Of a stretch of 64,000 nucleotides of DNA, positions 1 through 64,000 are shown in pieces. Below the pieces are notes generated by a model, which worked only from the letters and a program-made list of their open reading frames with translations, was not told where the DNA came from and searched no databases. Both the position numbers and the translations under genes were made by a program. The stretch lies in NCBI GenBank assembly GCA_021781215.1, contig JAJXXC010000002.1, forward strand, positions 147,371 through 211,370. The letters are read 5' to 3'. This stretch comes from a bacterium (GTDB taxonomy: Bacteria > Patescibacteriota > Saccharimonadia > Saccharimonadales > DATKHC01). How positions within the stretch are numbered: the stretch's first letter is position 1; every line of letters starts with the position of its first letter.

Positions 1-1006
1 CTACATCTGCGTCAGTTGTGGTTATAAACGACTGGTAGTTACTAATTTTGCTAGTTAAGAGCCGTCGTCTTTGTTGATCTAACTCACCAAAAACATCGTC
101 AAGAAGAAGTATTGGTTTTTTATTTGTATAGTCCTCGATAATTTTAGCTTCTATTAGCTTTAGAGCCAATAAAGTAGTTCTGGTCTCACCACGAGAGGCA
201 ACTGAACTAAATTCGTGATTGTTTAAATATATTTTAAAATCTTCTCGATGTGGTCCATGAAGGGTGTGTCCTCTTAATTGGTCCTGGTTAAAATCCTCAA
301 GGGCCTTTAGTAGCTTAGTCTCATAATTATTGGGTTCAAATTCGCTAGTATATTTTAATACTACGTTTTCATTATTATTTGAAATACTTCTGTAGATATC
401 AGTTATCATCCGATTAATGGACTCGATTAAACTCCATCTTTGTATATATATTTTTCCACCCAGTTCGCTTAACTGAACGTTCCAGGCAAAAATACTATGC
501 TTGTCAACAGGAGGGTTTTTAAGCAAATTATTTCTTTGGGTGACTAGTCTTTTATATTTAGAAATTAAACGTCTGTAGCCGGGCTTTGTTTGGCCTAGAA
601 TATCATCTAAATAGTCTCGTCTGGCTTCGGGCGACCCTGTAAGTAGTTGTAGGTGGTTTGGTTCAAATAATACTATTGGTAGGGTTTGTTCTAGTTTTAA
701 CCTGACCATTGACTGACTATTAATTATAAAATTTTTTGTTATACCATCTTGTTGGTTTTTAATAATTTTTAAAATTCTGGTTTGATCTGGTGTATGAACT
801 TCAACCCTAGACCAATTACTACCAATTGATATTAAATTATGGTCTTTAGATCTGTAAGATGAGCCAGAGGTTATCATCATTATCGACTCAAGAAGATTGG
901 TTTTGCCGCTACCATTTTGGCCAATAATTATATTTACGCCGTCATTAATATCAAATGAGCTGTCTTTGTACGACCGAAAGTTCTGAAGGTGAATATCGGT
1001 AATCAT
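1..1006 (-). CDS. recF: DNA replication and repair protein RecF (C-terminus cut by window edge)
   Basis: Absent from the ORF track because it runs off the window. Minus-strand ATG at 1006..1004 gives MITDIHLQNFRSYKDSSFDINDGVNIIIGQNGSGKTNLLES (Walker A GQNGSGKT). The frame stays open to position 2 and ends ...QSFITTTDADV, typical of the RecF C-terminal region. Lies directly downstream of dnaA-dnaN. Confidence 0.9.
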   Translation of the reverse strand, partial: MITDIHLQNFRSYKDSSFDINDGVNIIIGQNGSGKTNLLESIMMITSGSSYRSKDHNLISIGSNWSRVEVHTPDQTRILKIIKNQQDGITKNFIINSQSMVRLKLEQTLPIVLFEPNHLQLLTGSPEARRDYLDDILGQTKPGYRRLISKYKRLVTQRNNLLKNPPVDKHSIFAWNVQLSELGGKIYIQRWSLIESINRMITDIYRSISNNNENVVLKYTSEFEPNNYETKLLKALEDFNQDQLRGHTLHGPHREDFKIYLNNHEFSSVASRGETRTTLLALKLIEAKIIEDYTNKKPILLLDDVFGELDQQRRRLLTSKISNYQSFITTTDADV

Positions 1007-1038
1007 ACTAATAGTTTACCCTAAACAGTTATTTCACC

Positions 1039-2133
1039 TTAGCTCTTAAGCGGCATAATAATATGGGTGTAGCTTGAGCTAGATTCTTTACTTGATAATA
1101 CTATTGGCTCTAACTTTCCATTAAACTTAACGTCAACATTATCTCCAGTTAAAACGTTTAAGGCTTCAAGTAGATATCTTGAGTTCATGGTAACCACTCC
1201 ATCACCAGCCACCTTAGCTTCGGCTGTTGCGGTGTTTTCACCAAGTTGTGAAGCAATTGAGTGAATACTAATTTGTTGGTTTTCTTCAGAAGTATTTATA
1301 GTAATACTACCGGCGCTTTCTCTTGCGAATAAAGCCGATACCTTAGTTATATTATTTAAGTCGTTTTTTGGTAGAGAAATTGTGGTGGTAAATTTCTTAG
1401 GAATCAGTTGACGATAATCTGGGTATTTACCATCAATAAGTCTAGCGGTTAGCTCAATATCACCAGCTGCAAATAATACTTGTTGATCATTATAAGTAAT
1501 TGCTACCTCACCGCTATAGTCTCCAATAATTCTAAGTAAATCTGATATAGCTGATGCTGGAACTAGAATATTAGTTTCTTGATCAGTTGGAGTGACTAGT
1601 TTTTCAGCTAATCGATAACTGTCAGTCGCCACAATATATAAATTCTTATTAAAACTATTAAAATAAACTCCTGTTAATATTGGCCTAGTTTCGTCACTCG
1701 AAGCTGCAATTACAACCTGAGACAAGCTTTGTTTTAAGCTGGCTGCGGGTAGGGTAATGGTTTGACCTTTTTCAATTGCTGGCATAACCGGGAAGTCTTC
1801 GCTTGAAACACCATTCATTACTGACTTATACATCCTGGAATTAATGTGTAGTTTATTATCGTCGAGGTTTAGATCAATAACTCCACTCGGCATATTACTA
1901 ATTAGGTCCTGGATTAGTCTGGCAGGGATAGTAATTGATCCTTCTTTAACAACCTTAGAGCCAATATAGTGGGTAACTGCTATATCTAGATTTGTGGCAG
2001 ATACACTTAATCGGTTATTAACGGTTTTAAGAAGCACGTTCGAAAGAATAGGTAGGGTAGACCTAGTGCTGGCTACTCTAGCTACGCTACTAAGAGCCTT
2101 ATTTAGGTTTTCCTGGGTGACTTGTAGTTTCAT
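1039..2133 (-). CDS. dnaN: DNA polymerase III beta sliding clamp
   Basis: 364-aa ORF. N-terminus MKLQVTQENLNKALSSVARVAS..TLPILSNVLL and C-terminus ..EPIVL...HIIMPLK are DnaN-like. Located between dnaA and recF. Confidence 0.95.
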   Translation of the reverse strand: MKLQVTQENLNKALSSVARVASTRSTLPILSNVLLKTVNNRLSVSATNLDIAVTHYIGSKVVKEGSITIPARLIQDLISNMPSGVIDLNLDDNKLHINSRMYKSVMNGVSSEDFPVMPAIEKGQTITLPAASLKQSLSQVVIAASSDETRPILTGVYFNSFNKNLYIVATDSYRLAEKLVTPTDQETNILVPASAISDLLRIIGDYSGEVAITYNDQQVLFAAGDIELTARLIDGKYPDYRQLIPKKFTTTISLPKNDLNNITKVSALFARESAGSITINTSEENQQISIHSIASQLGENTATAEAKVAGDGVVTMNSRYLLEALNVLTGDNVDVKFNGKLEPIVLSSKESSSSYTHIIMPLKS

Positions 2134-2403
2134 TATTTTTCCTCCGCGCTAGTTAATAATAAATTATTTATATACTTTGTTATAGCTCTTATTGGTCTTG
2201 TGGAAAGGTTGGAAAAGTCAGATTTTACAGAGTAATTGTTTGTAAAAAGTGTTGGGGATAGGCTGTTTATTGAACTAGTATTGGTGGGTATAAAACAGGG
2301 GTTTGTACCACTCACTAAAATTAATATTTTTTTAGCAGCGTATAAACTACCAGCTAATACACTAACAAACCACAACCTATCCACAACTAAAAAGCTACCA
2401 GGG
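2134..2403. promoter_or_regulatory. dnaA-dnaN intergenic region with DnaA-box-like 9-mers (possible second oriC module)
   Basis: CTATCCACA at 2377..2385 (+). CTTTCCACA on the minus strand at 2199..2207. AT-rich run about 2321..2336. The 92-aa ORF 2133..2411 that fills this gap has no recognisable features. Confidence 0.45.
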
Positions 2404-3789
2404 TTAGACATATAGTCGCTCCTTGATTTCTTTTACAGCTGTTCTGATCTGACCGTTTAAGCCAATTTCTCTCTCTATTTTGTCAACTGAATGAATGGCT
2501 GTAGTGTGGTCTTTGCGACCAAGCTCATGAGCTATTTTAGGAAAACTTAGGTGAAGTTCACTACGAAGAATATACATAGCAATTTGTCTTGGCATCACAA
2601 TATCTTTATCTCGCTTAGGCCCCATAATATCTTCAAGAGCGATTCTAAAATGTTTAGCAGTCTTATCCACCACCTGTCTTGGGTTAATGTGTTTTGGTCG
2701 GGTCTGGTTGCTGCTAAGTAGGTTCATCGCAATATCTAGGTTGGGCGAAATCTCACGCATCTCACAAAAAGCCAACAGCTGATTAAGTACACCCTCGAGC
2801 TCTCTAATGTTGGTTTGGATTAACTTGGCAAGATACTCTACTATGTCGTTTGTTAGAACAATTCCCTTATCATGGGCTTTGCTTTGAATAATTGCACACC
2901 TAGTTTCAAAATCCGGGGTTTGCATATCAATAGTCATGCCCCAAGCAAAACGGCTTCGGAGTCTTTCTTCTAGGGTTGGAATATCTCTTGGCGGTTTGTC
3001 GCTGCTAATAATAATTTGTTTATTGGCTTGATGTAGGGCATTAAAGGTATGGAAAAACTCTTCTTGCATCTTTTCTTTGCCAGCAATAAATTGAACGTCG
3101 TCAATAATCAACACATCGACGCTGCGATAGTTTTGAGCAAACTCATTAGTCTTTTTGTATCTCAAAGCACTAACAAATTCTTGGACGAACTGTTCTGAAG
3201 AAATATAAACTACTTTTTTATCTGGCTGATTTTTAACAATACTATTACCCACAGCTTGAATTAAGTGGGTTTTGCCAATACCAACACCACCATAAACAAA
3301 CAAGGGGTTATATTTGGTTCCCGGTATATTACTAATTGACATACAGGCGGCGTAGGCTAGCTCGTTGCCACTGCCAACCACAAAGTTCTCAAAAGTATAC
3401 TTCTCGTTAAGGCCTTGTCTGTAATCATGAGAATATGGGCTGGACGGGGCTGATACGGTTAGATGAGCTGGTAGGGGGTCGTCAGAGCTGGTTGTAGTCT
3501 TTGGCTCAAACTGTTTAGCCTCAACTTCTACTGGGTGGTTACTGCCAAAGGAATGAATCTTAAAGTGCAGACCTTCAGGTTTTACGCCATTTTTTTGTAA
3601 CAACTCAGAGATTAGGCCAGTATATTTGTTTTCCAACTGTTGTTTAATAAAGACGTTAGGGACCCCTACGACAATTACCCCACCCTTATTTTTAAGTAGA
3701 GTAGTTTGCTTGAACCAGGTTAAATAACTAGCATGTGAGACACTAAGTTCAACTTCACCAAGTACAGCCTGCCACAGATTATCCTGCAT
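2404..3789 (-). CDS. dnaA: Chromosomal replication initiator DnaA
   Basis: 461 aa. AAA+ Walker A GGVGIGKTHL, Walker B LIIDDVQF, and C-terminal DNA-binding region ..GRKDHTTAIHSVDKI. GAGGGAG Shine-Dalgarno about 12 nt upstream. Confidence 0.97.
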   Translation of the reverse strand: MQDNLWQAVLGEVELSVSHASYLTWFKQTTLLKNKGGVIVVGVPNVFIKQQLENKYTGLISELLQKNGVKPEGLHFKIHSFGSNHPVEVEAKQFEPKTTTSSDDPLPAHLTVSAPSSPYSHDYRQGLNEKYTFENFVVGSGNELAYAACMSISNIPGTKYNPLFVYGGVGIGKTHLIQAVGNSIVKNQPDKKVVYISSEQFVQEFVSALRYKKTNEFAQNYRSVDVLIIDDVQFIAGKEKMQEEFFHTFNALHQANKQIIISSDKPPRDIPTLEERLRSRFAWGMTIDMQTPDFETRCAIIQSKAHDKGIVLTNDIVEYLAKLIQTNIRELEGVLNQLLAFCEMREISPNLDIAMNLLSSNQTRPKHINPRQVVDKTAKHFRIALEDIMGPKRDKDIVMPRQIAMYILRSELHLSFPKIAHELGRKDHTTAIHSVDKIEREIGLNGQIRTAVKEIKERLYV

Positions 3790-4085
3790 ATCTTTCTTTA
3801 AACTCCCTCACACTTTTTAGATTTAAAAGTTTATATCAATCACTATACCGACTTTGCGGTGACTTTTCCACAGGGAAATTAAAACCAATTTTTTATAAAC
3901 CATAAATTAGTCTTACAAGAGTAAAAGTTGTACACATTAATAGTCAACACCTATAAAGTCGTGGAAAACATTTGGGATTTAGTGGAAAAGCTGATACTAT
4001 TAGCGCATAAATATTGTTAATTTCACGCCGAGACAAAATCCGGTTTGACTAACAACTAACAAAGCCAATAAACTTATATAACATT
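3790..4085. promoter_or_regulatory. oriC candidate / DnaA-box cluster between dnaA and rpmH
   Basis: TTTTCCACA at 3864..3872 (+). TTTTCCACG (minus) at 3960..3968. TTTTCCACT (minus) at 3981..3989. A 296-bp non-coding AT-rich spacer between divergent dnaA and rpmH, the classical origin position. Confidence 0.6.
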
Positions 4086-4223
4086 ATGCCAAAGCGAACC
4101 TATCAACCAAAAAAACGTCATCGAGCTCATGAGCACGGATTTATGAAGAGAATGGCTACCAAAGCCGGTAGGTCAGTTCTTAAGCGTCGCCGAAATAAGG
4201 GACGAACTAAACTTAGCTACTAA
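4086..4223 (+). CDS. rpmH: 50S ribosomal protein L34
   Basis: Too short for the ORF track. My translation is [45 protein letters not shown] (45 aa, TAA at 4221..4223), the canonical L34 sequence. Followed by rnpA. Confidence 0.95.
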
Positions 4224-4242
4224 TTTCATCTATACTAATTAA

Positions 4243-4587
4243 ATGATTAGTCGAGAGAATAGATTCCATGGTCATGGATCACTAAAATATACCTATCGCA
4301 GGGGAGAAACCATTAGGGGACCGCTGTGTTCAACTAAGTATGTATTCAATCCTCGCCGAGATAAATACAGACTCGCAGTAGTTGTTAATAAGAAAGTAAA
4401 TAAGTCAGCAGTGGTTAGAAATAAAATTCGGCGGCAAATATACGAGGTTGTTAGATTGATCTCAGAACAAATTAATAGTCCTTGCGATTTGGTAATTACG
4501 GTTTTCAGCGATCAGATTCTAGAAATTAGTCACGATGAGCTAGTAGTAATGATAAAAGCCCAGTTTAGCCAGGCCAAAATTATTTAA
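4243..4587 (+). CDS. rnpA: Ribonuclease P protein component
   Basis: 114-aa basic protein immediately after rpmH. Contains KSAVVRNKIRRQIYEVVR, matching the RNase P protein RNR-type motif. Confidence 0.9.
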   Translation: MISRENRFHGHGSLKYTYRRGETIRGPLCSTKYVFNPRRDKYRLAVVVNKKVNKSAVVRNKIRRQIYEVVRLISEQINSPCDLVITVFSDQILEISHDELVVMIKAQFSQAKII

Positions 4588-4634
4588 TAAACGACCCGAA
4601 CTAGTAATAAAAAGTATGTTTTAACACCGTATAG

Positions 4635-4661
4635 GTGCATAGTGTACTGTGCACTATGCAC
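4635..4661 (+). terminator. Perfect 10-bp stem hairpin after rnpA (weak intrinsic terminator or regulatory hairpin)
   Basis: GTGCATAGTG (4635..4644), loop TACTGTG, CACTATGCAC (4652..4661). Followed only by the weak U tract TATTTGTG. Confidence 0.3.
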
Positions 4662-4848
4662 TATTTGTGCCATCATACCCCAAAAAACACTATCCAAAAC
4701 TGAAGATAGAATCATTAACGCCAGAGAAACAATTGAGATCGATGATAATAGACACTACGATAACGTATTGCTAATAGATGATATGGTTGGGTCTGGCTCA
4801 GCGAAGCTTAGAGCGCTACTCGATGACAGGTATTTGTTTGACGAATGA
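4642..4848 (+). pseudogene. Remnant of a ComF-like / type I phosphoribosyltransferase gene (C-terminal fragment)
   Basis: 68-aa GTG-started ORF. ..DRIINARETIEIDDNRHYDNVLLIDDMVGSGSA resembles the R..N..F.V....VLLVDDVxTTGAT PRPP-binding region of ComF/PRTases. It lacks the N-terminal domain and the normal C-terminus, and its start overlaps the hairpin at 4635..4661. Confidence 0.35.
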
Positions 4849-4947
4849 ATCAAGATTCGAAACTTGGCAGTTCTGATGATAATAAAAAGTAGGCTTAAAT
4901 AACCATCATGTTATTATAGATACATATAAACAATCCGGGAGACTTAT

Positions 4948-5895
4948 ATGTTCGCGTCCATTTTTCAAGTCATAATTGTAAAACCAATATTTAATCTTTT
5001 AGTAGCTATTTATGCTGTTTTGCCAGGTCATAATTTCGGTCTAGCACTGATTTTATTCACCATTGTTATAAGGCTATTAATGTGGCCACTGGTTAAAAAA
5101 CAACTTCATCAGGCCAAGGCAATGCGCCAACTCCAACCAGAAATTAAAAAGATTAAAGCCGCCTCTAAGGGTAATCGTCAAGAAGAATCCAGAATGTTGA
5201 TGGAGCTCTACAAGGAAAGAGATATTAGTCCGTTTGGCTCAATTGGTACTCTTGTAATTCAGTTTATAGTTTTAATTGGCTTATATTCTGGGTTAAGAGA
5301 CGTAGTGTCTCATCCGTCAGTAATAATTAGCGGCTCGTATTCATGGCTAACTAGCATTAGTTGGATGAAGCAATTGGCTGGGAATATTCACTTGTTCGAC
5401 GCCACACTGCTTCATAGCGTCGATTTAACTAAGTCTGCGCTGAAACCCGGTGGTGGAATATATTGGCCAGCTATGGTTATAGTGGTTGCCAGTGCTATCA
5501 CTCAGTACTATTCAAGTAAACAAATAATGCCGACCTCTAAAGATTCGAGAAGCCTGAAGACAATTCTAAAAGATGCCGGCAAGGGCTCCAAGGCCGACCA
5601 GTCTGAAGTTAGTGCAGCGGTTGGAAAAACTACCAGGTATTTTATTCCAGTGATGATTTTCTTCTTTACCGTAGGTCTTCCATCGGCCCTAAGCCTTTAT
5701 TGGTTTGTTGGCGGATTAATAGCCTTCTTACAACAGGGCTATATATTACGAAAGGGCGAAGAAGAATTTGAAGTTATTGCTGATGCTCCGGCTAAATCTA
5801 AATCAGCCAGACCAGTTGTTAAATCAGAAGTGATTTCTAAAAAACCATCAGACCAGACAGACGGAGTTAAAATAACTAAAAAGGGCAGTAAGTAA
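4948..5895 (+). CDS. yidC: Membrane protein insertase YidC (short, monoderm type)
   Basis: 315-aa polytopic protein. LLMWPLVKKQLHQAKAMRQLQPEIKKIK matches the YidC/Oxa1 motif. Position after rnpA is conserved. GGGAG Shine-Dalgarno upstream. Confidence 0.9.
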   Translation: MFASIFQVIIVKPIFNLLVAIYAVLPGHNFGLALILFTIVIRLLMWPLVKKQLHQAKAMRQLQPEIKKIKAASKGNRQEESRMLMELYKERDISPFGSIGTLVIQFIVLIGLYSGLRDVVSHPSVIISGSYSWLTSISWMKQLAGNIHLFDATLLHSVDLTKSALKPGGGIYWPAMVIVVASAITQYYSSKQIMPTSKDSRSLKTILKDAGKGSKADQSEVSAAVGKTTRYFIPVMIFFFTVGLPSALSLYWFVGGLIAFLQQGYILRKGEEEFEVIADAPAKSKSARPVVKSEVISKKPSDQTDGVKITKKGSK

Positions 5896-6356
5896 TGGAA
5901 GAGTCAATTGTTTTCGCTAAAAAATATCTCGAAGATGTCCTGTCGTTTTTTGGATTTAATACCGAAGTAGTGGCCTCATCTGACGATGAAGTAATTGAGC
6001 TATCTATCCCCTCGTCGCACTTAAATGGGTTTTTAATTGGCCAGCGCGGCGAGACAATGCGAGCCCTGCAATACCTAGTTGGCAGCGCACTTAGAAATGG
6101 CAGCTACGGCGTTAGTAGAATAAATATTGACGTGGCTGATTATAAAAAGGCCAAAGCTGAAGTTTTAGCACACAGGGTTGATGAATGGGTCGAAGTCGTG
6201 AAAAACACTAAAGAACCCATGGCGCTTCAACCAATGAATTCAGCAGACCGTAGAATTGTTCACAAGGTGGCTTCTGAAGCTGGGCTTAATACTGAATCGG
6301 TGGGAGAAGGAAGAGACCGACACGTTGTGCTGAAATTGTCTGAAGAAACTAAATAA
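5895..6356 (+). CDS. jag: Jag/KhpB-type RNA-binding protein (KH + R3H domains)
   Basis: 153 aa. Start overlaps the yidC stop. R3H region ..MNSADRRIVHKVASEAGLNTESVGEGRDRHVVL. Conserved yidC-jag pairing. Confidence 0.85.
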   Translation: MEESIVFAKKYLEDVLSFFGFNTEVVASSDDEVIELSIPSSHLNGFLIGQRGETMRALQYLVGSALRNGSYGVSRINIDVADYKKAKAEVLAHRVDEWVEVVKNTKEPMALQPMNSADRRIVHKVASEAGLNTESVGEGRDRHVVLKLSEETK

Positions 6357-6406
6357 CCTGGTATAATTTTTTAAGTTTATAAACATAATAAAAACCTGAG
6401 CAATCT

Positions 6407-7807
6407 ATGAATGTATCTTTATTTAGTCAATCTTTGGTCATAATATTTTTTGGCACAGTTGTCGGCCTAACGGTTTATCTATTTTCAAAAATTGATTTAA
6501 AACTTAGGCTTAAAGTCTTGGTATTAATGATACTATCCGCCCTGGTAGTATCAATTGCCCTGGTTTATTTAATTGCTTGGATAACTCAATCGGGCAATGA
6601 ACTGCCAGATAACCTCTGGTTGATGGCCTTTCCGTTTTCATTCAGTCTATTTATACTACCGGCTATTTTGTTGGCGCGTCGATATGTAAAAAAACATACA
6701 CCGCCAAAAAAGGGCAGAAAAAAAATAGTCGAAGAACATATCACCAAGACTAGTTACTTAGCAGTGTTTAGCGCATTGAATGTAGTCCTAGGGCTATCAT
6801 TCGCGTTACTAACGGTTAATAACTATTATCACTATTACCCAACGCTTAACACGGTGTTTAATATTGGTAGGCCGAGATCTCTAGTGCTTAATCAAGATAA
6901 CAAAATTGTTTTGCAATACAGTGGCAGTAAATCATCTGCTAATAGTATAGAATCTTCAATTTATAATAATGATCCTAGTACCAGCAAGGGCAAGTTGTAC
7001 GGTCTTGATATCCCAGGCACGGTCTCAAAGTTTAAAACTCGTGGCGGTTGGTTATATGTCCCGTCCATCGCCTTTAACTCGACATCTTTAGTAAAATTAC
7101 CAGTGCTAGTGATGTTACCGGGTTCTCCGGGAATAGTTGACAATATGATGTTTGGGGCCGGGTTAAACACAGCACTGTCTCAACTTGCTGCCACTCACCA
7201 CGGCATAACTCCACTAGTCTATGTGGCTGATGATAATGGTTCAACCTTTAATGATACAGAGTGTGTTAATAGCTCTAAGGGTAACGCCGAAACTTATTTA
7301 ACAGTTGATGTGCCAAATTATATTAAGAAACACTTTAATGTCTCAGACAATCCTGCTAACTGGGCAATCGGTGGAATAAGCATGGGTGGCACCTGTGCTG
7401 TTATGCTAACTCTAACTAATCCAAACGTCTATCACTATTTCGTAGACCTAGGGGGTGAACAGGGGCCAACTTTTAATTCTGGTTCGCCGGAAATTACTAC
7501 CAAAGTTCTATTTAATGGATCTGTAAACGAATACAATCTTCATCAGCCAATGTATTTATTAGCAAAGAATAAATATAAGGGGCTGGGTGGATTCTTTGGT
7601 AATGGTAATGGTGATACGCTAAGCGTAACTTCGGGCACAGCACTACTTTACAACACTACTAAGAATGATGGTTTTGACGTAGTTCATGAAACTGTAAACG
7701 GTAGTCATACATTTACTACATGGACCGAACTAGTTAAAGAAGCGCTCCCGTGGATATCAAATAGGATTGGCGCAACCGAATGTACGGAAACAGCTATTTG
7801 TCAGTAA
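6407..7807 (+). CDS. Membrane-anchored alpha/beta-hydrolase (putative esterase family)
   Basis: 466 aa. N-terminal transmembrane segments. Nucleophile elbow WAIGGISMGGTCAV (GxSxG), as in esterase D / antigen-85-type esterases. Confidence 0.6.
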   Translation: MNVSLFSQSLVIIFFGTVVGLTVYLFSKIDLKLRLKVLVLMILSALVVSIALVYLIAWITQSGNELPDNLWLMAFPFSFSLFILPAILLARRYVKKHTPPKKGRKKIVEEHITKTSYLAVFSALNVVLGLSFALLTVNNYYHYYPTLNTVFNIGRPRSLVLNQDNKIVLQYSGSKSSANSIESSIYNNDPSTSKGKLYGLDIPGTVSKFKTRGGWLYVPSIAFNSTSLVKLPVLVMLPGSPGIVDNMMFGAGLNTALSQLAATHHGITPLVYVADDNGSTFNDTECVNSSKGNAETYLTVDVPNYIKKHFNVSDNPANWAIGGISMGGTCAVMLTLTNPNVYHYFVDLGGEQGPTFNSGSPEITTKVLFNGSVNEYNLHQPMYLLAKNKYKGLGGFFGNGNGDTLSVTSGTALLYNTTKNDGFDVVHETVNGSHTFTTWTELVKEALPWISNRIGATECTETAICQ

Positions 7808-7813
7808 CGTTAT

Positions 7814-8905
7814 CTACTTTAGAATTGAATTATAGATAGCCAACGTTTCTTGAGCCATTTTCTTCCAGGAGTATTTTTTAATTTGTTCTAAACCTTTTTC
7901 GCTCATATTTTTGGCTTTTGCAGGACTCTTTAAAATGGAATCAATTTTGAGAGCCATATCTTCTACGTCGAATGGGTCAAAATAAACTGCAGCATTACCA
8001 TAAATTTCAGGCAGGCAGGTCGCGTTACTACTAATTACCGGTGCGCCGTGTCTCATTGCTTCTAGCCCCGGTAAGCCAAATCCCTCGCTTAGGCTAGGAA
8101 AGACGTAAGCTTGGCAATTCTCGTATAGCCATTTTAGCTGACTATCTGGAATGAAACCGAGAAATTCAACGCCTTCGATAGACTTATCTTTAACCCATTT
8201 ACTTAGTTTCTTATAGTTAGAATCTCTTTTTCCGACTAAAGCCAAACGAAGATCTGGGTAACTTTTTTTAAGCTCAGAGAAGGCCGAAATTAAACGATAT
8301 AAGTTTTTGTGGGGGTTGGGTCTTCCGACATACATAATAAACTTTTGCTTTTCTAATTCTGGGACCACCTCTGCTTTCTGGTCGAGTTTAACTGATCCCT
8401 CATAAGTGACGGCTATTTTTCGACTGTTTATTTTTGCAAATTTAGCAAGATTATCCTTAACGTATTCTGAGGGAGTAATAATGACCTTAGATTTTGCGGC
8501 TACTATTTTTATTACTAACTTATAGACAAGTTGTTTGATTGCAAAGACTAGTTTATTTTTTGATGGATTACCAAAACGGGCAGTGGTTAGATCGTGAATA
8601 GTGGTTACTACGTGTCCTGGGTAGAGGATTGGCTGTTGAGTCATGCCAAAATGAACTAAGTTTGGCTTGAGCTCAAGTAGCTGAATCAAAAAGCCCAATT
8701 GTTCGTTAAAAGTGAATTCTTTATATGGGCAGGCGAGTTTGTGAAATTTTCGATTAGTCGGTTGCCATGAATCAAAGTCCTTGGGTTTTAGTAGAACCGT
8801 ATAGCTATTATCATTATCCAGCTGCTGAAGATAATGCAGCAATCTTTCAATGTATCTTCCGGTGCTAGTTCTAAGCTCGCGGGCATCAATTACAATTTTA
8901 CTCAT
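7814..8905 (-). CDS. Glycosyltransferase, GT4 family
   Basis: 363 aa. C-terminal EX7E-type region AYVFPSLSEGFGLPGLEAMRHGAPVISS. Confidence 0.85.
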   Translation of the reverse strand: MSKIVIDARELRTSTGRYIERLLHYLQQLDNDNSYTVLLKPKDFDSWQPTNRKFHKLACPYKEFTFNEQLGFLIQLLELKPNLVHFGMTQQPILYPGHVVTTIHDLTTARFGNPSKNKLVFAIKQLVYKLVIKIVAAKSKVIITPSEYVKDNLAKFAKINSRKIAVTYEGSVKLDQKAEVVPELEKQKFIMYVGRPNPHKNLYRLISAFSELKKSYPDLRLALVGKRDSNYKKLSKWVKDKSIEGVEFLGFIPDSQLKWLYENCQAYVFPSLSEGFGLPGLEAMRHGAPVISSNATCLPEIYGNAAVYFDPFDVEDMALKIDSILKSPAKAKNMSEKGLEQIKKYSWKKMAQETLAIYNSILK

Positions 8906-9135
8906 CTATAGTATTCTAACACCCCTAGCAACCGACGTGATCTACGGATGCACTAAATGATTCACCCTATGAATTAACTAATATTTATATAAACAGATAA
9001 AAACATCGAATATTTTATCGCCTTTTACTATTTATATAAATATAGAGACATATATTATTTTATTTTTTATTCCAAGAGGTATATAGTGCAAATTAATAGA
9101 AAGTGGTGGTGGCCTTCTCTAGCCTAGGTATCATC

Positions 9136-9975
9136 ATGAACAAAAAAACGTCAAAAACAACTAACAAGCAAGCAAGTAGTAGTTTAACTCCAAGATCAGT
9201 AGTGATTACTAAGCAGCAATTACTAATATTAACTAGGATATATAATTTTAGATTTGTTAGTACGGCTCAATTGCAGCAATTATTAGCCAAGAAGCAACTT
9301 CAACAAGTCCAACAACGATTGAATTTATTACTTAAACGTGGCTATATTGGTCGAAACTTTAGCAATCAGGATAGATTAACTGGCAGGTATGCTTCCTATT
9401 ATCTTTTACCAAAGGGCATGAAGGTCCTCAGGCAACATCAAATTAAACTAGATGTTAAATTAAATTCTAAAGTACTCCACAATATTTATAAGGACAAAAC
9501 TGCCTCCACCAGGTTTATTAATCATTGCCTCGGCGTAGGAGACATTAATTGTCATTTAAAGCGGTTGTACGGCGAGGATATCGAATTTATTTCTAAGAGC
9601 AAATTAGCAGACTATGATTTCCTGCCCAACCCTTTGCCAGATGCCTTTATAAGACAAGATAAAACCCAAGAATATTTTCTTGAATACTGCGAAGAGATAG
9701 TACCTTTTTTTGTATACAGAAAAAGAATTAAACAATATGTTGAGGTATATATTGAGGAGGGAGCCTGGAAAGATGCAACTGGCACAGAATTGCCAACCAT
9801 ACGACTGGTTGCTGAAACGCCGGTACTACAAAGAAGACTAAAAAGATTTATTACCAAGTACCTTAATAATTTATATATGGGCACAGGTGCTAGATTCTTA
9901 ATAACCAACCTGGAACGGCTTAAAACCTCGGATAGCCAATTTATATGGAGTGTAATAATCCAAGAAGAAGAGTAG
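9136..9975 (+). CDS. Replication-relaxation-like winged-helix protein (hypothetical)
   Basis: ORF track starts at GTG 9103; ATG at 9136 (MNKKTSK..) is more likely. ITKQQLLILTRIYNFRFVSTAQLQQLL....QQRLNLLLKRGYIGR resembles the N-terminal wHTH of the Replic_Relax family. Flanked by long AT-rich spacers. Confidence 0.4.
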   Translation: MNKKTSKTTNKQASSSLTPRSVVITKQQLLILTRIYNFRFVSTAQLQQLLAKKQLQQVQQRLNLLLKRGYIGRNFSNQDRLTGRYASYYLLPKGMKVLRQHQIKLDVKLNSKVLHNIYKDKTASTRFINHCLGVGDINCHLKRLYGEDIEFISKSKLADYDFLPNPLPDAFIRQDKTQEYFLEYCEEIVPFFVYRKRIKQYVEVYIEEGAWKDATGTELPTIRLVAETPVLQRRLKRFITKYLNNLYMGTGARFLITNLERLKTSDSQFIWSVIIQEEE

Positions 9976-10136
9976 GGGCTACTTAAGCCTTGTAGTTAAT
10001 TTTTACTATCGACCGCGTAGCGATCTCGGCCGGGCTACATCTGGATAAATATTATAAACCATCACGAATACTATGATTTTTCATGTACAATAATACACAG
10101 TAAACTTTTTAGAAAAAGGTAGGGTAGAATAGTAGC

Positions 10137-10628
10137 ATGTTGGTTTTTGTTAAAAAAATTTGGGAGTTTAGAACAATCCGTTTTATGGTCGTCGGGTCAT
10201 TCAATACGTTATTTGATATAAGTCTACTCCTAGCAATCGTTAAGTTATTTGGCCTGTCGTCAGTGATAGCTAATAGCATATCCGTTACTATAGCAATATC
10301 CGTTTCATATTTTTTGAATCATAGAATCGTATTTCGTCAAAAAGACGGGTTTTTAATTAGGCAATATATAAGATTTTTTCTTATAACCGGTATCGGGATT
10401 ATCTTAATCCAAGATGCGGTAATTTATTTAGTAACGGATAAGCTGTGGATTATTGACAAGGCTAGAGTCGCTACATTATTTGGACAATCGTTCCATCTAA
10501 AAATACTCGAATTATTGGCCGCAAAACTTATCGCAGTGGTCATAGGCTTGTTCTGGAATTTTACACTGTATAAATATGCAGTATTTAAGGACGGCAGCAT
10601 TAAAGAGGATAGGTTAATCGTCGGCTAA
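10137..10628 (+). CDS. GtrA-family membrane protein
   Basis: 163 aa, 4 predicted TM. RFMVVGSFNTLFDISLL at the N-terminus and WNFTLYKYAVF at the C-terminus are GtrA hallmarks. Confidence 0.8.
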   Translation: MLVFVKKIWEFRTIRFMVVGSFNTLFDISLLLAIVKLFGLSSVIANSISVTIAISVSYFLNHRIVFRQKDGFLIRQYIRFFLITGIGIILIQDAVIYLVTDKLWIIDKARVATLFGQSFHLKILELLAAKLIAVVIGLFWNFTLYKYAVFKDGSIKEDRLIVG

Positions 10629-10688
10629 ACTGTCGCTATTATGTTAAAGTAACGGTAAGATAATACAGATAATCAGGGAGAGAATAAT

Positions 10689-11669
10689 ATGTCTAAGAGT
10701 GCATTAATTACCGGTATTGCGGGTCAGGATGGATTTTATTTAGCTGAACTATTAAACAAAAAAGGCTATAAGGTTTTTGGGGTTATGAGGGGGCAGTCTA
10801 ATCCAAAAACCGAAGAGATAAAAAAGTCATTACCATACGTAAATATAATTGAGGCCGATCTAACTGATCAATCTTCGCTAAGTAGAGCAATAGAAGTAGC
10901 TACACCCGACGAGGTTTATAATTTAGCAGCAGTCAGCCACGTTGGCTATTCATTTAAAAATCCTCAGCTTACAGTAGACGTAACGGGCAAGGGTGTACTC
11001 AATATGCTAGAGGCCATTAGACTAACCGGTGGAAGCAAATCTGTTAAATTCTATCAGGCATCTACCTCAGAGATGTATGGTGGCGTAGGTGATAACATGC
11101 CAAAGACGGGATACAATGAAGAATCTCCATTTCACCCCAGGAGTCCTTACGGTGTTGCTAAATTATATGGCCACTGGATCACTATTAATTATCGAGAGAG
11201 CTATGGTATGTTTGCTTCTTGCGGGATATTGTTTAACCATGAAAGCCCTAAGCGGGGCATGGAATTTGTTACTAGAAAGATTAGTAATGCGGTCGCAAGA
11301 ATTAAACTAGGCAAACAAGATTACATTGAACTTGGAAACTTAGATGCTAAACGAGACTGGGGTTTTGCCGGAGATTATGTCGAGGGTATGTGGAGAATGT
11401 TGCAACAAGATAAACCGGGTGAATTTGTTTTAGCCACCGGAGAAACATACTCAATCAAAGATTTCCTAACAGCTTCATTCAAGGAAATAGGAATAACTGA
11501 CTGGAAGCCATACGTAAAGCAAAACTCTGCATTTATGAGACCTGCCGAAGTTAATATCCTATTGGGTGATTCATCAAAAGCTGAACGTGAACTTGGGTGG
11601 AAAAGAAAAGTAGATTTTGAACAACTAGTTAAGACGATGGTTCAATCAGACATTGAAGCCGAGAGCTAA
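10689..11669 (+). CDS. gmd: GDP-mannose 4,6-dehydratase
   Basis: 326 aa. ALITGIAGQDGFYLAELLNKKGYKVFG, YGVAKLYGHW (YxxxK) and ILFNHESPKRG are all Gmd-typical. AGGGAGAG Shine-Dalgarno. Confidence 0.9.
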   Translation: MSKSALITGIAGQDGFYLAELLNKKGYKVFGVMRGQSNPKTEEIKKSLPYVNIIEADLTDQSSLSRAIEVATPDEVYNLAAVSHVGYSFKNPQLTVDVTGKGVLNMLEAIRLTGGSKSVKFYQASTSEMYGGVGDNMPKTGYNEESPFHPRSPYGVAKLYGHWITINYRESYGMFASCGILFNHESPKRGMEFVTRKISNAVARIKLGKQDYIELGNLDAKRDWGFAGDYVEGMWRMLQQDKPGEFVLATGETYSIKDFLTASFKEIGITDWKPYVKQNSAFMRPAEVNILLGDSSKAERELGWKRKVDFEQLVKTMVQSDIEAES

Positions 11670-11684
11670 ACACGACCTAAATAG

Positions 11685-12692
11685 TTATTTATGAAATTTA
11701 TTTCTAAAGGCTCTAAGCTTAGTGGCATTCGGTGGAAGATCGTAGCTAATGATAGATTTTATATAGTCCAAGCTAACTTTTCTATTTCTTTGAATCTTAC
11801 TTCGTTGAATTAGTTTCTTTGGTAAAAGAGCTACCGATACAATCAATCCTTTTATTGCGTATATGCCTTGGCCTCGTTGGATAGAACTCAATATAAAACC
11901 ACAATAAGCCAGAGCAAGCCGGGGCACCACAGTCGGCAGTAAACTAAAGGGAACATCCTTGACTACAATCCAGGGCAGATTCTTCATTGTCTGATAGGTC
12001 GTAAATCCCTTAATCTTGCTGCTGCTAGCTCCAATCCGGTGATAGGCCGTAGCTTCTGGAGCATATTTAACCTTCCAGCCGGCTAGCTGTGCTCTAAAAC
12101 TGATATCAATATCTTCGTAATAGGCAAAAAAGTCATTATCGAATAAACCAATCTCATTCAGCATCTCTATTCTATATATGCTAGCTCCACCACTAGCACC
12201 AAATACTTCAGTTGAATCATCATATTTAGTGCTTACTGCTTCATCTCTGCCTCTTGGAAATGGTAAACCCCAACTAGTGTATAGATCTCCAGTGCTGTCC
12301 AATTTTTTTCTATCTATGGTCATAAACTTACATGTTGCAATGCCAACCCCAGGATTTTTGTCTAAAGAGTCTACTAGATGATCCAACCAATGCACGTCAG
12401 CAACCGCATCATCATTTAGTAATGCTATATAATCTAATTCAAGTTTAATGGCTCGCTTGATTCCCTGATTAACTCCACCCGCAAACCCCAAATTCTTCTG
12501 ATTTAAAATTAAATCAACGGTTGGATAGTTTTTCTGAATAATTTCAAGAGATCCGTCAGTAGACCCGTTATCTATCAGAATAATCTGAGTTTTGAGAGTT
12601 TGAGCCAATAGGGAATCCAAACAATCACTTATTGAGTCTTTTCCGTTCCAATTAAGAACTACTACGGCAGTTTTGGGCATCGACTTAATCAT
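11685..12692 (-). CDS. Glycosyltransferase, GT2 family (rhamnosyltransferase-like)
   Basis: 335 aa. VVVLNWNGKDSISDCLDSLLAQT...IILIDNGSTDGS and ..LLNDDAV (DxD-type) motifs. Confidence 0.85.
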   Translation of the reverse strand: MIKSMPKTAVVVLNWNGKDSISDCLDSLLAQTLKTQIILIDNGSTDGSLEIIQKNYPTVDLILNQKNLGFAGGVNQGIKRAIKLELDYIALLNDDAVADVHWLDHLVDSLDKNPGVGIATCKFMTIDRKKLDSTGDLYTSWGLPFPRGRDEAVSTKYDDSTEVFGASGGASIYRIEMLNEIGLFDNDFFAYYEDIDISFRAQLAGWKVKYAPEATAYHRIGASSSKIKGFTTYQTMKNLPWIVVKDVPFSLLPTVVPRLALAYCGFILSSIQRGQGIYAIKGLIVSVALLPKKLIQRSKIQRNRKVSLDYIKSIISYDLPPNATKLRAFRNKFHK

Positions 12693-12720
12693 CCTTTTTA
12701 TCTATAATACCCTATATTAT

Positions 12721-13524
12721 ATGTTTAAACGTATCTTATCTAAGCAGAACCGGGTTTTGCTGTCAGAACTAGTTCGCACTGATTTTAAACTTCGCTATCA
12801 AGATTCAGTTCTTGGTTACGCATGGTCACTACTTCGTCCACTACTCATATTTATAATTTTATACATTGTCTTTGTTAAGTTCTTAAAAGTTGGCGCCGGC
12901 ACACCACATTATGCCCAATATCTATTGTTTGGAATTGTGATTTGGAACTTCTTCCTTGAAATGACTTTGCAAAGCCTAGGGTCAATCGTTGGTAGGGGCG
13001 ATCTCATTCGTAAAATCCGAATTCCGAGGTGGATTATTGTTTTAAGCAGTAGCTTCTCGGCAGTAATAAATTTTCTTTTGAACCTGGTAATAATTGCTAT
13101 ATTTATGGCTATTGGCCATATTGTGCCCAGTCACCTGGTTATACTACTGCCCTTAATATTTCTAGAGGTCTATTTATTTGCTCTTGGCATTTCTTTTTTT
13201 CTATCCGCCGCATTTGTCAAATACCGTGATATTAGCTATATCTGGGAGGTTATTATTCAGGCCGGGTTTTATATAACCCCAATATTGTACCCGCTATCCC
13301 GCATTACAAATGTTACCTTTCAGAAGCTGCTAATACTTAATCCAATGGCTCAAGCGCTTCAAGATGCTCGCTATGTATTAATTACCAAAAAGACACTAAT
13401 ATCTAATCATATTTTTAACGGTGGATGGCATCAATTTATACCATACTCTATTGTTGCCCTGGTATTAATTATCGGAATATCTTATTTCAGGAAACAATCT
13501 AAATATTTCGGAGAAAACATATAG
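12721..13524 (+). CDS. wzm: Polysaccharide ABC exporter permease (ABC-2 / Wzm / TagG type)
   Basis: The track start at 12673 overlaps the divergent GT2 gene; ATG at 12721 (MFKRILSKQ..) is more likely. DFKLRYQDSVLGYAWSLLRPLL is the Wzm/TagG signature. 6 predicted TM. Confidence 0.85.
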   Translation: MFKRILSKQNRVLLSELVRTDFKLRYQDSVLGYAWSLLRPLLIFIILYIVFVKFLKVGAGTPHYAQYLLFGIVIWNFFLEMTLQSLGSIVGRGDLIRKIRIPRWIIVLSSSFSAVINFLLNLVIIAIFMAIGHIVPSHLVILLPLIFLEVYLFALGISFFLSAAFVKYRDISYIWEVIIQAGFYITPILYPLSRITNVTFQKLLILNPMAQALQDARYVLITKKTLISNHIFNGGWHQFIPYSIVALVLIIGISYFRKQSKYFGENI

Positions 13525-13526
13525 CC

Positions 13527-14795
13527 ATGGAAGATGACATTGCAATTAGCGTCAAGAATGTAAGTAAGACCTTTAAGTTGCCGCATGAGAAAAACACATC
13601 TATTAAGAGCGCGTTTGTTAATTTCTATAAGCGTGATAAAGGCTACGAGGAGCAAGAAGCGCTTAAAGACATATCATTTGACATTAAGAAGGGTGAATTT
13701 TTTGGTGTTGTTGGTAGAAACGGAAGTGGAAAGAGCACACTACTAAAAATATTAGCCGGAATATATAGTCCAAATACCGGCAGCGTTCAAGTCAATGGAA
13801 AGCTAATCCCATTTATTGAACTCGGCGTAGGATTTAGTCCAGAGTTGTCGGGCCGTGACAATGTATTTCTCAATGGATCACTATTGGGTTTCAGTCGCAA
13901 AGAAATGAAAGAAATGTACGATGATATCGTTAAATTTGCCGAGATCGAAAGGTTTATGGATCAAAAACTAAAAAATTATTCGTCTGGCATGCAGGTCCGT
14001 CTGGCATTTTCTATAGCCATTCGTGCAAAAAGTGAAATTTTACTTATTGATGAAGTTTTAGCTGTTGGTGATGCCGCTTTTCAGACTAAATGTTTCGACT
14101 ATTTCTACGAACTAAAGAAAACTGATACAACAGTAATATTCGTATCGCATGACAGGGGCTCTTTGGAAAGGTTTTGTGAGAGAGGGATTTTGATAGAAGA
14201 AGGTAAGATGATTGAATCTGGTACCATACAAGAAGTCCTTAGAAGCTATAGCGATATAGTATTTAAAGAGCTAGACCAGGCTTCTGAGGCGCAAACTGAA
14301 GCCGAAGGTGAAGCTAGGCCAATAAATAAACAGGGAAAAGTAGAATACGCGCACATAGATAAGGTTAGTACGTATGATGAAAAAGGTAACCTAAAAAAGA
14401 ATTTTCAATTTGGTGAAAAGATTTCACTAGAATTCACCGTGAATATAAAAAGGAAGATTGAGAACCCAATTATTGGAGTTACGGTGTGGTGTAAGAATGT
14501 CGATAAGGCGGTGTATGCAAATAATACCCTAATTGACGGCATTAAAGATACCGGTGTTTTTTTGGCAGGAGAAAAAATTATTCTAAAATTATCTCTACCA
14601 AAGTTATTAAATGATGGAGAATATTATATTGAACCGGCAATTGCTAACGAATCGGCATCAACTTTTTATGATCAAAAAATTAAAGCTGCAACATTCTTTA
14701 TTTCTGGAAGCAGCAACCCACATTCAATTATCTCCGGTACTGATAAATTAAAGCTTGAGGTATTGAAAAAAGGCGATGCGACTAAACAAAGCTAA
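13527..14795 (+). CDS. wzt: Polysaccharide ABC exporter ATPase with C-terminal extension (Wzt type)
   Basis: 422 aa. Walker A GRNGSGKST, signature YSSGMQVRLAF, Walker B LLIDEVLAVGD. About 170 extra C-terminal residues, as in Wzt proteins that carry a glycan-binding domain. Confidence 0.9.
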   Translation: MEDDIAISVKNVSKTFKLPHEKNTSIKSAFVNFYKRDKGYEEQEALKDISFDIKKGEFFGVVGRNGSGKSTLLKILAGIYSPNTGSVQVNGKLIPFIELGVGFSPELSGRDNVFLNGSLLGFSRKEMKEMYDDIVKFAEIERFMDQKLKNYSSGMQVRLAFSIAIRAKSEILLIDEVLAVGDAAFQTKCFDYFYELKKTDTTVIFVSHDRGSLERFCERGILIEEGKMIESGTIQEVLRSYSDIVFKELDQASEAQTEAEGEARPINKQGKVEYAHIDKVSTYDEKGNLKKNFQFGEKISLEFTVNIKRKIENPIIGVTVWCKNVDKAVYANNTLIDGIKDTGVFLAGEKIILKLSLPKLLNDGEYYIEPAIANESASTFYDQKIKAATFFISGSSNPHSIISGTDKLKLEVLKKGDATKQS

Positions 14796-15723
14796 ACTGA
14801 GGGCTATTTCTAACAAGGGTCGCAGTATTAAAAATACCCTAATTCGGTCTAACCCAACTGAAGTAGCTAAACGCAGAATAGTTAAATTTAAATATCGAGA
14901 AGCCAGCAGGGCTATTAGAATAAAACGTTCCGAATCTACCAAGATCGCTGTGGTTATTCATCTTTATTACCCAGATAGCTGGAGTTTGTTTGCTAAATCA
15001 ATAGCAAGAATAGATGATAAATTTGATCTATTTATTACACTGCCAAGCAAGAATGCCCATTTTGCAAAAAATATAATCAAAGACTTTGAAAATGCTCAAG
15101 TAATTATAGTTCCAAATCATGGTAGGGATGTCTTGCCGTTTTTAATAGTACTGAAGGTAATCAGAAAATTAGGGTATGTATATGTACTAAAACTTCACTC
15201 TAAAAAATCAACCCACAGGACAGATGGTAGTCGGTGGCTGGAAACTATGGTTAATGATTTATTGCCGACTAACCCCGAAATTATGAAGCAGATGCTTAGA
15301 TCTTTGGAATATAAAGATACCGGAATTATCGGACCGAATAATCAATATCTTAACTTAAGTGTTAATTTTGAAGCAAACGGTAGGCATATGACGAAGATAT
15401 TAACTAAAATCTACTCTAGGGAAGTCGCCAATCAAGTATTGCAAACCAATAGATTAGATTATGGTTTCTTTGCTGGAACTATGTTCTGGGCAAGGCTAGA
15501 CGCTCTTAAGCCGATATTAGATCAATCATTTGAAGCCACGGACTTTGAGTCTGAAAGTGGTCAAATTGATGGCACTATGTCTCATGCGCTTGAGCGAGTA
15601 TTGTCGTTAGTGTCTGAAATTGAAAACCGAAAAATGTACGAAGTAAGCCCTATGGGGGTAAAATTACTTAGCTACAAAACAGACAACATCCCTGATTGGT
15701 CTGATGTATACATTGGACCGTAA
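14776..15723 (+). CDS. Rhamnan synthesis protein F (RgpF)-like glycosyltransferase
   Basis: 315 aa. AVVIHLYYPDSW...FDLFITLP...VPNHGRDVLPFL...LKLHSKKS follows the RgpF family pattern. Start overlaps the wzt end by 20 nt. Confidence 0.7.
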   Translation: MRLNKAKLRAISNKGRSIKNTLIRSNPTEVAKRRIVKFKYREASRAIRIKRSESTKIAVVIHLYYPDSWSLFAKSIARIDDKFDLFITLPSKNAHFAKNIIKDFENAQVIIVPNHGRDVLPFLIVLKVIRKLGYVYVLKLHSKKSTHRTDGSRWLETMVNDLLPTNPEIMKQMLRSLEYKDTGIIGPNNQYLNLSVNFEANGRHMTKILTKIYSREVANQVLQTNRLDYGFFAGTMFWARLDALKPILDQSFEATDFESESGQIDGTMSHALERVLSLVSEIENRKMYEVSPMGVKLLSYKTDNIPDWSDVYIGP

Positions 15724-15803
15724 TCATTAATAACAAGTAAAGTAATATTAACCAATCATCATAGGCGAGACAAATAAAAATCCGGCCGTCTGTAGATCTG
15801 TCT

Positions 15804-16211
15804 CTATGTTGATTCTTTAAGGACAAGTGGCATATCGGGTTCCATCTGGAGCTGCCATTTTTCTACATGCTCTTGATAGATATCGGGTGTTTGAAAATCA
15901 GATCTCTGTGGGTATGATCTAATAGTATTACCGCTAGGAGCATATGATTTATATTCTGAAATGGCAACTATTCGTCCTTCGGGATGTTTAATGGCTAGCT
16001 CATTAATAATACGCTGCTCGTCGTTTATCCATGGCCCCCTACCACTAGAATAAGAGGTAAAACCTTCGTTTGATAGTTCTCGTAGTACCTCGTCAATGTC
16101 AGTTATCTCTTTAGTAACCAATTGCTCAATGTCAGTTTTTGTAGTGTTCGGTTTTGCCATACGGCCTAAGGCATCACTTAAATTTTTTAATCTATTTTTA
16201 TTTTGTTTCAT
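15804..16211 (-). CDS. Hypothetical protein
   Basis: 135-aa ORF with no motif I recognise. Standalone between convergent and divergent glycan genes. Confidence 0.45.
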   Translation of the reverse strand: MKQNKNRLKNLSDALGRMAKPNTTKTDIEQLVTKEITDIDEVLRELSNEGFTSYSSGRGPWINDEQRIINELAIKHPEGRIVAISEYKSYAPSGNTIRSYPQRSDFQTPDIYQEHVEKWQLQMEPDMPLVLKEST

Positions 16212-16289
16212 TTAAATACATTAGCATTATTTAGGTATCTTGTCAATAAGAATTTATAACAAGTATAGTAAATTGTAGTCTATAACAGA

Positions 16290-17279
16290 TTAATTTCGAT
16301 TTTTATGTTCAAGAGACATTTTGTTGCGCACATTTGAATTACTAATATTTTTTAATGCGAAGTAGCGTCCGGCTTTTTCTGCCATGTTATAGAAAGGTGC
16401 TTCGATAAACCATACAATTTTTGATTTCGTTGTGTATTCTCGGTCACGATCAATAAATTTCCAGTCGGCAATTGTTGGTTTAATCCATCCCAATAAAAGC
16501 GATCGTCTGCTTGGAAGTAGATTTATTCCAACACTCTCTTGCAGGCCTATATACTCATCAAATTTACGATGAAAATATTGTTTGGCCGTATATCCATTTG
16601 AATGCCAAACCGAACCCTGCGGTGTGTATGCCTTAAAATAACCATGTTTAAGCATGTCTTCGGCAAGAGCTTGATCTTCAGCATAGTTAACATCACGGAA
16701 GGGTACTGGCCCAACTAAAAGGCTTCTCCTGGCTGCAGAGTTTACATCTGAGAAGAACCCATTAATACTAGAAATACTTTGTTTGTCGACCAGCGATTTA
16801 TCTCGATGTATTGATATTATGTCTGCGGCACCAAGACCTCCAAATACGCCAGCAACTTCTCGTTTAATAGTTGGTGCGGCATTTGGCCTAGGGATTTGTC
16901 TGCCAAATACACAGCCAACTCGCTCGTTTAGATAAAATGGCTCAATCATATTAATCAACCAACGATCAGAATAAGGTGTTGCGTCTTGTGATAGGAATAA
17001 AATGAATTCGCCCTTAGCCATTTTTGCAGCTCGTTGACGAGTACCGCCGTGACTAAATTCAGCATTTGGTATTTGCAACATTGTGAGTCTGGGTTTATAA
17101 CTAGCAAGGATCTCAAGGGTTTTATCAGTTGATCCCGAATCAATAACTAAAAGCTCAAGTTCATACCCAGTTGGTAATTTTTGGTACAAAATAGTTTCAA
17201 TAACCTCAGTTAGATACTGCTCGCCGTTAAATGTAGGTATAAATACACTAATATACTTATTGCTAGAGTTCTTGGACAT
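16290..17279 (-). CDS. Glycosyltransferase, GT2 family
   Basis: 329 aa. ISVFIPTFNGEQYLTEVIETILYQ...LLVIDSGSTDKT and ..FLSQDA motifs. Confidence 0.8.
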   Translation of the reverse strand: MSKNSSNKYISVFIPTFNGEQYLTEVIETILYQKLPTGYELELLVIDSGSTDKTLEILASYKPRLTMLQIPNAEFSHGGTRQRAAKMAKGEFILFLSQDATPYSDRWLINMIEPFYLNERVGCVFGRQIPRPNAAPTIKREVAGVFGGLGAADIISIHRDKSLVDKQSISSINGFFSDVNSAARRSLLVGPVPFRDVNYAEDQALAEDMLKHGYFKAYTPQGSVWHSNGYTAKQYFHRKFDEYIGLQESVGINLLPSRRSLLLGWIKPTIADWKFIDRDREYTTKSKIVWFIEAPFYNMAEKAGRYFALKNISNSNVRNKMSLEHKNRN

Positions 17280-18201
17280 AGTCCCAGGTCCTTTTTATTC
17301 CATCCTCAAGGTTAACTCGAGGAATTATTCCAAACTCATCATTGAAACGAGAAATGTCTAATACTATCTTATCAACAAAAGTTTTAGGCGTGGGAGTGTG
17401 TTTTTTATCTACACTATATCCTGTGCAACTTTCGATATGTTTAATTAATTCATTAACACTTTTACCACTACCACTACCAATGTTATATTCAGGAAATTTA
17501 TTAGCCTGTTGATAGCTATTAACCACCATAGTTATAAGATCATCAATAAAAAGATAGTCGCGTACCATTGATCCGTCACCATAGATGGTTATCGGTTCTT
17601 TTGTTAGGTAGTGATACAAAAATACTGGTATTACGCCTTGTTTGCCATGAATGTTTTGACCTGGACCGTATGGGTTGGCTGCCCGATAGACAATATAATC
17701 TAATCCGGATCGATGTTTGAAATAGCGAAGATAATGCTCGATAGTTAATTTTCCAATTCCATAAGGAGACCTTGGCGCTGGCGTGCTCGATTCATCAATT
17801 AGATCGCTATCGACATCTCCATAAACAGTGCCACCAGATGATAAAAAAATTACCTTTTTTACCTTTTGCTCAACACATACTTCAAATAGCTCAACACTAC
17901 CCCTAATATTGGTGTCAATATCTATAAACGGATCGTTATTGGCGGTTGCTGGGTTAGTGGAGGATATTAGGTGAAAAACGTAATCGACGCCACTAAGTAC
18001 ATTAACCAAGTCATCTCGGTTAAAGAAATCACCCGGAGCTATAGTTACATTACTAAGTTTTTCAAAAGGGTGGTCACTACCTATTTGATAGTTTGAGAAT
18101 TTATCAAAGACAATAATAGTATTATCGGTAACCTCACTTAGTCGATTAACTAAGTGGCGGCCTATAAAACCATCTGCTCCGAAAACAACAATCTTACTCA
18201 T
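17263..18201 (-). CDS. NAD-dependent sugar epimerase/dehydratase/reductase (extended SDR)
   Basis: 312 aa. VVFGADGFIGRHLV Rossmann motif and YGIGKLTIE (YxxxK). Overlaps both neighbouring genes. Confidence 0.85.
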   Translation of the reverse strand: MSKIVVFGADGFIGRHLVNRLSEVTDNTIIVFDKFSNYQIGSDHPFEKLSNVTIAPGDFFNRDDLVNVLSGVDYVFHLISSTNPATANNDPFIDIDTNIRGSVELFEVCVEQKVKKVIFLSSGGTVYGDVDSDLIDESSTPAPRSPYGIGKLTIEHYLRYFKHRSGLDYIVYRAANPYGPGQNIHGKQGVIPVFLYHYLTKEPITIYGDGSMVRDYLFIDDLITMVVNSYQQANKFPEYNIGSGSGKSVNELIKHIESCTGYSVDKKHTPTPKTFVDKIVLDISRFNDEFGIIPRVNLEDGIKRTWDYVQEL

Positions 18202-19457
18202 TTTTTGCGAGTCTCCCTCTCCACAATACTAACAAATTTTTCTCCCGATTCATCCCAGCTACTTTGTTTAATGCTTTTTGATGCTAGGTGTGCATATGCT
18301 GCAAGATCTGGTTTGGTGACTATCTCTGACAATTTGTTAGCTAGTGAGATTGGATCGGCTGGAGAATAGGCAATATATTCACTGTCTGACACTAGCCGAT
18401 TATTATCACCGTCGTTAACTACTGGGATGGTGCCACCGGCTAATAATTCCAAAGGTAATAGAGACATGTTGGTGAATGATAGAACCAGACCGGCGGCGCA
18501 TCTATTATATAGTTCATTCAACTCACTTATTTCTAGTGTCTTAAGATTATTGTATTGAAAGGGTATGTCGTAATTAGAAACATCATAGCCGACCATGTTG
18601 ATTGTGTAATCTGGATGTTTGCGGTGGAATAGGTCAAGCGCCATAACACCTATTTCAAAACCTCGTCTCTCAGTATATGGACGGGCGTAGAATAAGATTT
18701 CTTTACGTTTTCCACTATTAGTAAATGAATAAATATTTTCATCAGCTCCAAAACTGTAATAATCAGTAGACATACCATAATCAGCTCTGAGTTTTTTAGC
18801 CAACCAACCACCGGCAGTCACTCCGTAAAAACCGAATTTATAGCTATTTTCTGCTAAAGTATAAAGACCTCCTACTGGATAGAAATATGGCTCAAAATCT
18901 TGGACGAAATAAAATCTTTTAGCGTCTAGTTTTGAGTTATAGGCCGCATAGGCTGTTTCCCAACTGGTGGCAAAAATGCCGTCAGCTTCCGCCATGTGTT
19001 CATCTTCATCCAACCATTCCATCTCTGCATTAACTGAGTGATATGAATCACCCATAATTGCTTTTATGTCGCTAATCTTACTCTTACCTTTCTGGCTATA
19101 TATATAAATCCGGCACGTGTGCCCGTTGGTTTCTAGATAGTGAATAAATCTAAAAATATTTAAGTGTCCGCCACTACCTTTTCCTGGAGGCGGCATAATC
19201 CAATTGAATGTCAAAGATTGTTTGTTTGAGCCTTTCCATGGCCTAATTGGTTGATGGAAGTCTGCCCTTAGAGCATCTTCATATCTAACATTAGTATGGA
19301 TAGATCCACCAACATGACTTGATTTAGAAGTGTTTTTACTTACTAGTCGTAGATATTTGGCAATAAATTCAAAGATTAGAGCTGTGAAGTTTAATATTCC
19401 TTCTTCACGAAATACTTTCAAACTAACCCTAAACTTCCGCATCATTTTTTTTAGCAT
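18198..19457 (-). CDS. Glycosyltransferase (WsaF-like rhamnosyltransferase fold, tentative)
   Basis: 419 aa. PPGKGSGGHLNIFRFIHYLETNGHTCRIYIY resembles the N-terminal domain of WsaF-type enzymes. C-terminal half resembles a GT-B fold. Confidence 0.55.
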   Translation of the reverse strand: MLKKMMRKFRVSLKVFREEGILNFTALIFEFIAKYLRLVSKNTSKSSHVGGSIHTNVRYEDALRADFHQPIRPWKGSNKQSLTFNWIMPPPGKGSGGHLNIFRFIHYLETNGHTCRIYIYSQKGKSKISDIKAIMGDSYHSVNAEMEWLDEDEHMAEADGIFATSWETAYAAYNSKLDAKRFYFVQDFEPYFYPVGGLYTLAENSYKFGFYGVTAGGWLAKKLRADYGMSTDYYSFGADENIYSFTNSGKRKEILFYARPYTERRGFEIGVMALDLFHRKHPDYTINMVGYDVSNYDIPFQYNNLKTLEISELNELYNRCAAGLVLSFTNMSLLPLELLAGGTIPVVNDGDNNRLVSDSEYIAYSPADPISLANKLSEIVTKPDLAAYAHLASKSIKQSSWDESGEKFVSIVERETRKK

Positions 19458-19506
19458 CGTCTGTTAATTGTACACTGTTCGGATCTATATAGACAACTGA
19501 TGGATC

Positions 19507-21915
19507 CTAAATTGAGGGTCCGGTAGGGAATGTGGCGAGGGTTGATGGGCTCAGGTTGGTGATATAGGGGCTAGTGGTGCCACTAGCTATAACCAATGCA
19601 TTCCAGCTTGAGAACGGATCCTTAATACCATTATTTAGAGAGTAAATTGTGCCTGTTGATGGATCGGCTACATAATTGCTGGCTGGACTACACTGCGCCA
19701 AATTAAGATTACGATATAATCTACCGCTGTATACTTGAGCATTTATGATTCCAGTTTGAGTTTGTCCATAATTTGACAATTGATTGGTAGTTAATGAATA
19801 ACAGCCATTCTGATCAGCAATGTACTCAGTATTGTTCGAATAATCATAAATATATTTTTGAACTACTACATTATTATATGGATAATTTTGATCTAAATTA
19901 GCTTGTGGTATTGTCTCTATATCGGACCAGTTGAAGTGATAGGCAATAAAATCAGAACCAGATGCAAACAGAATTCGGCTGTTGCCTGAAACCATGTAAA
20001 CAGCACCATTATTATCTGATTTAACCAACTCGCCATCAGCCAACTTAATACCACCAGTTGGTATAGAGGACAGAACATAATTGCCTAAGCCAGTAATTTG
20101 ACTTATGCCAAGTTGCGTGAGAGTGGATAAGGAAGGTATAGTCTCTCTAGTTCCGTTTTCCAAATACCAGACAACGGGAGAATTGGGTGAATTTATAGCT
20201 TGACTCAAGGGGCTACTTGCAGACGGTACATTGTTAATCAGTCCGCTTAAATCTGAGTTTAGATTAATAGTCCCGCTAAAGGTTCCATAATTAGAGGGTA
20301 TAGAATATTTATTTGAGCCATTTAATAAATACGTTGTACCTTGATTATTTGTGACCATACAACTAGTTAAATTGACAGTACTATTAATCGGCGCCACGTC
20401 AGTATCATATACCAATGAGTACATAGGTGTTTTTAGAGATGAACCAAATCCCCAGCAATTATATTCATCCATTGAGGATAATCCGTAGTAGGATCCGTTT
20501 AACAATAAGAAAACGGTACCTGCGCTGTTATTAATTAAGACTTCACGATTTACTATGGGTAGGCCCGAAGGAATCATAACTGATATGGAATCACTTACTG
20601 GCGTATAGGCACCGCTGGGATTTAGTGCAGCATAAGTTGAATAATCGAATATAATTCGTTTATAACCAGCATTAATTTGAAAAACCGAATTGTGAGGATT
20701 TTGGATATAGTCGGTAAGAGCCCCGGATCCTTTTATTAATGCAATGAAGCTAAGTGGTAGGTAGGCGATATTAGAGGTATTGAAGTTAAACCCATAAAAT
20801 TGGTTCATGTCTGTTATGGCATATTTTTGGCCAACAGTTACTAGAAATATCGCTGGATTATTAACAGCCTGCACTAGATAGCTTAAGGCTGGGCTGATGC
20901 CATTAGTGTTAACGCTCGGGGTCGGTATATTATCTACTTCTGTTTGAGTAAAAGTTTGAATTGCTCCAGGATTTATACCATAGTCTTGGAGCATCGCCAT
21001 GGTTGGAACCGCGACTTTGTAGCCATTCACGAATAGATAGACCCCAGCACCCGTAGATGACTTAAATGCATATGGCGTAGCTGAGCCACCAAACCATAGG
21101 GAGAAATAGAATACAAAATTATAACTACCAGAGTAGTATTCTTGAGCACTACCTGGAAAGACGTGGGGGGTATAGCAGTACAAAGATGATGTTGCGGCAT
21201 TTGGCAGAGTGAAATTAGCATAACCAGTTCCATAGTCATCATAAAATGTTATATTATTGCCAGTTTTTAGAGCGGCGCTATAATATCTTGTCGTACCATT
21301 GCATGGATATGATGTTGCCGGGAAACCACCATAACTGTTTCCGCTAATTGCCTCGAAGTTGTAACGAAATTGCCATGCTGACCATGCTAATTGAGTAAAA
21401 AATCCTGGATATGATGCACAGCCACTACTGTCTGGACAACCATAACCCATAGCATAGTTTAATTGAGAGGCTGTCGGATTAGGGGTTGTGACTAATGATT
21501 GTTCCTTTTGCATAGTTGCTAGCAAAACCTGAGGATTGATACCATAAGCCTGAGAAGTATCATAGATTATTTGTGCTGCAGATACAGTGGCGCCACAAGA
21601 ATAATAGGAAGAATAAACAGACATCATGGCACCACTAGTGGCGGTGCCACAAACTTCAGTATCAGAGAAGGTCGCTAGACCGCTACCCTCATTTTGTAAA
21701 AATGTCTGTATAGAAGCAGCTGTCATAGTAAAAGATGCCCTGAAAGTCGAGTCATCCATTAGATAACTCGTATAATTATAAGTAATGGCACTAGCCTTAG
21801 GGGTTTGAAATAGTAATTGAGATGAGATTAATAACCCAAACGTTATAACGATGAAAAATCCTGATCGTCGTATGATGTGATTAAGGCTAGAAGTTGACAG
21901 GTATCTGGACTTCAT
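19507..21915 (-). CDS. Large secreted/cell-surface protein with about nine degenerate 40-50-aa repeats
   Basis: 802 aa. N-terminal signal anchor (..FFIVITFGLLISSQLLFQTPKASA). Cys-containing N-terminal domain with AAQIIYDTSQAYGINPQVLLATMQKEQSLV. C-terminal 500 aa made of repeats of the type xVYLhxNGxKxxIPS....G......I..V......IP. Rich in N/S/T/Y/G. Confidence 0.7.
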   Translation of the reverse strand: MKSRYLSTSSLNHIIRRSGFFIVITFGLLISSQLLFQTPKASAITYNYTSYLMDDSTFRASFTMTAASIQTFLQNEGSGLATFSDTEVCGTATSGAMMSVYSSYYSCGATVSAAQIIYDTSQAYGINPQVLLATMQKEQSLVTTPNPTASQLNYAMGYGCPDSSGCASYPGFFTQLAWSAWQFRYNFEAISGNSYGGFPATSYPCNGTTRYYSAALKTGNNITFYDDYGTGYANFTLPNAATSSLYCYTPHVFPGSAQEYYSGSYNFVFYFSLWFGGSATPYAFKSSTGAGVYLFVNGYKVAVPTMAMLQDYGINPGAIQTFTQTEVDNIPTPSVNTNGISPALSYLVQAVNNPAIFLVTVGQKYAITDMNQFYGFNFNTSNIAYLPLSFIALIKGSGALTDYIQNPHNSVFQINAGYKRIIFDYSTYAALNPSGAYTPVSDSISVMIPSGLPIVNREVLINNSAGTVFLLLNGSYYGLSSMDEYNCWGFGSSLKTPMYSLVYDTDVAPINSTVNLTSCMVTNNQGTTYLLNGSNKYSIPSNYGTFSGTINLNSDLSGLINNVPSASSPLSQAINSPNSPVVWYLENGTRETIPSLSTLTQLGISQITGLGNYVLSSIPTGGIKLADGELVKSDNNGAVYMVSGNSRILFASGSDFIAYHFNWSDIETIPQANLDQNYPYNNVVVQKYIYDYSNNTEYIADQNGCYSLTTNQLSNYGQTQTGIINAQVYSGRLYRNLNLAQCSPASNYVADPSTGTIYSLNNGIKDPFSSWNALVIASGTTSPYITNLSPSTLATFPTGPSI

Positions 21916-22435
21916 TTATTTCTTTTCCGTTAGGATCAGTACTAAATACATCTAATCGACCAGTACTACTTGTTGATTTAAAATTGATAGTAGCTGAGAA
22001 TTTTCCACCAACTACGCTTATGGTGCCTTGTGATATGACGCCTGACTGATTATCGATTAAGGTATAGCCTATACTACCTACGCTAGCTAAGCCATTTAAT
22101 AGAAATCCTGATGCAATAGTTGAATTAGCTATTGGTTGCTGTAGAGTAATAGCTCCTGACTGAGACTGGACCCATTGACTTGGTAATGTAGCAATTGTTG
22201 ACGGGCTTTTCCCAGAATTATCTACGGTAGTGCCCTTAGAGCTAGAAGTGGATCCGGCTGGTTGGCTAACACTACTGTTAGCTTTGGTTGGCAATTGTTT
22301 AATTGTAGGTTTCGGTGGGGGTTGCTTGGTAATCTGGTTATTGGGTCGAATATGGAAATAGTAGACTACGCCTAGAGCAATAAGTACCAGGACGATAGTC
22401 GATGATATCTTATGGTGTTTGAGTATTTTTATCAT
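21887..22435 (-). CDS. Membrane-anchored protein with Gmad2-type Ig-like domain
   Basis: 182 aa. N-terminal TM (IVLVLIALGVVYYF), P/S/T-rich linker, and a C-terminal ..ITLQQPIANSTIASGFLLNGLAS....GKFSATINF....GRLDVFSTDP..G domain pattern. The last 29 nt overlap the start of the 802-aa gene. Confidence 0.6.
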   Translation of the reverse strand: MIKILKHHKISSTIVLVLIALGVVYYFHIRPNNQITKQPPPKPTIKQLPTKANSSVSQPAGSTSSSKGTTVDNSGKSPSTIATLPSQWVQSQSGAITLQQPIANSTIASGFLLNGLASVGSIGYTLIDNQSGVISQGTISVVGGKFSATINFKSTSSTGRLDVFSTDPNGKEINEVQIPVNF

Positions 22436-22570
22436 ATATTTATTTTTAATTACCCAGTAATAATATCATGTCAATGAGTATTGCTCAATGTATGAATAAT
22501 CTTGTTAATGAGTGATAACCAGTATTGAAAAATTAGCTCCACGGGTTATCACGCCTAAGAAAGACGGATT

Positions 22571-23302
22571 TTATTTAAGTTTTTTCAATCTTATTTTTGG
22601 AACAAGGATAAGGTTAGTTAATATAGTAGATTTTGGTAGTTTTGATTTACCGTGTTGTCTATCTCGGAAAATTATTGGTATTTGTTGTATGCCATGCGCG
22701 TTTAAGACGGACAGATATTTTAAATTAATTAAGAAACCGTACCCCGTGCTATTAATTTTGGAGTAGTTAATTTTATCAAGAAGGTCTTTAGAATACATAT
22801 TGTAGCCTCCGGTATAATCGGATATTTTATTGCTAAGAATGAGACGAGCATAGAAGTTACCTACTTTGCTAAGCATCCTTCGTGATAATGGCCAGTCTGG
22901 TGTATCTCCTCCTGGTATATAACGCGATCCTACGACCAGATCATTATCCCCCGATAATTTTATAAATGCAGGTAAATAGACTGGATCGTGTGATAGATCA
23001 GCATCCATTTGTATAATAAAATCCGAGCCTTGATCTAATAAATTACTAAAGCCCTCTATGTATGCACGACCCAACCCGTTCTTAATTTTTCTTGCCAATA
23101 AATCAATTTTGAAATTTTTGGTATTGTATTTATTTGCGAATTCTTTGACGATTTCGGCAGTACCATCTGGAGAATTATCATCAATTACTAGTATGGTAGT
23201 AGATATTAAAGGTAAGTTGACCAAGCTTAAGTGTATATTCTCAAGCAATTGGCCAATATTAGTTGCTTCGTTATATGTAGGTATTGCTATCCCTAAATTC
23301 AT
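22571..23302 (-). CDS. Polyprenol-phosphate mannosyltransferase-like GT2 (Ppm1/Dpm1 type)
   Basis: 243 aa. IAIPTYNEATNI...ILVIDDNSPDGT...GLGRAYIEGF...IIQMDADLSHDP...VVGSRY is a near-textbook Dpm1/Ppm1 motif set. Confidence 0.85.
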   Translation of the reverse strand: MNLGIAIPTYNEATNIGQLLENIHLSLVNLPLISTTILVIDDNSPDGTAEIVKEFANKYNTKNFKIDLLARKIKNGLGRAYIEGFSNLLDQGSDFIIQMDADLSHDPVYLPAFIKLSGDNDLVVGSRYIPGGDTPDWPLSRRMLSKVGNFYARLILSNKISDYTGGYNMYSKDLLDKINYSKINSTGYGFLINLKYLSVLNAHGIQQIPIIFRDRQHGKSKLPKSTILTNLILVPKIRLKKLK

Positions 23303-23377
23303 TCTAATCCTTTTTACTCATACAATCTTATCATGATAAGAAATATAGGACTACAGACAGGATATATCGTATCTAAT

Positions 23378-24739
23378 CTATTTTTTTGTGCTTAGATTAA
23401 TAAACCAAGTGTTGCCAGGATTCTCAGGTATTTGAATTAAAGTATGTGCCCTCGATTGATTAAGTATAGTGACATCTCTTTTATATATCGAAGAATAATT
23501 ATAGAAATTCTTATTAACCCTTAAGCTATTATATTGAAGTGCGGTAAATACACCGAAAATCATAAACATTATTAAAAAAAGATACTTTGCTTTTTTCTTA
23601 ATATAGGTATCAGTCGCTATAGCTATTACGATGGTCATAAACAGAATTCCATAAAAAAAGTAACGATTGCCATAAGTTGCGGTAGACATAAATTTCAATG
23701 CATCTGTCGGGCTAAAATTACCTCCAGCAAGTGCCCCTATTAGAGATGCGCCGGTGAATAATAATAAGAAAATAGCTAAGTATTTAATTTTTGACGAGGC
23801 ATCTTTAATAAGAATAATTATAGAAGTTAATGCTAGTAATGAGCAGAATATAAGTAAAACGAAAAAATGTTTATCGGGTATTGTCGGACTAATATCTATG
23901 CGTGCATGACGGAAGGCTGGTGTAACGATTTGGTTATATATTTCTATAACAGTATATCTTGATGAAGTAATGGTCGTGAGTGGTATGTTTGGCCTAGAGT
24001 AGGCGCTAAACAAATGAACTAGCACCTGTATGATACTTCCAATAACACTGCTTATTAAGAAAAATAAGTTATATTTTTTTCGCCAAAACCATTCAAAACC
24101 TATTATTAACAAATAGAACCAAGCAAAGGGTAGAGTCAAACAAGCCAGAATAAATAATAGTTTTTCAATCAAGTTAACGAGTCTATATTTTGATGGTGTA
24201 ATAAGATAAATACTCAGGCCGACTATGCCTAGCAGGAAGATTGAGTTTGAAAAGTTAAAGAAAAATTCATTAAAATTTGCTAATAGTCCCAAACTTAGTG
24301 CCATGAATATTTTTTGATAGTTGTTGGTGAAAATTTTTGTTCTGAATGAAAATAGGTAGTAGCACATTAAAATAAATAGACCAAAACCAGCCATATTGAA
24401 TAATATTGGTGCAATTTGAAGAGGTAACATCGATACTAAATAGGCAAATATACGTTCTGACGTGTGAGCAAACCCAGCATATGGGGCAAGAATCGACTTA
24501 GCACCACTGTTATATGCATTAGCCAACCAAACGGAACCGTCTTCAGCATATAATTGAGGGACTCTGATATATTGCCAACTTCTTATTAAATATAGCAACG
24601 ATGGCAAAACAACAAAGCTAGCGGTAATTAGATTATTAGGAATTTTTTTGCCAATATTACTCAGAAAACTGGTAAATTTATAATATTGTCTTTCAAATAT
24701 ATTGTGCATAAAATATTCTTGGGTTATTTTGTTGCTCAA
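23378..24739 (-). CDS. Polytopic membrane protein, GT-C-like glycosyltransferase candidate
   Basis: 453 aa with more than 10 predicted TM. Acidic motif YAEDGSVW in the first extracytoplasmic loop. Directly upstream of the Ppm-like GT2 in the same operon. The track start is TTG; ATG at 24709 (MHNIFERQ..) is an alternative. Confidence 0.55.
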   Translation of the reverse strand: MSNKITQEYFMHNIFERQYYKFTSFLSNIGKKIPNNLITASFVVLPSLLYLIRSWQYIRVPQLYAEDGSVWLANAYNSGAKSILAPYAGFAHTSERIFAYLVSMLPLQIAPILFNMAGFGLFILMCYYLFSFRTKIFTNNYQKIFMALSLGLLANFNEFFFNFSNSIFLLGIVGLSIYLITPSKYRLVNLIEKLLFILACLTLPFAWFYLLIIGFEWFWRKKYNLFFLISSVIGSIIQVLVHLFSAYSRPNIPLTTITSSRYTVIEIYNQIVTPAFRHARIDISPTIPDKHFFVLLIFCSLLALTSIIILIKDASSKIKYLAIFLLLFTGASLIGALAGGNFSPTDALKFMSTATYGNRYFFYGILFMTIVIAIATDTYIKKKAKYLFLIMFMIFGVFTALQYNSLRVNKNFYNYSSIYKRDVTILNQSRAHTLIQIPENPGNTWFINLSTKK

Positions 24740-24895
24740 GATATTGTATTAAATTATATATAAAAATAATAGGTTTGAGACGAGAAGTCCAATTGATTCC
24801 GACAGCTGTATGCATAAATATGTTGAGAATAATATTCACACGGCCTAATGTTATGTAATAATAAGTGATAGTTTTAATGCTAGGGGAATAAATTC

Positions 24896-25753
24896 ATGTT
24901 AGATTTAGATATAAGCAAGGGTTTGTCAGAAGAAAAAATAGATATCAGTGGCTTTAGTGGATCTGACCCTACATTTGTTAGTCGTTATTTAATAATATCT
25001 GTTATTTTGCAGGCTTACCAAAAGCATCTAGGATCCAAGAAGTTAAAAGTCTTAGACGTGGGTGGATCCGGTAGTATCCTAAGAAAATTCATAGACGTTG
25101 ATCTAACTATCATTGATATTCTACCGAATGAGGCAAATCTGGAAAATTATATTCAAGGGAGTGCCTTAATCATGCCATTTGCTGACAATAGTTTTGACGT
25201 GGTTATATCTTGCGATGTACTGGAGCACATAAGCAAGACTGACCGGCCACAATTTTTAACAGAATCATCGCGAGTTACTAAAGACTTGATGATTACCGCT
25301 GCTCCTTTTAATCTTGATGGTGTACGCAAGGCTGAAATATCAGCCAATAAGTTTTACAAAGACATGACCGGAGAAGACCACCGTTGGCTATTTGAACATT
25401 TGCTAGATGAGTTACCTGATTTGCAGAATGCAACTAAGGTACTTAGTAATTCAGGACTAGAAGTTTCTCATTTTTCTCATACCTCGCTAGACAATTGGCA
25501 GCTAGTAACTCGGGCTGGATTTTTAGTAGCCCAAGAATCGATACACCCAAAGTTTGTTGCTAAAGTAAAAGAACTAAATAATTACTACTTGAGTCATATG
25601 ATGCAGTCTGACTTTTCTGCCACAGGCTATCGAAGTTTTATGGTGGCCAGTAAAAAGCAAAAAATCAATATTAAGACAGAGCCAGACATCTATCGACCAG
25701 AGCTTGAGATTATTTTCTCAATGTTAAGTGATGCCTTCTTAAAACTTTTATGA
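24896..25753 (+). CDS. Class I SAM-dependent methyltransferase
   Basis: 285 aa. VLDVGGSGS (motif I) and FDVVISCDVLEHI (motifs II/III). Confidence 0.8.
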   Translation: MLDLDISKGLSEEKIDISGFSGSDPTFVSRYLIISVILQAYQKHLGSKKLKVLDVGGSGSILRKFIDVDLTIIDILPNEANLENYIQGSALIMPFADNSFDVVISCDVLEHISKTDRPQFLTESSRVTKDLMITAAPFNLDGVRKAEISANKFYKDMTGEDHRWLFEHLLDELPDLQNATKVLSNSGLEVSHFSHTSLDNWQLVTRAGFLVAQESIHPKFVAKVKELNNYYLSHMMQSDFSATGYRSFMVASKKQKINIKTEPDIYRPELEIIFSMLSDAFLKLL

Positions 25754-27690
25754 AAAACCCAATATCCCGCCTTAAATCCTATTCGCCAGTTGTTAAAAAA
25801 CGTAGTCTTTATGCATCCATAGGCCGCGAACAAGTCCACGCTAATCGTATTATTCAATTACTCCACGAAACTGATGATAAAACACGGGAAATAATAAGCC
25901 TAAAGAACGAGACGAGACGATTAGAAACGAAATTACAGCGTGAAAATGAGTATACCAAATGGCTTTCTATCAATTACCCAACGACCACAATACTCACTGG
26001 ACAACGATTTGATTCAACTAATTTTGGTTATAGACCTCTAATATCGATTATTTTGCCCGTATACAATACCAATCCAGAGTATCTAAGAATTTGTATAGAA
26101 TCAGTTTTAGCTCAGTCCTATGTTAATTGGCAACTATGTATCGTCGATGATGCCTCAACCAATCAGGATACTGTAGGTATGTTGAATAAGTATACTAAAA
26201 GTGACCCTAGAATAGTTTTTAAACGGGCTAAGATCAATGGCCATATCAGCGTAGCCAGCAATCAGGCTATTGATATGGCTACTGGTGAATTTATTGCCCT
26301 ACTAGACCATGATGATTTTTTGTGGCCAAATGCTTTATACGAAGTTGTAAAAGTGTTACAAAATCACAAAGATGCAGATCTAATTTATAGCGATGAAGAC
26401 AAGATTGAGGCCGATGGTTTTACGCATTTCTATCCATACTTTAAACCCGACTGGAGCCCACATCTATTGGAGTGCATTAACTACATTACACATTTTAGTG
26501 TTCTCAGGGCTTCTCTGGTCCGACGGCTTGGAGGATTTGACAAACATTTGGTTGGCGCACAAGACTGGGATTTATTTCTTCGAGCCGGTGAGCACACTGA
26601 TAAGGTATACCATATACCGACGGTTCTCTATAGTTGGCGCTCACATTCTGGCTCGACAGCAATGAACTTATCGGCAAAAGATTATGCCCTAGCGAACCAG
26701 AGAACAGCATTAGATAATCACCTTAGACGCATGAATAAAAGCCCATACGAGATATCGACTGGCATACATAGTGGTTTTTGGAACCCCGGCTATAAGCCAT
26801 CACACAAAGCCCTAATTTCAATTATTATTCCAACTAAAGATAAGTCTGAATATTTACGACGTTGTATCGACACTATATTAGGCAAAACAACATACAAAAA
26901 CTACGAAATTATTATTGTTGATACAGGTTCTAGGGAGCTGGACACTAAAACTTACTATCGAGAGCTAAGGGCTAATGCAAACATTAAAAAACTGCACATT
27001 AAGTATTGGCGTCACCAGCCATTTAATTATTCTGAGGCATGTAATTTTGGAGCCAAGCATGCTACAGGTGAGTATTTGGTAATGCTCAATAATGATACTG
27101 AAATAATAACCGATAGCTGGTTGGAGGATATGTTGGGGTATGCTCAGCAAGATGACGTGGCAGCTGTCGGAGTTAAATTACTTTATTCCGATCATACCGT
27201 TCAACATGCGGGGGTTATGGTTGGTATAGGTAACGTTGAACCAGTTGCTGATCATGTTGGAGTTAGATCAGGCTCCATAGAAGACGATCAGTCTCACGAA
27301 GTTTACGTTAATACTATTAGAGACAGTTCCGCAGTTACAGCTGCCTGTATGATGATCTCCGTTAATAAGTTTTGGCAAGTCAAAGGATTCGATCCATTGC
27401 TTAGGGTAACTTTTAATGATGTAGATTTGTGTATGAAATTTATAAAAGCAGGCTACAGAAATATATATTTACCCCAAGTTGAGCTAATACATCATGAATC
27501 CATATCTGTAGGCAGAGTCCACCAAAATAGAGATATGAAAGAATTGGAAAAGGCTGCTAAATTTATGAGAAAACGATGGAATGGCTCATTGGACGTTGAC
27601 CCATACTATAATAGGAACTTCTACAAACTTAGTAGTAATTTTGGCCTAGATGTTCATGCAGACAGAAAGATAAAACCTACCATTAAATGA
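25750..27690 (+). CDS. Bifunctional glycosyltransferase with two GT2 domains and an N-terminal coiled coil
   Basis: 646 aa. Two copies of the GT2 signature: ISIILPVYNTNPEYLRICIESVLAQS..IVDDAS and ISIIIPTKDKSEYLRRCIDTILGKT..IIIVDTGS. ATGA start/stop overlap with the methyltransferase gene. Confidence 0.85.
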   Translation: MKNPISRLKSYSPVVKKRSLYASIGREQVHANRIIQLLHETDDKTREIISLKNETRRLETKLQRENEYTKWLSINYPTTTILTGQRFDSTNFGYRPLISIILPVYNTNPEYLRICIESVLAQSYVNWQLCIVDDASTNQDTVGMLNKYTKSDPRIVFKRAKINGHISVASNQAIDMATGEFIALLDHDDFLWPNALYEVVKVLQNHKDADLIYSDEDKIEADGFTHFYPYFKPDWSPHLLECINYITHFSVLRASLVRRLGGFDKHLVGAQDWDLFLRAGEHTDKVYHIPTVLYSWRSHSGSTAMNLSAKDYALANQRTALDNHLRRMNKSPYEISTGIHSGFWNPGYKPSHKALISIIIPTKDKSEYLRRCIDTILGKTTYKNYEIIIVDTGSRELDTKTYYRELRANANIKKLHIKYWRHQPFNYSEACNFGAKHATGEYLVMLNNDTEIITDSWLEDMLGYAQQDDVAAVGVKLLYSDHTVQHAGVMVGIGNVEPVADHVGVRSGSIEDDQSHEVYVNTIRDSSAVTAACMMISVNKFWQVKGFDPLLRVTFNDVDLCMKFIKAGYRNIYLPQVELIHHESISVGRVHQNRDMKELEKAAKFMRKRWNGSLDVDPYYNRNFYKLSSNFGLDVHADRKIKPTIK

Positions 27691-27923
27691 TACGTCAGTA
27701 TATAACCTCTGCATTTAGTTGTGGGTTTATATCAATTTATCTTTGAGCTTTATATATGATAAATATACGTATTGGATGAGCGTTGTGTCTTAATTATTTA
27801 CCATGATTAATATTTTTTAAGTTAAGCAATAGATTAAACGTGCCATTTACTACAGACGTTATTACCTAAATTAAAGAGCCAAACGCAACCTGCGTTAAGT
27901 CTAGCTATTTACTCTGGTTTCGT

Positions 27924-28055
27924 TTAATCCAATTGTAAGCTTAGGTAGGTGTATGCCAGTCTAGTTTCCCTTGGTTTGTTATTAAGCTTCCTGGCAATGT
28001 CATCTAGCTCATATTGACTAAGATCACGGATATCACTGTGTATCGGTTGGTAGGG
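27924..28055 (-). pseudogene. IS30-family transposase C-terminal remnant
   Basis: The minus-strand frame, opening just after an in-frame TGA at 28056..28058, reads PYQPIHSDIRDLSQYELDDIARKLNNKPRETRLAYTYLSLQLD then stop. L.QY..ELD.IA..LNN.PR.T is the conserved C-terminal tail of IS30 transposases. No catalytic DDE region remains. Confidence 0.5.
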
Positions 28056-28085
28056 TCAACCAAGATGGAAAAAAATAGGCGCTAA

Positions 28086-29798
28086 TTACACCAGTTTGGT
28101 CTTATCAGAAATTTTGTTAATACATAAATCCAAAAAAGTGAACAAAGTCATAAAATCAAATATTATTAGTAAAGGATAAATACAGGCAAAATAGAGTGTA
28201 TTAATTCCTGGAAAGGATGTTGCGGTCACGAGAGATAATAAAATCATCCTAACCACAATAACCATAACTACTAAACCCAGGATTATAAACAGAGAGTTTG
28301 CATAGACTTTTTTCACAAATAACAATATTAGATATATCAAAATTGATAAATAAGTAAGCACAGGAAAGGTCAGTTGATATATTTTTCCTATGCCAACAAG
28401 ATAGTCTATTTTTCTCTGGTTGTTATAATTACTAATTGGTTCATTAGTAATTATTGAAAATAGCTTAAATGAACTAGGATCTCCAATTATATTTGGTGGT
28501 GATGGATTATATTGTTGAAACCCAGAAATGAAATTAAAGGCATGTCCCATTGTTGAAATAAATGGATGTATGTAGCGTGAATTTAAAGGAGGATACATAT
28601 TATCGGTTGATTTAGTACAAGTTAGCTTGCCTTGATTACAGGCCCCATTAACTTGATTTGCTAATTGTTGATAGTAATTCATGGCCGTATGCCCATTTTT
28701 ATAATATCCAGCAGCTTCTACAGAATATCGAAATGCCCAAAGAAACCATCCGCCGGCAATTTCACCAGGGTATTGAGGATAGACGGAGGCAGATATATTG
28801 GTCCACGCCTCTCCAATGTTACCCTCCAGATAAGGTTTTAATTGTGAAAATGCGGGGCTAATCTTATATATAGCTTCTCGGCTTGATTTTGAAACCGGTA
28901 TAACCGGCACCCAGTTTCCGGTCTCAACACGCGTTAATGAACTATAGGCATCCAAAAATTGTGGAGATTGAACCTCAACAACATTATTAACTCTATAGTA
29001 GTGATAATTTATAGAGGATATTGTAAATACCGATAACCATAAAATAATAAATGGTAGCAACAATATAGCCAATCTCCATTTCCAATAAGGCGTTTTTGCT
29101 CTTTGCCAAATAGTTAATCCGAAAAGATACATAATTAAGCTAACGCAAAAAGGTATAATCCAGATACCATCTTCTCTAGTAAGCCAAAAAGATGATAATA
29201 CTAATCCGGCTGCTATGGAAATAAAAATATATTTCCATAATTTAGACTTACGATAAGCAACTAATGCAATAAATAAAGAAACGGTAAGTAATGTTAACGC
29301 CGGATAGATACCATTTCTTATAACCCGAGCTGCAGGCATTGTGTCGGAGGAAATCGGATTAAAAATAAGTGCTAATCCAAGCAGAGTAGCAATAATGTAT
29401 TTTAGTTTGTTTGATTTCTTAACAATTGGATATAAACAGATGAATGGATAGATGCTTACCAAGAAGACTAAGCAAGCAATAATATATAAAATTTGTTCTG
29501 ACAAGAGTAGTGGCGTGTGGATTAAATGTATTAGTGCCAAATATATTGGATAAAAAGGTCCTTTGATTAAAGTTAGGCTATTGTAAGAACCGAGCCATTG
29601 TCCGTGTAGAATATTATTAGCTAGGTTGATAAAGAGTCTATCATCTTCCATGGCAGAGCTGTTATATTGAAGATGCTGCCCACTGACTAAACCTAATTTA
29701 AAAAGACTTCCAATTAATAATATTAACCACATTGCCCATTTATAAATTTTTTTATTTGTAGTATTTAAAAAAGTAGTGGATAATTGAGATATATTCAT
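28086..29798 (-). CDS. Polytopic GT-C-type glycosyltransferase candidate (ArnT/PMT-like)
   Basis: 570 aa with more than 10 predicted TM. First-loop acidic motif AMEDDRLFINLANNILHGQWLG resembles the DE..Y...A motif of the ArnT/PMT families. Large extracytoplasmic domain between TM blocks. Confidence 0.6.
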   Translation of the reverse strand: MNISQLSTTFLNTTNKKIYKWAMWLILLIGSLFKLGLVSGQHLQYNSSAMEDDRLFINLANNILHGQWLGSYNSLTLIKGPFYPIYLALIHLIHTPLLLSEQILYIIACLVFLVSIYPFICLYPIVKKSNKLKYIIATLLGLALIFNPISSDTMPAARVIRNGIYPALTLLTVSLFIALVAYRKSKLWKYIFISIAAGLVLSSFWLTREDGIWIIPFCVSLIMYLFGLTIWQRAKTPYWKWRLAILLLPFIILWLSVFTISSINYHYYRVNNVVEVQSPQFLDAYSSLTRVETGNWVPVIPVSKSSREAIYKISPAFSQLKPYLEGNIGEAWTNISASVYPQYPGEIAGGWFLWAFRYSVEAAGYYKNGHTAMNYYQQLANQVNGACNQGKLTCTKSTDNMYPPLNSRYIHPFISTMGHAFNFISGFQQYNPSPPNIIGDPSSFKLFSIITNEPISNYNNQRKIDYLVGIGKIYQLTFPVLTYLSILIYLILLFVKKVYANSLFIILGLVVMVIVVRMILLSLVTATSFPGINTLYFACIYPLLIIFDFMTLFTFLDLCINKISDKTKLV

Positions 29799-29905
29799 AT
29801 AATGCCTTAAGATATTGAGTATTATACAGAGGTTTGCAATAATAAAAAATTACGCTTTATTAAAAGGACATTCGTTATCCTGTCGTGTTGTGTAGAACTA
29901 GTATT

Positions 29906-30601
29906 ATGAAAGAAAAAAAAGAATTCATCTACACTGGCCAATCAAATTTAGAGGCAATGACCGAGGCGGTCAACTACAATAAGTTTTTAATCAGTCTTGT
30001 TATCGATCAGATGAATAATAAAGAAGATAGGATACTGGATTTTGGTGCTGGGTCGGGAACATATTCATGTTTATTAAAAAAGATGAATATTACTTCAGAC
30101 TGCCTAGAGCCAGATAGTACGTTGAGAAATATTTTAGATAGTCTGGGATTTAAAGTATTCGAAGACCTAGAAGAGATTAAACCCGAAAGCTATGATCTAA
30201 TTTTTTCACTCAATGTATTCGAACATATTGAAGATGATTTATCTCAAATAAAAGTATTAAAGAGTAAACTCAAAGAAGGTGGAAGACTGTTGATTTATGT
30301 CCCAGCCTATCAGGTCCTTTTTTCAAATATGGATAAAAAAGTTGGACATTATAGACGTTATCGTATTAGGGATCTTAGGAAATTAGCCGAATCATCAGGT
30401 TTTAAAATTAGAATGGTGCGTTATTATGATCCAGCCGGTTTTGCCGCTGCACTGTTTTATCGTATTAGCGGTGGGAACGGTAATCTTAGCGCAAAATCTA
30501 TTAGTATGTATGATAAGATTATTTTTCCATTCAGCAAAAAACTACATTCCATCACCAACAAATTTATAGGCAAGAATGCTATTTTGGTAGTTGAAAAATG
30601 A
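29906..30601 (+). CDS. Class I SAM-dependent methyltransferase
   Basis: The track starts at GTG 29885; ATG at 29906 (MKEKKEF..) is more likely. ILDFGAGSGTYS (motif I) and YDLIFSLNVFEHI. Confidence 0.8.
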   Translation: MKEKKEFIYTGQSNLEAMTEAVNYNKFLISLVIDQMNNKEDRILDFGAGSGTYSCLLKKMNITSDCLEPDSTLRNILDSLGFKVFEDLEEIKPESYDLIFSLNVFEHIEDDLSQIKVLKSKLKEGGRLLIYVPAYQVLFSNMDKKVGHYRRYRIRDLRKLAESSGFKIRMVRYYDPAGFAAALFYRISGGNGNLSAKSISMYDKIIFPFSKKLHSITNKFIGKNAILVVEK

Positions 30602-31314
30602 AGGGACCCGTCTTATCTATTTTGGTCCCAGTCTATAATGAGGAAAAAACTTTGAATACCATTTTGTCTAAGGTAGCGTCTTTGTCGATTGATTCCTACG
30701 AGGTAATTATTGTTAATGATGCCTCAAGTGACGGTTCCCTGGGAATAATTGATGATTTTGTTAGAAACTTTAAAGGGAGTCCAAAAGTTAGCCTAAACGT
30801 TATTAGTCATGCAAGAAATAAAGGTAAGGGAGCGGGTATAAAGACTGGCCTACAAAACGCTAAAGGTAGATATTTTGTTATTCAGGACGCTGATCTTGAA
30901 TATAATCCGAGAGATATTCCGAAGCTATTAAATTTAGCCATGAAGTCAGGCTTATCAGTTGTATACGGGTCTCGTTTTAGGGGGGATATTGAAGGAATGG
31001 CTTCGTCGAATTATAATGCAAATAGATTTTATAATTTTCTATTACGTCGTTTGTACAGAACAAATATTACAGACATGCATACGTGCTATAAGATGGTTGA
31101 AACTAATTTGCTAAAGGATTTGAATATTATTTCGGATGGTTTTGATTATGCCCCAGAAGTGATAAGTAAATTATTAAGAAGAGGTATAGAGATTCATGAA
31201 GTCCCAATCAGTTTTCGTGGCCGAACCAAACAAGAAGGAAAGAAGATAAACTATAGAGATGGAATTGAGTGTGCCTATAAAATATTTAAGTATCGCATAA
31301 CACGCAATATATGA
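30598..31314 (+). CDS. Polyprenyl-phosphate sugar synthase-type GT2 (GtrB/ArnC-like)
   Basis: 238 aa. LSILVPVYNEEKTL...VIIVNDASSDGS...NKGKGAGIKTGL...FVIQDADLEYNP...VYGSRF. Confidence 0.85.
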   Translation: MKGPVLSILVPVYNEEKTLNTILSKVASLSIDSYEVIIVNDASSDGSLGIIDDFVRNFKGSPKVSLNVISHARNKGKGAGIKTGLQNAKGRYFVIQDADLEYNPRDIPKLLNLAMKSGLSVVYGSRFRGDIEGMASSNYNANRFYNFLLRRLYRTNITDMHTCYKMVETNLLKDLNIISDGFDYAPEVISKLLRRGIEIHEVPISFRGRTKQEGKKINYRDGIECAYKIFKYRITRNI

Positions 31315-31742
31315 TTGAAAAAATCTATAATGAGCGATCATTGATTATGCGATTCGTCATTGTTGGGCTTTGTGGTTTTCTGATTAATTATCTCGTATTA
31401 CGTCTTTGTTCTAGCTATTTTTTGATAAATAAAATTATATCTGAAATATTTGCAGCCATAATAGCCTTGCAAGTCACGTTTTTATTTAATGATCATTGGA
31501 CGTATAAACTTAATGATACAGAGATGAGCGTGTTTAGGTTTAAAATATGGTCTAGGTATCTGACCTATATTGCAACAAATTCATTCGGTTCTTTAATGAC
31601 TGTAATTATGTTTGCTATATTCTCCTCGTTGTTTGACAGATTATCCGCCTTGGCATTAGCGGCTATAATCGCGATGATATGGAATTATTTTATGAATAAA
31701 TTATTCATATGGCGTAATCTTTCTGTACATAAAGATAAATAA
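31311..31742 (+). CDS. GtrA-family membrane protein
   Basis: 143 aa. RFVIVGLCGFLINYLVL and WNYFMNKLFIWR hallmarks. ATGA overlap with the upstream GT2. Confidence 0.8.
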   Translation: MIEKIYNERSLIMRFVIVGLCGFLINYLVLRLCSSYFLINKIISEIFAAIIALQVTFLFNDHWTYKLNDTEMSVFRFKIWSRYLTYIATNSFGSLMTVIMFAIFSSLFDRLSALALAAIIAMIWNYFMNKLFIWRNLSVHKDK

Positions 31743-31819
31743 AGCATCTTACATAGACTGTCGGTTATACGACCAATCATATGTCTAAGCAGTATTTTAA
31801 TCAGAAAAAGTGCACAATC

Positions 31820-32680
31820 CTAAGCAAGTTCTAGCAGATATTTACCGTAGCCACTTTTGACAAGTGGTTTCGCGATTACTTCAAGCTGTTTTTTATTAAT
31901 AAACTTTTGTCCATATGCTGCTTCTTCAATACAGCCGATTTTAATTCCTGTACGTTTTTCGATAACGCGAATATATTCGCTAGCATCATTCATTGACTCA
32001 AATGTACCGGTGTCTAGCCATGCCGTGCTTCGATCAAGTAATTGAACTTTAAGTTTGCCACGTTTTAAGTAGGCATTATGAATCTCAGTTATCTCAATTT
32101 CACCTCGAGCGCTGGGTTTTACATTCTTGGCTATTTCAATAACGTCATTGTCAAAAAAATAGAGACCGGGAATAGCATAATTAGATTTTGGTTTTTCGGG
32201 TTTTTCTTCAATCGAGATCACGTTCATTTTATTATCGAACTCTACGATCCCGTAGCGCTCTGGATCAACTACTTGTTGCCCAAAAATTACCCCACCATCT
32301 AAATTGTTCATAGCATCTTTAACTTTATTATCTAGATCACTCCCATAGAAAATATTGTCTCCTAAAACCATGGCAACGCTACTCTTGCCGATGAAATCAG
32401 CACCCACAATGTAGGCATCGGCCAGTCCGCGTGGTTCTTCTTGGACTTTATAGCTAAATTCGCAGCCTATTTGCGATCCATCACCTAATAGATTTTGAAA
32501 GCGGGGAATGTCGTGGGGGGTTGAGATGATTAATATTTCCCTAATTCCAGCATTGATTAAAGTGCTGAGAGGATAGTAAATCATTGGCTTGTCATAAATT
32601 GGGATTAGCTGCTTACTAATGCCCATGGTAATAGGATATAGGCGAGTGCCCGAACCACCGGCTAGAATTATTCCTCTCAT
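31820..32680 (-). CDS. rmlA: Glucose-1-phosphate thymidylyltransferase
   Basis: 286 aa. MRGIILAGGSGTRLYPIT..SKQLIPIYDKPMIYYPL is canonical RmlA. Confidence 0.95.
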   Translation of the reverse strand: MRGIILAGGSGTRLYPITMGISKQLIPIYDKPMIYYPLSTLINAGIREILIISTPHDIPRFQNLLGDGSQIGCEFSYKVQEEPRGLADAYIVGADFIGKSSVAMVLGDNIFYGSDLDNKVKDAMNNLDGGVIFGQQVVDPERYGIVEFDNKMNVISIEEKPEKPKSNYAIPGLYFFDNDVIEIAKNVKPSARGEIEITEIHNAYLKRGKLKVQLLDRSTAWLDTGTFESMNDASEYIRVIEKRTGIKIGCIEEAAYGQKFINKKQLEVIAKPLVKSGYGKYLLELA

Positions 32681-33531
32681 TGGATCTTTTCCTTCTCTAT
32701 ATATTCTTTAAGATCATTATACCAACTATGGGACTCAAAACCTGTTTGATGAAGTTTATCTAAGTCCATAACACTATTAAGCGGTCTTGGAGCAATGCCA
32801 GTTTTACCTTCATAGTATTGCTCAGTAGTAACGTCAGTCACGCTGTTACCTAAGGCTGTTATTTTAAATATTTCTCTAGCAATATTAGCCCATGAAGCTG
32901 GCTCACCATCATTAGTGACGTTATAAATTCCAAAAGCTGAGTTGTTAGTAAGTAAATAATCTATTGCTCTAACTAGCTCGGGGGTAAAAGTTAGTCTACC
33001 TATTTGGTCATCTACAACACTTGGGTTAATGCCTTTTTGAGCTAAGGTTAGCATTGTTCGGACAAAATTATTACCATCACCGATTACCCAGGATGTTCTA
33101 AGAATATAATGCTTAGATGCAAGAGACACTGATATATCTCCGGCTGCTTTACTTTCTCCGTATACTGATAGCGGACTATAGGGCTCATCTTCCGTGTGAT
33201 TATCATTGCTGCCATCAAAAACATAGTCGGTTGAAATATGGACTAGAGTGATGTCATGTTTATTTGCAATCTTTGTTAAATATGCAGGGGCAACGGCATT
33301 TACTTTCCAGGCAGCAATTCGTCCTTCGTTAGTTTCAGCACCGTCAACATTGGTGTAGGCTGCGGCGTTAATAATGGTTTTTATATCAGTCCAATCGAAA
33401 TTATCTAGAGCCACCCAATTTGTAATGTCTAATTTATCGGCATCTATGGCTTTTGCGCCAGGGTATTGTTGTTGCAAGGCTCTACCTAGCTGACCGTTAG
33501 ACCCGATTATAAGTATTTGTCTATCTTTCAT
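32677..33531 (-). CDS. rmlD: dTDP-4-dehydrorhamnose reductase
   Basis: 284 aa. ILIIGSNGQLG, STDYVFDG and YGESKAAGD motifs. Lies within the rml operon. Confidence 0.9.
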   Translation of the reverse strand: MKDRQILIIGSNGQLGRALQQQYPGAKAIDADKLDITNWVALDNFDWTDIKTIINAAAYTNVDGAETNEGRIAAWKVNAVAPAYLTKIANKHDITLVHISTDYVFDGSNDNHTEDEPYSPLSVYGESKAAGDISVSLASKHYILRTSWVIGDGNNFVRTMLTLAQKGINPSVVDDQIGRLTFTPELVRAIDYLLTNNSAFGIYNVTNDGEPASWANIAREIFKITALGNSVTDVTTEQYYEGKTGIAPRPLNSVMDLDKLHQTGFESHSWYNDLKEYIEKEKIQ

Positions 33532-34099
33532 TTAACCTCCATTGGCACTACAGCTTTTAGCATCAGGTGATTACGATCTCGTTCTGAAATAATTGCTTTA
33601 TTTAAGTCTATTGGCCACTGTACGGCAATATCTGGATCAGCTAGGTTCACAAAACTATATTTATCGTAATTATCAGCACTCCAATGACTATTTACGCTAT
33701 ATAAATAGTAAGTGTCTGACTCTAATGTCTGGAAAGAATTAGCTACGCCTTCGGGCAAAAACACGGTTTTATTAGCATCAATCTCAACTGTCACGACTTT
33801 TCCAAATGTATCTCCTTTACGTAAATCTAAGTAAGCCGCAAATACTTTTCCACGAACTACGGATATATACTTATCCCAAGGTTCAGCATGAAAGCCTCTG
33901 GTTACGCCTGTCTGCTTGTTATATGAGAGACTATTTTGAACAACTTCAAAACTACTCGGTAGTCCTTCTTTGATTAATTTAGCCTTCTGATACTTCTCTT
34001 GAAAATATCCACGCTCATCACCAACGAAAGTAACGTCAAAAATTAAAAGACCGGGTATATTAGTTTTGTGACCAGTAAATTCAGTTGTCGGTACGGCCA

Positions 34100-34100
<1 letters not shown>
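33528..34100 (-). CDS. rmlC: dTDP-4-dehydrorhamnose 3,5-epimerase
   Basis: 190 aa cupin. ..DERGYFQEKY.., RGFHAEPWDKY. Lies within the rml operon. Confidence 0.9.
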
Positions 34101-35119
<1,019 letters not shown>

Positions 35120-35175
35120 TTAAGACTTAGATAATCCTTAAATTACCACAGTGATCCTATGATATTATTGACCTC

Positions 35176-36207
35176 ATGATAGTAGTAATTATCGCTGGTG
35201 GTTCGGGTACCAGGCTATGGCCCTTATCTACACCGGATTATCCAAAACATTTACTCAAAATTGGCAGTGGTGAGCTATCGCTTTTGCAACAAACTTATCA
35301 GCGGGCCAAAAAATTATCTGATTCTATATATATAGTTTCGGAAGTCAGCCATATCCAACACGTAAAAGAACAGTTGAGTGATTTACCTGACGCAAACTTC
35401 ATCGTAGAACCGGGTAGGCGTGGAACTGCAAACTGTATTATTGCATCGCTAGACTATATCTCTAAAAAACATGATCAAGACGAACCAATAGTGATTCTAT
35501 CTTCAGACCATTTCATAAGAGATACAAACGGATTTATTGATAGCTTTAAGGCAGCCTCAGTAATATCTGTGAATGAAAAGAAAATTGTTCTGGTCGGCGC
35601 AGAGCCAGATTATCCCGCGATCGGTTTTGGCTATATCCAAAAAGATGGATCTATTGATAGTAATAAGTACGTCTACAAAGTTCATTCATTTAAAGAAAAA
35701 CCAGATTTTGAAACTGCGAAAACCTATCTAAAGAGTGGTAATTACCTATGGAACTGTGGCTATTTTGTCGGCTCAGTTAGTACTTTTATTCAAGAGATGA
35801 AAGACAATGCGCCTAATCTTTATGCAAATTATCTGAGACTAACTAAGGCATCAGCTCAAGAGTATGATCAAACCTATCTTGAATTTGAAAACGTTACCAT
35901 AGACTATGGACTGATTGAGAAAGTAAAAGATCTTTTAGTAGTTCATGCTTCGTTTGACTGGATGGATTTGGGATCTTTTAGTGATATTTATAGAGCCGTT
36001 GATAGCGACGAAAATGGTAATCATATACAGGGAAGAGTTGAGACTGAAGAGGTAGAGAACTCATATATCCAAAATAATGAAGACAAGCCTATTGCCGTAA
36101 TTGGCCTAGATAATATAGTGGTAGTAAATACGCCGAGTGGTATATTAGTAGCTAGAAAAGATTTATCGCAAAAAGTCGGAGAGGTAAGTAAAAGGTTTAA
36201 TAAATGA
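35176..36207 (+). CDS. manC: Mannose-1-phosphate guanylyltransferase
   Basis: 343 aa. VIIAGGSGTRLWPLS nucleotidyltransferase loop. No C-terminal isomerase domain. Confidence 0.8.
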   Translation: MIVVIIAGGSGTRLWPLSTPDYPKHLLKIGSGELSLLQQTYQRAKKLSDSIYIVSEVSHIQHVKEQLSDLPDANFIVEPGRRGTANCIIASLDYISKKHDQDEPIVILSSDHFIRDTNGFIDSFKAASVISVNEKKIVLVGAEPDYPAIGFGYIQKDGSIDSNKYVYKVHSFKEKPDFETAKTYLKSGNYLWNCGYFVGSVSTFIQEMKDNAPNLYANYLRLTKASAQEYDQTYLEFENVTIDYGLIEKVKDLLVVHASFDWMDLGSFSDIYRAVDSDENGNHIQGRVETEEVENSYIQNNEDKPIAVIGLDNIVVVNTPSGILVARKDLSQKVGEVSKRFNK

Positions 36208-36956
36208 AGAAATTAATAGCTTTTGATTTAGATGGTACTTTGGCTCCAAGTAAGTCTCCGCTACCCGACGAGATGGCTGAGCAGCTAAGTATATTACTAA
36301 CCCACAAACAGGTATGCGTGATCTCTGGTGGTAAGTTCGAACAATTCGAGCTTCAGCTAATTAACAACCTCCAGGCATCAAATAAAGAATTAGAAAAACT
36401 ACATATAATGCCAACTTGTGGCACTAGGTATCATAAATATAATCCAACCAATAAAGATTGGAAAATTCAGTACTCGGAAGATATACCAACAAAAGATAAG
36501 GGTAGAATTATCCAAGCCATTGAATCAAGCGCCAAACATCTAAATTATTGGGAAGCTAATACCTGGGGCGACATTATTGAGGATAGGGGAAGTCAGATTA
36601 CCTTTTCGGCATTAGGCCAATCCGCTCCAGTTGATGCTAAAAAGAAGTGGGATCCAACTGGAGACAAAAAAACTAAACTAAGGGACGCCATAGCTGAGAT
36701 AATTCCAGATTTTGAAGTAAGAGCTGGCGGAGAAACTTCAATTGATATTACTAAACCCGGCGTAGATAAAGCTTACGGTATGAGAAAGCTGATGGCCGAG
36801 CTGGACATCGATAAAGATCAGATCTTATTTATCGGTGACAGGCTACAACCAGGTGGTAACGATTACCCGGTCAAAGAAATGGGCATTGACATTATTGAGG
36901 TTTCAGATTGGCATGGTACCAAACTAATTATTGAAGGCATTAACTTAGTCTCTTAA
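36204..36956 (+). CDS. HAD-IIB family phosphomannomutase-like protein
   Basis: 250 aa. FDLDGTL (HAD motif I) and ..FIGDRLQPGGNDY (motif IV). ATGA-coupled to manC, which suggests Man-6-P to Man-1-P conversion. Confidence 0.6.
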   Translation: MKKLIAFDLDGTLAPSKSPLPDEMAEQLSILLTHKQVCVISGGKFEQFELQLINNLQASNKELEKLHIMPTCGTRYHKYNPTNKDWKIQYSEDIPTKDKGRIIQAIESSAKHLNYWEANTWGDIIEDRGSQITFSALGQSAPVDAKKKWDPTGDKKTKLRDAIAEIIPDFEVRAGGETSIDITKPGVDKAYGMRKLMAELDIDKDQILFIGDRLQPGGNDYPVKEMGIDIIEVSDWHGTKLIIEGINLVS

Positions 36957-36971
36957 GGCTAAATTTATTAA

Positions 36972-38804
36972 TTATTCTACAGTAACTGACTTGGCTAGAT
37001 TACGAGGTCTATCAACATTTCTACCTAGTGCCATAGCCATATGATAGGCAAATAAATGTAGTGCCGTGGCTACAACCAATGGTTGAGTTTGCTCAAGAGT
37101 CTTTGGTACGTAGATAACGTCATCAGTATATGACTTAATAGATTTATTTCCTTCAGATACTAAGGCAATAATCGGTCCACCACGAGCCTTAATCTCAGAT
37201 ATATTTGAAAGAGTTTTATCGGTCATAGTTGAGTCGGTTGCAATCACAAAAGTTGGAAAGTTAGCGTCAATCATCGCCAGCGGTCCGTGTTTCATCTCAC
37301 CGGCCGCATAACCTTCGGCATGGATATAGGTCAACTCTTTTAATTTTAAAGCACCCTCTAGGGCACACGGATAAGCGTAGCCTCGTCCCATAAAGATGAA
37401 ATCTTTATATTTAGAGTATTTTTTAGCCAGTTGTTCTATGTTTTTAGATTGACCAAGAATAGAGACTATTTTTTCAGGCAGGATTGATAGTTCATCAACC
37501 AGTGGCTTAAATAGGGGTGAATTACCGTTACTAAGGCTTAATGCTATTTCGGTTAAGACCGTGACTTGGGCTATAAAAGCTTTAGTACTAGCTACGGATA
37601 GTTCGGGTCCAGCATGACAGTAGACTCCGGCATCAGTAATTCTAGATATAGTAGAGCCGATAGCGTTAACGATGCCTAACTTTAGTACCCCATAGTTCTC
37701 AACCTTTTTTATGGCGGCGATAGTATCAGCTGTCTCACCAGACTGAGATATGGCAATTAGGGCAGTACTCCTAGAAAACGGTTCAGATCTATATTTAAAC
37801 TCAGACGCCAATTGGACCTCAACCGGCAACCCGGCAATCTCCTCGATTAGGTATTCGCCAACCAGTCCAGCGTAATATGAAGTTCCACAGGCAGCAATTA
37901 CTATTCGATCGATGTACTTTAACTGTTCTTTCACATTCTCAAGTCCACCGAGTTTAATAATATTTGATCCACTGCGAACTCTTCCGGCAGAAGCTAATCT
38001 AACTGTTTCTGGTGAGTCGAAAATTTCTTTCAATAAATAGTTCGGAAAATTACCAAGTTTAGCTTTTTCTAAATCGAAATCTAGTTCCTCGGTTTTGGGA
38101 ATTATTTCAGTCTTTCGTTTAAAGTTATGTATCTTAACAGATTTATTGGTTAAAACCGCCATTTCGTAATCTTTGAGATAAACTACCTGCTTGGTGTGGT
38201 TAATTATTGCCGACGCATCTGATGCCACATAATTTTCTTTATTGCCAATACCGATTAGCAGGGGGCTAGATAAGCGCGCTACGTAAATAGAATCTGGGGT
38301 TTTAGTGTATAAAGCCGCAATTGCATAGGCACCGTGAAGGTCATCTAGGGCTCTTGTGAAGGCTTGTTTAAAAGTCTTTTCTGTCTTTAAATAATAATCA
38401 ATTAAGTGAGGTATAACTTCTGTATCGGTATCAGATATAAATTTATAGCCTTCGTTTTCCAGTAAGATTTTTATTTCTTTGAAGTTTTCAATTATTCCGT
38501 TGTGTACGACGAAAATTGTATTACTAGAATTTGAATGAGGGTGAGCGTTTATTGTTGTCGGAGCACCATGTGTTGCCCAGCGAGTATGGCCAATACCAAT
38601 AATTGCATTCATAGCCTCGTCATTATGCGTAACTTCCTGGTCAAGTAATTCTACTCGCCCCACCTGCTTTATATTGATAGGCTGATGATCATTAATTACC
38701 GCAACTCCAGCCGAATCATAACCCCTATATTCTAATGACTTAAGCCCATCGATTAGTGGCTTAACAACACTTTTATTACTGACTATCCCAACAATTCCAC
38801 ACAT
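36972..38804 (-). CDS. glmS: Glutamine--fructose-6-phosphate aminotransferase
   Basis: 610 aa. MCGIVGIV N-terminal nucleophile. Two SIS domains. C-terminus ..NLAKSVTVE. Confidence 0.97.
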   Translation of the reverse strand: MCGIVGIVSNKSVVKPLIDGLKSLEYRGYDSAGVAVINDHQPINIKQVGRVELLDQEVTHNDEAMNAIIGIGHTRWATHGAPTTINAHPHSNSSNTIFVVHNGIIENFKEIKILLENEGYKFISDTDTEVIPHLIDYYLKTEKTFKQAFTRALDDLHGAYAIAALYTKTPDSIYVARLSSPLLIGIGNKENYVASDASAIINHTKQVVYLKDYEMAVLTNKSVKIHNFKRKTEIIPKTEELDFDLEKAKLGNFPNYLLKEIFDSPETVRLASAGRVRSGSNIIKLGGLENVKEQLKYIDRIVIAACGTSYYAGLVGEYLIEEIAGLPVEVQLASEFKYRSEPFSRSTALIAISQSGETADTIAAIKKVENYGVLKLGIVNAIGSTISRITDAGVYCHAGPELSVASTKAFIAQVTVLTEIALSLSNGNSPLFKPLVDELSILPEKIVSILGQSKNIEQLAKKYSKYKDFIFMGRGYAYPCALEGALKLKELTYIHAEGYAAGEMKHGPLAMIDANFPTFVIATDSTMTDKTLSNISEIKARGGPIIALVSEGNKSIKSYTDDVIYVPKTLEQTQPLVVATALHLFAYHMAMALGRNVDRPRNLAKSVTVE

Positions 38805-39929
38805 TTATATATTGTCTTTCATAGATTTAGCAATTTTTTTATTTACTAAGTCTACCATGTTCTTTTTAAACTCTGAGGCATCAAATTTCTCAGCCGACTT
38901 AGCTACCACTTTCGAATCAAATTGGTCTGATTTAAACGACTTCATGGCTACCGTTAACCAATCAGCGGTCTGTTTGTTAAAGAAGAGGCCGTTTACGCCT
39001 TCAACAATATAATCTGTTGCTCCGCCACCCTTATAGGCAATTACTGGCGTACCAGCAGCTAAAGCCTCTACGGCAACAATTCCAAAATCATCTATGCCCG
39101 GGAAAATAAAAGCTTCGGCTGAGGCAACGTATCTAGCTACTTCATTGTCTGATGCATTGGTTACGAATTTAACACTAGGTCCTGCAATGCTAACGAGGCG
39201 TTGATGTTTTGGGCCATTGCCAATAACTGTTAATGGCACAGCTAGTTGGGTGGCTGAAGCTACTGCTAGATTAATTTTTTTATACGGTGTTTGGCGGCCG
39301 ATTGCTATAAAACCTTTTCGCACTAGTTTTTTATCTGAAACATTAAATCTTTTAATATCAACTGGGGGGTAAATTACCTCAGAGTCACGGCCGTAGTATT
39401 TTTTGATCTGTTGTTTGGTGAAGTTTGAGTTAGCAATTAAAAACTGAGGCTTTTGAGCAGCCATATAATCCAGCCGTCTAAGTGGACCGACTAATATTTT
39501 TAGACCAATTCTAGCTAACCAATCAAGTTTGCCAAATCCGGGATTCTTTAGGTAATCGTTATATCTCATCCAATAATAGTGAGTGGGCGCATGACAATAA
39601 CATATGTGAATAGTATTTTTGCCAGTTTTAACTGCTTTAGCCTCAGCTCCACTTGATGAAATAACCAGATCATACGAGCTTAAGTCTAGCCGCCTAAAGG
39701 CAATAGCTCTAAGCGGTGGTAGAAACTTTTTTAAACTCTTAGGCAAGCGTTGCAGCCATAGGGTGCGAATATCAGCGTCCACGAACCAATCTATGGCAGT
39801 AGGGTCATATTGAGAGGTATATATGGGGGCTTTAGGGTATAGTTTATGTAGTTCTAGTACAACTCTCTCAGCTCCGCCAATCCCAGTTAGCCAGTCACAG
39901 ACGATTGCAACTTTTAAGTCTTTTTTCAT
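38805..39929 (-). CDS. Glycosyltransferase, GT4 family
   Basis: 374 aa. AFIFPGIDDFGIVAVEALAAGTPVIA EX7E-type motif. Its stop abuts the glmS start. Confidence 0.85.
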   Translation of the reverse strand: MKKDLKVAIVCDWLTGIGGAERVVLELHKLYPKAPIYTSQYDPTAIDWFVDADIRTLWLQRLPKSLKKFLPPLRAIAFRRLDLSSYDLVISSSGAEAKAVKTGKNTIHICYCHAPTHYYWMRYNDYLKNPGFGKLDWLARIGLKILVGPLRRLDYMAAQKPQFLIANSNFTKQQIKKYYGRDSEVIYPPVDIKRFNVSDKKLVRKGFIAIGRQTPYKKINLAVASATQLAVPLTVIGNGPKHQRLVSIAGPSVKFVTNASDNEVARYVASAEAFIFPGIDDFGIVAVEALAAGTPVIAYKGGGATDYIVEGVNGLFFNKQTADWLTVAMKSFKSDQFDSKVVAKSAEKFDASEFKKNMVDLVNKKIAKSMKDNI

Positions 39930-39931
39930 AT

Positions 39932-41374
39932 CTATCTTGCACCATCTCGGCTAAATATTACTCGTAGGGTTTTGAATAAAATTGTCAGATCCAGCCAAAA
40001 GCTCCAGTTTTGAACGTAGTAAAGATCGATCTTAGCCCGCTCGTAATAATCAATATTACTCCTACCGCTTACTTGAGCTAGTCCGGTAATTCCAGTTTTT
40101 ACACTCAAAAGAAGTGAACTTTTGTCTTTATAGTATTTTAATTCTTCCGGAACGACTGCTCGGGGTCCAACTAGAGAAATATCTCCCTTGATAACATTAA
40201 TTAGTTGCGGAATCTCGTCTAGGCTATATCTTCGAATTATTTCGCCAATTTTACTAATCCTTGGATCATCAGTTAGTTTTTTCGAACCTGCGAACGCTTC
40301 AGCTAAATCATTTCTTCCCATTGATTTGAATGCTTCGACCGGATCATGCCCACTATATTTTCTTTTCATAGTTCTAAATTTATAAACATTGAATGCAGTA
40401 TTAAACCTAGTGACTCTTTTCTGCCTAAAAATAATTGGGCCTGGATCAAAAATAAGCATCAAGATAATAAGAATCAGTATTAATGGTGAGAGAATAGCTA
40501 ATACTAAAATTGAAAGACTAATATCGAACAATCTTTTAGCGATCCTACCCCATCCAACTAGAGGGGTTTGGTGAACCGATATTACCGGAACCGAAGATCT
40601 AAATAGCTCAACTTCTATATTGCCTACAAATAATTCAGTATTTCCAGGGATAAATCGATAGGCGCTGTGATTGGTTTGAGCATAGGACAAAATCTGGTTA
40701 TTTTTAAGTGGTCCACTATATAGTTCGGTCTGAATAATGCTGCGGATTTTATCTGTACCTAATTTCTCACAAGCCAAGTCAAAGGACTCGAACACCGGTA
40801 TTGAGTTAAATTTTGAATTCAAATGATCTTTGGGGCCAACAATACCCACAATTTTGTATCCCGAAGTAGCCGAATCAAATAATGACTCAACCAAGTAGTG
40901 GGTGGCGTCAGTATTGCCAACAATTAAAACACTGGTAATCCCATAACCAATCTTGTATAGGTGAAATTTTAATCTTCTGGCTATGGTCCTAAAGCCAACA
41001 AGTAGGGCAAAAGAAAAAATAAATCCGTAGACTGCAACCAAGTGGGCTGGGAAGATAGTTTGATTTAGTCCATAACTATAGCCAATGATTAGTAGGATAC
41101 CGATAAATGAACCAATAAACAGTTTGCCAATTTCAGTGAATCGCTTCTCAATCAGGTCATTTTTGTATAGGCCAATTAAGGCGAACATTAGGATCCAGAT
41201 CGGAACTAGTAAAAAGAAAGCTTGAATATAGGTAGATGCTCCTAGTGGGTGATAAATATGCGAATGATCTAACGACACTCTAAGAATATAGGCAACAACG
41301 AAAGCTAAAAGGACAGAAAAGAAATCCCCAATAATCAGAAAGACATTATAAAGCAGGGATGAATTACTTTTCAT
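39932..41374 (-). CDS. Initiating polyprenyl-phosphate glycosylphosphotransferase (WbaP/WsaP-like bacterial sugar transferase)
   Basis: 480 aa. 4-5 N-terminal TM. C-terminal PGPIIFRQKRVTRF...FNVYKFRTM...DEIPQLINVIKGDISLVGPRA is the Bac_transf catalytic domain. Confidence 0.9.
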   Translation of the reverse strand: MKSNSSLLYNVFLIIGDFFSVLLAFVVAYILRVSLDHSHIYHPLGASTYIQAFFLLVPIWILMFALIGLYKNDLIEKRFTEIGKLFIGSFIGILLIIGYSYGLNQTIFPAHLVAVYGFIFSFALLVGFRTIARRLKFHLYKIGYGITSVLIVGNTDATHYLVESLFDSATSGYKIVGIVGPKDHLNSKFNSIPVFESFDLACEKLGTDKIRSIIQTELYSGPLKNNQILSYAQTNHSAYRFIPGNTELFVGNIEVELFRSSVPVISVHQTPLVGWGRIAKRLFDISLSILVLAILSPLILILIILMLIFDPGPIIFRQKRVTRFNTAFNVYKFRTMKRKYSGHDPVEAFKSMGRNDLAEAFAGSKKLTDDPRISKIGEIIRRYSLDEIPQLINVIKGDISLVGPRAVVPEELKYYKDKSSLLLSVKTGITGLAQVSGRSNIDYYERAKIDLYYVQNWSFWLDLTILFKTLRVIFSRDGAR

Positions 41375-41398
41375 AGGCTATAATAAATTGTAACACTT

Positions 41399-42718
41399 AT
41401 GGACAAATCTTTAACCTCAAGACTGGTTAGTATAACTAAAATAGTTGTATTAATAATTTTACTACTAATGCCGTTCCATGAGTTTCTGACTACTTGGCTG
41501 GCTAGTAATTTTGGTCATATCTATTTATTTAGAATTTGGAAAGAGATAGTTTTATTACTAATTAGTCCGATAATTATTTATCTAGCATTAACTAACAAGA
41601 ATCTAAAAAAGTGGTTATTAAAAGATAAATTGATTCGGTTAATTCTACTATTCACAGTTATAGCGATTATATTAGGCATAGTCGGATATTATCAGAAACG
41701 AGTTAATCTGTCGGCTCTAGCGGTAGGGGCAATAATTGATCTTAGACTGTTTTTAATATTTTTGTTTAGCCTAGTCATCACTTACTACAGCGACTTCTTT
41801 AAGAAATACTGGAAACAAATATTGATTTATCCAGCCTTAGCAGTAATAGCTTTCGGTATTGCTCAGTTATTTCTACCGATAGATTTTTTGAGACATTTTG
41901 GTTACGGCCCAAATACTATTCCAGCCCTTCAGACCGTTGATCAGCAGCTAGGCTTGCACCGTATCCAATCTACGCTTCGTGGCGCTAATCCGTTTGGTAC
42001 CTACTTGATACTAATTGCTCCAATATTCATTTTCTTTAGCACTAGGGATCGAATAGTCAGGATAGTCTCTAGTTTAATCTCACTAATTGCTATGTTTTTC
42101 ACCTATTCAAGAAGTGCCTATATTGGTCTAGCAATTACTATCGGAATAATCTTCTACTATTTAAAATTTGAGAATAACCCATTCTTCATTAAATATAAAA
42201 AAGTGGTCTATTATTTGATCATTGGGGTAGTGATATTGGCTATTGCTGGCCTTCTAGCTTTTCGCAATAATCCAACTTTCGATAATATCTTTTTCCATAC
42301 TAATAAGTACTCTAAAGCCAGTACCTCATCCAATAGCGTCAGGCTATCTGATTTAAAGACTAATTCTATGAATATGATTGACCATCCTCTGGGCCAGGGA
42401 CTTGGTGTTGCCGGTCCGGCATCGGTGCACAATAACCACCCAACGATGATTGCTGAGAATTTCTATATTCAAATTGGTCAAGAGACCGGTTTGTTGGGGC
42501 TAATTATCTTCCTAGCAATTAACATCATTGTGGGCTATAGATTATTCGTACAAAGGCGAGACCCATTGTCACTATTCTTGCTGGCGAGTTTAGTTGGCAT
42601 CTCGGCAGTCAACATGGTTTCGCATGCTTGGGCGGATGATACCTTGAGTCTAATGTGGTGGGCGCTTGCCGGTGTGGCGCTTAGCCCTAAATTAGCTAAG
42701 ATCAAGGCTAATCAATGA
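41399..42718 (+). CDS. O-antigen ligase / Wzy_C-family polytopic membrane protein
   Basis: 439 aa with about 11 predicted TM. Central FTYSRSAYIGLAITIG followed by an extracytoplasmic loop, typical of the Wzy_C (WaaL/PglL/WsaB) family. Confidence 0.7.
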   Translation: MDKSLTSRLVSITKIVVLIILLLMPFHEFLTTWLASNFGHIYLFRIWKEIVLLLISPIIIYLALTNKNLKKWLLKDKLIRLILLFTVIAIILGIVGYYQKRVNLSALAVGAIIDLRLFLIFLFSLVITYYSDFFKKYWKQILIYPALAVIAFGIAQLFLPIDFLRHFGYGPNTIPALQTVDQQLGLHRIQSTLRGANPFGTYLILIAPIFIFFSTRDRIVRIVSSLISLIAMFFTYSRSAYIGLAITIGIIFYYLKFENNPFFIKYKKVVYYLIIGVVILAIAGLLAFRNNPTFDNIFFHTNKYSKASTSSNSVRLSDLKTNSMNMIDHPLGQGLGVAGPASVHNNHPTMIAENFYIQIGQETGLLGLIIFLAINIIVGYRLFVQRRDPLSLFLLASLVGISAVNMVSHAWADDTLSLMWWALAGVALSPKLAKIKANQ

Positions 42719-43179
42719 AAACCTGGGCAAAAATCCAGCTCAAGATACGAGAAGGCGAGAAGAAGAGCTATAAGCAGGTGATTAATTATCTAATAGGCGG
42801 CGGTTTATATTTTATTACCGGATACCTAACTTTTTATTTGCTATATCATTTTCTGAATTGGACACTATTTTATGCCACGATTATTTCTAACGTTGTTGGC
42901 TGGACAGTTAATTATTTTATCAACCGATTCTGGGTATTCGAGCACCCTTCGTTGAAAAAAAACGCATTAAAAATTTCTACCAAATATACCATTTTGACAT
43001 TAGCCGATTTTTTAATTAGTTATTTAATTCTTAAAGGACTCAAAGCTATAGGGATTAGTCCGTATATTGGCCAATTTATCTCAGCCATTGGCTTTTTTAC
43101 TATTTGGAATTATTACTGGTATAAACTCTGGGTATTTAAAGTGCCATCAGGTAAGCTAAAATCAAATATAATTATATAG
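42715..43179 (+). CDS. GtrA-family membrane protein
   Basis: 154 aa. INYLIGGGLYFITGYL and WNYYWYKLWVF hallmarks. ATGA overlap with the upstream gene. Confidence 0.75.
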   Translation: MKTWAKIQLKIREGEKKSYKQVINYLIGGGLYFITGYLTFYLLYHFLNWTLFYATIISNVVGWTVNYFINRFWVFEHPSLKKNALKISTKYTILTLADFLISYLILKGLKAIGISPYIGQFISAIGFFTIWNYYWYKLWVFKVPSGKLKSNIII

Positions 43180-43182
43180 ACT

Positions 43183-43212
43183 ATGGTAGAGGTCATTCAG
43201 CCAACTAAAAAC
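43183..43212 (+). repeat. Ghost copy of the 5' end of the lexA-like gene (direct repeat, left copy)
   Basis: AGACTATGGTAGAGGTCATTCAGCCAACTAAAAAC versus AGACTATGACAGAAATCATTCAGCCAACTAAAAAAC at 44466..44501. Exact 19-nt core TCATTCAGCCAACTAAAAA at 43193..43211 and 44481..44499. The ghost reads MVEVIQPTKNIKNRYFLK then stop. Confidence 0.85.
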
Positions 43213-43241
43213 ATAAAAAACCGATATTTCTTAAAGTAGAC

Positions 43242-43271
43242 TTTACAAATTATCGGGATATTTTGTATAAT
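43242..43271 (+). promoter_or_regulatory. Sigma-70-type promoter of the ATPase gene
   Basis: TTTACA (43242..43247), 18-nt spacer, TATAAT (43266..43271), then 9 nt to ATG 43281. Confidence 0.55.
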
Positions 43272-43280
43272 ATAGATATT

Positions 43281-44450
43281 ATGTATATACACAGAGACGT
43301 AGAAGATCAGCTAAAAAATTTCTTAAAAGATGATAAAATCGTTATTTTATTAGGTGCTAGGCAAGTAGGCAAGACGACCATGCTAGAACCTTTTATACAA
43401 AACGCTAAAGGTTTGTTACTCAATTGTGATATAACCGTTGATAAAAATAGGCTGATGGCTGCGAGCACCCTAGCGCCAGATGAGGCTATGAAATTTCTTG
43501 GTAGTCCATCATTAATTGTTATTGATGAAGCACAGAATTTGCCTGATATTGGTAGAATCGTAAAAGGTTGGTACGATGCTCATGTTGCTACTAAAATTGT
43601 CTTACTTGGATCATCTAGCCTTGATTTATTAGACCTTACAGCCGAACCATTAACTGGTCGAAATGAGAAACAGTATCTAACCCCACTTTTGTTCTCGGAA
43701 ATTCTCAAGAGCCAGGCTTGGTATTCACTTCATATAACTCAGAATATGTTAAAAGAGCAGTTTAATAGCCAGATTCAAACCTTATTACTCCAGCAAATGG
43801 TTTTTGGTTCATATCCGGCTACTGTCACCTCTGGTGATAAAGAAAAATATCTGCTAAATTTGACCTCAGATTATCTTTTAAAAGATGTCCTCCAGGGTGG
43901 ACTCGTAAAATCTCCGGAACCTGTTAAGCGATTACTTGAGGCTTTAGCACACCAGTCTGGGGGTGAGGTGGTTATCGATGAGTTACAAAAAATGTTACGA
44001 ATATCTAGACAAACTATAGAGAGCTATTTAGATTTATTGGAGCGTTCTTATGTCATTTTTCGGGTTAGAGCCTTTAGTACAAATCAACGAAAAGAGATCG
44101 CGAAGACTTCAAAAATATTTTTCTGGGATACGGGAATAAGAAATGCCTTGCTGAAGGAATTCTCTATTTCTCCCTCACGCAGTGATATAGGCTTACTATT
44201 TGAAAATTGGGTAATTGCTGAAATCGCAAAACAAAACCTAATGTCGGGTAATAGAAATACATTGTATTTTTGGCGTAAAATTGAAGGCAGTGAGGTTGAT
44301 CTCATAGTTAAGGGGACTAATACATTTAAAGCCTATGAATTTAAGTGGTCAAAACAGAATCCAACGTTTGGGTCTAAAAGCTTTACCAATACATACGATA
44401 TCCCGGTCGAAATTATCACAAAGGATACGGTCATCGATCTGTTAATCTAA
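43281..44450 (+). CDS. AAA+ ATPase, AAA_14 + DUF4143 architecture
   Basis: The track start TTG 43263 lies inside the -10 box; ATG at 43281 (MYIHRDVEDQ..) is more likely. Walker A GARQVGKTT and Walker B LIVIDEAQ. C-terminal ..FENWVIAEI...EVDLIV region typical of DUF4143. Confidence 0.8.
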   Translation: MYIHRDVEDQLKNFLKDDKIVILLGARQVGKTTMLEPFIQNAKGLLLNCDITVDKNRLMAASTLAPDEAMKFLGSPSLIVIDEAQNLPDIGRIVKGWYDAHVATKIVLLGSSSLDLLDLTAEPLTGRNEKQYLTPLLFSEILKSQAWYSLHITQNMLKEQFNSQIQTLLLQQMVFGSYPATVTSGDKEKYLLNLTSDYLLKDVLQGGLVKSPEPVKRLLEALAHQSGGEVVIDELQKMLRISRQTIESYLDLLERSYVIFRVRAFSTNQRKEIAKTSKIFFWDTGIRNALLKEFSISPSRSDIGLLFENWVIAEIAKQNLMSGNRNTLYFWRKIEGSEVDLIVKGTNTFKAYEFKWSKQNPTFGSKSFTNTYDIPVEIITKDTVIDLLI

Positions 44451-44470
44451 AATATAAGGATAATAAGACT

Positions 44471-44926
44471 ATGACAGAAATCATTCAGCCAACTAAAAAA
44501 CAAAGAGAGCTACTGTCGTTTATTGAAGGGTTCATTGAGGCGCATGGCTATAGCCCAAGTTATCGCGAAATTATGGCTGGGTTGAATTATACGTCCGTGG
44601 CTACAGTTTCATTGCATATTAATAATTTAATTAATCGAGGCCATTTAGCTAAGCGAGATCGATCTGCTAGATCGCTATACCTAATAAAACCAAGCCTAAA
44701 GATCAGTGGCGTTAAGACTAATCAGATTAAACCAGAAGAAGAGAAATGGTTAGTTAAAAAAGTCGAATATTATTTTGAAAAAGTCGAAGCGGCGTCAGTA
44801 ATTGAATCTAGCTATCTTGATGAGCTATATGTTTTAGTCGGTGCCCTAAATGTCTTGGGTCTGATTGGTGCCGCTCAGAGTTTTATGCCAAGGTTAACCG
44901 AGCTCAAGGCTAGACGAGATCTGTAG
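44471..44926 (+). CDS. LexA-type winged-helix DNA-binding protein lacking the S24 peptidase domain
   Basis: 151 aa. PTKKQRELLSFIEGFIEAHGYSPSYREIMAGLNYTSVATVSLHINNLINRGHLAKRD matches the LexA N-terminal DNA-binding domain. The C-terminal 70 aa have no Ser/Lys dyad motifs. Confidence 0.65.
   Translation: MTEIIQPTKKQRELLSFIEGFIEAHGYSPSYREIMAGLNYTSVATVSLHINNLINRGHLAKRDRSARSLYLIKPSLKISGVKTNQIKPEEEKWLVKKVEYYFEKVEAASVIESSYLDELYVLVGALNVLGLIGAAQSFMPRLTELKARRDL
44904..44921 (+). repeat. 18-bp exact direct repeat, left copy (3' end of the lexA-like gene)
   Basis: TCAAGGCTAGACGAGATC, identical to 45692..45709. The two copies bracket one TA operon. Confidence 0.9.
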
Positions 44927-44952
44927 CTGATGCCTGATTTAATTTCTGGAGT

Positions 44953-45216
44953 TTATCTATAAAGCTGGCTGTGTGTACCGCAAGCAACAAACCAAGCTAC
45001 GGTTTCATTATCAGTAAGCTCAAAATGAGCTCGCCAGTCACCCCCAAAAGCTATAGAACGATAACCTTTCCATTCACCTGTCAGCGGGTGATTATATAAG
45101 TCAGGATGTTTCGGTTGGTTTTGAAATAGCTTGATTGCTTCTTCTAGTCGCTTTTTTTGTGCTGGTTTTAAACTAACTGCTTGCTTAATGAAATCCTTGT
45201 GAAGCTTGATGATCAT
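44953..45216 (-). CDS. Type II toxin, RelE/YafQ-family mRNA interferase
   Basis: 87 aa. NHPLTGEWKGYRSIAFGGDWRAHF......GTHSQLY fits the RelE/YafQ pattern. 4-nt overlap with the upstream antitoxin. Confidence 0.8.
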   Translation of the reverse strand: MIIKLHKDFIKQAVSLKPAQKKRLEEAIKLFQNQPKHPDLYNHPLTGEWKGYRSIAFGGDWRAHFELTDNETVAWFVACGTHSQLYR

Positions 45217-45491
45217 TGCAAGTTTTTAAAGAAATCATCTAGTTCGGCTTCATTATTAATAGTAGTGTAGTTACGACCCGCTTTACGATCCGCCAAGGCC
45301 TCACGCATAATCTTTTCGAGGTAAGGAGTAGGTTCAAGCGTAGGTGATAGTACTACGCGGCCTTCTTTAACTGCTTGCTTTAAGACAACAGTAACAAATG
45401 CGCTGACGGATAGGCCAACAGAATTAGCGAATTCGGTAATATCTTTTTTTGTCCTATCATCAGTCCTAATACTTAGTAATGCGTTGCTCAT
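45213..45491 (-). CDS. Type II antitoxin, RelB/DinJ-family ribbon-helix-helix
   Basis: Start taken at ATG 45491 (MSNALLSIRTDDRTKKDITEFANSVGLSVSAFV..), 9 nt downstream of a consensus promoter. The track start at 45512 would lie inside that promoter. Confidence 0.75.
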   Translation of the reverse strand: MSNALLSIRTDDRTKKDITEFANSVGLSVSAFVTVVLKQAVKEGRVVLSPTLEPTPYLEKIMREALADRKAGRNYTTINNEAELDDFFKNLQ

Positions 45492-45500
45492 AATGATTAC

Positions 45501-45530
45501 ATTGTATAGCAATTGTCATCTATATGTCAA
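45501..45530 (-). promoter_or_regulatory. Promoter of dinJ-yafQ-like operon 1
   Basis: The minus strand reads TTGACA, 18 nt, TACAAT, then 9 nt to the ATG. Flanked upstream by the 9-bp-arm palindrome ATGCATTTT/AAAATGCAT (45532..45555). Confidence 0.55.
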
Positions 45531-45691
45531 TATGCATTTTCGTATTAAAATGCATGACGGTAATGCTTATAGTAAATCATATGTATAGGTTATTATCACA
45601 AATCGAGTAGCCATAGTCACGGTGTTATTACTTATTCTTATTTCGCCTTAATGATCCTAGTAGTTGCCGTGGAATACTTTAGGGATTGAAT

Positions 45692-45709
45692 TCAAGGCTA
45701 GACGAGATC
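45692..45709 (+). repeat. 18-bp exact direct repeat, right copy
   Basis: TCAAGGCTAGACGAGATC, identical to 44904..44921. Confidence 0.9.
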
Positions 45710-45771
45710 CGTTGGTATTTAACTTGTGCCGTAGAATTTGCCGAAAAAGACTATGGGCGTGAAAATTTTCC

Positions 45772-45800
45772 TCGACTAAGTCTAACTCACGCATTATAAT
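45772..45800 (+). promoter_or_regulatory. Candidate promoter of the phd-like gene
   Basis: TCGACT, 17 nt, TATAAT (45795..45800), then 7 nt to ATG 45808. Confidence 0.45.
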
Positions 45801-45807
45801 CGAATCC

Positions 45808-46062
45808 ATGAATAAAGTTATTACTATCCATGAGGCTAAGACCAATCTATCGAAGTATATAAAACAAGCTAGAACCGGTGAGCCAGTTTATATCGGTGGA
45901 TACGGAATACAAGAAGTGGTTCTTGTGGCTGCAAAACCCAAGAATAGTGTTATTAAATTTGGCACCGCGCAGAGTAAAATACAATACATTAACAGCACAC
46001 TAGAAGGAGCTGACCCAGATATACGGCAAATGTTTTACGAGGAAAGCCAGGCCTTAAATTGA
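45808..46062 (+). CDS. Type II antitoxin, Phd/YefM family
   Basis: 84 aa. MNKVITIHEAKTNLSKYIKQARTGEPVYI is the typical Phd/YefM N-terminus. Confidence 0.8.
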   Translation: MNKVITIHEAKTNLSKYIKQARTGEPVYIGGYGIQEVVLVAAKPKNSVIKFGTAQSKIQYINSTLEGADPDIRQMFYEESQALN

Positions 46063-46145
46063 ACCCTTTATTAGACACCAATGCTCTTGTCTAGATACTC
46101 GCATGGGCACATATAGAAAACTCGAACTTATTAATTTCAGATTAA
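46059..46145 (+). pseudogene. Decayed PIN-domain (VapC-like) toxin remnant
   Basis: TTG overlaps the phd stop (ATTGA). Reads LNPLLDTNALV, then stop (TAG 46092..46094), then ILAWAHIENSNLLISD, then stop. LLDTNAL is the first acidic PIN motif. Only about 28 codons remain. Confidence 0.45.
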
Positions 46146-46206
46146 ACACTTTTAAACTTAGGTCTTACCTATGTCATGAATGCTTTGATATTTTCATTAT
46201 CAATAT

Positions 46207-46235
46207 TTGACATATTCATACAAAATCTATACAAT
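46207..46235 (+). promoter_or_regulatory. Promoter of the RHH-PIN operon
   Basis: TTGACA (46207..46212), 17 nt, TACAAT (46230..46235). Followed by a 26-nt leader with AGGAGA Shine-Dalgarno before ATG 46262. Confidence 0.55.
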
Positions 46236-46261
46236 ATACCCATAATATACTAGGAGAAGAA

Positions 46262-46489
46262 ATGGCTACAAAAACTCTCAATATTGCACTAGACGAAGAC
46301 TTGTTAAAAAAGATCGACGTTGCGGTTAAGAGTGACTTTGGAAATCGAAGTGAATATTTCCGTCGTCTGGCATTATCTGATCTTGAGCGTCGAAATCGTT
46401 GGTCTCAACTTTTCACCGCTGGCCATGAAGTTGGCAAGAACATGGGTATTACTAGCGAACGGCAAGTGTATGATATCCTGAACAAATAA
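46262..46489 (+). CDS. Ribbon-helix-helix (CopG-like) antitoxin
   Basis: 75 aa. KTLNIALDEDLLKKIDVAVKSDFGNRSEYFRRLALSDL is an RHH fold pattern. Immediately upstream of the PIN gene. Confidence 0.75.
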   Translation: MATKTLNIALDEDLLKKIDVAVKSDFGNRSEYFRRLALSDLERRNRWSQLFTAGHEVGKNMGITSERQVYDILNK

Positions 46490-46490
46490 T

Positions 46491-46934
46491 ATGGCAATCG
46501 ATAAAAATATTCGAGTTGTTATCGACAGTAACGTCTGGATATCTGGTTTAATTTTCGGAGGCCAACCAGAAAAAATCATTAAACATTTTTTAGATGGTAA
46601 TTTTTTGGTGATAGTTAGCGCAGAACTATTGAGTGAATTAAGACGAAAAGTAATCGAAAAATTTCCATTATTCACATCAAGCCTAGAGTCGCTTGATGCC
46701 TCCATACTCAATGATGCAATAGTCGTAAGGCTTGGCAGCCAAACTATTAATATTAGTCGTGATCCAGATGACAATAAGGTTATTGAGACCGCTGTTATGG
46801 GGCGCTGTGATTATATAATTAGCGGCGACAAGGATCTTCTAGTAATCGGCTCCTATAAAAATATTAATATTGTTAACCCAACAGATTTTCTTAAAATCAT
46901 TAATAGAAACTATTCTATTACCGACAAGGAGTAG
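46491..46934 (+). CDS. PIN-domain toxin (PIN_3 / TIGR00305-type)
   Basis: 147 aa. VVIDSNVWISGLIFGG...SAELLSEL...SRDPDDNKVIETAVMGRCDYIISGDKDLL matches the family consensus closely. Confidence 0.85.
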   Translation: MAIDKNIRVVIDSNVWISGLIFGGQPEKIIKHFLDGNFLVIVSAELLSELRRKVIEKFPLFTSSLESLDASILNDAIVVRLGSQTINISRDPDDNKVIETAVMGRCDYIISGDKDLLVIGSYKNINIVNPTDFLKIINRNYSITDKE

Positions 46935-48607
46935 TGATTTTTGATATAGTCAACGTGTTTTTGCTGATACTTAGTAAATTCGCTTTTCTTCAGAGCGCTA
47001 TTTTTAATAAAAGCTCCAATATTTTCATTACCAATATAGTGAGGCATAACTACGTAACTAGCCCCAAGTTCATAAAGTTCAGTAGCTTGCTGGACGTTTT
47101 CGGCGTGAACTATGACAATCGATTTTGGATTAATCTTATTAATTAATTTAACCAAAAAGACATTGGCGTTATTGTCGGTAATCATTGAAACAACTAGCTT
47201 AGCTTTTTCGATACCAATTTCATCCAGCAATTCAACATCAGTCGCATCCCCAAAGATTGAGTTCATATGTTGGTGGTCCATTTGCTCAATTACCTCCGGG
47301 TCATAATCTATGACTACAAATTTCTTATTTAACTCCTGAAACAGCCTAATAAATTCTTGGCCACCTTTTTTATAACCAAATAAGACAAGATCATATTGAC
47401 GGCTAGATAGAGGCTTCTCTCTTTTTCTAGTTCCATGTTCTAGTAATCCTAACGGTTTTTTAAACAGGTTATAAAAAAAGTTTGAATAGTTGATGCTGTA
47501 GGTAGATATGGTAATGGTTAGCAGGGCTGCAATGGTTATGACATTGACTACATTGTCTGGGACTATGCCACTAGCATTACCAAGCAGAATTAATACAAGA
47601 GAAAATTCACTAATCTGTCCTAAGGTAGCGGCCGCTTTAAAACTAGTTTGTCTGGTGTATCCAGATAGAGACAAAATTAACATTACAATAAATGGCTTTA
47701 GGATTAGTACAATTAAACCGCTCAGAAGTAGTAGTTTTAAGTTTGATCCGAAGCCCGTCAAGCTTAAACGACTGCCTAGGGAAATAAAGAATACGATAAT
47801 AAAGAAGTCTCGCAGCGGTTTTAGCCTTGAACTTATTTCTTGAACGAAAGGTAGCCCGGCCAGTGAAAAACCGGCTAACAGGGCACCGATCTCAAGCGAG
47901 AAACCAATTGCTTGAAAAAGAGCAGCCCAGCCAAATCCCCAACCAATAGCGAATAAGAATAAAAATTCTTGATTGCTGGATATAAATTTATGTAGTTTCG
48001 GTATAATCCTAAACCCTATTAATAGTAGGGTTGTTGCTACAACTAATCCCTTTAGCGCTAACCAACCAAGACTAGATAGGGCAATATGCTGGTGACTACC
48101 CTGAGAAGCCACAAACAATAGGGCGATTGCGGCAATGATGTCTTGAGTAATTAAGATACCAATTACTATTTTGCCATATAGCCGATTTTGCTCTTTTTTA
48201 TCAGTCAATAGCTTTAAGATAATAATGGTGCTACTAAACGATAAGGCTACTCCTAAGAAAACTGATTGTTTAAAGTCTAGCCCCACGAATCTGCCTACCA
48301 GCCAACCGGCGACTGATATCAAAAGCACTTCAACTGAACCGACCAGCCCGGCAATTCTGCCGACTTCTTTAATAACTTTTGGATTTAAACCTAGGCCAAT
48401 AATAAACAGTAGTAGAGCAATACCAATGTTAGAAAATGTTTGAATAGTACTAGCTGACTTAAGGATATGCAGCGCGAATGGTCCGACTATTACGCCGGTT
48501 AGAATGTAGCCAATGATTAGGGGCTGTCGGAATAGTCTCATAATTAAAGCCATTAGTGAGGCTATAACTATGATGATACTTAGGGCGGTAAAGACACTTT
48601 CTTGCAT
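46910..48607 (-). CDS. Cation:proton antiporter (Kef/CPA2 type) with C-terminal TrkA-N/RCK domain
   Basis: 565 aa with about 12 TM. The soluble C-terminus LVLFGYKKGGQEF...VIDYDPEV is a Rossmann-like RCK domain. The 3' end overlaps the PIN gene by 25 nt (convergent). Confidence 0.85.
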   Translation of the reverse strand: MQESVFTALSIIIVIASLMALIMRLFRQPLIIGYILTGVIVGPFALHILKSASTIQTFSNIGIALLLFIIGLGLNPKVIKEVGRIAGLVGSVEVLLISVAGWLVGRFVGLDFKQSVFLGVALSFSSTIIILKLLTDKKEQNRLYGKIVIGILITQDIIAAIALLFVASQGSHQHIALSSLGWLALKGLVVATTLLLIGFRIIPKLHKFISSNQEFLFLFAIGWGFGWAALFQAIGFSLEIGALLAGFSLAGLPFVQEISSRLKPLRDFFIIVFFISLGSRLSLTGFGSNLKLLLLSGLIVLILKPFIVMLILSLSGYTRQTSFKAAATLGQISEFSLVLILLGNASGIVPDNVVNVITIAALLTITISTYSINYSNFFYNLFKKPLGLLEHGTRKREKPLSSRQYDLVLFGYKKGGQEFIRLFQELNKKFVVIDYDPEVIEQMDHQHMNSIFGDATDVELLDEIGIEKAKLVVSMITDNNANVFLVKLINKINPKSIVIVHAENVQQATELYELGASYVVMPHYIGNENIGAFIKNSALKKSEFTKYQQKHVDYIKNHYSLSVIE

Positions 48608-49008
48608 TTCTATTTTTAGTTTATGTGGATCATTTTATGTTAGTTAATGGATTATTCAAAAACCTATTGACTTAAATATAACGCTTATGTCAGAATATTA
48701 CTACTTCAAAAAATAAAGGGCTAAAACTCTTTAGAAGACAAAAATTTCAAAATAAAAAAATCGTCAATATTTTTGTGGTGGAAATATGACGAGTGCAATG
48801 GGAGAGATACAAAGTAATATGCCAATTGAAATAAAAATAATAGCTTCAAGGAGCAAAAAAGTGGAAGTCAAAATAAAAAAACAATACTGGCAAAGGTTTC
48901 TAACTTACTAATACTGTAATTATCGTTGATGCTTTACAAGTAGAACGAATATTACGGTGAGTGTGATTCACTGTAATATTGACATTATAGTGAATTGTCA
49001 CAGCACCT

Positions 49009-49269
49009 TTATTTGTATAATTGAGAGTGTTTTCCGACAGCAACAAATCTAGCCGTATCTTTATCTTGCTGGATGTAGTGCGCTCTCCAGTCACCGCCAA
49101 AAGCAATTGAACGGTGATTTTTCCATTCACCTGATAGTGGGTGATTATATAAATTTGGATTAGTCGGATCGTTTCGGAATATTATAATAATTTCTTCAAA
49201 TCGTCTTTTTTGCGTAATCGGTAGTTTAGAGTATTGTTTGATAAACTGTTTATGAAAAACAGTTTTCAT
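49009..49269 (-). CDS. Type II toxin, RelE/YafQ family (paralog of 44953..45216)
   Basis: 86 aa. NHPLSGEWKNHRSIAFGGDWRAHY......GKHSQLY. Roughly half the residues are identical to the first copy by eye. Confidence 0.8.
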   Translation of the reverse strand: MKTVFHKQFIKQYSKLPITQKRRFEEIIIIFRNDPTNPNLYNHPLSGEWKNHRSIAFGGDWRAHYIQQDKDTARFVAVGKHSQLYK

Positions 49270-49541
49270 AATGACCGTAAATATCCTAGCGTTTCTTCAT
49301 CGGTATCAGTTGATACTAGCTCTTTACTTATTCTATAGTCAGATTCAGCCTCTTTAATTATAGATTTAAGATAGGGGGTAGGTGTGAGATTGGTATTGAA
49401 TTCGACTTTTCCAGTCCTAAGTATCTGTTTTATTTGAGCATTTAATAAAGATGAAACCGGTAGACCAATTTGCTGGGCAAAGTTTTTAATCTGCTCTTTG
49501 GTTTCAGGATCAGTCTTGATGTTTAGTATAGCTGTGTTCAT
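49266..49541 (-). CDS. Type II antitoxin, RelB/DinJ family (paralog of 45213..45491)
   Basis: 91 aa. MNTAILNIKTDPETKEQIKNFAQQIGLPVSSLL. 4-nt overlap with the toxin gene. Confidence 0.75.
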   Translation of the reverse strand: MNTAILNIKTDPETKEQIKNFAQQIGLPVSSLLNAQIKQILRTGKVEFNTNLTPTPYLKSIIKEAESDYRISKELVSTDTDEETLGYLRSL

Positions 49542-49548
49542 AGTATAG

Positions 49549-49578
49549 ATTATATGACTATTGTGTATATATTGTCAA
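49549..49578 (-). promoter_or_regulatory. Consensus promoter of dinJ-yafQ-like operon 2
   Basis: The minus strand reads TTGACA, 18 nt, TATAAT, then 7 nt to ATG 49541 (apparently leaderless). Confidence 0.6.
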
Positions 49579-49640
49579 TATGTATTGTACGATTCCTGGG
49601 GTTGAAAGGATTAGTATTATAAGCGTGCTAAAATGTTAGC

Positions 49641-50651
49641 ATGAGCACGTTAATAATCTTAGTTCTATTAGTCTTAACAGTCGTTTTACTATTATCATCA
49701 AAGTCGTATCTTTCAGTTCCAGTCTATGAGCTGAAACGTCGTTCGCGCTCCGGGGATAAACTCTCAAAAAGCCTATATTCAGTAGCCTCATATAAAAATA
49801 GCTACAAACTACTTAATAATTTACTGATTCTAGTTTTTAGCAGTGTTATTTATTTGCTGGTAGTTAAACATTTTGCTAGTTTTTGGGCATTTATTTTTAT
49901 AATTGCCTATACTTGCACAATCTTCTTTTGGCTGCCCAGAAGAGCTGCCGGCAAGATGTCAGACTACCTGGCATTGTTGCTCTCAAAACCATTTAAAACA
50001 ATCCTTGTCTATACTCACCCAATAAGCCTAAAACTATTTAAATCATTGAATAACTATAGTCGATATACTCATACCGGTATTTATGAAGAAGCTGATTTCT
50101 TCCATTTTATTGAACAACAGAAAACCCAATCTGATAATCGTTTGAAAGACTATCAGCTGGATATTATTAAGAACGTTCTAGATTTTAATAAGTCAAAAGT
50201 CTTAGATTTAATGACTCCCAAACGAAAAGTTAAATCAATGTCGGTAGAGGATAGCTTGGGTCCAATTGTTTTAAGCGAGCTTCATGCCAGCGGCCATCAC
50301 TACTTTCCAATTTATCAAGATAAAGATAGCAATATTGTCGGAGTTTTAAATGCCGAATTAGTCGGTGAGAATCATGATCAAAAAATTTCAAAACTTATGG
50401 ACTCAAAAGTATTTTATGCTAACGAAGGCCAGGAAGTAAGCGAAATACTACAGGCTATGGTGTCTACCGGACGACATTTATTCGTAGTAGTAAATGATCA
50501 CGGAGATTATAGTGGGATTATTACCTCAAGAGATATCCTAAAGTCTTTAGTTGGCGAATCGATAGTCGATGGCTTGGATGATTACGAAGATAAAGAGATC
50601 GCCAAGTCTAAGGCTAAAAAAGACGGCGAAGAATCAGATACTGCTAAGTAA
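49641..50651 (+). CDS. Membrane protein with CBS-domain pair (CNNM/CorC-like)
   Basis: 336 aa. 3-4 N-terminal TM. C-terminal tandem CBS-like modules (..VLDLMTPKRKV..., ..FVVVNDHGDYSGIITSRDILKSLVG). Confidence 0.65.
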   Translation: MSTLIILVLLVLTVVLLLSSKSYLSVPVYELKRRSRSGDKLSKSLYSVASYKNSYKLLNNLLILVFSSVIYLLVVKHFASFWAFIFIIAYTCTIFFWLPRRAAGKMSDYLALLLSKPFKTILVYTHPISLKLFKSLNNYSRYTHTGIYEEADFFHFIEQQKTQSDNRLKDYQLDIIKNVLDFNKSKVLDLMTPKRKVKSMSVEDSLGPIVLSELHASGHHYFPIYQDKDSNIVGVLNAELVGENHDQKISKLMDSKVFYANEGQEVSEILQAMVSTGRHLFVVVNDHGDYSGIITSRDILKSLVGESIVDGLDDYEDKEIAKSKAKKDGEESDTAK

Positions 50652-50680
50652 CTGACTGAACATCTGTTAAAATAGTATTT

Positions 50681-51988
50681 ATGGACAGAATACTAAATCG
50701 TGACCTGAAAGACCAGGTTGGCAACCAGGTTGTAATTAGTGGTTGGCTGCATAAAAAAAGATTACTTGGTGGCCTAACATTCATTAATTTACGCGATCGC
50801 AGTGGACTGGCTCAGATTGTGATAAAACAGAAGGACGAAGTTGAGAAATTACGTGGCATGCAACTAGGCAGCGTATTAACAATAAAGGGCACAGTAAAAG
50901 AAGAGCCCAGAGCACCGGGCGGAGTTGAGATCCATGATGCTGAGATTAGTATAGATGTTCCGGTAGAAGATCAGTCGCCTGTAGAAATCGACAAGCCCCT
51001 TAGCCATAAGTCCGATAATCTAGATACTTTGTTTGACTATCGACCAATTGGTCTGCGCAATATTCAAGAAACTCAAATTTTTAAAATTCGTAGTGAACTA
51101 ACTCGATATATCCGGGAGTTTTTGTATAAGAACGATTTCGTGGAGATAAATAGCCCTAAATTAGTTGCCGGTGCAGCTGAGGGTGGAGCTGAAGTTTTTA
51201 AACTAGATTACTTTGGTCAAGAAGCAACTTTGGCTCAGAGCCCACAGTTATATAAGCAAATGATGGTTGGAGTATTTGAAAGAGTCTTTGAAATTGCCCC
51301 AGCCTTTCGAGCCGAGTTATCAGCTACAACTAGACACGTATCAGAAGTTACGATGCTAGATATTGAGATGGGTTTTATCAAGGGCTATGAAGATGTGCTT
51401 AATATGGTTCAGGACCTTATATTTAATGTAGTTAGCCGAGTCTATAAAGACATGCCCGAAGAGCTAAAGAGCCTTAGGGCACCTGAATTAGTCTTAAAAC
51501 CTAAGTTTCCAAGGTATACTATGGCTGAAATTCATAAACTCTACACTAAAGACACTGGAAACGATACGACTAAAGAATTGGATTTAACACCAGACGAAGA
51601 ACGTTGGATTTGCGAATATGCTAAAGAACATGATGGCTGTGAAGCAGTCTATGCTACGGGGCTGCCTAAGTCTAAAATGAAGTTCTATCACATGGATAAC
51701 GGTGATGGAACGGCTAGATCTTCAGACCTTCTATTTAGAGGAGTTGAAATATCTACCGTACCTCAGCGAGAACATAGGTACGATAAGCTTGTTGAGCAAA
51801 TGAAGGCAGCTGGTATAGATCCAGAAGCTAAAGGTTTTGCAGCTTATGTCTCGGCTTTTAAATACGGGCTTCCGGCTCATGGTGGTTGTGGTCTTGGAAT
51901 TGATCGCTTGGTAGAGAAGGTTATAGGACTAGCTAATATCAAAGAAGCTATTTTATTCCCAAGAGATATAAATCGTTTAGCACCTTAG
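50681..51988 (+). CDS. aspS: Aspartate--tRNA ligase, archaeal/eukaryal (type 2) form
   Basis: 435 aa. OB-fold GWLHKKRLLGGLTFINLRDRSGLAQIV, QSPQLYKQ, motif 2 FRAE, and motif 3 GLPAHGGCGLGIDRLV. Confidence 0.88.
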   Translation: MDRILNRDLKDQVGNQVVISGWLHKKRLLGGLTFINLRDRSGLAQIVIKQKDEVEKLRGMQLGSVLTIKGTVKEEPRAPGGVEIHDAEISIDVPVEDQSPVEIDKPLSHKSDNLDTLFDYRPIGLRNIQETQIFKIRSELTRYIREFLYKNDFVEINSPKLVAGAAEGGAEVFKLDYFGQEATLAQSPQLYKQMMVGVFERVFEIAPAFRAELSATTRHVSEVTMLDIEMGFIKGYEDVLNMVQDLIFNVVSRVYKDMPEELKSLRAPELVLKPKFPRYTMAEIHKLYTKDTGNDTTKELDLTPDEERWICEYAKEHDGCEAVYATGLPKSKMKFYHMDNGDGTARSSDLLFRGVEISTVPQREHRYDKLVEQMKAAGIDPEAKGFAAYVSAFKYGLPAHGGCGLGIDRLVEKVIGLANIKEAILFPRDINRLAP

Positions 51989-53280
51989 GGTTGATTTCTA
52001 AAGTTGGATCTAAGCCATTCATCTAGGCCCTCACCGCCTCCACCATTTAGGGCTATAACCATATCTCCGTTGCTCAGGTGTTTGTTGATAATCTCAATTA
52101 ATGATTGATCCATTTTTGCCGCTGAGGCTATATTTGGGTTTGGTAGCCCGGCAATTAAATCATTAGGCTCTAAAATCGGTAATTTAGGATCTTCTCTTGC
52201 TAGATAACTTGGTATCCAGTAAATATGCTCCGCTCCATCAAAACAGTCGCCGTATTGGTCTCTAATGTAGTGCTGGCGCCTATTGGTTAGTGGTTCATAG
52301 ATGACGTAAACTAGCTGATTTTTGGTTTTTGCCATCTCCCTAGCTACACTCATAGCTGCCCTAATTTTTTCTGGTGTATGTGCGTAGTCTGAATAGAGAT
52401 TGGGGATTATTTCTTCCATTCGTCGCTCAAGCCCCGGGAATCTGTTGATTATTTCAGCTAATTCCTCAAACTTCCGCCCAGCTATTTGTCTAACAGCCTC
52501 AATTGCCAAAAGAGCATCCCGACGATTATATAGGCCAAATAATTTAATTTTGTCTATGTTATCTTGGTCAATTATTTTTAGCTCATGGTCTTGCTTGAGG
52601 TTAAGATATTCAGCGTCACTTTCAAGCAGGGCAGACGTCTCAGACTGATCAAGAAATTGCCTAAAAGCTTGTTTATATTGATTGCGAGTGGTAAATATCT
52701 CATGGTGATCCCATGAGACACCGCTAATAACACTAAAATACGGTCTAAAGCTTAAGAAATTTCTATCAAACTCGTCAGCCTCATATATAAAATATTCACT
52801 CCTGGAATCATAGTAACCGTTCTCACCAAAACTTATCTTAGCTGGAAGCGCGTAGCTTACCGGCACGCCTAGTTGTTTGAATAGCCAAATAATCATAGCG
52901 GTTGTGGTTGATTTACCATGAGTACCCGCTACTGCAATTAACTTTTGATTTTTTTGGGTTAGTAGAAAATTTAGAAATTCATCACGCTTCGAGGTTTTAA
53001 TTCCATGCTGTCTACAAAATTCTAGCTCTTCCGAGTTAGGGTTTTCTAAAGTCACCGCCGAGGAATAGACTAACCAGTCTATGGCAGAGGTTTGATGGAC
53101 ACTAGCAATTTGGGCCTCTGATTGCCCGATATGAATATCATTAATACCGTGCTCTATTAGGTAATCGATAGTTTTGGAAGTACGTTTATCGGACCCAGAT
53201 ACTTCAAACCCAGCCTGATGAGCAATTAGGGCTAGTGAACTAATGCCAGAGCCACCAATGGCTGAAAAGTATATATGCAT
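51985..53280 (-). CDS. murC: Mur ligase family enzyme (MurC/Mpl-like)
   Basis: 431 aa. MHIYFSAIGGSGISSLALIAHQAGFEVSGSD N-terminal Rossmann domain and the GTHGKSTT P-loop. Its stop overlaps the aspS stop (TTAG). Confidence 0.7.
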   Translation of the reverse strand: MHIYFSAIGGSGISSLALIAHQAGFEVSGSDKRTSKTIDYLIEHGINDIHIGQSEAQIASVHQTSAIDWLVYSSAVTLENPNSEELEFCRQHGIKTSKRDEFLNFLLTQKNQKLIAVAGTHGKSTTTAMIIWLFKQLGVPVSYALPAKISFGENGYYDSRSEYFIYEADEFDRNFLSFRPYFSVISGVSWDHHEIFTTRNQYKQAFRQFLDQSETSALLESDAEYLNLKQDHELKIIDQDNIDKIKLFGLYNRRDALLAIEAVRQIAGRKFEELAEIINRFPGLERRMEEIIPNLYSDYAHTPEKIRAAMSVAREMAKTKNQLVYVIYEPLTNRRQHYIRDQYGDCFDGAEHIYWIPSYLAREDPKLPILEPNDLIAGLPNPNIASAAKMDQSLIEIINKHLSNGDMVIALNGGGGEGLDEWLRSNFRNQP

Positions 53281-53360
53281 AAATCTAGTCTATCACGAGG
53301 ATGATGGTCTTCGGGCTTCAAAAAATGGCTTATCTTGATAATTCACATATAATAGTCAGC

Positions 53361-53954
53361 ATGATACGAAATAAGCACCAATCTGACATTTATTTATTTT
53401 TTAAACAGTTTAACCTAAGACTGTTACTAACCCTACTAATTCTGTTTATAGTCTTATCGGTCTACGGGCTTAGGCAGAATAATTTAACAATGGTGAGTTT
53501 AAAAAATCAGCTAATGACCGCCGACAAGAATAACGGCGATGTTAACGGTGATTTAAATAAATTGCGATTATTTATTTACAATCATATGAATACAAATCCG
53601 AGCAGTAGTAATGGGGTCTATCCACCAATTCAGCTGAAGTATACTTATCAGCGATTATTAGCTCAGGCTCAAGCAAGTGCTGCCGCTACCAGTAGTCAAG
53701 ATCAGGCTAATAAAGCAGTTGTTTATTGTCGTGACCTAGGATCTGACTACAATGCATCTCAATTGGCTACTTGTGAGAGCTGGTACATTAAGAACCAGCC
53801 AGGGTCAACTGTTACTATTCCGCCCGCACTCTATCAATTCGACTTTATTTCACCAATATGGTCACCAGATTTAGCTGGGTTTAGCATACTTATTAGCTTT
53901 GCTCTAGCAATTGCTCTAGTTGCAATGTTCCTATTCGAGAAGTTTAGTAAGTAA
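53361..53954 (+). CDS. Hypothetical membrane protein (N- and C-terminal TM)
   Basis: The track start is 53301. ATG at 53361 (MIRNKHQSD..) lies 7 nt after a TATAAT at 53348..53353. TM helices LLLTLLILFIVLSVYGL and GFSILISFALAIALVAMFLF. Confidence 0.5.
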   Translation: MIRNKHQSDIYLFFKQFNLRLLLTLLILFIVLSVYGLRQNNLTMVSLKNQLMTADKNNGDVNGDLNKLRLFIYNHMNTNPSSSNGVYPPIQLKYTYQRLLAQAQASAAATSSQDQANKAVVYCRDLGSDYNASQLATCESWYIKNQPGSTVTIPPALYQFDFISPIWSPDLAGFSILISFALAIALVAMFLFEKFSK

Positions 53955-54641
53955 CTAAGGCTTTTTGGCAGTTGTGCTACTAGTGGTAGCTGGTGTTGTA
54001 GTTGAGGAGGTGCTACTTGTTGTTGGTGTAGTCGAAGTAGTACTGCTTGTTGGGCTAGTGGTTGAAGATGTAGTGCTTGAAGTAGGAGTGGTTGATTTAC
54101 TACACTGCAAGTTATCTGCATGCCATTTTGCAATATCAGTTACAACTTGGCTCTTAGAAGATAGATTCTCCCACAATACGACCTGAGCACGATTAATTAT
54201 AATTTGGTTCTCTGGGTCAGATAGGGTACAGGTTAGACTATTTAAATTAAATTGATTGGATGTTGCACCTGGTTGTAGGTAAAAAACATCATTCAAAACC
54301 ATATAGTTAGAGTTCATTGACGCAATTTTACCAAAATATACTTGGTCTCCAGTACTGGCAGAAACTCGAACGTCTACTGATTGATAAGTAGATGTATTAA
54401 CATAACTACTCTCAGAGTTACTTTTATATATTAACAAGGCTACGACAACTAGAATGATCAGTAAACCAGTTAGTACAGCTAGAGTAGCCGACAAGGTCTT
54501 AACGTTCATTTTTTTGAATTTTTTTGATTTTGATGGTCTATCCGGTAAATCAACTCCTCTACTTGAATCTACGAAAGCTTGTTGAGGCGCTTGGCTACTC
54601 GCCTGAGGCCTAGAATTTTGATTAACTGTATACATTAACAC
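53955..54641 (-). CDS. Membrane-anchored protein with C-terminal Ser/Thr-rich tail
   Basis: 228 aa. TM LAVLTGLLIILVVVALLIY, a globular middle region, and the tail PTSSTTSSTTSPTSSTTSTTPTTSSTSSTTTPATTSSTTAKKP. Confidence 0.6.
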   Translation of the reverse strand: MLMYTVNQNSRPQASSQAPQQAFVDSSRGVDLPDRPSKSKKFKKMNVKTLSATLAVLTGLLIILVVVALLIYKSNSESSYVNTSTYQSVDVRVSASTGDQVYFGKIASMNSNYMVLNDVFYLQPGATSNQFNLNSLTCTLSDPENQIIINRAQVVLWENLSSKSQVVTDIAKWHADNLQCSKSTTPTSSTTSSTTSPTSSTTSTTPTTSSTSSTTTPATTSSTTAKKP

Positions 54642-54848
54642 TCCCCACTTCTATTAATTTTAACTACTAATGATTGTAATACATAAGCATAATTGCATCA
54701 ATACATATTTACAGCTCCATTAAAGATATTACAACTATTTTTAATCTGTGAAAGAATGCTCAAGTTAAAAATATAATTGACAAAATAATTCCTAACAGAG
54801 TATGGTAATATTACCAATACAAACTATAAGAGAGGGAAAGGTGTTAGC

Positions 54849-55049
54849 ATGGCATATAAGCACACAAATTCTAAAGGTGTAACATATTACTTAAACTCGA
54901 AGGATGTAACTCTTCGCGGTGGAAAAGTACAGACTATTTACTACTTCAGCAAAGATGAAAGAAAAGACACTGGTCTTGATTCACTTCCTGCAAGTAAGTC
55001 TGTTAACGAAAACCCACGAAACGGTTTCTTGACACTTAAGAGTAAGTAA
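54849..55049 (+). CDS. Small conserved-looking hypothetical protein
   Basis: 66 aa. GGGAAAGG Shine-Dalgarno-like sequence upstream, and its own hairpin terminator downstream. Confidence 0.5.
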   Translation: MAYKHTNSKGVTYYLNSKDVTLRGGKVQTIYYFSKDERKDTGLDSLPASKSVNENPRNGFLTLKSK

Positions 55050-55067
55050 TTACCCTTTAATTTGAAG

Positions 55068-55102
55068 TGACACCCGAGTAAAATTGGGTGTCATTTTATT
55101 TT
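55068..55102 (+). terminator. Rho-independent terminator
   Basis: Stem TGACACCC (55068..55075) / GGGTGTCA (55086..55093), 10-nt loop, then TTTTATTTT (55094..55102). Confidence 0.65.
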
Positions 55103-55110
55103 CTAAGCAA

Positions 55111-56073
55111 ATGAATAATATTTATAATCAACTAAAGAGTCCATTTACAGTCTTGGCGCCACTAGATGACGTCTCTGATGTCGTATTCCGAGAAATTATT
55201 AGTGACTGTGCTAGACCTGATTTATTTTTCACTGAGTTCGTGAATGTTGATGGCCTACAGAGTATTGGTCGAGAGAAGCTAGTGCATAAGCTATGGAAAA
55301 CTGATGGCGATGATCCAATAATTGCCCAAATATGGGGTAAAACGCCGGATAATTATTATAAAACCGCTAAAGAACTGGTTAAAATGGGTTTTGCCGGAAT
55401 CGATATTAATATGGGCTGTCCAGACAAAGCAGTGATTAAAAATGGTTGTTGCGTAGCCCTGATTAACAATCGAGAACTCGCCAAGGAAATCATTGACGCA
55501 ACTAAAGCCGGGGCTGCTGGCATGTTGCCGGTAAGTGTTAAAACTAGACTGGGTTTTAATGAAATTGACTTAACCTGGCATGAGTTTTTACTCAATCAAA
55601 ACCTCGATGCTTTGTATATCCATGGTAGAACTAAGAAAGAATTAAGTTTAGTTCCAGCCCAGTGGGATGTTATTAATGAAATAAGGGTTATGCGGGATAA
55701 GATATCACCTAAAACTAAGATTATTGGTAATGGTGACATTAAAAACAAAGCTGAAGCCTTGGAATACGCTACAAAGTATAAATTGGATGGAATTATGATC
55801 GGCAGGGGAATATTCAGCAATCCCTATGCATTCGGTGAAGATTTTAAGCAATGGGAGATTAAAACTAGCCAAGATAAAGTTGGCCTATATAAAAAGCATG
55901 TTGAGCTTTTTACTAACACCTATAAAAATAACCAACGAAATTTCAGTGTTTTAAAACGATTTGCTAAGGTATATATCAATAATTTCGACGGAGCCAATGC
56001 GCTGAGAGAATCGATAGTAGTTCAAAAATCTCTAGAGGATCTGTCGAGAGCCTTAAATAATTGGCAAGAATAA
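55111..56073 (+). CDS. dus: tRNA-dihydrouridine synthase
   Basis: The track start TTG 55084 lies inside the terminator hairpin; ATG at 55111 (MNNIYNQLK..) is more likely. LAPLDDVSDVVFR, GIDINMGCP and IHGRT motifs of the Dus family. Confidence 0.85.
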   Translation: MNNIYNQLKSPFTVLAPLDDVSDVVFREIISDCARPDLFFTEFVNVDGLQSIGREKLVHKLWKTDGDDPIIAQIWGKTPDNYYKTAKELVKMGFAGIDINMGCPDKAVIKNGCCVALINNRELAKEIIDATKAGAAGMLPVSVKTRLGFNEIDLTWHEFLLNQNLDALYIHGRTKKELSLVPAQWDVINEIRVMRDKISPKTKIIGNGDIKNKAEALEYATKYKLDGIMIGRGIFSNPYAFGEDFKQWEIKTSQDKVGLYKKHVELFTNTYKNNQRNFSVLKRFAKVYINNFDGANALRESIVVQKSLEDLSRALNNWQE

Positions 56074-56094
56074 AAATTTACACATATAGCATGA

Positions 56095-57165
56095 CTAATT
56101 TGAATATAGAGAGTATTCTTGCCGCAAATTCGTAAGTTCATTTCTCAAATCTAATTCTAATTGATCAAATTCTGACTTAGTTTCGAATAATATTTGAGCC
56201 CTATGATGACCGTGAGAGGCTAGGTCCATTCTCCAGGATTTATATTCAGCAAAAAATATATCATTAAATGCATTCCACCAATCATCTCTAACTTCCATAA
56301 ATATTCCCGCTCCAGATAAGGGGCCAATATTCACCGGTATTGACATGCTACGGACCAATTGCTTTAAGTCTCGAAATCTTTCCGCGTATCTTTCTTCGAA
56401 ATCTCTAGAAAGACTGCAGGAAAATTCACCAAGTTCCCAGTCGATTGGAAAAACCCAACCTTCGGGATTGGTTGCAATATTTCTAATGTATAAATCTCCA
56501 TGATAAGAATCACCCATGCTATGAAGTAATGCAATACTGTGCGCTGCTTTCAGCCAGAGCTCTTGCATGCCCAAGTTATTATTGAATTCAGGATAAAAAT
56601 CTGACCAATCAATATTATCAAATGTGTCCAGCGATCGCTGTAAGACAGTTAATGAATAAAAATTATTTTTCGTATCATCAATAATACCTATTGGTTCTAA
56701 TCCACCTAGGTTAAAACTGTTTGCAACCGCATTTCCAAAATAATCAGAAAGACATTCAAGTTCAGTTTTAGCTCTGCCTTCAACCTGCTGGAAAGGCTTA
56801 ATGGCGATTGATATACTTTCATGTTCATTAAATTCTAGATCGCCAAAAATAACGCCATGTCTGGATGCCTTACCTCCCTGACTTTTATATGGTTCAAATT
56901 TCATAGGCCCATTAAATAGTTTGTGATATTCAGGAGCAAGATAGGCGATTGGTTCTCCGGTACGTATTCTGGTATTCATAAAAGTATTAATTGCTTCTTC
57001 TTTTGGTTGCTTGGATGAAAGGTTTATCTCTACATTAAGTAATCTAGCATCTAATTTTGGAACTACTTCTGTGAAATCCTCAATTCTCTGTCTTTCAAGA
57101 TTTTGAAAATTTGGAATTAATTCAGAATTATTACTAGTTGATGGTTCTAAGGCGTGTCTTTCCAT
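56095..57165 (-). CDS. Protein-kinase-like fold protein (RIO/Bud32/Kdo-kinase-like catalytic motifs), function unknown
   Basis: 356 aa. Candidate beta3 lysine in ISIAIKPF. Catalytic loop YHGDLYIRNI (HGDLxxxN). Metal-binding equivalent FPIDWELGEF. No signal peptide. Confidence 0.5.
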   Translation of the reverse strand: MERHALEPSTSNNSELIPNFQNLERQRIEDFTEVVPKLDARLLNVEINLSSKQPKEEAINTFMNTRIRTGEPIAYLAPEYHKLFNGPMKFEPYKSQGGKASRHGVIFGDLEFNEHESISIAIKPFQQVEGRAKTELECLSDYFGNAVANSFNLGGLEPIGIIDDTKNNFYSLTVLQRSLDTFDNIDWSDFYPEFNNNLGMQELWLKAAHSIALLHSMGDSYHGDLYIRNIATNPEGWVFPIDWELGEFSCSLSRDFEERYAERFRDLKQLVRSMSIPVNIGPLSGAGIFMEVRDDWWNAFNDIFFAEYKSWRMDLASHGHHRAQILFETKSEFDQLELDLRNELTNLRQEYSLYSN

Positions 57166-57170
57166 AAATT

Positions 57171-57791
57171 TTATCTTTCTGCCGACTGGAATCCATCTAT
57201 AAAACTTTGTTCTATACCATTAAATCTTATGCCAAACTCATTATGAAGTTTTTCTAAGTAAGTATCCAGAATTGCATTTTTATCTTTAGTGGAGAAGGCA
57301 GCATATAGCTCGGATCCTGGTACGAGAAATAATCCTCTTTCTTTTTGTTGAGTGTAATCTACTAGCGCTACATTTAAGCCAATATTGCCGGCGAACTCAA
57401 CATAGTTGTCTTCTCCCAGCGAAACCCCAAAGTCCCTTAATAATTTCCCAAGATCTGTAAATAGATTCATATCGTTATATGTGTAGTCCCCCATTGTTCT
57501 TACAATAGCTCCATGAAGGATTGGTTTAGACCCATTTGGAACCTTGAATTTATCAAAAAACTCGATGGTTGATTCGTATTCTCCCAGTAATAATTTCTTT
57601 GATATTAATGATTCTCGTATGGCTAAATGGGCCTCATTAGGGCTCGGATATTCAATAAATCTACGCTGATGTCCACCATGACCACTTAGCACATCTAATC
57701 TTAGGAGGTCTGGACTAGCAAAACTATACCTCTTCGACACAGGAACTTCGGTGTATTCCGCTGACTGTGATATTTTTTCATGACTAGTCAT
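57171..57791 (-). CDS. Hypothetical protein, co-operonic with the kinase-like gene
   Basis: 206-aa ORF ending 5 nt before the kinase-like start. No motif I can assign. Confidence 0.45.
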   Translation of the reverse strand: MTSHEKISQSAEYTEVPVSKRYSFASPDLLRLDVLSGHGGHQRRFIEYPSPNEAHLAIRESLISKKLLLGEYESTIEFFDKFKVPNGSKPILHGAIVRTMGDYTYNDMNLFTDLGKLLRDFGVSLGEDNYVEFAGNIGLNVALVDYTQQKERGLFLVPGSELYAAFSTKDKNAILDTYLEKLHNEFGIRFNGIEQSFIDGFQSAER

Positions 57792-57900
57792 ATGAATATA
57801 CTATAACATAAGTTAACTAAAATTACAACAGAATCACTAAAAAACTAAACATGATTTGATATGGTTAACTGATAATTCATATAAAAAAATAGGACTATTC

Positions 57901-57909
57901 TGTTATAAT
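57901..57909 (+). promoter_or_regulatory. Extended -10 promoter element for tRNA-Met
   Basis: TGTTATAAT (TGnTATAAT) ending 12 nt before the tRNA 5' end. Confidence 0.5.
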
Positions 57910-57921
57910 TTTGCTATTGAC

Positions 57922-57997
57922 GGGGCTGTAGCTCAGTGGTTAGAGCAGTCGGCTCATAACCGATTGGTCGTTGGTTCAAGTCCAACCAGCCCCACCA
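57922..57997 (+). tRNA. tRNA with CAT anticodon (elongator Met, or Ile2 if lysidine-modified), CCA encoded
   Basis: Manual cloverleaf: acceptor GGGGCTG/CAGCCCC, D arm GCTC-AGTGGTTA-GAGC, anticodon arm GTCGG-CTCATAA-CCGAT, variable loop TGGTC, T arm GTTGG-TTCAAGT-CCAAC, discriminator A, then CCA. The G1-C72 pair and the lack of a GGG/CCC anticodon stem argue against an initiator. Confidence 0.9.
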
Positions 57998-58032
57998 ATA
58001 AATTGACAAAACATCAAGCTTATGCTAACATT

Positions 58033-58701
58033 ATGACTATGAGTAAATTTGAACAAAATCATGAAAAAACAAAAAAATCATTTATAAAAAGCAATACAAT
58101 GAAAGTTATTGCTGGTGCGGCACTATCAACATCTTTGTTGGGTTCAAGTGCTGAAATCGCTTCAGCTGGTGAAATTATTACGCAGAGCTCAGCTGCCGCT
58201 ATCTCACAGTCTCTAAATGAACATCAAGTTGCTAGAAACGTTGTGGTAGAGCAAGGTTATCAAATACCATTACAATATAACCATAATTCTACTAGTCCTG
58301 TGCCAATTTCAATTTACAACCCCATAAAATTAGGCAAAAATACATATGGCTACTTTAGTGATAATCCGAAAGCTGGACACATTGAACTTCATACTATTAA
58401 ATACGACAAACCATTACAGGTCAGTAGACCTATGAAGGATTATCAGACTAATAAGGAGTACATTGAAGAAATTATAACTCCAATATCCGTAGTTTACTCA
58501 CCTTTTTCTAGTTCGAATGGTCAGGCCGAAGTATATACTTTTGTTACGGTAGGTGATCATCCGGGTAACGTGAACGGATTAGTAGGGTTCACTCCAAATA
58601 GTAACTCAACTATACAGAGCGAAGAGACTAGTCAAGAATTATCCAAGATACAGTATGTCGGTGCACTGGATTGGTATACTCCCCTAGGCCCTAAAGGATA
58701 A
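58033..58701 (+). CDS. Secreted hypothetical protein
   Basis: The track ORF (57856..) runs through the tRNA, so the start must be ATG 58033 or ATG 58099. The latter gives the signal peptide MKVIAGAALSTSLLGSSAEIASA. Confidence 0.55.
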   Translation: MTMSKFEQNHEKTKKSFIKSNTMKVIAGAALSTSLLGSSAEIASAGEIITQSSAAAISQSLNEHQVARNVVVEQGYQIPLQYNHNSTSPVPISIYNPIKLGKNTYGYFSDNPKAGHIELHTIKYDKPLQVSRPMKDYQTNKEYIEEIITPISVVYSPFSSSNGQAEVYTFVTVGDHPGNVNGLVGFTPNSNSTIQSEETSQELSKIQYVGALDWYTPLGPKG

Positions 58702-58752
58702 CTTAACTTAGCTATCGAAAAAATGTCGAGTAGAATTGTTTATGCCGATAAG

Positions 58753-58798
58753 TAAGCTGTTGATAAACCTAATTCCTAAAAAATCCACTCTCTCTCAT
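58753..58798 (+). repeat. Conserved intergenic element, copy A
   Basis: TAAGCTGTTGATA..(20 nt)..CACTCTCTCTCAT. About 31 of 42 ungapped positions match copy B at 59096, with identical 33-nt spacing between the two conserved blocks. Confidence 0.6.
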
Positions 58799-58805
58799 CA
58801 TAGAA

Positions 58806-58834
58806 TTGACATATAGTAACTCTTATTTTAATAT
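58806..58834 (+). promoter_or_regulatory. Promoter of the small acidic protein gene
   Basis: TTGACA (58806..58811), 17 nt, TAATAT (58829..58834), then 7 nt to ATG 58842. Confidence 0.55.
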
Positions 58835-58841
58835 ACAATAT

Positions 58842-59051
58842 ATGAGCGGCAATGAATTTTGTGACGACGATCTAGAGGCACTTATATCTCGGCAACGGGA
58901 ATCGGATGCTCGACAAAAAGAAATTGATCATGAAATATTATCCGGTAACCTTACTTTTATCGAAGATGTTATAAGGCTCGAAGAAAAGATAACCCTCACT
59001 CGATTATTTTTGGATACTTATTTCCCAGAAGAAGAATCCGATGAAGGTTGA
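58842..59051 (+). CDS. Small acidic hypothetical protein
   Basis: 69 aa from ATG 58842 (MSGNEFCDDDLEAL..EEESDEG). The track start TTG 58806 is the -35 hexamer itself. Confidence 0.45.
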   Translation: MSGNEFCDDDLEALISRQRESDARQKEIDHEILSGNLTFIEDVIRLEEKITLTRLFLDTYFPEEESDEG

Positions 59052-59095
59052 AATACGACATGACTTTTGGAGATAAAAAATTTTATACCAAAGAC

Positions 59096-59139
59096 TAAGT
59101 TGTTGATAGATTTGATTACGAAAGTGTTCACTCTCTCAT
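59096..59139 (+). repeat. Conserved intergenic element, copy B
   Basis: TAAGTTGTTGATA..(20 nt)..CACTCTCTCAT. See copy A at 58753. Confidence 0.6.
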
Positions 59140-59315
59140 ACCTATAAGACTTGCCTCAGTTTTTTTGTAAATACTCACTATCGACTCAACCTTTTTATGG
59201 GGCTATACGGTTTAAGCCTCTGTTAGCTCCGAGGTTTTTATTTTATTGTAAATAAATAAGCCAAAGCTTATGCTTAAATCAATAGAATATTAACAATTAA
59301 AGGATTTAATTCAAA

Positions 59316-60074
59316 ATGAGCAAATTAAATAAAAACAATAGAGGCTTTGGTGGTGTTGAGCTAATATTGATAATCGTTATAGTTGTATTAATTGGCGTAG
59401 TAGGATGGTTGGTTTACAAGAATCATAATAAAGTAGCCCCAACTAAGACTGCTGCAGTAAATAAAACGATTGCAAAGACAACTCAGGGAACATCTACTAA
59501 TAAAAGTGTTACTGCTAATCCTTATGCGGGCTGGAAAACATATAATTCTATCCTTAATAGCGGATTATCTTTTGAATATCCGGCGAACTGGGTATTTACT
59601 CCAGCGAACAAACCATTTACGAATAATAATGGTGGAGTCGAAAATGATTCTTCCTTAACTAGCGCTGTAGTCCAAACTAAACCTGGCGTAGCATCTAATG
59701 TAGCCACAAATCAATATATGTGTGTGTCATTTGATGAATATGGGGGAACTTGGTCATACGGTGGTTGGAATCTAGTACAAAACTACGGACCGTTATTATC
59801 AAGTGAAAGTTTCAAGGTTGGTAGCGTCAATCTTTCTTTGAATACATATCAGGGGTCTAGTCCCATGCTGGATACTATGGAGCTGGTAAGTGTTCCTCCT
59901 AGTAATCTTGGTAGCCAATACATTAATACACAAAATAATTTTTCGGTTATAGTACAAGCACAATTTAATTGTGGCCAGGGCGGTCAGTCTGGTATTACAA
60001 ACTTGAACGCTGATTTTAATAGTCAACCAGAAACTGCAATAGCTAAACTAATTATGAAGAGCATTAAGTTCTAG
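59316..60074 (+). CDS. Type IV pilin-like (prepilin-type N-terminus) secreted protein, atypical
   Basis: 252 aa. MSKLNKNNRG/FGGVELILIIVIVVLIGVVGWLVY has the G/F cleavage context with Glu at +5, followed by a hydrophobic helix. The rest is S/T/N-rich with two Cys near the C-terminus. Confidence 0.45.
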   Translation: MSKLNKNNRGFGGVELILIIVIVVLIGVVGWLVYKNHNKVAPTKTAAVNKTIAKTTQGTSTNKSVTANPYAGWKTYNSILNSGLSFEYPANWVFTPANKPFTNNNGGVENDSSLTSAVVQTKPGVASNVATNQYMCVSFDEYGGTWSYGGWNLVQNYGPLLSSESFKVGSVNLSLNTYQGSSPMLDTMELVSVPPSNLGSQYINTQNNFSVIVQAQFNCGQGGQSGITNLNADFNSQPETAIAKLIMKSIKF

Positions 60075-60179
60075 GCCTGATAAAATGATATTGCCTAGCG
60101 ATTGCCCATCGAATCTACCATCGCCGAACCGATAATTAAACAGGTTCCTGACTTCAGGATTATCGCTTAGAGCCACTAA
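60066..60179 (-). repeat. Left arm of perfect 114-bp inverted repeat (inverted copy of yvcK codons 63-100)
   Basis: The reverse complement of 60066..60179 equals 60536..60649 at 114/114 positions (checked 10-mer by 10-mer). It overlaps the last 9 nt of the pilin-like CDS and lies inside the 66-aa minus-strand ORF 60048..60248. Confidence 0.95.
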
Positions 60180-60349
60180 ATATTGGCGTAGATATTGTTG
60201 TATTGAAGAAGATAATCGAGGTTTTAGGGGAAATGAAAATTCAGCCAAGGCACCTCGGAAGATATGCCGCCATCTACGCCAGAGACGTATCTGGCTATTA
60301 ATCAGTCAATAGTCAATTATTAAAACAGCTATTTTGTTAGAATATATGT

Positions 60350-61336
60350 ATGATTCAAAATAGCCCTAGCATTGTAGTAATCGGTGGCGGTACTGGTAGT
60401 TTTACTATACTCAAGGATCTTAAAAAGTTTACTCCTAATGTAACGGCTATAGTTAATATGAGTGATGATGGTGGATCGAGCGGAGTCCTTAGAGATGAAT
60501 TAGGGGTATTGCCGCCGGGAGATATACGTCAATGCTTAGTGGCTCTAAGCGATAATCCTGAAGTCAGGAACCTGTTTAATTATCGGTTCGGCGATGGTAG
60601 ATTCGATGGGCAATCGCTAGGCAATATCATTTTATCAGGCCTAGAACTTCAACATCGTAGTCTAGGAAAGGCAATTCAGGTCTCCAGTGATATATTGCAT
60701 ATCATAGGTAGGGTTATACCAGTAACTTTGACTAAGCATGTCTTAGTTATGGAAGATGGCCCGACTACCATTAAGGGGGAGTATGAAATAACCAAAAGAG
60801 TTATCAAGTCTAAAAAACCTCTTATGCACCTAGAACCTATGGCTAAAATAAATAAAGAAGCAACTAAGGCAATTATGGATGCCGATTTAGTAGTTATTGC
60901 ACCCGGTAACTTGTATGGTTCGTTATTGCCAATTTTTAGTGTTAAGGGGGTTGCTGAAGCCATTGCTAGCTCCAAGGCTAAAGTCATTGAAATAGTTAAC
61001 CTAGTAAATAAGCCGGGACAGACCGATAACTGGCATGTGGCAGATTACGTTAATGAGCTAGAGAGATATATTGGCAAGGATCAAATTGACGTAGTTTTAT
61101 ATAATACCGAACCAATATCTAACGAGTTAATTGCAAAATATGCCGCCGATAAAGAGTTCCCAGTCAGCATTAATCCCACGCGCCTTAAGCGGATTGGGGC
61201 TAAACTAATCGGCACCCGTTTAGTCAGTAGGGAAATATCTGCCCAAGATCCAAATGATAAAAAAATTAGGCGGACATTAATCCGACACGACGGAGTAGAA
61301 ATTAGCAGACAGTTGATGAGAATCTATTATGAGTAG
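60350..61336 (+). CDS. yvcK: YvcK/CofD-like (UPF0052, gluconeogenesis factor family) protein
   Basis: 328 aa. VVIGGGTGSFTILKDLKKF...VNMSDDGGSSGVLRDELGVLPPGDIRQCLVALS is the family N-terminal signature. TGTTAGAAT extended -10 at 60335..60343, 6 nt before the ATG. Confidence 0.85.
   Translation: MIQNSPSIVVIGGGTGSFTILKDLKKFTPNVTAIVNMSDDGGSSGVLRDELGVLPPGDIRQCLVALSDNPEVRNLFNYRFGDGRFDGQSLGNIILSGLELQHRSLGKAIQVSSDILHIIGRVIPVTLTKHVLVMEDGPTTIKGEYEITKRVIKSKKPLMHLEPMAKINKEATKAIMDADLVVIAPGNLYGSLLPIFSVKGVAEAIASSKAKVIEIVNLVNKPGQTDNWHVADYVNELERYIGKDQIDVVLYNTEPISNELIAKYAADKEFPVSINPTRLKRIGAKLIGTRLVSREISAQDPNDKKIRRTLIRHDGVEISRQLMRIYYE
60536..60649 (+). repeat. Right arm of perfect 114-bp inverted repeat (within yvcK)
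   Basis: Codons 63-100 of yvcK (LVALSDNPEVRNLFNYRFGDGRFDGQSLGNIILSGLEL). Exact reverse complement of 60066..60179. Confidence 0.95.
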
Positions 61337-61400
61337 ACCGGTAGCTATTTTTAGATCCCCATATTCTAATAATATCCAAAAGTGATAGGATGTATATACG

Positions 61401-61838
61401 GTGCAAGAACAAATACAAAAAATACTAAATAAGATCCCCTACAAAAATCTACAAGACGTAAGAGCGGTAGGGTTAATTGTCTTTGGAATCATCGTTTTAA
61501 TGATTACTTGGAGTGGTATTGGCACTATTCAAACCAATTATAATCTCCAAAAGCAGATTAATCAGTTATCTCAAGAAAGTGCCAATCAACAACTAGAAAA
61601 CAAAAACTTAGCTCTTGAAAATCAATATTATAATACTAATCAATATGTTGAGTTACAGGCTAGGGCTCTTCTGGATAAAGGGTTGCCTGGAGAAACTTTA
61701 ATTTTGGTTCCGAAGTCAGTTGCCTATAGCCAATTAGCGCCTGAACCAAAGACTCCGTCAGCCAACACCAATATCCAGAAACCCTTCTACCAGCAAAACT
61801 TTGAAGCCTGGATGGCTTTTTATTTCCACCGAAATTAA
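61401..61838 (+). CDS. FtsB/DivIC-like septum formation initiator
   Basis: 145 aa with a GTG start. Single TM (AVGLIVFGIIVLMITW), a coiled coil (LQKQINQLSQESANQQLENKNLALEN), then YVELQARALLDKGLPGETLILVP, typical of the DivIC/FtsB family. Confidence 0.6.
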   Translation: MQEQIQKILNKIPYKNLQDVRAVGLIVFGIIVLMITWSGIGTIQTNYNLQKQINQLSQESANQQLENKNLALENQYYNTNQYVELQARALLDKGLPGETLILVPKSVAYSQLAPEPKTPSANTNIQKPFYQQNFEAWMAFYFHRN

Positions 61839-62719
61839 TTAAGCTGTTTAAGTAAGTATTCCCTTAGGTCTTTACCGATGTCTGGGTCACTAACACCGAA
61901 ATCAAAGACTGTTTTAATGTATTCTAATTTATTGCCCGAGTCATGATATTTCCCGTTCATCACTTTATAGGCAAGGGTTTCGCGTCCGGCGTCTATCATT
62001 AATTGTATGGCTTTTTGAAGAGATATTTCTTGTCCGTTCTCTATGCCTTCGCTCGCTTGGTTAAGAAATTTGAATATTTCAGGATTGAATATATAGCTAC
62101 TAACACTGGCAATGTTGGATTTGGCATTGGCTTTTCCAGGTTTTTCAATTATAGAGTCCATTGATACGAGATTACTATCAATATTTTTACCAGAAATTAC
62201 GCCGTATCTTAGGTAGTCTTCAGCGCTATTGATTTCAATGCAAGACAATATATTGGCTTGATGCTGTTCATACACTTGAATCATCTGCTTGAATCTTGAT
62301 GGCTCGGCTTTAATAAAATCATCACCAAAGGTAAAGATAAAGGGTTCATTGCCGATTATGTGTTCCGAGTTCATTAAGGGCGCAGCATTACCTAAGAAAT
62401 TCTTTTGCCTAATGTAGATAAAGTTAGCCATGTTAGCAATATCATTTAATTCATCCAATAGGTAGTGTTTTTGTTTGTTTTGACTTAAGGTTTTAATTAA
62501 ATCACTGTTTGGTTCAGCGAAATGATCTTCAATAGACCGTTTGTTGTACCCCGTAACTATAACGATGTCTTCGATCCCGGCTTCAACTAATTCTTCGACA
62601 ATGTATTGAATAATTGGCTTATCTACCAGGGGCAACATTTCCTTAGGCATGGCTTTAGTTTGAGGTAGAAACCTAGTTCCCATTCCAGCAGCGGCAATAA
62701 CAGCTTTTCTAATCTTCAT
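61835..62719 (-). CDS. galU: UTP--glucose-1-phosphate uridylyltransferase
   Basis: 294 aa. KAVIAAAGMGTRFLPQTKAMPKEMLPLVDKPIIQYIVEE is canonical GalU. Confidence 0.9.
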   Translation of the reverse strand: MKIRKAVIAAAGMGTRFLPQTKAMPKEMLPLVDKPIIQYIVEELVEAGIEDIVIVTGYNKRSIEDHFAEPNSDLIKTLSQNKQKHYLLDELNDIANMANFIYIRQKNFLGNAAPLMNSEHIIGNEPFIFTFGDDFIKAEPSRFKQMIQVYEQHQANILSCIEINSAEDYLRYGVISGKNIDSNLVSMDSIIEKPGKANAKSNIASVSSYIFNPEIFKFLNQASEGIENGQEISLQKAIQLMIDAGRETLAYKVMNGKYHDSGNKLEYIKTVFDFGVSDPDIGKDLREYLLKQLN

Positions 62720-62772
62720 AAGTATATATTTTAAGTTATCCTTTTATTTAATATAAATTATTTTTGTTTTAG

Positions 62773-63321
62773 CTAGTATTTGATTGGAATAATGACGGAA
62801 TCGCTATTAGACGCTAATCCTGATGGATTATCTTTTTGTAAGACTATTGTTCCACTGCCGCTTTGTTCCCCAGAATATATCAACTTTACGGAGAATGGAA
62901 CTAGCTGATCTGTTTGCCAGCTACCCAGTACCTGGGCAGGGGTTTGAACGATTACATTCCCTGAGCTATCTTTTAATTGCACAGGGAAGCTGGCTTCAAA
63001 CGACCAATTGCCTGGAACTTCACCGACTACTGCGATTGGGCTAGCTACTATTGAATTCTTGAGCGGAGTATAGATTATGATTTTTACACCTTTTTGTGAG
63101 GTATATGTATAGCCAGGTTGTTGGATCTGATTTTTAAGCAAGTTCAATTGAGTATTTAGAGAAGTGACCTGTTTATCTAAAGTGTTAACTTTATTATGTT
63201 GCCAATTATATGTGCCGTAAATTGCCAAACCAGCAATTAAGATTAGCAATATTGCCAGTAAGACCTTGGCTAGTATATTGCCTCGAGATAAGTTTCGGTT
63301 ATTCTTCCAGGGTTGCCTCAT
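62773..63321 (-). CDS. Membrane-anchored Gmad2-type Ig-like domain protein (paralog-like of 21887..22435)
   Basis: Start taken at ATG 63321 (MRQPWKNNRNLSRGNILAKVLLAILLILIAGLAIY..). C-terminal ..PLKNSIVASPIAVVGEVPGNWSFEASFPVQLKD..G........GSGTIVLQKDNPSG domain. Confidence 0.6.
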   Translation of the reverse strand: MRQPWKNNRNLSRGNILAKVLLAILLILIAGLAIYGTYNWQHNKVNTLDKQVTSLNTQLNLLKNQIQQPGYTYTSQKGVKIIIYTPLKNSIVASPIAVVGEVPGNWSFEASFPVQLKDSSGNVIVQTPAQVLGSWQTDQLVPFSVKLIYSGEQSGSGTIVLQKDNPSGLASNSDSVIIPIKY

Positions 63322-63536
63322 AGTTCTATTATACTCTGATAGTACAAGTACTGATGTCATTGTGGCTAGATGCATGTTATTTAGTGGCGCTAAATAGAAA
63401 ACCCATACGGAGCGGCTATAGAGGTTATGGTACATATGACAGAACTTGTGCATTCCAGTTGGTGAGATGGAAATAACTACTTAAAGAGGATAAAGTGTTA
63501 GCTTGGTTTGATGGACGAAAAAGGAATTAAACTAAC

Positions 63537-63995
63537 TCAAACGGGAGCTTCATTAAAACTAAGCCATAAGAATACAGCTGCAGCACACATGTCAGCTAAA
63601 ATCCCAACCGCAACAAGAGGATTTTTTGCTCTTTGTATTTTGAAAATCAGTTTTGTTGTATTGATAACTTCTCCGTTTTTAGTATAAGCATCAAAGAATG
63701 CCTTGAGTATCGGAAGACCTTTTTTGTATTGTTCAGCCCACTGGAAGTTTGAAGACTCTACGCCAAAGTCACTGTGTAGTTTGTCGTAAAAATCCCAGAC
63801 TGATTCCAACTTTTTATATTTGTCTGGTGCAAAATTGATTTTATGCTGTGTTATAGAGGTTGACCAAGCAAGTTCTCTGGTTTTTAATAAGTAATTAACG
63901 TCCTTATTCGATGTATTTCTAATTTCTTCTACCATACTAGATATAATTTTAGATGGATTATCCGTTTTCAGTCTTGCGTACACCGCAAGAAACAT
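63537..63995 (-). CDS. Hypothetical protein with C-terminal TM (may extend past window edge)
   Basis: 152-aa ORF. The frame is still open between the ATG at 63995 and the window end. No recognisable motif. Confidence 0.4.
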   Translation of the reverse strand: MFLAVYARLKTDNPSKIISSMVEEIRNTSNKDVNYLLKTRELAWSTSITQHKINFAPDKYKKLESVWDFYDKLHSDFGVESSNFQWAEQYKKGLPILKAFFDAYTKNGEVINTTKLIFKIQRAKNPLVAVGILADMCAAAVFLWLSFNEAPV

Positions 63996-64000
63996 AACCT

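Follow-up and report, generated by a model that had tools for sequence, protein, structure and literature searches.

We tentatively propose that two overlapping genes at positions 19507..22435 belong together as a two-gene cassette conserved in the surface-polysaccharide loci of the ultra-small Saccharibacteria (TM7/CPR), encoding a wall-active glycosidase with a glycan-binding tail and a membrane-anchored partner; taken as a whole, this reading falls just short of probable. Positions refer to the window, the whole 64,000-nucleotide stretch of DNA that was analyzed.

Gene Arrangement and Locus Context

The larger gene (19507..21915, minus strand) encodes a secreted modular protein of 802 aa, composed of a predicted signal peptide, a head, and nine repeats. 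The smaller gene (21887..22435, minus strand) encodes a 182-aa partner in which a linker rich in S/T/P/Q joins an N-terminal membrane anchor to a Gmad2-like beta domain at the C-terminus. As described previously, the two open reading frames overlap by 29 nt (21887..21915, minus strand), from the start codon of the 802-aa gene to the partner stop, read in the sequence as ATG AAG TCC ... TTC TAG. Among the possible starts, only M1 leaves the 802-aa protein with its conserved hydrophobic N-terminal segment; the following methionine, M53, is where a public gene call for the identical protein P0001 begins (750 aa). The arrangement suggests that translation of the partner and the 802-aa protein is coupled.

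This arrangement is conserved. In each of the 13 loci, a gene for a 173–209-aa protein with anchor, linker, and beta domain comes directly before the head gene, at a spacing of −29 to +55 nt (in the 12 loci other than the present one, −4 to +55 nt, with both genes on one strand). All 13 cassette loci examined are glycan-synthesis loci. The pair had been placed within a glycan locus, and the survey of related genomes bears this out, with the 802-aa gene and the adjoining small gene as integral, conserved parts of such loci.

Immediately downstream of the 802-aa gene is a WsaF-like glycosyltransferase (18198..19457, minus strand; PF22772 WsaF_C, E 1e-17, and PF21374 WsaF_N). Immediately upstream of the partner is a small GT2 of the polyprenyl-phosphate sugar synthase type (22571..23302, minus strand; PF00535, E 1e-27), which NCBIfam matches weakly to dolichyl/undecaprenyl-phosphate sugar transferases. 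Pfam further identifies Wzm (12673–13524), Wzt with Wzt_C (13527–14795), and an RgpF-like protein (14776–15723), together spanning 12673..15723 on the plus strand, and RmlA, RmlD, RmlC, and RmlB for dTDP-L-rhamnose synthesis (31820..35098, minus strand). The window also contains a gene combining a methyltransferase with a double GT2 (WsaE-like), a WbaP/WsaP-type initiating phosphoglycosyl transferase (39932–41374, minus strand; PF02397, E 3e-60; TIGR03025, 361 bits), and a Wzy_C 'O-antigen ligase' family protein (41399–42718, plus strand; PF04932, E 2e-14). Wzm/Wzt are visible in 11 of the 13 cassette loci, and in locus L024 a WbaP/WsaP-type and Wzy_C block lies at most 7 kb from the cassette. 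Neither the window nor the related loci showed any type VII secretion genes.

Secretion and Composition of the 802-aa Protein

The N-terminus had been described as a signal anchor. A cleavable signal peptide (residues 1–43; 21787..21915, minus strand) is more likely, considering the single hydrophobic segment at residues 18–38 and the predicted cleavage after A-S-A (41–43); orthologs share an A/V-x-A motif at this place, just ahead of the mature domain. The richness in N/S/T/Y and the motifs quoted previously are both present: serine accounts for 12.5%, threonine for 9.1%, asparagine for 8.7%, and tyrosine for 8.0% of the residues (38% in total), K+R+D+E for just 8.2%, and the pI is acidic (4.45). 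Six cysteines are located in the head and four in the tail.

The 601 homologs found all belong to Saccharibacteria/Patescibacteria and are all annotated as 'hypothetical'. The protein matches no family in Pfam or NCBIfam, including SLH and other S-layer anchoring domains such as CWB2, and neither the head nor the repeat domain was found in any phage lysin. The signal peptide, the conserved cysteine pairs, and the EccB-type repeat fold, otherwise known solely from the extracytoplasmic portion of EccB, support the earlier assignment as a cell-surface protein, extracytoplasmic and associated with the envelope.

The Head Domain

The head (residues 44–290, 247 aa; 21046..21786, minus strand) is unannotated, and its sequence has no match in Pfam, NCBIfam, or the PDB. 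Its family comprises at least 939 clusters, and heads in proteins with unrelated tails are 54–69% identical. Its invariant residues are E138, C160, C166, Q175, and Y246-x-Y-T-P250. Glu138 (codon 21502..21504, minus strand; motif MQKE138QSL), the candidate catalytic acid, is invariant in 39 sequences and in 14 diverse sequences.

The AF2 model of the head is confident (pLDDT 86.8, pTM 0.87) and points to a lysozyme-like fold. In Foldseek searches, about 25 of the top 30 PDB matches belong to the peptidoglycan glycosidases of GH73/GH23 (best E 0.13), and the top viral structures are GH73 glucosaminidases (probability 0.98–0.99, E 0.07). The neighbors in the two libraries include LytB, AtlE, SagB, Atl, Acp, MltC/E/F, g-type lysozymes, phage GH73 enzymes, and tail lysins. 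Thus, structural comparison of the N-terminal domain gave a confident model and near-uniform GH73/GH23 neighbors, but none of these matches is statistically significant (best E 0.07–0.13, TM ~0.3). Sequence methods did not link the head to GH73 or GH23 either.

In the model, a 'helix-G-I-N-P-helix-E' element ends in E138, which sits at the C-terminal end of its second helix (89–100 in domain numbering). An element of this kind, 'helix-G-x-x-P-helix-E' with the helix ending in Glu, also occurs in GH73/GH23 wall enzymes that bear wall-polymer-binding repeats (pneumococcal LytB, S. aureus AtlE/Atl/SagB, E. coli MltC/MltE, FlgJ), as does the secreted head-plus-repeats layout. The sole hhalign segment against E. 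coli FlgJ sets E138 on the Glu of 'AALESGWG', at a nonsignificant E of 0.57. However, these enzymes reach no significant sequence or structure score with the head, which is larger (~247 aa), probably forms three disulfides, and carries its own invariant Y-x-Y-T-P motif. We propose that the head is a putative lysozyme-like peptidoglycan glycosidase.

The Nine-Repeat Tail

Repeat statistics, AF2, and Foldseek define the tail (residues 291–802; 19510..21045, minus strand) as nine tandem EccB-type repeats. About nine degenerate modules of 40–50 aa had been reported from about residue 295; there are exactly nine, beginning at residue 291, but the unit is longer, at 47–64 aa (mean 57). The units start at residues 291, 355, 410, 467, 527, 581, 638, 696, and 756, corresponding on the minus strand to R1 20854–21045, R2 20689–20853, R3 20518–20688, R4 20338–20517, R5 20176–20337, R6 20005–20175, R7 19831–20004, R8 19651–19830, and R9 19510–19650. 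The periodicity is clear. When a profile is made for each unit from orthologs alone, it recovers other units in register at up to 12.5 bits, compared with maxima of 3.5–8.7 in shuffled sequences (n = 200), and a generic 55-column unit HMM gives exactly nine full-length matches (15–52 bits) in the 802-aa protein and none in any other open reading frame of the window. Two cysteine pairs of the tail, 487/519 in R4 and 705/742 in R8, are nearly invariant.

The AF2 model of the tail (pLDDT 94.7, pTM 0.78) is confident and contains nine hairpin-helix-strand-helix-strand units at the starts defined by sequence. The top 11 Foldseek matches in the PDB are all EccB1, EccB3, or EccB5 (E 2.5e-6 to 3e-4), and they are the only significant ones. 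The modeled repeat unit therefore has the EccB-type fold. A single-repeat sequence profile does not match EccB, so the link is at the level of the fold only. EccB is a core component of the actinobacterial type VII/ESX system (PDB IDs: 4KK7, 3X3M, 5CYU, 6SGY, and 7NP7), and its repeat fold of ~55 aa, a small beta sheet with two helices, is common to the tail (PMC4769845). Both proteins place extracytoplasmic repeats after an N-terminal hydrophobic segment. In EccB, however, four repeats are arranged with quasi two-fold symmetry about a central core of beta sheet, whereas the tail has nine in tandem without a core (global TM 0.11–0.14). The 802-aa protein also lacks a PF05108 match and carries an enzyme-like head.

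The EccB1 repeats have been likened to the wall-binding protein PlyCB, with the explicit statement that peptidoglycan or glycan binding by EccB repeats was never experimentally demonstrated (PMC4769845). In streptococci, PlyCB binds the polyrhamnose that forms the backbone of the wall polysaccharide (bioRxiv 10.1101/2021.03.19.436156). It is absent among the listed Foldseek matches of the tail (top 50). The streptococcal phage endolysin PlyC has two subunits, an octameric PlyCB ring and PlyCA with CHAP and GH-type catalytic domains, whereas the 802-aa protein is a single chain with nine tandem repeats. Moreover, PlyC is phage-encoded, while the 802-aa protein is chromosomal and was not found in phages.

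Elsewhere in the head family, lectins or modules already known to bind the wall take the place of the EccB repeats (B_lectin, ricin, PLL propeller, LGFP, FG-GAP, or N_BRCA1_IG tails). LGFP is a wall-binding domain in lysins of Corynebacteriales phages (PMC8223927). All 5 loci with an EccB tail have a WsaF-type glycosyltransferase next to the cassette, compared with 0 of 8 with other tails (hypergeometric 1/1287, for 13 phylogenetically non-independent loci uncorrected for kinship). The B_lectin tail accompanies ManC, PMM, and paired GT4s, and the LGFP tail adjoins Glf. The tail type thus appears to track the sugar chemistry of the locus. The head stays constant while this chemistry varies, and its substrate should therefore be invariant.

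The Membrane-Anchored Partner

The partner has one hydrophobic segment in a Kyte-Doolittle scan (residues 8–32; 22340..22414, minus strand), and this membrane anchor is kept in all partner orthologs. Its Gmad2-like (Ig-like) domain spans residues 96–182 (21890..22150, minus strand), with a Pfam match over residues 96–170. The likeness to Gmad2 proposed in the preliminary description stands at the level of the domain, although the score remains below the Pfam gathering cutoff (PF10648, E 8e-5, 23.3 vs 25.7 bits). Two partner orthologs (L004 and L007) match the same region of the model, likewise below threshold. The second Gmad2 paralog of the window was confirmed as an open reading frame at 62773..63453 (PF10648, E 6e-10), adjoining an NTP_transferase gene compatible with galU; hhalign aligns it with the partner over 93 columns (30% identity, E 0.0045). 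Thus, the C-terminal domain aligns over its full length with Gmad2, the GerM-associated Ig-like domain, in three orthologs, and with the bona fide Gmad2 paralog of the window, but every partner score is below the Pfam threshold, and the partner has no GerMN domain.

Twenty-two columns are invariant across seven partner orthologs. L001 and L004–L008 (36–62% identity), as well as 11 of the 13 reference-genome loci, have a clear partner homolog directly before the head gene. Partner similarity drops with head divergence, independent of tail type, and the partners of more divergent cassettes carry a different small Cys-containing beta domain that has no Pfam match.

Discussion

The preliminary description saw the large protein as a structural S-layer-like protein or adhesin, possibly the glycosylation target of the locus. 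In such a case, it would accept the locus glycan through the Wzy_C enzyme, the head would be a wall anchor with a secondary or no catalytic role, and the repeats would form an exposed glycosylated layer. The window does contain the whole gene set for S-layer O-glycosylation known from Geobacillus stearothermophilus NRS 2004/3a (WsaF-like, WsaE-like methyltransferase with glycosyltransferases, Wzm/Wzt with Wzt_C, RmlABCD, WbaP/WsaP-like, and Wzy_C WsaB-like), and in the SgsE/slg system the target gene sgsE, for a large secreted S/T-rich protein, is likewise near its cluster (PMC2943079). The low pI, the few charges, and the S/T/N/Y content are also compatible with a glycoprotein. However, the most conserved part of the protein is the head, with its invariant Glu and lysozyme-superfamily model neighbors. 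It is joined to interchangeable ricin, B_lectin, PLL, or LGFP tails, the layout of an autolysin or endolysin, which suits an enzyme with a targeting module and not a lattice protein. Ten cysteines would be unusual for an S-layer protein, and the protein has no likeness to S-layer proteins or their anchors (SLH, CWB2, and others). In contrast to the monocistronic S-layer target genes (PMC2943079), the 802-aa gene is operonic and overlaps its partner. The N-X-S/T sequons (14, against ~14 expected) show no enrichment, a count uninformative on O-linkage. The Wzy_C gene is 19 kb away in the window, and among the other loci only L024 has one within the examined flanks. We therefore consider a mainly structural role distinctly unlikely. 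A GH73 autolysin, Acm2 of L. plantarum, is known to be glycosylated, so the glycoprotein and enzyme readings could coexist.

If the protein is an enzyme, its target could lie elsewhere than in the producer's wall. Trimming, release, or length control of the locus polysaccharide or its lipid-linked precursor, with the tail holding the substrate, would resemble the roles of BcsZ, PslG, and PelA in exopolysaccharide operons. It would fit the strict confinement of the cassette to polysaccharide loci (13/13), the lectin-like tails apparently matched to locus chemistry, and the absence of an LCP-type ligase among the window open reading frames with Pfam matches. We nevertheless find it very doubtful, as the heads remain 54–69% identical across loci predicted for rhamnose/6-deoxyhexose, mannose, or galactofuranose polymers, where a polymer-specific enzyme should vary, and as the structural neighbors of the head are peptidoglycan enzymes. 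Action on the actinobacterial host is also unlikely, although less doubtful: the tail would recognize host wall polysaccharide, for example rhamnose-rich CWPS, and the head would open host peptidoglycan at contact. The CWPS of the TM7x host is rhamnose-rich, and host binding is almost lost when free rhamnose is present; the authors of that study suspected multiple glycan-binding interactions (PMC11623550). Essential envelope proteins of Southlakia with polysaccharide-binding or -degrading domains have been proposed to target host glycans (PMC10633639). EccB and LGFP repeats are both characteristic of Actinobacteria, the phylum to which the hosts belong, and the modeled head is similar to muralytic enzymes, phage tail lysins among them. 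Conversely, the cassette is always inside the epibiont's own glycan locus with the tail following the locus genes, which makes self-binding the simpler account; the membrane-anchored partner directly upstream suggests action at the producer's envelope, and no homolog was identified in a cultivated strain.

We tentatively favor a glycosidase that acts on the producer's own wall, guided there by its glycan-binding tail. To our knowledge, a peptidoglycan hydrolase gene is not usual in Gram-positive rhamnan loci, which counts against this reading. The partner would insert one N-terminal helix into the membrane and expose its Gmad2-like Ig-like domain outside the cell on a flexible linker of ~60 residues. 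The 802-aa protein would be translated from the partner's message and secreted, and its signal peptide cleaved. Glu138 may serve as the general acid when the head cleaves a glycosidic linkage in an invariant component of the wall, for which the peptidoglycan backbone is the likeliest candidate. The nine-repeat rod may bind the 6-deoxyhexose/rhamnose-type polysaccharide made by the locus, which would hold the enzyme in the wall, while the partner may dock or regulate the head. A possible analogue is the pairing of SagB with its membrane partner SpdC (PDB ID: 6U0O, among the Foldseek matches of the head). SpdC is a polytopic CAAX-type protein; the cassette partner is instead single-pass and Ig-like. 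The cassette may thereby serve local wall opening, remodeling, or turnover tied to polymer insertion, or cell separation, and this enzymatic role could still apply if the 802-aa protein is itself glycosylated.

Results

Gene Pair and Secretion Signal

Surface-glycan loci of Saccharibacteria contain a conserved two-gene cassette, defined here, in which the second protein has a tail that is swapped among lectin-like modules. In the window, both open reading frames lie on the minus strand as previously claimed. A 182-aa partner is encoded at 21887..22435 and an 802-aa protein at 19507..21915, with an overlap of 29 nt. The G+C content of the window is 33–40%. The 802-aa protein comprises a head (residues 44–290) and a repeat tail (residues 291–802). 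Its homologs were found in Candidatus Saccharibacteria/Saccharimonadales and related Patescibacteria only, and every one is annotated "hypothetical". No Pfam or NCBIfam family was assigned to it, and the match to PF18249 (Ca_bind_SSO6904, E 0.75) was regarded as noise.

The described richness in N, S, T, and Y is evident, as these residues make up 38% of the protein, whereas K, R, D, and E contribute just 8.2%; the mature protein has a pI of 4.45. Each of the two cassette proteins has one N-terminal hydrophobic segment. In the 802-aa protein, this segment had been taken for a signal anchor. However, because it is followed by A-S-A, with A/V-x-A conserved there in orthologs, the sequence is better read as a putative cleavable signal peptide. 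The public gene call for the same protein (P0001, 750 aa) begins at Met53 and thus lacks the signal peptide; its start was probably mis-called.

Cassette and Tails in Related Loci

Twelve further loci were selected so as to include full-length homologs with identities as low as 30% as well as eight other tail types. In each of the 13 loci, that of the window included, the head gene is directly preceded, on the same strand and within a glycan-synthesis locus, by a gene encoding 173–209 aa, the spacing being −4 to +55 nt in the 12 further loci. Wzm/Wzt are visible in 11 of the 13. The preliminary description had proposed looking for homologs next to glycan loci in related genomes; in 12/12 further loci examined, the homolog lies within such a locus. 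A related-locus search with a single head sequence returned 13 loci, all from MAGs and none from a cultivated strain.

The tails joined to the head include EccB-type repeats, N_BRCA1_IG/NPCBM_assoc, B_lectin, ricin-type lectin, PLL beta-propeller, FG-GAP, LGFP, and DUF5648 modules. Several of these modules are lectins, and LGFP is a recognized wall-binding domain in lysins of Corynebacteriales phages (PMC8223927). A WsaF-type transferase adjoins the cassette in five of five loci with an EccB-type tail versus none of the eight with other tails (hypergeometric 1/1287, for 13 loci that are phylogenetically non-independent). The locus of the mannose-binding B_lectin tail carries ManC, PMM, and two GT4s, and the LGFP tail adjoins Glf. 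Within this sample, these observations suggest that the tail binds the polymer of its own locus.

In the locus with a DUF5648 tail (L022, 2838–6346), the cassette neighbors, a Peptidase_M23 protein carrying FG-GAP repeats and a Big_7 protein carrying DUF5648, are other wall-active or surface proteins that use tail module types of the head family.

Glycan Locus of the Window

The cassette sits in a glycan locus of ~35 kb. A WsaF-like glycosyltransferase lies directly downstream of the pair, and a small GT2 of the polyprenyl-phosphate-sugar type directly upstream. The locus also encodes a GT4, three GtrA proteins, Gmd, several GT2s, Wzm, Wzt with a Wzt_C domain, an RgpF-like protein, and a reductase/epimerase, together with a methyltransferase followed by a double-GT2 protein, RmlABCD, ManC, a PMM-like protein, GlmS, a WbaP-type initiating transferase, and a Wzy_C protein. 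Among the window ORFs with Pfam matches, no LCP ligase was found. The nucleotide-sugar genes (10689–11669, 17263–18201, and 31820–36956) specify Gmd plus reductase for a GDP-6-deoxyhexose, RmlABCD for dTDP-L-rhamnose, and ManC/PMM for GDP-mannose. These three routes coexist, and the locus probably produces either a heteropolymer or multiple glycans.

Two polytopic membrane proteins (23378–24739 and 28086–29798), with 8 and 9 predicted helices and no Pfam or NCBIfam match, flank the cassette. In related loci, the equivalent place is taken by DUF7657/DUF7654, DUF2142, PMT_2, or GtrA-fused proteins. Considered together with the three GtrA proteins and the small GT2, the polytopic proteins resemble GT-C-type extracytoplasmic glycosyltransferases that add side chains. 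In the window, the block of GT4, WbaP-type transferase, Wzy_C, and GtrA genes (38805–43179) is separated from the cassette by 19 kb, but in a locus with an LGFP tail (L024, 1–3398) it directly adjoins the cassette. The Wzy_C enzyme may act as an O-oligosaccharyltransferase, as a ligase, or as a polymerase.

Near the start of the window lie dnaN (1039–2133), dnaA (2404–3789), YidC (4948–5895), and a KH/R3H Jag-like gene (5895–6356). This stretch (1039–6356) places the opening of the window beside the chromosomal replication origin region, so that the large glycan locus lies directly next to the origin. Just before the glycan locus, a 466-aa protein (6407–7807) carries a C-terminal PF00756 "putative esterase" domain, a family to which mycolyltransferases and esterase D belong. 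A Replic_Relax (replication-relaxation, PF13814) gene (9103–9975) lies between a GT4 and a GtrA gene where the locus begins to give way to its surroundings, at its edge, and may be a mobile-element remnant.

Partner Protein

The partner had been described as a Gmad2 protein. Positions 2–85 of 86 of the Gmad2 model (PF10648) are covered in three partner orthologs, but the scores are sub-threshold: 23.3 bits for the partner itself, under the gathering cutoff of 25.7, and 23.9 and 20.8 bits for two orthologs. A seven-member partner profile aligned by hhalign with the Gmad2 paralog of the window over 93 columns (E 0.0045, 30% identity), at low probability. The partner is probably Gmad2-like without formally belonging to the family.

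Partner homologs are clear in six related loci (L001 and L004–L008), at 36–62% identity, and 11 of 13 reference-genome loci have the partner upstream of the head. The upstream protein of the five most divergent cassettes, whose heads are at most 38% identical, has the same design of anchor, linker, and beta domain but belongs to a second sequence class without a Pfam match. Two schemes were rejected: the upstream partners are not all Gmad2-like, as 5 of 12 fall in the second class, and partner type is not set by tail type, as EccB-type tails occur with both classes and partner class tracks head divergence. Head and partner are therefore kept together while tails swap. Such co-divergence is also the null expectation for adjacent, vertically inherited genes and does not by itself prove an interaction.

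The second Gmad2 paralog noted earlier is confirmed as a transmembrane segment plus Gmad2 (62773–63453, E 6e-10). It adjoins a GalU-like nucleotidyltransferase and a CofD/YvcK-family gene (60350–62719), with no head-domain gene alongside; Gmad2 proteins thus occur outside the cassette too.

Repeat Tail and Its Resemblance to EccB

The tail had been described as about nine modules of 40–50 aa. The number holds, whereas the period was too short: there are nine units of 47–64 aa (mean 57), beginning at residues 291, 355, 410, 467, 527, 581, 638, 696, and 756. Comparison of the tail with itself by blastp gave the main diagonal alone and was uninformative, hence per-unit profiles were built from orthologous columns, with the query omitted, and controlled with 200 shuffles. 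These profiles find other units in register (U2 to U7, 12.5 bits; U6 to U1, 11.9; U7 to U1, 9.3), compared with best scores of 3.5–8.7 bits for the shuffles. A generic 55-column unit HMM gave exactly nine full-length matches (15–52 bits) in the 802-aa protein and no match elsewhere in the window. The periodicity on which the preliminary description depended is therefore present. In an AlphaFold2 model of residues 285–802 (70 sequences, pLDDT 94.7, pTM 0.78), the tail is predicted to form nine hairpin-helix-strand-helix-strand units, and the hairpin starts coincide with the unit boundaries.

Repeats 4 and 8, spaced by exactly four units, each contain a near-invariant Cys pair, 487/519 and 705/742, respectively (about 20359–20457 and 19690–19803); the first Cys is at a differing position within the two units. 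This spacing is a weak hint of a duplicated ancestral four-repeat block, EccB having four repeats.

The best 11 Foldseek matches of the tail model in the PDB are all EccB1, EccB3, or EccB5 (E 2.5e-6 to 3e-4, probability 0.92–1.0), and the modeled unit has the fold of the EccB repeat, a small beta sheet with two helices in ~55 aa. The global TM-score is low (0.11–0.14, rmsd 27–47 Å), indicating that the single unit matches and the overall arrangement does not. At the sequence level, the 802-aa protein gave no match to PF05108 (T7SS_ESX1_EccB) at E ≤ 1, 3 of 39 relatives matched weakly (best E 3e-4, far under the 27-bit cutoff), and the repeat profile did not retrieve EccB chains from PDB sequences. 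The EccB architecture of four repeats around a central beta-sheet core does not apply either, since nine tandem units fill residues 291–802 and leave the core no room. No T7SS core genes (EccC, EccD, MycP, WXG100) were found in the scanned window ORFs or in the gene lists of the 12 related loci. EccB family membership was therefore rejected on sequence model, core domain, four-repeat layout, and T7SS context. Because the unit sequence profile misses EccB, we propose a shared fold, as predicted by the model, and claim neither homology nor membership.

EccB1 has four repeats of ~55 aa, each a four-stranded sheet with two helices; they are weakly similar to the wall-binding PlyCB, and peptidoglycan binding by them is presented as a suggestion (PMC4769845). 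The ligand of PlyCB is the polyrhamnose backbone of streptococcal wall polysaccharides (bioRxiv 10.1101/2021.03.19.436156). Our literature search of a limited collection returned nothing on this head family, the cassette, or EccB-type repeats beyond T7SS. To our knowledge, the cassette tail is the first use of an EccB-type repeat outside type VII secretion.

Head Domain

The head is the best-conserved part of the 802-aa protein, with 54–69% identity among proteins whose C-terminal parts are wholly different, and a head-only profile search places at least 939 protein clusters in its family. As a single sequence or as a profile, it has no Pfam, NCBIfam, or PDB sequence match. Its invariant positions include E138 (in MQKEQSL), C160, C166, Q175, and Y246-x-Y-T-P250.

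The structure of the N-terminal domain was predicted and compared by Foldseek, as proposed in the preliminary description. The confident AlphaFold2 model (pLDDT 86.8, pTM 0.87) gave no significant match, the best E values being 0.13 (PDB) and 0.07 (viral library) with a TM-score of ~0.3, and the non-significant list is dominated by GH73/GH23. About 25 of the best 30 PDB matches are GH73/GH23 peptidoglycan glycosidases (probability up to 0.82), among them LytB, AtlE, SagB, Atl, Acp, MltC/E/F, SltB1, EtgA, and g-type lysozymes. Most of the best viral matches are also GH73/GH23 enzymes (probability up to 0.99), with GH73 glucosaminidases, SLT transglycosylases, and tail lysins heading the list. 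E138 is predicted to end the second helix (89–100, domain numbering) of a helix-GINP-helix element. In a non-significant hhalign comparison with the GH73 domain of E. coli FlgJ (E 0.57), the single aligned segment places E138 on the Glu of "AALESGWG", the GH73 general acid.

Models of GH73 (PF01832, Glucosaminidase) and GH23 (SLT, g-type lysozyme) did not match the 802-aa protein or 39 family members, and the head profile found no lysozyme among PDB sequences. The PDB sequence matches that did appear were considered noise, namely ABC substrate-binding proteins (E 0.17), a pannexin via "YCYTPH", and LRR proteins for the repeat profile. Head and tail gave no tblastn match in 50,697 phage records, so phage lysins lend no support. 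The enrichment is thus at fold level only: the head is likely, but unproven, to be a lysozyme-like glycosidase, with E138 as the probable active-site Glu of the family, and membership in GH73 or GH23 is unproven.

Discussion

The 802-aa protein has the layout of a modular wall hydrolase such as an autolysin or endolysin, being secreted and combining one conserved catalytic-type domain with exchangeable wall- or glycan-binding modules. We tentatively propose, with somewhat less than even confidence, that it is a wall-active glycosidase whose repeat tail keeps it in the wall of the producer and which works with a membrane-anchored Ig-like partner. The cassette would then be a dedicated accessory of the surface-polysaccharide pathway, and the head would cleave an invariant wall substrate, peptidoglycan. 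As the head is near-constant while the predicted sugar chemistry varies, its substrate should be invariant; peptidoglycan fits both this reasoning and the fold neighbors. Such an enzyme would resemble modular peptidoglycan hydrolases with a secondary-wall-polymer-binding module, such as LytB with its choline-binding repeats or PlyCA/PlyCB, and the partner may be similar to the SagB-SpdC arrangement. This mechanism is drawn from fold-level similarity and genomic context.

It is also conceivable, though unlikely, that the enzyme is aimed at an actinobacterial host, as a "can-opener" of the epibiotic lifestyle. The exchangeable tail would then read the wall polysaccharide of a given host, in the case of EccB-type repeats a rhamnose-rich polymer, the head would breach the peptidoglycan of the host where the epibiont attaches, and the partner would spare the producer's wall. 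A bolder possibility still would make the head a non-LCP transglycosylase joining the exported polymer to peptidoglycan. For TM7x, the host wall polysaccharide is rhamnose-rich and binding is rhamnose-inhibitable (PMC11623550), and envelope proteins targeting host glycans have been proposed for Southlakia (PMC10633639). However, the constant embedding of the cassette in the epibiont's own glycan locus favors self-binding. The same location would suit a glycosidase that processes the polymer of the locus, which we consider very improbable given a head that stays constant across different sugar chemistries.

The preliminary description had inferred a cell-surface or S-layer-like structural protein or adhesin, possibly the glycosylation target of the locus, and the window locus does match, gene by gene, the Geobacillus slg S-layer glycosylation cluster, the Wzy_C enzyme included. 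In Geobacillus, sgsE lies near the slg cluster (PMC2943079); the window contains the corresponding context of a WsaF-like protein, methyltransferase plus double GT2, Wzm/Wzt, RmlABCD, Bac_transf, and Wzy_C. Nevertheless, a purely structural role is opposed by the invariant Glu, the swapping of lectin-type tails, the ten Cys residues, and the operonic partner. Pfam and NCBIfam revealed no S-layer anchoring or lattice domains (SLH, CWB2, etc.) in the 802-aa protein, and N-glycosylation sequons are not enriched, a result without bearing on O-glycosylation. We regard the surface glycoprotein as decidedly unlikely; the putative enzyme may itself be glycosylated.

Saccharibacteria and other Patescibacteria represent a large share of bacterial diversity, and their envelope proteins are mostly unannotated. 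The novelty of the cassette lies in combining an unannotated head family with a repeat taken from an unexpected source. If the tail binds the neighboring polymer, a simple rule would predict wall-protein anchoring in Saccharibacteria/Patescibacteria, and EccB repeats, long suspected of binding glycans or the wall, would for the first time gain indirect support for such a role. If the tail instead reads the host wall, tail type would be a candidate determinant of host range in Saccharibacteria. Both readings are directly testable with recombinant domains and are relevant to the envelope biology of Patescibacteria.

What the first reader, a model, noticed from the sequence alone, without database searches (positions are those of the whole stretch)
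43183..44501. The AAA_14/DUF4143 ATPase gene sits between two copies of the lexA-like gene start (ghost start codon plus 10 codons)
Seen: 43180..43212 (AGACTATGGTAGAGGTCATTCAGCCAACTAAAAAC) mirrors 44466..44501 (AGACTATGACAGAAATCATTCAGCCAACTAAAAAAC). There is an exact 19-nt core, and 8 nt including the ATG are conserved. The upstream ghost encodes MVEVIQPTKNIKNRYFLK then stop, directly after the GtrA stop. The 1288-bp interval contains only the ATPase gene with its own TTTACA/TATAAT promoter. Inference: the ATPase gene inserted into the 5' end of the lexA-like gene and regenerated that end. Together with the TA cassette at the 3' end, both ends of this small regulator gene look like insertion hot spots (att-like).
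Basis: partly seen in the sequence, partly recalled or inferred. Interest (0 to 1): 0.6.

Follow-up and report, generated by a model that had tools for sequence, protein, structure and literature searches.

The report
Mobile ATPase-nuclease gene duplicated its target
A single self-promoted gene for an ATPase-nuclease (a candidate anti-phage gene, PDC-S01) has been inserted at the boundary of two core genes of a Saccharimonadales bacterium and is bracketed by a roughly 50-base duplicate of that boundary, which keeps both neighbours intact. Relatives of this gene in other phyla often carry the same kind of scar.

Summary
The repeat is real. Positions 43178-43211 and 44466-44499 match 30/34 with an exact 19-nt core. 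With gaps the match extends to 43165-43211 / 44451-44499, so it also covers the last bases of gtrA.

Eight relatives in four lineages have gtrA followed 2-3 nt later by the lexA-like gene, with no ATPase gene. The 1.24-kb promoter-plus-ATPase cassette is therefore an insertion. The upstream start codon is a dead copy of the lexA-like start.

- The occupied arrangement is identical in at least five independent assemblies.
- A second lineage (L096) carries the same cassette at the same site. It is 92% identical in the cassette and 77% in the lexA-like gene, which indicates lateral spread.
- No integrase or transposase was found in the cassette or among about 60 window ORFs, and the cassette has no terminal inverted repeats.
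- The protein is PADLOC PDC-S01: an AAA+ ATPase, a winged helix and an intact PD-(D/E)XK motif.
- In 48 loci of its subfamility from other phyla, flanking direct repeats are enriched: 11/48 against 5/159 controls. Six are clean duplicates of neighbouring sequence, five of them of a gene or tRNA 3' part (tRNA-Ala, cysS, glycosyltransferase).

The insertion and duplication are shown; the mechanism is only inferred. The "att-like hot spot" reading is partly supported.

The parts
42715..43179 (+). gtrA-like membrane protein gene (154 aa). Its last ~15-20 nt belong to the left repeat copy.
   Evidence: Pfam GtrA_DPMS_TM, E 1.9e-17. Orthologues lie directly upstream of the lexA-like gene in most of 55 related loci.
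43165..43211 (+). Left copy of the duplicated target: gtrA tail including the TAG stop, ACT spacer, and the ghost lexA-like start (ATG 43183 plus 9 codons). Weaker similarity runs to ~43223 with a 1-nt deletion. The ghost ORF 43183-43239 encodes 18 aa.
   Evidence: The sequence is contiguous with gtrA exactly as in the empty sites.
43212..43241 (+). Junction or filler between the ghost and the cassette promoter. It has no homology to other cassettes. The first ~10 nt may be degenerate lexA codons 10-13.
   Evidence: blastn of the cassette against L012, L014 and L015 starts at 43232-43241. The L001 alignment ends at 43221.
43242..43271 (+). Cassette promoter: TTTACA, 18-nt spacer, TATAAT. It contains a TACAAAT...ATTTTGTA inverted motif that is conserved upstream of related ATPase genes.
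   Evidence: Consensus scan gives 11/12. CTTTACAAATTATCGGG is conserved in L012, L014 and L015. Similar motifs occur in L020, L022 and L023.
43281..44450 (+). AAA_14/DUF4143 ATPase-nuclease gene (389 aa), the PADLOC PDC-S01 candidate defence gene.
   Evidence: Pfam DUF4143 1.3e-36 and AAA_14 6.9e-25. PADLOC PDC-S01 1.2e-109. Walker A, Walker B and D340...E353-x-K355 are invariant in 44 homologues. AlphaFold2 model pLDDT 87.
44451..44499 (+). Right copy of the duplicated target: degenerate gtrA tail carrying a new Shine-Dalgarno-like AAGGA (44456-44460), ACT, and the functional lexA-like start (ATG 44471).
   Evidence: The 20-nt spacer matches L096 at 19 of 20 positions.
44471..44926 (+). lexA-like gene (151 aa). 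It has the LexA DNA-binding domain only and is a conserved Saccharimonadales core gene.
   Evidence: Pfam LexA_DNA_bind 2.3e-13. TIGR00498 scores 49 bits against a cut-off of 111. 7209 homologues were found, the closest 65-93% identical.
44904..44924 (+). Left copy of the second repeat: the true 3' end of the lexA-like gene (...ELKARRDL*).
44953..45491 (-). YafQ/ParE-type toxin (44953-45216) and RelB-type antitoxin (45213-45491) cassette with its own promoter-like site (45530-45501). It is absent from relatives L001, L096, L100 and L101.
   Evidence: Pfam. Promoter scan. blastn gaps against relatives.
45692..45712 (+). Right copy of the second repeat: a ghost lexA-like 3' end (reads EFKARRDP, stop lost). 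It lies 50 nt upstream of the start of the Phd-cassette homology at 45763.

Best explanation
What is there. A 1.24-kb single-gene cassette landed on the gtrA|lexA-like gene boundary of this Saccharimonadales lineage. It consists of its own sigma-70-type promoter and the PDC-S01 gene, which encodes an AAA+ ATPase, a winged helix and a PD-(D/E)XK nuclease domain.

The insertion came with a direct duplication of about 50-60 bp of the target: the last ~20 nt of gtrA, the 3-nt spacer and the first 10-13 codons of the lexA-like gene. As a result gtrA is complete on the left and the lexA-like gene is complete on the right. The leftover lexA-like start on the left is a non-functional ghost. The leftover gtrA tail on the right has decayed into a spacer that now carries a ribosome-binding site for the lexA-like gene. 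That gene probably rides on the cassette's transcript.

Most likely mechanism (inferred). The duplication arose in a recombinase-independent, microhomology-assisted duplicative integration of incoming linear DNA. The two ends joined the chromosome about 55 bp apart in overlapping order, or at a staggered break that was filled in. The occupied allele then spread between related lineages by recombination after DNA uptake.

Shown: the insertion, the duplication, the cassette limits, lateral spread, and the absence of a classical recombinase. Inferred: the joining chemistry, and which enzyme made the breaks.
For: - Empty sites exist in eight relatives of four lineages.
- The repeat statistics are strong.
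- Homology with ATPase genes that are 77-80% identical at the protein level and sit in unrelated contexts (GDSL lipase|HIT, truB|rpsO, ndk|...) runs only from the -35 box to the stop codon. L014 and L015 share a sharp-edged 1372-nt unit at different loci.
- L096 has the same cassette and the same degenerate spacer (19 of 20 nt). It is 91.6% identical over the ATPase 3' end plus spacer and 77.2% in the lexA-like gene (Fisher p 3e-6). Its own close relatives (90% nt, L149-L151) have empty sites.
- Seven bases, AATCTAA, are shared by the ATPase 3' end and the ancestral gtrA tail at the right junction.
- No recombinase or transposase was found and there are no terminal inverted repeats.
- The cassette's GC content equals that of the host.
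- The same window has a second cassette (YafQ/RelB) bracketed by a 21-nt duplicate of the lexA-like 3' end. This argues for a generic route not tied to the ATPase.
- The junctions are identical in at least five independent assemblies.
Against: - The two repeat copies are only 82-88% identical. A fresh duplication would be exact, so either the event is old or one copy came from a donor.
- The degenerate gtrA tail is shared with L096. It was therefore not copied from each host at each insertion.
- Duplicative illegitimate integration with 50-400-bp duplications is, to my knowledge, not a well-documented outcome of natural transformation.
- Flanking repeats are enriched around this ATPase subfamily in other phyla (11/48 against 5/159 shifted controls, p 7e-5). 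This hints that the cassette itself contributes to the mechanism.
- The left junction of L096 is not available.
Confidence: 0.4

Rival explanations
1. Campbell-type integration of a circular cassette that carries a ~60-bp mimic of the target. This works like attP x attB, but through host homologous recombination. The crossover falls inside the identical 19-nt core. Recombination between the two repeat copies can excise the circle again and pass it to relatives that have the same gtrA|lexA junction.
For: - The degenerate gtrA tail next to the ATPase stop is nearly identical in the window and in L096, although the hosts' own gtrA tails differ. It therefore travels with the cassette.
- Similarity between the two genomes falls from 92% to 77% around the lexA start, not deep inside the gene.
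- In both genomes lexA codons 2-4 differ from the ghost or the empty-site relatives, and identity resumes at codon 5.
- The part of the ghost to the right of the core is degenerate (frameshift), as expected for an element-borne arm.
Against: - Codons 2-4 of the functional gene differ between the window and L096 (ACA GAA ATC against CCA GAA TCA), although they should be element-borne and similar. These codons are hypervariable in the family anyway.
- A 19-nt exact run inside a ~50-nt match at 82% identity is not unusual (my estimate, p about 0.15).
- 19-60 bp is short for RecA-dependent recombination.
- The model does not explain how the first mimic was acquired, or how relatives reached unrelated sites without repeats (L012, L014, L015).
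Confidence: 0.25
2. The ATPase-nuclease mobilises its own gene. The AAA+ motor with the PD-(D/E)XK nuclease makes two nicks at a variable distance. The cassette is joined there, and fill-in gives long target duplications of variable length.
For: - Flanking direct repeats are enriched around members of this subfamily (49-73% identity) in other phyla: 11/48 against 5/159 controls.
- Six are clean two-copy duplicates of neighbouring sequence: tRNA-Ala 3' end 47/47, cysS 3' end 76/76, the C-terminal third of a GT4 glycosyltransferase, the C-terminal part of an epimerase (128 nt, 88%), 39/40 inside an anti-sigma gene, and 54/56 in a stretch with no identified gene.
- The insert is always this one gene.
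- The catalytic residues are invariant.
- The subfamily is spread across phyla at 50-70% identity.
- PDCs were defined as genes found embedded inside other operons (bioRxiv 10.1101/2024.01.29.577857).
Against: - There is no biochemical evidence, and no conserved element termini.
- Most loci (about 75%) have no repeat.
- 0 of 28 distant homologues on viral contigs have one.
- Four of the repeat-positive loci are flanked by dispersed multi-copy repeats, not target duplicates.
- A toxin-antitoxin cassette without such a gene shows the same kind of scar in this window.
- The fold search gives only generic AAA+/STAND/ORC/RuvB/MuB/TnsC similarity.
Confidence: 0.15
3. Classical site-specific integration at an att site by a recombinase encoded elsewhere in the genome. 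The 19-nt core would be the crossover region.
For: There is an identical core with diverged arms. The gene end is regenerated, as in islands that target tRNA genes. The same site is used in two lineages. One homologue sits in a tRNA-Ala 3' end.
Against: - No recombinase was found in the cassette or in the 64-kb window.
- Close relatives of the cassette sit at unrelated sites with unrelated flanking sequence.
- Repeat lengths vary from about 40 to about 400 nt across the family.
- The core sequence occurs nowhere else in the window.
- No ghost ends occur at 40 other lexA-like loci.
Confidence: 0.08
4. The ghost is the remnant of an older tandem paralogue of the lexA-like gene that decayed, or the similarity is due to chance or an assembly artefact.
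For: None beyond the similarity itself.
Against: - All relatives have one lexA-like gene directly behind gtrA.
- The ghost stops abruptly after 10-13 codons.
- Chance expectation for the core is 0.04.
- The junctions are identical in at least five assemblies from different samples, and the two copies differ, which a k-mer artefact would not produce.
Confidence: 0.02

Closest known systems
PDC-S01, PADLOC 'phage defence candidate' (Pfam AAA_14 + DUF4143, COG1373)
   Same: Full-length match to the PDC-S01 profile (E 1e-109). It is a single-gene unit, and the ATPase and PD-(D/E)XK motifs are conserved. The family is described as very abundant, exchanged across domains and not yet validated experimentally (PMC12988326). 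DUF4143 is listed among the PD-(D/E)XK families (PMC3424549).
   Different: The papers I could read do not mention flanking target duplications or mobility of the gene itself. Here the gene sits between two housekeeping genes of a small-genome CPR bacterium, not inside a defence operon.
Genomic islands and prophages that integrate into the end of a tRNA or protein gene and regenerate it (tyrosine-integrase attL/attR). From my own knowledge.
   Same: Direct repeats with an identical core bracket the insert. The interrupted gene end is restored. The same site is occupied in a second lineage. One homologue lies in the 3' end of a tRNA-Ala gene.
   Different: There is no integrase. The element is 1.24 kb and one gene. 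Close relatives use unrelated sites. Repeat length varies widely.
Illegitimate recombination during natural transformation: homology-facilitated and double illegitimate recombination, and short-patch double illegitimate recombination (SPDIR). From my own knowledge (de Vries & Wackernagel 2002; Hülter & Wackernagel 2008; Harms et al. 2016).
   Same: It needs no recombinase, and there is microhomology at a junction (AATCTAA). Saccharibacteria are reported to be naturally transformable (my own knowledge).
   Different: As far as I know, those events usually replace or delete recipient DNA. A 50-bp duplication is not their typical signature.
Insertion sequences and transposons with target-site duplications
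   Same: A direct duplication of the target flanks a mobile segment.
   Different: There is no transposase and there are no terminal inverted repeats. The duplication is 47-60 bp here and about 40-400 bp in relatives, whereas insertion sequences make short duplications of a fixed length.
Free-standing homing endonuclease genes. From my own knowledge.
   Same: A single nuclease-encoding gene is found at the same site in different lineages, next to conserved genes.
   Different: Homing leaves no target duplication. No cleavage specificity is known for this protein. Close relatives occupy unrelated sites.
LexA repressor
   Same: The neighbouring gene has the N-terminal LexA DNA-binding winged helix.
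   Different: It has no S24 peptidase domain, is 151 aa long and scores below the TIGR00498 cut-off. It is not a LexA orthologue.

Membership tests
PDC-S01 / AAA_14-DUF4143 ATPase | Full-length match to the family profiles | tested here: met
   PADLOC PDLC04789, E 1.2e-109, residues 1-388. Pfam DUF4143 126 bits and AAA_14 88 bits, both above their cut-offs.
PDC-S01 / AAA_14-DUF4143 ATPase | P-loop ATPase motifs and the PD-(D/E)XK catalytic motif are present | tested here: met
   G25-K31-T32-T33, D82-E83 and D340...E353-x-K355 are invariant in 44 homologues. The AlphaFold2 model has pLDDT 87 and an alpha/beta C-terminal domain.
PDC-S01 / AAA_14-DUF4143 ATPase | Protects against phage | not testable with these tools
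   The family is described as awaiting experimental validation (PMC12988326).
LexA repressor (TIGR00498) | N-terminal LexA DNA-binding domain | tested here: met
   PF01726, E 2.3e-13, residues 8-67.
LexA repressor (TIGR00498) | C-terminal S24 self-cleaving peptidase domain and a full-length equivalog score | tested here: not met
   No Peptidase_S24 hit. TIGR00498 scores 49.2 bits against a cut-off of 110.95 and matches residues 8-75 only.
Integrase-driven integrative element (attL/attR) | Direct repeats with an identical core at both ends, and a regenerated target gene | tested here: met
Integrase-driven integrative element (attL/attR) | Element-encoded (or nearby) tyrosine or serine recombinase | tested here: not met
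   The insert holds only the ATPase gene. No recombinase family appeared among about 60 window ORFs. The rest of the genome was not available.
Integrase-driven integrative element (attL/attR) | The same attachment site is used by related elements | tested here: inconclusive
   L096 uses the same site. ATPase genes 77-80% identical at the protein level use unrelated sites.
Insertion sequence / transposon | Transposase gene and terminal inverted repeats | tested here: not met
   No transposase family. No inverted repeat pairs the two ends of the insert. None was seen at the ends of the L014/L015 unit.
Insertion sequence / transposon | Short target-site duplication of fixed length | tested here: not met
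   47-60 nt here. 40, 47, 56, 76, about 128 and more than 166 nt in relatives.
Integron gene cassette | Promoterless ORF with an attC site next to an IntI integrase | tested here: not met
   The cassette has its own promoter. No imperfect palindrome follows the stop, because the repeat copy begins at once. No integrase was found.

The most novel reading that the evidence does not exclude
The PDC-S01 gene (AAA+ ATPase fused to a PD-(D/E)XK nuclease) is reported to be one of the most abundant 'defence candidates' in prokaryotes. In this reading it is, at least in this subfamily, an autonomous one-gene mobile element. Its own product makes widely spaced breaks and drives integration, leaving long target duplications of variable length (about 40-400 bp) that regenerate the ends of the genes it lands in. 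Its being found 'embedded' in other operons would then reflect its mobility, not necessarily a defence role.
Probability: 0.15. Interest if true: 0.85.

Novelty: new variant of a known kind. Interest (0 to 1): 0.55.

Why it matters
It gives a base-level, well-controlled example of how an accessory gene enters a tightly packed CPR genome without damaging the two core genes it separates. Occupied sites, empty sites and a second occupied lineage are all available for comparison.

It also raises a testable point about PDC-S01, which was nominated as a defence gene because it is found embedded inside other systems. Members of one subfamily are significantly often bracketed by duplicates of the neighbouring gene's end, including a tRNA 3' end, with no recombinase in between. 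If the gene promotes its own insertion, 'guilt by embedding' would need re-reading for this family, and a new kind of recombinase-free mobile unit would be on the table. If it does not, the scars still document a duplicative integration route that is poorly described in bacteria.

Tried and rejected
1. Mosaic test of the lexA-like gene. The first ~70 nt look closer to L005 and the rest closer to L001. The maximum-chi-square-type permutation test gave p 0.40, so donor origin of the 5' end is not shown.
2. Empty site for a second repeat-positive locus (L020). The cysS search found no relative above 49% identity, so this could not be checked.
3. Left junction of L096. The contig starts inside the ATPase gene.
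4. Viral contigs. There is no close homologue. 28 distant homologues (22-36% identity) show no flanking repeats.
5. Plasmid collection. Only 34-39% homologues were found and they were not pursued.
6. PDB. There is no sequence relative. The fold search gave only generic AAA+/STAND/ORC/RuvB/MuB/TnsC hits.
7. Ghost lexA-like ends in 40 other loci, and in the larger gtrA-lexA gaps of distant relatives: none found.
8. Third toxin-antitoxin insertion (48893-49617): no flanking repeat.
9. Conserved cassette termini, terminal inverted repeats or short duplications at the L014/L015 unit: none seen.
10. Empty allele within the same species. All 7-8 contigs with the identical GtrA or lexA-like protein are occupied.
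11. Repeat-positive loci L037, L042, L038 and L048 turned out to be flanked by dispersed multi-copy repeats. They should not be counted as target duplications.
Full report
**Observation**

The window has a two-copy direct repeat at 43178-43211 and 44466-44499. It is 34 nt long with 30 matches, and the copies start 1288 nt apart. Its exact 19-nt core occurs only at these two places, even when three mismatches are allowed. Chance expectation is 0.04.

A gapped local alignment extends the repeat to 43165-43211 / 44451-44499. The score is 26, against a maximum of 15 in 200 shuffles. The repeat therefore also covers the last bases of gtrA, its TAG stop and the ACT spacer. The ghost ORF reads MVEVIQPTKNIKNRYFLK*.

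- an O-antigen-ligase-like gene (Wzy_C);
- gtrA;
- an AAA_14/DUF4143 ATPase gene;
- a 151-aa protein that has only the LexA DNA-binding domain;
- YafQ/RelB on the minus strand;
- Phd;
- RHH with PIN.

**It is an insertion**

The lexA-like protein is a conserved Saccharimonadales core protein. A search returned 7209 homologues, the nearest 65-93% identical.

Contigs carrying the nearest homologues were fetched: L001-L004 (93% aa), L005/L006 (88%), L009/L010 (81%) and L149-L151. All show the gtrA stop, then 2-3 nt, then the lexA-like ATG, with no ATPase gene.

blastn of L001 against the window gives three blocks:
- L001 1-4831 aligns with window 38392-43221.
- L001 4769-5236 aligns with window 44444-44915.
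- L001 from 5300 aligns with window from 46194.

About 60 nt of the empty site is therefore present twice. The ghost ATG lies exactly where the true start lies in relatives, 3 nt after the gtrA stop.

The window's exact GtrA and lexA-like proteins occur on 7-8 contigs from at least five samples. All are occupied, and their junction sequences are identical. The structure is thus real and fixed in this species. Because the two repeat copies differ, an assembly artefact is excluded.

**What was inserted**

The ATPase gene's nearest relatives are 77-80% identical at the protein level, and each lies in a different context: GDSL lipase|HIT, truB|rpsO, and ndk|small ORFs. DNA homology with them starts at the -35 box (43232-43241) and ends at the stop codon (44419-44452). 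The promoter-like site TTTACA-18-TATAAT (43242-43271) is the best in the region and is conserved in those relatives.

L014 and L015 share a sharp-edged 1372-nt unit (88% identical) at two unrelated loci. It has no repeats or inverted termini. The mobile unit is therefore essentially a promoter plus one gene.

The cassette's GC content (36%) equals that of the host.

**The protein**

- It matches PADLOC PDC-S01 along its whole length (E 1e-109). PDC-S01 is one of the candidate defence genes that were nominated because they are embedded in other systems (bioRxiv 10.1101/2024.01.29.577857).
- PDC-S01 is described as the fourth most common 'defence' in prokaryotes, as an ATPase fused to a PD-(D/E)XK domain, and as not yet validated (PMC12988326).
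- DUF4143 is listed among the PD-(D/E)XK families (PMC3424549).
- Walker A, Walker B and D340...E353-x-K355 are invariant in 44 homologues.
- The model is confident (pLDDT 87), but its structural neighbours are only generic AAA+/STAND/ORC/RuvB/MuB/TnsC proteins.
- There is no sequence relative in the PDB.

**Lateral spread**

Among 55 metagenome loci of the lexA-like gene, one contig, L096, begins inside an ATPase gene. That gene is 97% identical at the protein level to the window's. It is followed by the same 20-nt spacer (19 of 20 nt) and then by a lexA-like gene.

That lexA-like gene is only 77% identical at the nucleotide level to the window's, but 90% identical to the empty-site group L149-L151. 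The contrast between cassette and host gene, 197/215 against 352/456 identical bases, is significant (p 3e-6).

The same cassette is therefore found at the same junction in a second lineage whose close relatives lack it.

The spacer is a degenerate gtrA tail, AATATAAGGATAATAAGA(C/T)T. It differs from both hosts' real gtrA tails, so it travels with the cassette and was not copied anew from each host. Its derived GG creates an AAGGA 10 nt upstream of the lexA-like ATG. The native arrangement has no such motif and relies on the 3-nt coupling to gtrA.

**The other end, and the 'hot spot' claim**

A 21-nt repeat (20/21) at 44904-44924 / 45692-45712 brackets the YafQ/RelB cassette. The downstream copy lies 50 nt before the start of the homology with the Phd cassette (45763). 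In L100/L101 that cassette follows the lexA-like stop directly. The downstream copy therefore looks like the old in-place 3' end.

What lies downstream of the lexA-like gene differs between relatives: RHH-PIN, Phd, a distant DUF4143 ATPase on the opposite strand, a 230-aa ORF, or a 168-aa ORF.

Three results speak against a recurrent attachment site:
- None of 40 other loci has a ghost 5' or 3' end.
- Larger gtrA-lexA gaps in distant relatives hold other genes without ghosts.
- A third toxin-antitoxin insertion in the window (48893-49617, relative to L009) has no flanking repeat.

No integrase or transposase was detected among about 60 window ORFs. The only mobility-related hit is a Replic_Relax protein at 9103-9975.

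**Is the scar a property of the gene family?**

I aligned the 800 nt upstream against the 800 nt downstream of the ATPase gene in 48 loci from species-representative genomes. These homologues are 49-80% identical and come from Patescibacteria, Verrucomicrobiota, Lentisphaerota, Gammaproteobacteria and others.

Eleven loci reach a score of 20 or more. Only 5 of 159 equally long intervals shifted by 2.1 or 2.9 kb do so (Fisher p 7e-5).

Six are clean two-copy repeats made of neighbouring sequence:

| Locus | Repeat | What is duplicated |
|---|---|---|
| L040 | 47/47 | 3' 35 nt of tRNA-Ala plus 12 nt |
| L020 | 76/76 | 3' end of cysS |
| L022 | more than 166 nt at about 80% (first 91 nt at 92%) | an intact GT4 glycosyltransferase, with a 132-aa C-terminal fragment of it after the ATPase |
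| L046 | 128 nt at 88% | C-terminal part of an epimerase |
| L059 | 39/40 | inside the 3' part of an anti-sigma gene |
| L073 | 54/56 | no neighbouring gene identified |

In each of the five cases where a gene or tRNA is involved, one intact copy of it is kept. In the window, L022 and L046 the right-hand copy begins at the ATPase stop codon.

Caveats:
- L037/L042, L038 and L048 are flanked by dispersed multi-copy repeats, not target duplicates.
- L023 and L041 are weak.
- About three quarters of the loci have no repeat.
- 28 distant homologues on viral contigs have none.
- I could not obtain an empty site for any of these other loci.

**Mechanism**

Shown: an insertion with a ~50-60-bp target duplication, cassette limits that run from promoter to stop, lateral spread, and no classical recombinase.

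My preferred reading (0.4) is a recombinase-independent, microhomology-assisted duplicative integration. AATCTAA is shared by the ATPase 3' end and the ancestral gtrA tail at the right junction. The occupied allele would then have spread by recombination.

A Campbell-type integration of a circular cassette carrying a target mimic (0.25) explains the cassette-borne tail and the drop in similarity at the lexA start. It does not explain why codons 2-4 differ between the window and L096, although those codons are hypervariable in the family.

Self-mobilisation by the ATPase-nuclease (0.15) is suggested only by the family-wide enrichment of repeats. An integrase acting in trans (0.08) lacks any candidate. 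Paralogue decay, chance or artefact (0.02) are excluded by the empty sites and the replicated assemblies.

The 82-88% identity between the two copies does not discriminate. It fits an old duplication whose ghost halves drift. In each half the copy that still serves a gene matches the outgroups at the gtrA tail. A mosaic test of the lexA-like gene was not significant (p 0.40).

**Verdict**

The insertion-and-regeneration inference is supported. The att-site reading is not established.

The object is a new variant of a known kind: an integrative gene cassette that regenerates gene ends, here reduced to one PDC-S01 gene without a recombinase. The family-wide scars are the part worth following up.

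Noticed in passing
window 44904-44924 and 45692-45712: A second gene-end duplication. A 21-nt repeat (20/21) of the lexA-like 3' end brackets the 0.77-kb YafQ/RelB toxin-antitoxin cassette. The downstream copy has lost its stop codon.
   Followed up: partly
window 45808-46094: A Phd/YefM antitoxin gene is followed by only 11 codons of a PIN (VapC)-type toxin start (LNPLLDTNALV*). This looks like an orphan antitoxin with a truncated toxin. A homologous Phd cassette follows the lexA-like gene directly in L100/L101.
   Followed up: partly
window 48893-49617: A third toxin-antitoxin insertion (YafQ 49009-49266, RelB 49266-49541, minus strand) lies between the Na+/H+ exchanger and the CBS-domain gene, relative to L009. 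It has no flanking direct repeat. A 14-nt inverted repeat (13/14) sits at 48976-48989 / 49568-49581.
   Followed up: partly
window 43242-43290; L014/L015 around 4960-5000; L020, L022, L023, L037 upstream of the ATPase ATG: ATPase cassettes share a promoter with an inverted TACAAA...TTTGTA motif, and a conserved start ATGTATAT(A/C). This may be an operator for autoregulation by the protein's winged helix.
   Followed up: no
window 44456-44460: The decayed gtrA tail downstream of the ATPase stop has gained AAGGA 10 nt upstream of the lexA-like ATG. L096 has the same change. The native junction has no such motif.
   Followed up: partly
L005 6510-7643 (also L006-L008): In the 88% lineage, a different DUF4143 ATPase (35% identical) sits on the opposite strand directly downstream of the lexA-like gene. 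The contig ends too early to test for repeats.
   Followed up: no
L014 4908-6278 and L015 4908-6279: The same 1372-nt ATPase unit (88% identical) is inserted between truB and rpsO in one genome and next to ndk in another. Its edges are sharp, and it has no repeats or inverted termini.
   Followed up: partly
L037 3699-3916 / 5250-5468; L042 692-951, 2540-2670, 4052-4222: In these Verrucomicrobiota loci the ATPase gene is flanked by copies of a dispersed repeat of about 130-270 nt that occurs in both orientations. These copies are not target duplicates.
   Followed up: partly
window 1039-6356 and 9103-9975: The window starts at the replication-origin gene cluster (dnaN, dnaA, rnpA, yidC, jag). 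Most of the rest is a large polysaccharide-synthesis region with three gtrA-like genes. A Replic_Relax (replication-relaxation) gene lies within it at 9103-9975.
   Followed up: no
L187-L189, L191, L192: Several independent assemblies of this species break inside the ATPase gene. This would fit the gene being multi-copy or variable in those communities.
   Followed up: no

Follow-up and report, generated by a model that had tools for sequence, protein, structure and literature searches.

The lexA-like gene and its surroundings

The window, that is, the whole stretch of 64,000 nucleotides analysed here, contains a short lexA-like gene bordered on the left by an ATPase gene and a gtrA-like gene and on the right by several toxin-antitoxin (TA) genes (Table 1). 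The encoded protein comprises a winged-helix DNA-binding domain only. Its 151 residues gave no match to Peptidase_S24, the S24 autopeptidase domain with the Ser-Lys dyad, and its score against TIGR00498 (49 bits) is under the cutoff of 111, so that the gene is termed lexA-like only (lexA for short below). The family has a length of 149-153 aa and a conserved end position, and 20 of 20 aligned members stop within 1-3 residues of the present stop codon.

Table 1. Features at the lexA-like locus (window coordinates).
Feature	Position	Strand	Evidence or remark
gtrA-like membrane protein gene	42715..43179	+	Pfam GtrA_DPMS_TM
Relic of lexA 5' end	43178..43211	+	88% identical to 44466-44499; exact 19-mer 43193-43211
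Single-gene ATPase cassette, inserted	43240..44452	+	Promoter and CDS
Functional 5' repeat copy, live lexA start	44466..44499	+	AAGGA ribosome-binding site ahead
lexA-like gene, 151 aa	44471..44926	+	LexA_DNA_bind PF01726, 50 bits, residues 8-67
Direct repeat copy 1	44904..44921 (extended 44900-44926, stop codon included)	+	Live lexA 3' end
YafQ/RelE-family toxin gene, 87 aa	44953..45216	-	Pfam and NCBIfam
RelB/DinJ-family antitoxin gene, 92 aa	45213..45491	-	Pfam RelB 23.8 bits (cutoff 22.4)
TA operon promoter, TTGACA-18-TACAAT	45501..45531 (boxes 45530-45501)	-	Outer edge of DNA conserved among cassette homologues
160-nt segment inside repeats	45532..45691	.	Begins with palindrome
Direct repeat copy 2	45692..45709 (extended 45688-45714)	+	Dead relic of lexA 3' end
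phd/yefM antitoxin gene (45808-46062) with promoter	45763..46062	+	Pfam PhdYeFM
vapC (PIN) pseudogene remnant	46062..46145	+	NPLLDTNALV*ILAWAH..
RHH antitoxin (46262-46489) and PIN_3 toxin (46491-46934)	46262..46934	+	Third TA module of hotspot

The TA operon next to lexA encodes a toxin that scores above the cutoffs of Pfam YafQ_toxin (35.0 bits, cutoff 30), Pfam ParE_toxin (27.4 bits, cutoff 23) and NCBIfam RelE_StbE (38.7 bits, cutoff 27.9). Against the YafQ-specific TIGR00053 it reaches 47.5 bits, under the cutoff of 87, and it is therefore regarded as RelE/YafQ-like and not as a strict YafQ. The antitoxin gene lies directly upstream and overlaps the toxin start by 4 nt; its product scores 32 bits against NCBIfam RelB_DinJ, under the cutoff. 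Judged by its sequence, the operon classifies as a type II TA system of the RelE/YafQ and RelB/DinJ kind, for which mRNA cleavage and neutralisation are predicted.

The ATPase gene (Pfam AAA_14/DUF4143; CDS 43281-44450) has its own promoter (TTTACA-18-TATAAT, 43242-43271) and matches the PADLOC defence candidate PDC-S01 (E 1e-109). On the other side of the operon, phd is likewise preceded by a promoter (TCGACT-17-TATAAT, 45772-45800) and followed by a remnant of vapC, which carries an in-frame stop at a position occupied by Trp in the relative L065 and is truncated after ~28 codons. No Rfam family matched between 43000 and 46400.

Duplicated ends of the lexA-like gene

The 3' end of lexA is present twice. 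As noted in the first-pass annotation, an exact 18-mer, TCAAGGCTAGACGAGATC, occurs in two copies, and a scan of the window found no third one even with 3 mismatches allowed. When mismatches are admitted, the repeat grows to GAnnTCAAGGCTAGACGAGATCnGTnG, of ~23-27 nt. Copy 1 spans the codons ..LKARRD of the lexA open reading frame, and no lexA-like sequence was found upstream of copy 2. Reading on from copy 2 yields a 22-residue "alternative tail", ..KARRDPLVFNLCRRICRKRLWA, followed by a stop. The first-pass translation of this tail is correct, but the tail is not a feature of the family and, as all 20 members end near the present stop, it is no evidence for a former longer protein. A pre-insertion allele was not found, as no LexA homologue of >93% identity has the long tail. 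The sequence just past copy 1, TGTAGCTGATGC, resembles the native lexA end of the relatives L005 and L006, TGTAACTAAGC. A possible third relic of the lexA end, where the phd-vapC segment ends on the right (~46135-46165), was discarded because the match was not significant.

The 770 nt between the copies hold one relB/yafQ operon, its promoter and a palindrome of 9+9 nt (ATGCATTTT-CGTATT-AAAATGCAT, 45532-45555). They had been described as exactly one operon with these elements, but the conserved cassette covers only 44953-45531, and 26 nt (44927-44952) and 160 nt (45532-45691) lie outside it. The folding of the 160-nt segment is ordinary (z = 0.39). No source for either segment was found among the fetched loci, the cassette homologues or the relatives, the sole lead on their origin being a 14-mer, TTTTAATACGAAAA, common to a repeat element of locus L030. 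A borderline likeness between the spacer 3' of lexA in L004 and window positions 45520-45579 (0-6 of 500 shuffles reached the score) was left unused.

An exact direct repeat of at least 18 nt arose somewhere in a simulated 64-kb sequence in 3 of 60 Markov-1 simulations, in agreement with the initial estimate of a few percent. A chance match somewhere in the window could thus be expected in ~5% of cases, but repeats of this length with copies no more than 1.5 kb apart appeared in 1 of 300 Markov-2 simulations, and the window has two such close repeats, both on termini of one gene, lexA. Moreover, the position of the repeat matches the end of the orthologous gene. Both copies are also found in independent contigs from different samples and assemblers (ERZ27236897 in ENA, GCA_021833525.1 in NCBI, and SRR13178630 and SRR5080639 in Logan), and indeed in all independent assemblies of this Saccharimonadales population, at least four in number, which excludes an assembly artefact. 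Samples behind ERZ27236847 and ERZ27236866 contain the population as well. Neither this window scan nor these assemblies show the 18-mer to be a common motif, the observation that the first-pass annotation had named as damaging to its reading. Chance or artefact is therefore effectively refuted, and a DNA insertion at the lexA end is well supported as the event behind the repeat pair. Among six same-species contigs (99.8-100% identical), no strain variation was seen at the 18-mer or at the 5' repeat. The window also contains an AT-rich 18-mer repeat with far-apart copies, chance-like in appearance.

The second close repeat, missed in the first-pass annotation, duplicates 5 upstream nt and the first 29 nt of lexA. 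Its relic copy abuts the gtrA stop codon, in the same arrangement as lexA in the relatives, and reads MVEVIQPTKN.. before running into unrelated sequence and a stop. Live and relic copies differ at 4 of 34 positions at the 5' end, where the mismatches are clustered away from the junction, and at 2-4 of 23-27 positions at the 3' end. A candidate microhomology, TAAAAAC/TAAAAAAC, lies at the left junction (43205-43226).

An insert flanked by direct repeats might suggest a non-autonomous transposon with the TA operon as cargo, moved by a transposase that duplicated the target site. This is very improbable, as no terminal inverted repeats were found at the insert ends and no transposase in the insert or in the ~12 kb around it. 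The repeats (18-34 nt here, 59-123 nt elsewhere) are also far longer and more variable than known target-site duplications, and the 5' pair is only 88% identical, with its differences clustered.

Empty site and mobile cassettes

In all relatives compared, gtrA is the conserved left neighbour of lexA, located 1-6 nt upstream (L004, L008, L012, L064, L069), and in none of them does the ATPase gene lie between the two. The order gtrA-lexA-102 nt-phd-vapC, without yafQ/relB, is found in L064-L068, whose LexA is 80% identical. At the DNA level, these loci match the window over lexA (44460-44915) and next at 45763-46082, skipping what lies between. The phd gene of the window is orthologous to the gene directly 3' of lexA in this group (70% amino acid identity to the Phd of L065; 73% DNA identity over 45763-46082). 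As 98 nt separate copy 2 from the start codon of phd downstream, against a 102-nt gap between lexA and phd in L064-L068, copy 2 is interpreted as the dead relic of the original lexA end. The empty site that the first-pass annotation had suggested seeking in related genomes is thus present, at the level of orthologues, and no relative has the TA operon at this place, with or without repeats. The closest group, L004-L007 (LexA 93% identical), shares the RHH/PIN_3 module but lacks phd as well as yafQ/relB, which implies a history of the locus in several steps. Relics of their own lexA termini were found in none of the relatives, and a metagenome scan with Phd gave no more than two distant relatives (49% identity).

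These comparisons bear on the idea that lexA, the ATPase gene and the TA operon (43212-45691, ~2.5 kb) came as a single block from one donor, replacing the interior of the resident lexA and leaving a 29-nt 5' and an 18-nt 3' relic as stumps of the old allele. The relics do occupy symmetrical outer positions, one adjoining gtrA on the left and the other phd on the right, their native neighbours; both are similarly diverged from the live copies, and AAA_14 ATPases adjoin lexA in the relatives L008 and L069. Nevertheless, such a replacement is quite unlikely: lexA is as close to L004 (84% identity) as its flanks are (81.5% and 86%) and bears no foreign mark, an ATPase-lexA-yafQ block was not found in any genome, and two illegitimate joints would be needed in one event.

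Homologues of the TA cassette occur in other Saccharibacteria genomes, with toxin identities of 56-89%. Of 19 Saccharibacteria-type loci that carry them, none has the cassette beside lexA. In blastn, the matches to L022, L024, L027, L036 and others reach no further than 45530-45531, and DNA similarity is limited to the interval between the -35 box and the stop codon of the toxin gene. These limits, and the unrelated contexts in which the homologues sit, indicate that the relB/yafQ cassette is discrete and mobile. Its arrival as a discrete cassette, as first proposed, is supported by these homologues together with the empty site. The closest homologues of the ATPase (77-80% amino acid identity) are likewise found in three unrelated contexts, with DNA homology confined to 43240-44452. 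No flanking repeats were found around them in these contexts, so duplication does not appear to be obligatory.

In three other genomes, repeated tRNA 3' ends border cassettes of this family in an architecture that resembles attL/attR. In L030, tRNA-Ala, a MNT-HEPN module and relB-yafQ are set apart by a 71-nt tRNA-end element that occurs three times; in L037, tRNA-Arg, an ORF and relB-yafQ are accompanied by a repeat element in three copies; and in L022, the cassette is flanked on both sides by relics of a tRNA T-arm/acceptor. Additionally, in L033 and L034 the cassette begins 8-30 nt past tRNA-Gly. Repeat lengths across loci vary from 18 to 123 nt (59-123 nt in the other loci), and no common core or arm sequence was found among the cassette homologues. 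The repeats of L030 and L037 lie mostly downstream of the tRNA and not within it, and consist mainly of non-conserved intergenic DNA.

Possible routes of insertion and their meaning

Integrases or recombinases were found neither between the repeats, nor in ~12 kb around them (~6 kb on each side), nor among 20 other ORFs of the window. The only mobile-element-like protein encountered was Replic_Relax (9103-9975). Integron marks were also lacking, with no integrase and no cassette flank shared past the promoter or the stop codon. In scans of viral contigs for exact matches, the 18-mer had 1 match, in an unrelated GC-rich context and attributable to chance, and the 19-mer and the toxin had 0; no circular form or attP was seen. 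A relation to dif sites was rejected on inspection of the repeat sequences. Of the usual marks of an integrative element, the locus therefore has end repeats with an intact target gene and an empty site, and lacks an adjacent recombinase.

The favoured mechanism, to which about an even chance is given, is conservative recombination of the att type (Campbell). Starting from the order gtrA-lexA-phd-vapC, as deduced from the relatives, a ~0.77-kb piece carrying the self-sufficient relB/yafQ operon would have recombined with the last codons of lexA, so that ~18-27 nt of its end now flank the insert left and right. The copy on the gene body retains the normal Leu-stop, and the other, now inert, marks the old end ~100 nt before phd. 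A like event at the 5' end, independent or part of the same episode, would have placed the ATPase gene between gtrA and lexA and left the 34-nt relic of the lexA start attached to gtrA. In such events, a small circular or episomal DNA with a short mimic of a gene end may cross over with the chromosomal gene end and generate attL and attR, the recombinase being supplied in trans or stemming from a larger element of which later decay has left only an addictive TA module. The relics would then have drifted by ~10%, the exact 18-mer and 19-mer being the longest unmutated runs.

Several observations argue for this att-type route: the repeats are real and locally improbable, the empty site of L064-L068 places the relic at a matching distance from phd, gtrA and lexA are adjacent in all relatives, both cassettes are mobile, the lexA end is intact and normal for its family, and the two relics are diverged to a similar degree. 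The likeness of the copy-1 flank to the lexA end of L005/L006 would be expected of an incoming gene-end mimic, and att-like architecture recurs in the cassette family (L030, L037, L022, L033/L034). On the other hand, the searches for a recombinase, a circle or attP and a common core or arm came out negative, and the repeats vary in length, those of L030 and L037 being largely outside the tRNA on its downstream side. Two separate elements would each need to have decayed to a single operon nearly flush with the att copies, and the flank after the relic (CGTTGG..) has no stop codon, which calls for either two substitutions in the relic or an abnormal old tail. The sequences to look for can be specified: a circle or attP junction would read ..GGGATTGAAT-TCAAGGCTAGACGAGATC-TGTAGCTGATG.., whereas an empty site reading ..AACCGAGC-TCAAGGCTAGACGAGATC-CGTTGGTATTT.. 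would mean a native long lexA tail, and one reading ..GATCTGTAG then GTATTTAAC a mutated relic.

The main rival, possible but distinctly less probable, is natural transformation coupled to RecA-dependent short-homology or homology-facilitated illegitimate recombination (HFIR), with no dedicated recombinase. Here lexA, conserved between strains, would act as the homologous anchor, and the far end of the foreign DNA would be joined illegitimately a few nt inside this anchor, giving a truncated duplicate of the gene terminus. To our knowledge, published HFIR products usually delete recipient DNA instead of duplicating it, and they normally lack terminal duplications. The process would also need donors with the cassette already beside lexA, and no such arrangement was found. 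Recurring tRNA 3'-end repeats in tandem arrays are a classical integrase signature, and the non-conserved intergenic DNA of the L030 and L037 repeats would make a poor anchor between strains. HFIR is favoured by the absence of a recombinase, of mobile-element genes and of a common att core, and by the uneven length of the repeats. The 5' copies are homeologous (88%), and their mismatches cluster away from the junction as between two alleles; a candidate microhomology lies at one junction; and the ATPase homologues elsewhere have no flanking repeats. Foreign promoter-to-stop genes beside a conserved gene would also suit a transformable lineage: Saccharibacteria are naturally transformable (com system), with linear DNA taken up by homologous recombination (PMC10633639), and HFIR in natural transformation (de Vries and Wackernagel 2002, as cited in PMC6382021) is documented with 3-10-nt joints in other competent bacteria (PMC6382021).

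The locus can also be compared with three known kinds of mobile unit. The 3' end of a tRNA or protein gene is where genomic islets, prophage remnants and cis-mobilizable (CIME-type) elements have the attL/attR repeats that bound them. The present locus shares with them the direct repeats at a gene end, the intact gene, the empty site in relatives and the TA addiction cargo, as well as the tandem arrays with repeated att copies in L030, L037 and L022. It differs in that the unit is only ~0.77 kb, with one operon, no integrase inside or nearby and no common att core, and in its second scar at the 5' end of lexA, which is unusual for integrases. Integron cassettes, including the TA cassettes of chromosomal superintegrons, are similar in forming arrays of single-operon or single-gene units at one spot, in commonly carrying TA cargo and in the repeated elements between units (L030, L037). 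In contrast to integrons, however, neither IntI, attI nor an attC with a conserved core was found, each cassette has a promoter of its own and either orientation occurs, and the repeats copy the end of the local target gene and not a cassette-borne site. Finally, Xer-dependent integrating elements (IMEX) and pdif modules are integrase-less, rely on host recombinases and form arrays with duplicated sites of ~28 nt, the pdif modules often carrying TA genes. The absence of an integrase, the duplicated sites, the arrays and the TA cargo are all matched here, but the repeats lack the two inverted 11-nt arms around a 6-nt spacer and lie in gene termini, not at a terminus site.

The locus is thus an ordinary but unusually legible case of small accessory cassette gain, and a base-resolved example of it in an ultra-small, host-dependent and uncultured bacterium. 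Self-contained cassettes, namely three TA modules and a defence-candidate ATPase, have gathered at a single conserved regulator, the lexA-like gene, which every insertion leaves intact through a duplicated terminus. From the relics, the events can be dated and put in order, and candidate recombination sites of 18-34 nt can be defined. A broader proposition, which is unlikely as it stands, is that an integrase-independent or host-recombinase-driven process regularly inserts single defence or TA cassettes, running from promoter to stop, at conserved gene termini (tRNAs, lexA) in Saccharibacteria and perhaps in other Patescibacteria, each insertion duplicating 20-120 nt of its target and building small integron-like arrays without an integron. 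Patescibacteria carry few recognisable mobile elements, and a single mechanism behind the tRNA-end arrays of the cassette family, if there is one, would account for the movement of defence and TA genes between these bacteria.

The 18-nt repeat and the operon that it encloses

The 151-aa product of the gene preceding the operon has a LexA DNA-binding domain as its sole domain and scores far under the LexA equivalog threshold, so that "lexA-like" is the right name; database names and an identical NCBI assembly place the sequence in Candidatus Saccharimonadales. The first-pass annotation had described exact 18-bp direct repeats at the 3' end of this gene, and both copies were located (Table), the first corresponding to the codons for ..LKARRD; no further copy occurs in the window, with up to three mismatches allowed. 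Since both copies are also seen in independently assembled contigs from several samples, the repeat is not an artefact. Its length by itself does not settle the matter: exact repeats of at least 18 nt appeared somewhere in 64 kb in 3 of 60 simulations, in line with the "few percent" estimated earlier, and ones with copies at most 1.5 kb apart in only 1 of 300. The operon reported between the copies, with its own promoter and palindrome, was recovered in all four features. Members of the lexA-like family are 149-153 aa long and all those aligned (20/20) terminate within a few residues of the window protein's stop, so the 22-residue tail translated by reading on from copy 2 is not a family feature. 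One sample contains an 875-nt contig (L019) that spans the TA segment only (window 44911-45785) and begins inside copy 1, which could reflect strain heterogeneity at the TA locus in that sample.

Positions of features in the window and, where an L-number is given, in loci fetched from other genomes or contigs
Feature	Position	Strand	Remark
Replic_Relax ORF	9103-9975		replication-relaxation domain
34-nt repeat, upstream copy	43178-43211		88% identity between copies
34-nt repeat, lexA copy	44466-44499
Exact 19-mer	43193-43211, 44481-44499		within the 34-nt repeat
AAA_14/DUF4143 ATPase CDS	43281-44450		between the 5' repeat copies
lexA-like ORF	44471-44926
18-mer TCAAGGCTAGACGAGATC, copy 1	44904-44921
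18-mer TCAAGGCTAGACGAGATC, copy 2	45692-45709
RelE/YafQ-family toxin	44953-45216	-	between copies 1 and 2
RelB/DinJ antitoxin	45213-45491	-	between copies 1 and 2
Promoter TTGACA-18-TACAAT			between copies 1 and 2
9+9 palindrome	45532-45555		between copies 1 and 2
14-mer TTTTAATACGAAAA	45536-45549		centre of the palindrome
vapC pseudogene	46062-46145		partner of phd
Second relB-yafQ cassette	49009-49541		between Na/H exchanger and CBS-domain gene
114-nt inverted repeat	60066-60179, 60536-60649		perfect
L030, array	2541-4425		tRNA-Ala
L030, 14-mer TTTTAATACGAAAA	2656-2669, 3631-3644, 4401-4414
L037, array	3013-4414		tRNA-Arg
L022, cassette and relics	3583-4598
L032, 59-nt direct repeat	3630-3688, 4421-4479		97%

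The vacant site in relatives

The genes 3' of lexA differ across relatives, which makes the region downstream of lexA a hotspot for variable genes. The order is gtrA-lexA-RHH-PIN-Na/H exchanger in L004-L007 (LexA 93%); the next gene after lexA is that of an unrelated AAA_14 ATPase on the opposite strand in L008 (88%), a 230-aa gene in L012/L013 (81%) and that of a different ATPase in L069 (81%), and L064-L068 (80%) read gtrA-lexA-phd-vapC. In this last group the empty site sought in the first-pass annotation is present, with 102 nt between the lexA stop and phd, and favours insertion. DNA homology between the window and these loci covers lexA (44460-44915, 75%) and then resumes at 45763-46082 (73%), a block that comprises phd with its promoter and the first vapC codons; the Phd proteins are 70% identical. 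Copy 2 sits 98 nt upstream of the window phd start, where lexA ends relative to phd in L064-L068, and no lexA-like sequence was found upstream of it. Copy 2 is therefore a relic of the gene end at its former position, and the 788-nt period separating the copies is inserted DNA. Empty site and relic placement together support the earlier proposal of a discrete cassette inserted at the end of the lexA-like gene. The window vapC carries a Trp-to-stop change and is truncated after ~28 codons, and the phd antitoxin gene appears intact; the PIN gene is also lost in L064 and L066 and retained in L065 and L068.

Homologues of relB-yafQ were found in 19 Saccharibacteria-type loci in a scan of species-representative genomes (toxin identity 56-89%), none of them (0/19) adjoining lexA. 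Their DNA similarity to the window is limited to 44953-45531, the stretch bounded by the toxin stop codon and the -35 box, so the conserved mobile unit is one promoter-to-stop operon; sequence comparison gave no source for the other two segments enclosed by the repeats, of 26 nt and 160 nt. The second, diverged paralogous cassette, whose toxin and antitoxin share 60% and 34% identity with those of the first, has no flanking repeat, and its spot is empty in L012 and holds a PIN/MazE pair in L064.

A second scar at the 5' end of the lexA-like gene

A 19-mer, the longest exact direct repeat of the entire window, belongs to a 34-nt repeat made up of 5 nt upstream and the first 29 nt of lexA. The upstream copy of this 34-nt repeat continues directly from the gtrA stop, like the true lexA start in every relative, and translates as MVEVIQPTKN before entering foreign sequence. 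The ATPase gene between the copies has its own promoter, is absent from the gtrA-lexA position in all relatives compared and aligns along its entire length with the PADLOC defence candidate PDC-S01 (E 1e-109). Its nearest homologues (77-80% identity) lie in three unrelated contexts, with DNA similarity confined to the stretch between the -35 box and the stop and no flanking repeats found around them. With a repeat and an insert at each terminus, lexA is bracketed by two inserted cassettes, each with a truncated copy of the adjoining lexA terminus left beyond it, and lexA itself stayed intact. Replacement of an old lexA allele in a single block is a possible alternative, but nothing marks the live lexA as foreign.

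In L008 (minus strand) and L069 (plus strand), the downstream neighbour of lexA is again an ATPase of this family, though an unrelated one, so the ATPase-lexA association recurs. Among the window ORFs scanned, the Replic_Relax ORF encodes the sole mobile-element-like protein. The 114-nt inverted repeat, found in three independent assemblies (L070-L072), places an inverted copy of an internal cofD piece (residues ~62-100) 170 nt upstream of cofD; it could represent either an invertible segment or the relic of a rearrangement.

Gene-end repeats elsewhere and the mode of insertion

Around homologues of the window TA cassette, the 3' end of a conserved gene is again found in repeated copies. In three Saccharibacteria MAGs, single-operon units form tandem arrays with no integrase in any unit: in L030, tRNA, MNT-HEPN and relB-yafQ are separated by a 71-nt element present three times, which consists of the final 8 nt of tRNA-Ala with its terminator and flank (123 exact nt common to the last two copies); L037 has the same layout with a 79-nt repeat; and the L022 cassette is bordered on both sides by relics (16-26 nt) of the T-arm and acceptor end of a tRNA. 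The cassette also starts 8-30 nt after tRNA-Gly (L033 and L034), lies directly against tRNA-Arg, where there is a 22-nt inverted repeat (L029), or shares the tRNA-Ala hotspot (L026), and in a Turneriella MAG (L032) the direct repeat flanking a related cassette takes in the ATG of the gene downstream together with its ribosome-binding site and promoter-like region. The layout is that of attL/attR-bounded islands in tandem, reduced to a single-operon scale. The 14-mer just upstream of the window relB promoter recurs in every L030 repeat copy, close to its cassette-proximal end, either by chance or as a shared functional motif.

Transposition, chance and artefact are effectively excluded as origins of the repeat. 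Insertion at a gene end with a short duplication and the mobility of the cassettes are established by these comparisons; the enzyme is inferred. Att-type conservative recombination is favoured on four grounds: the repeats lie at the ends of conserved genes, the insertion reconstitutes the gene, copy 1 is flanked by sequence similar to the native lexA end of L005/L006, and tRNA-end arrays accompany the same cassette family. The recombinase would have acted in trans, or the element would since have decayed to its addictive TA module, and the relics would originally have been ~23-34 nt long and later have drifted by ~10%. Against this count the failure to find a recombinase in or near any unit or a common att core among the cassette copies, the span of repeat lengths (18 to 123 nt) and the two elements, each decayed almost flush with its att copies, that would be needed. 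The main rival, short-homology or illegitimate recombination linked to transformation, gains plausibility from the natural competence of Saccharibacteria (PMC10633639) and from homology-facilitated illegitimate recombination being established in other organisms (PMC6382021). A donor arrangement was sought, however, and none was found. Terminal duplications, moreover, are not typical of such products, nor, to our knowledge, are these known for them.

On the favoured reading, the locus belongs with the small att-flanked islets, a general kind already known. It is notable for its legibility and for bearing two scars on a single gene, and it hints at a cassette-array habit in Saccharibacteria.
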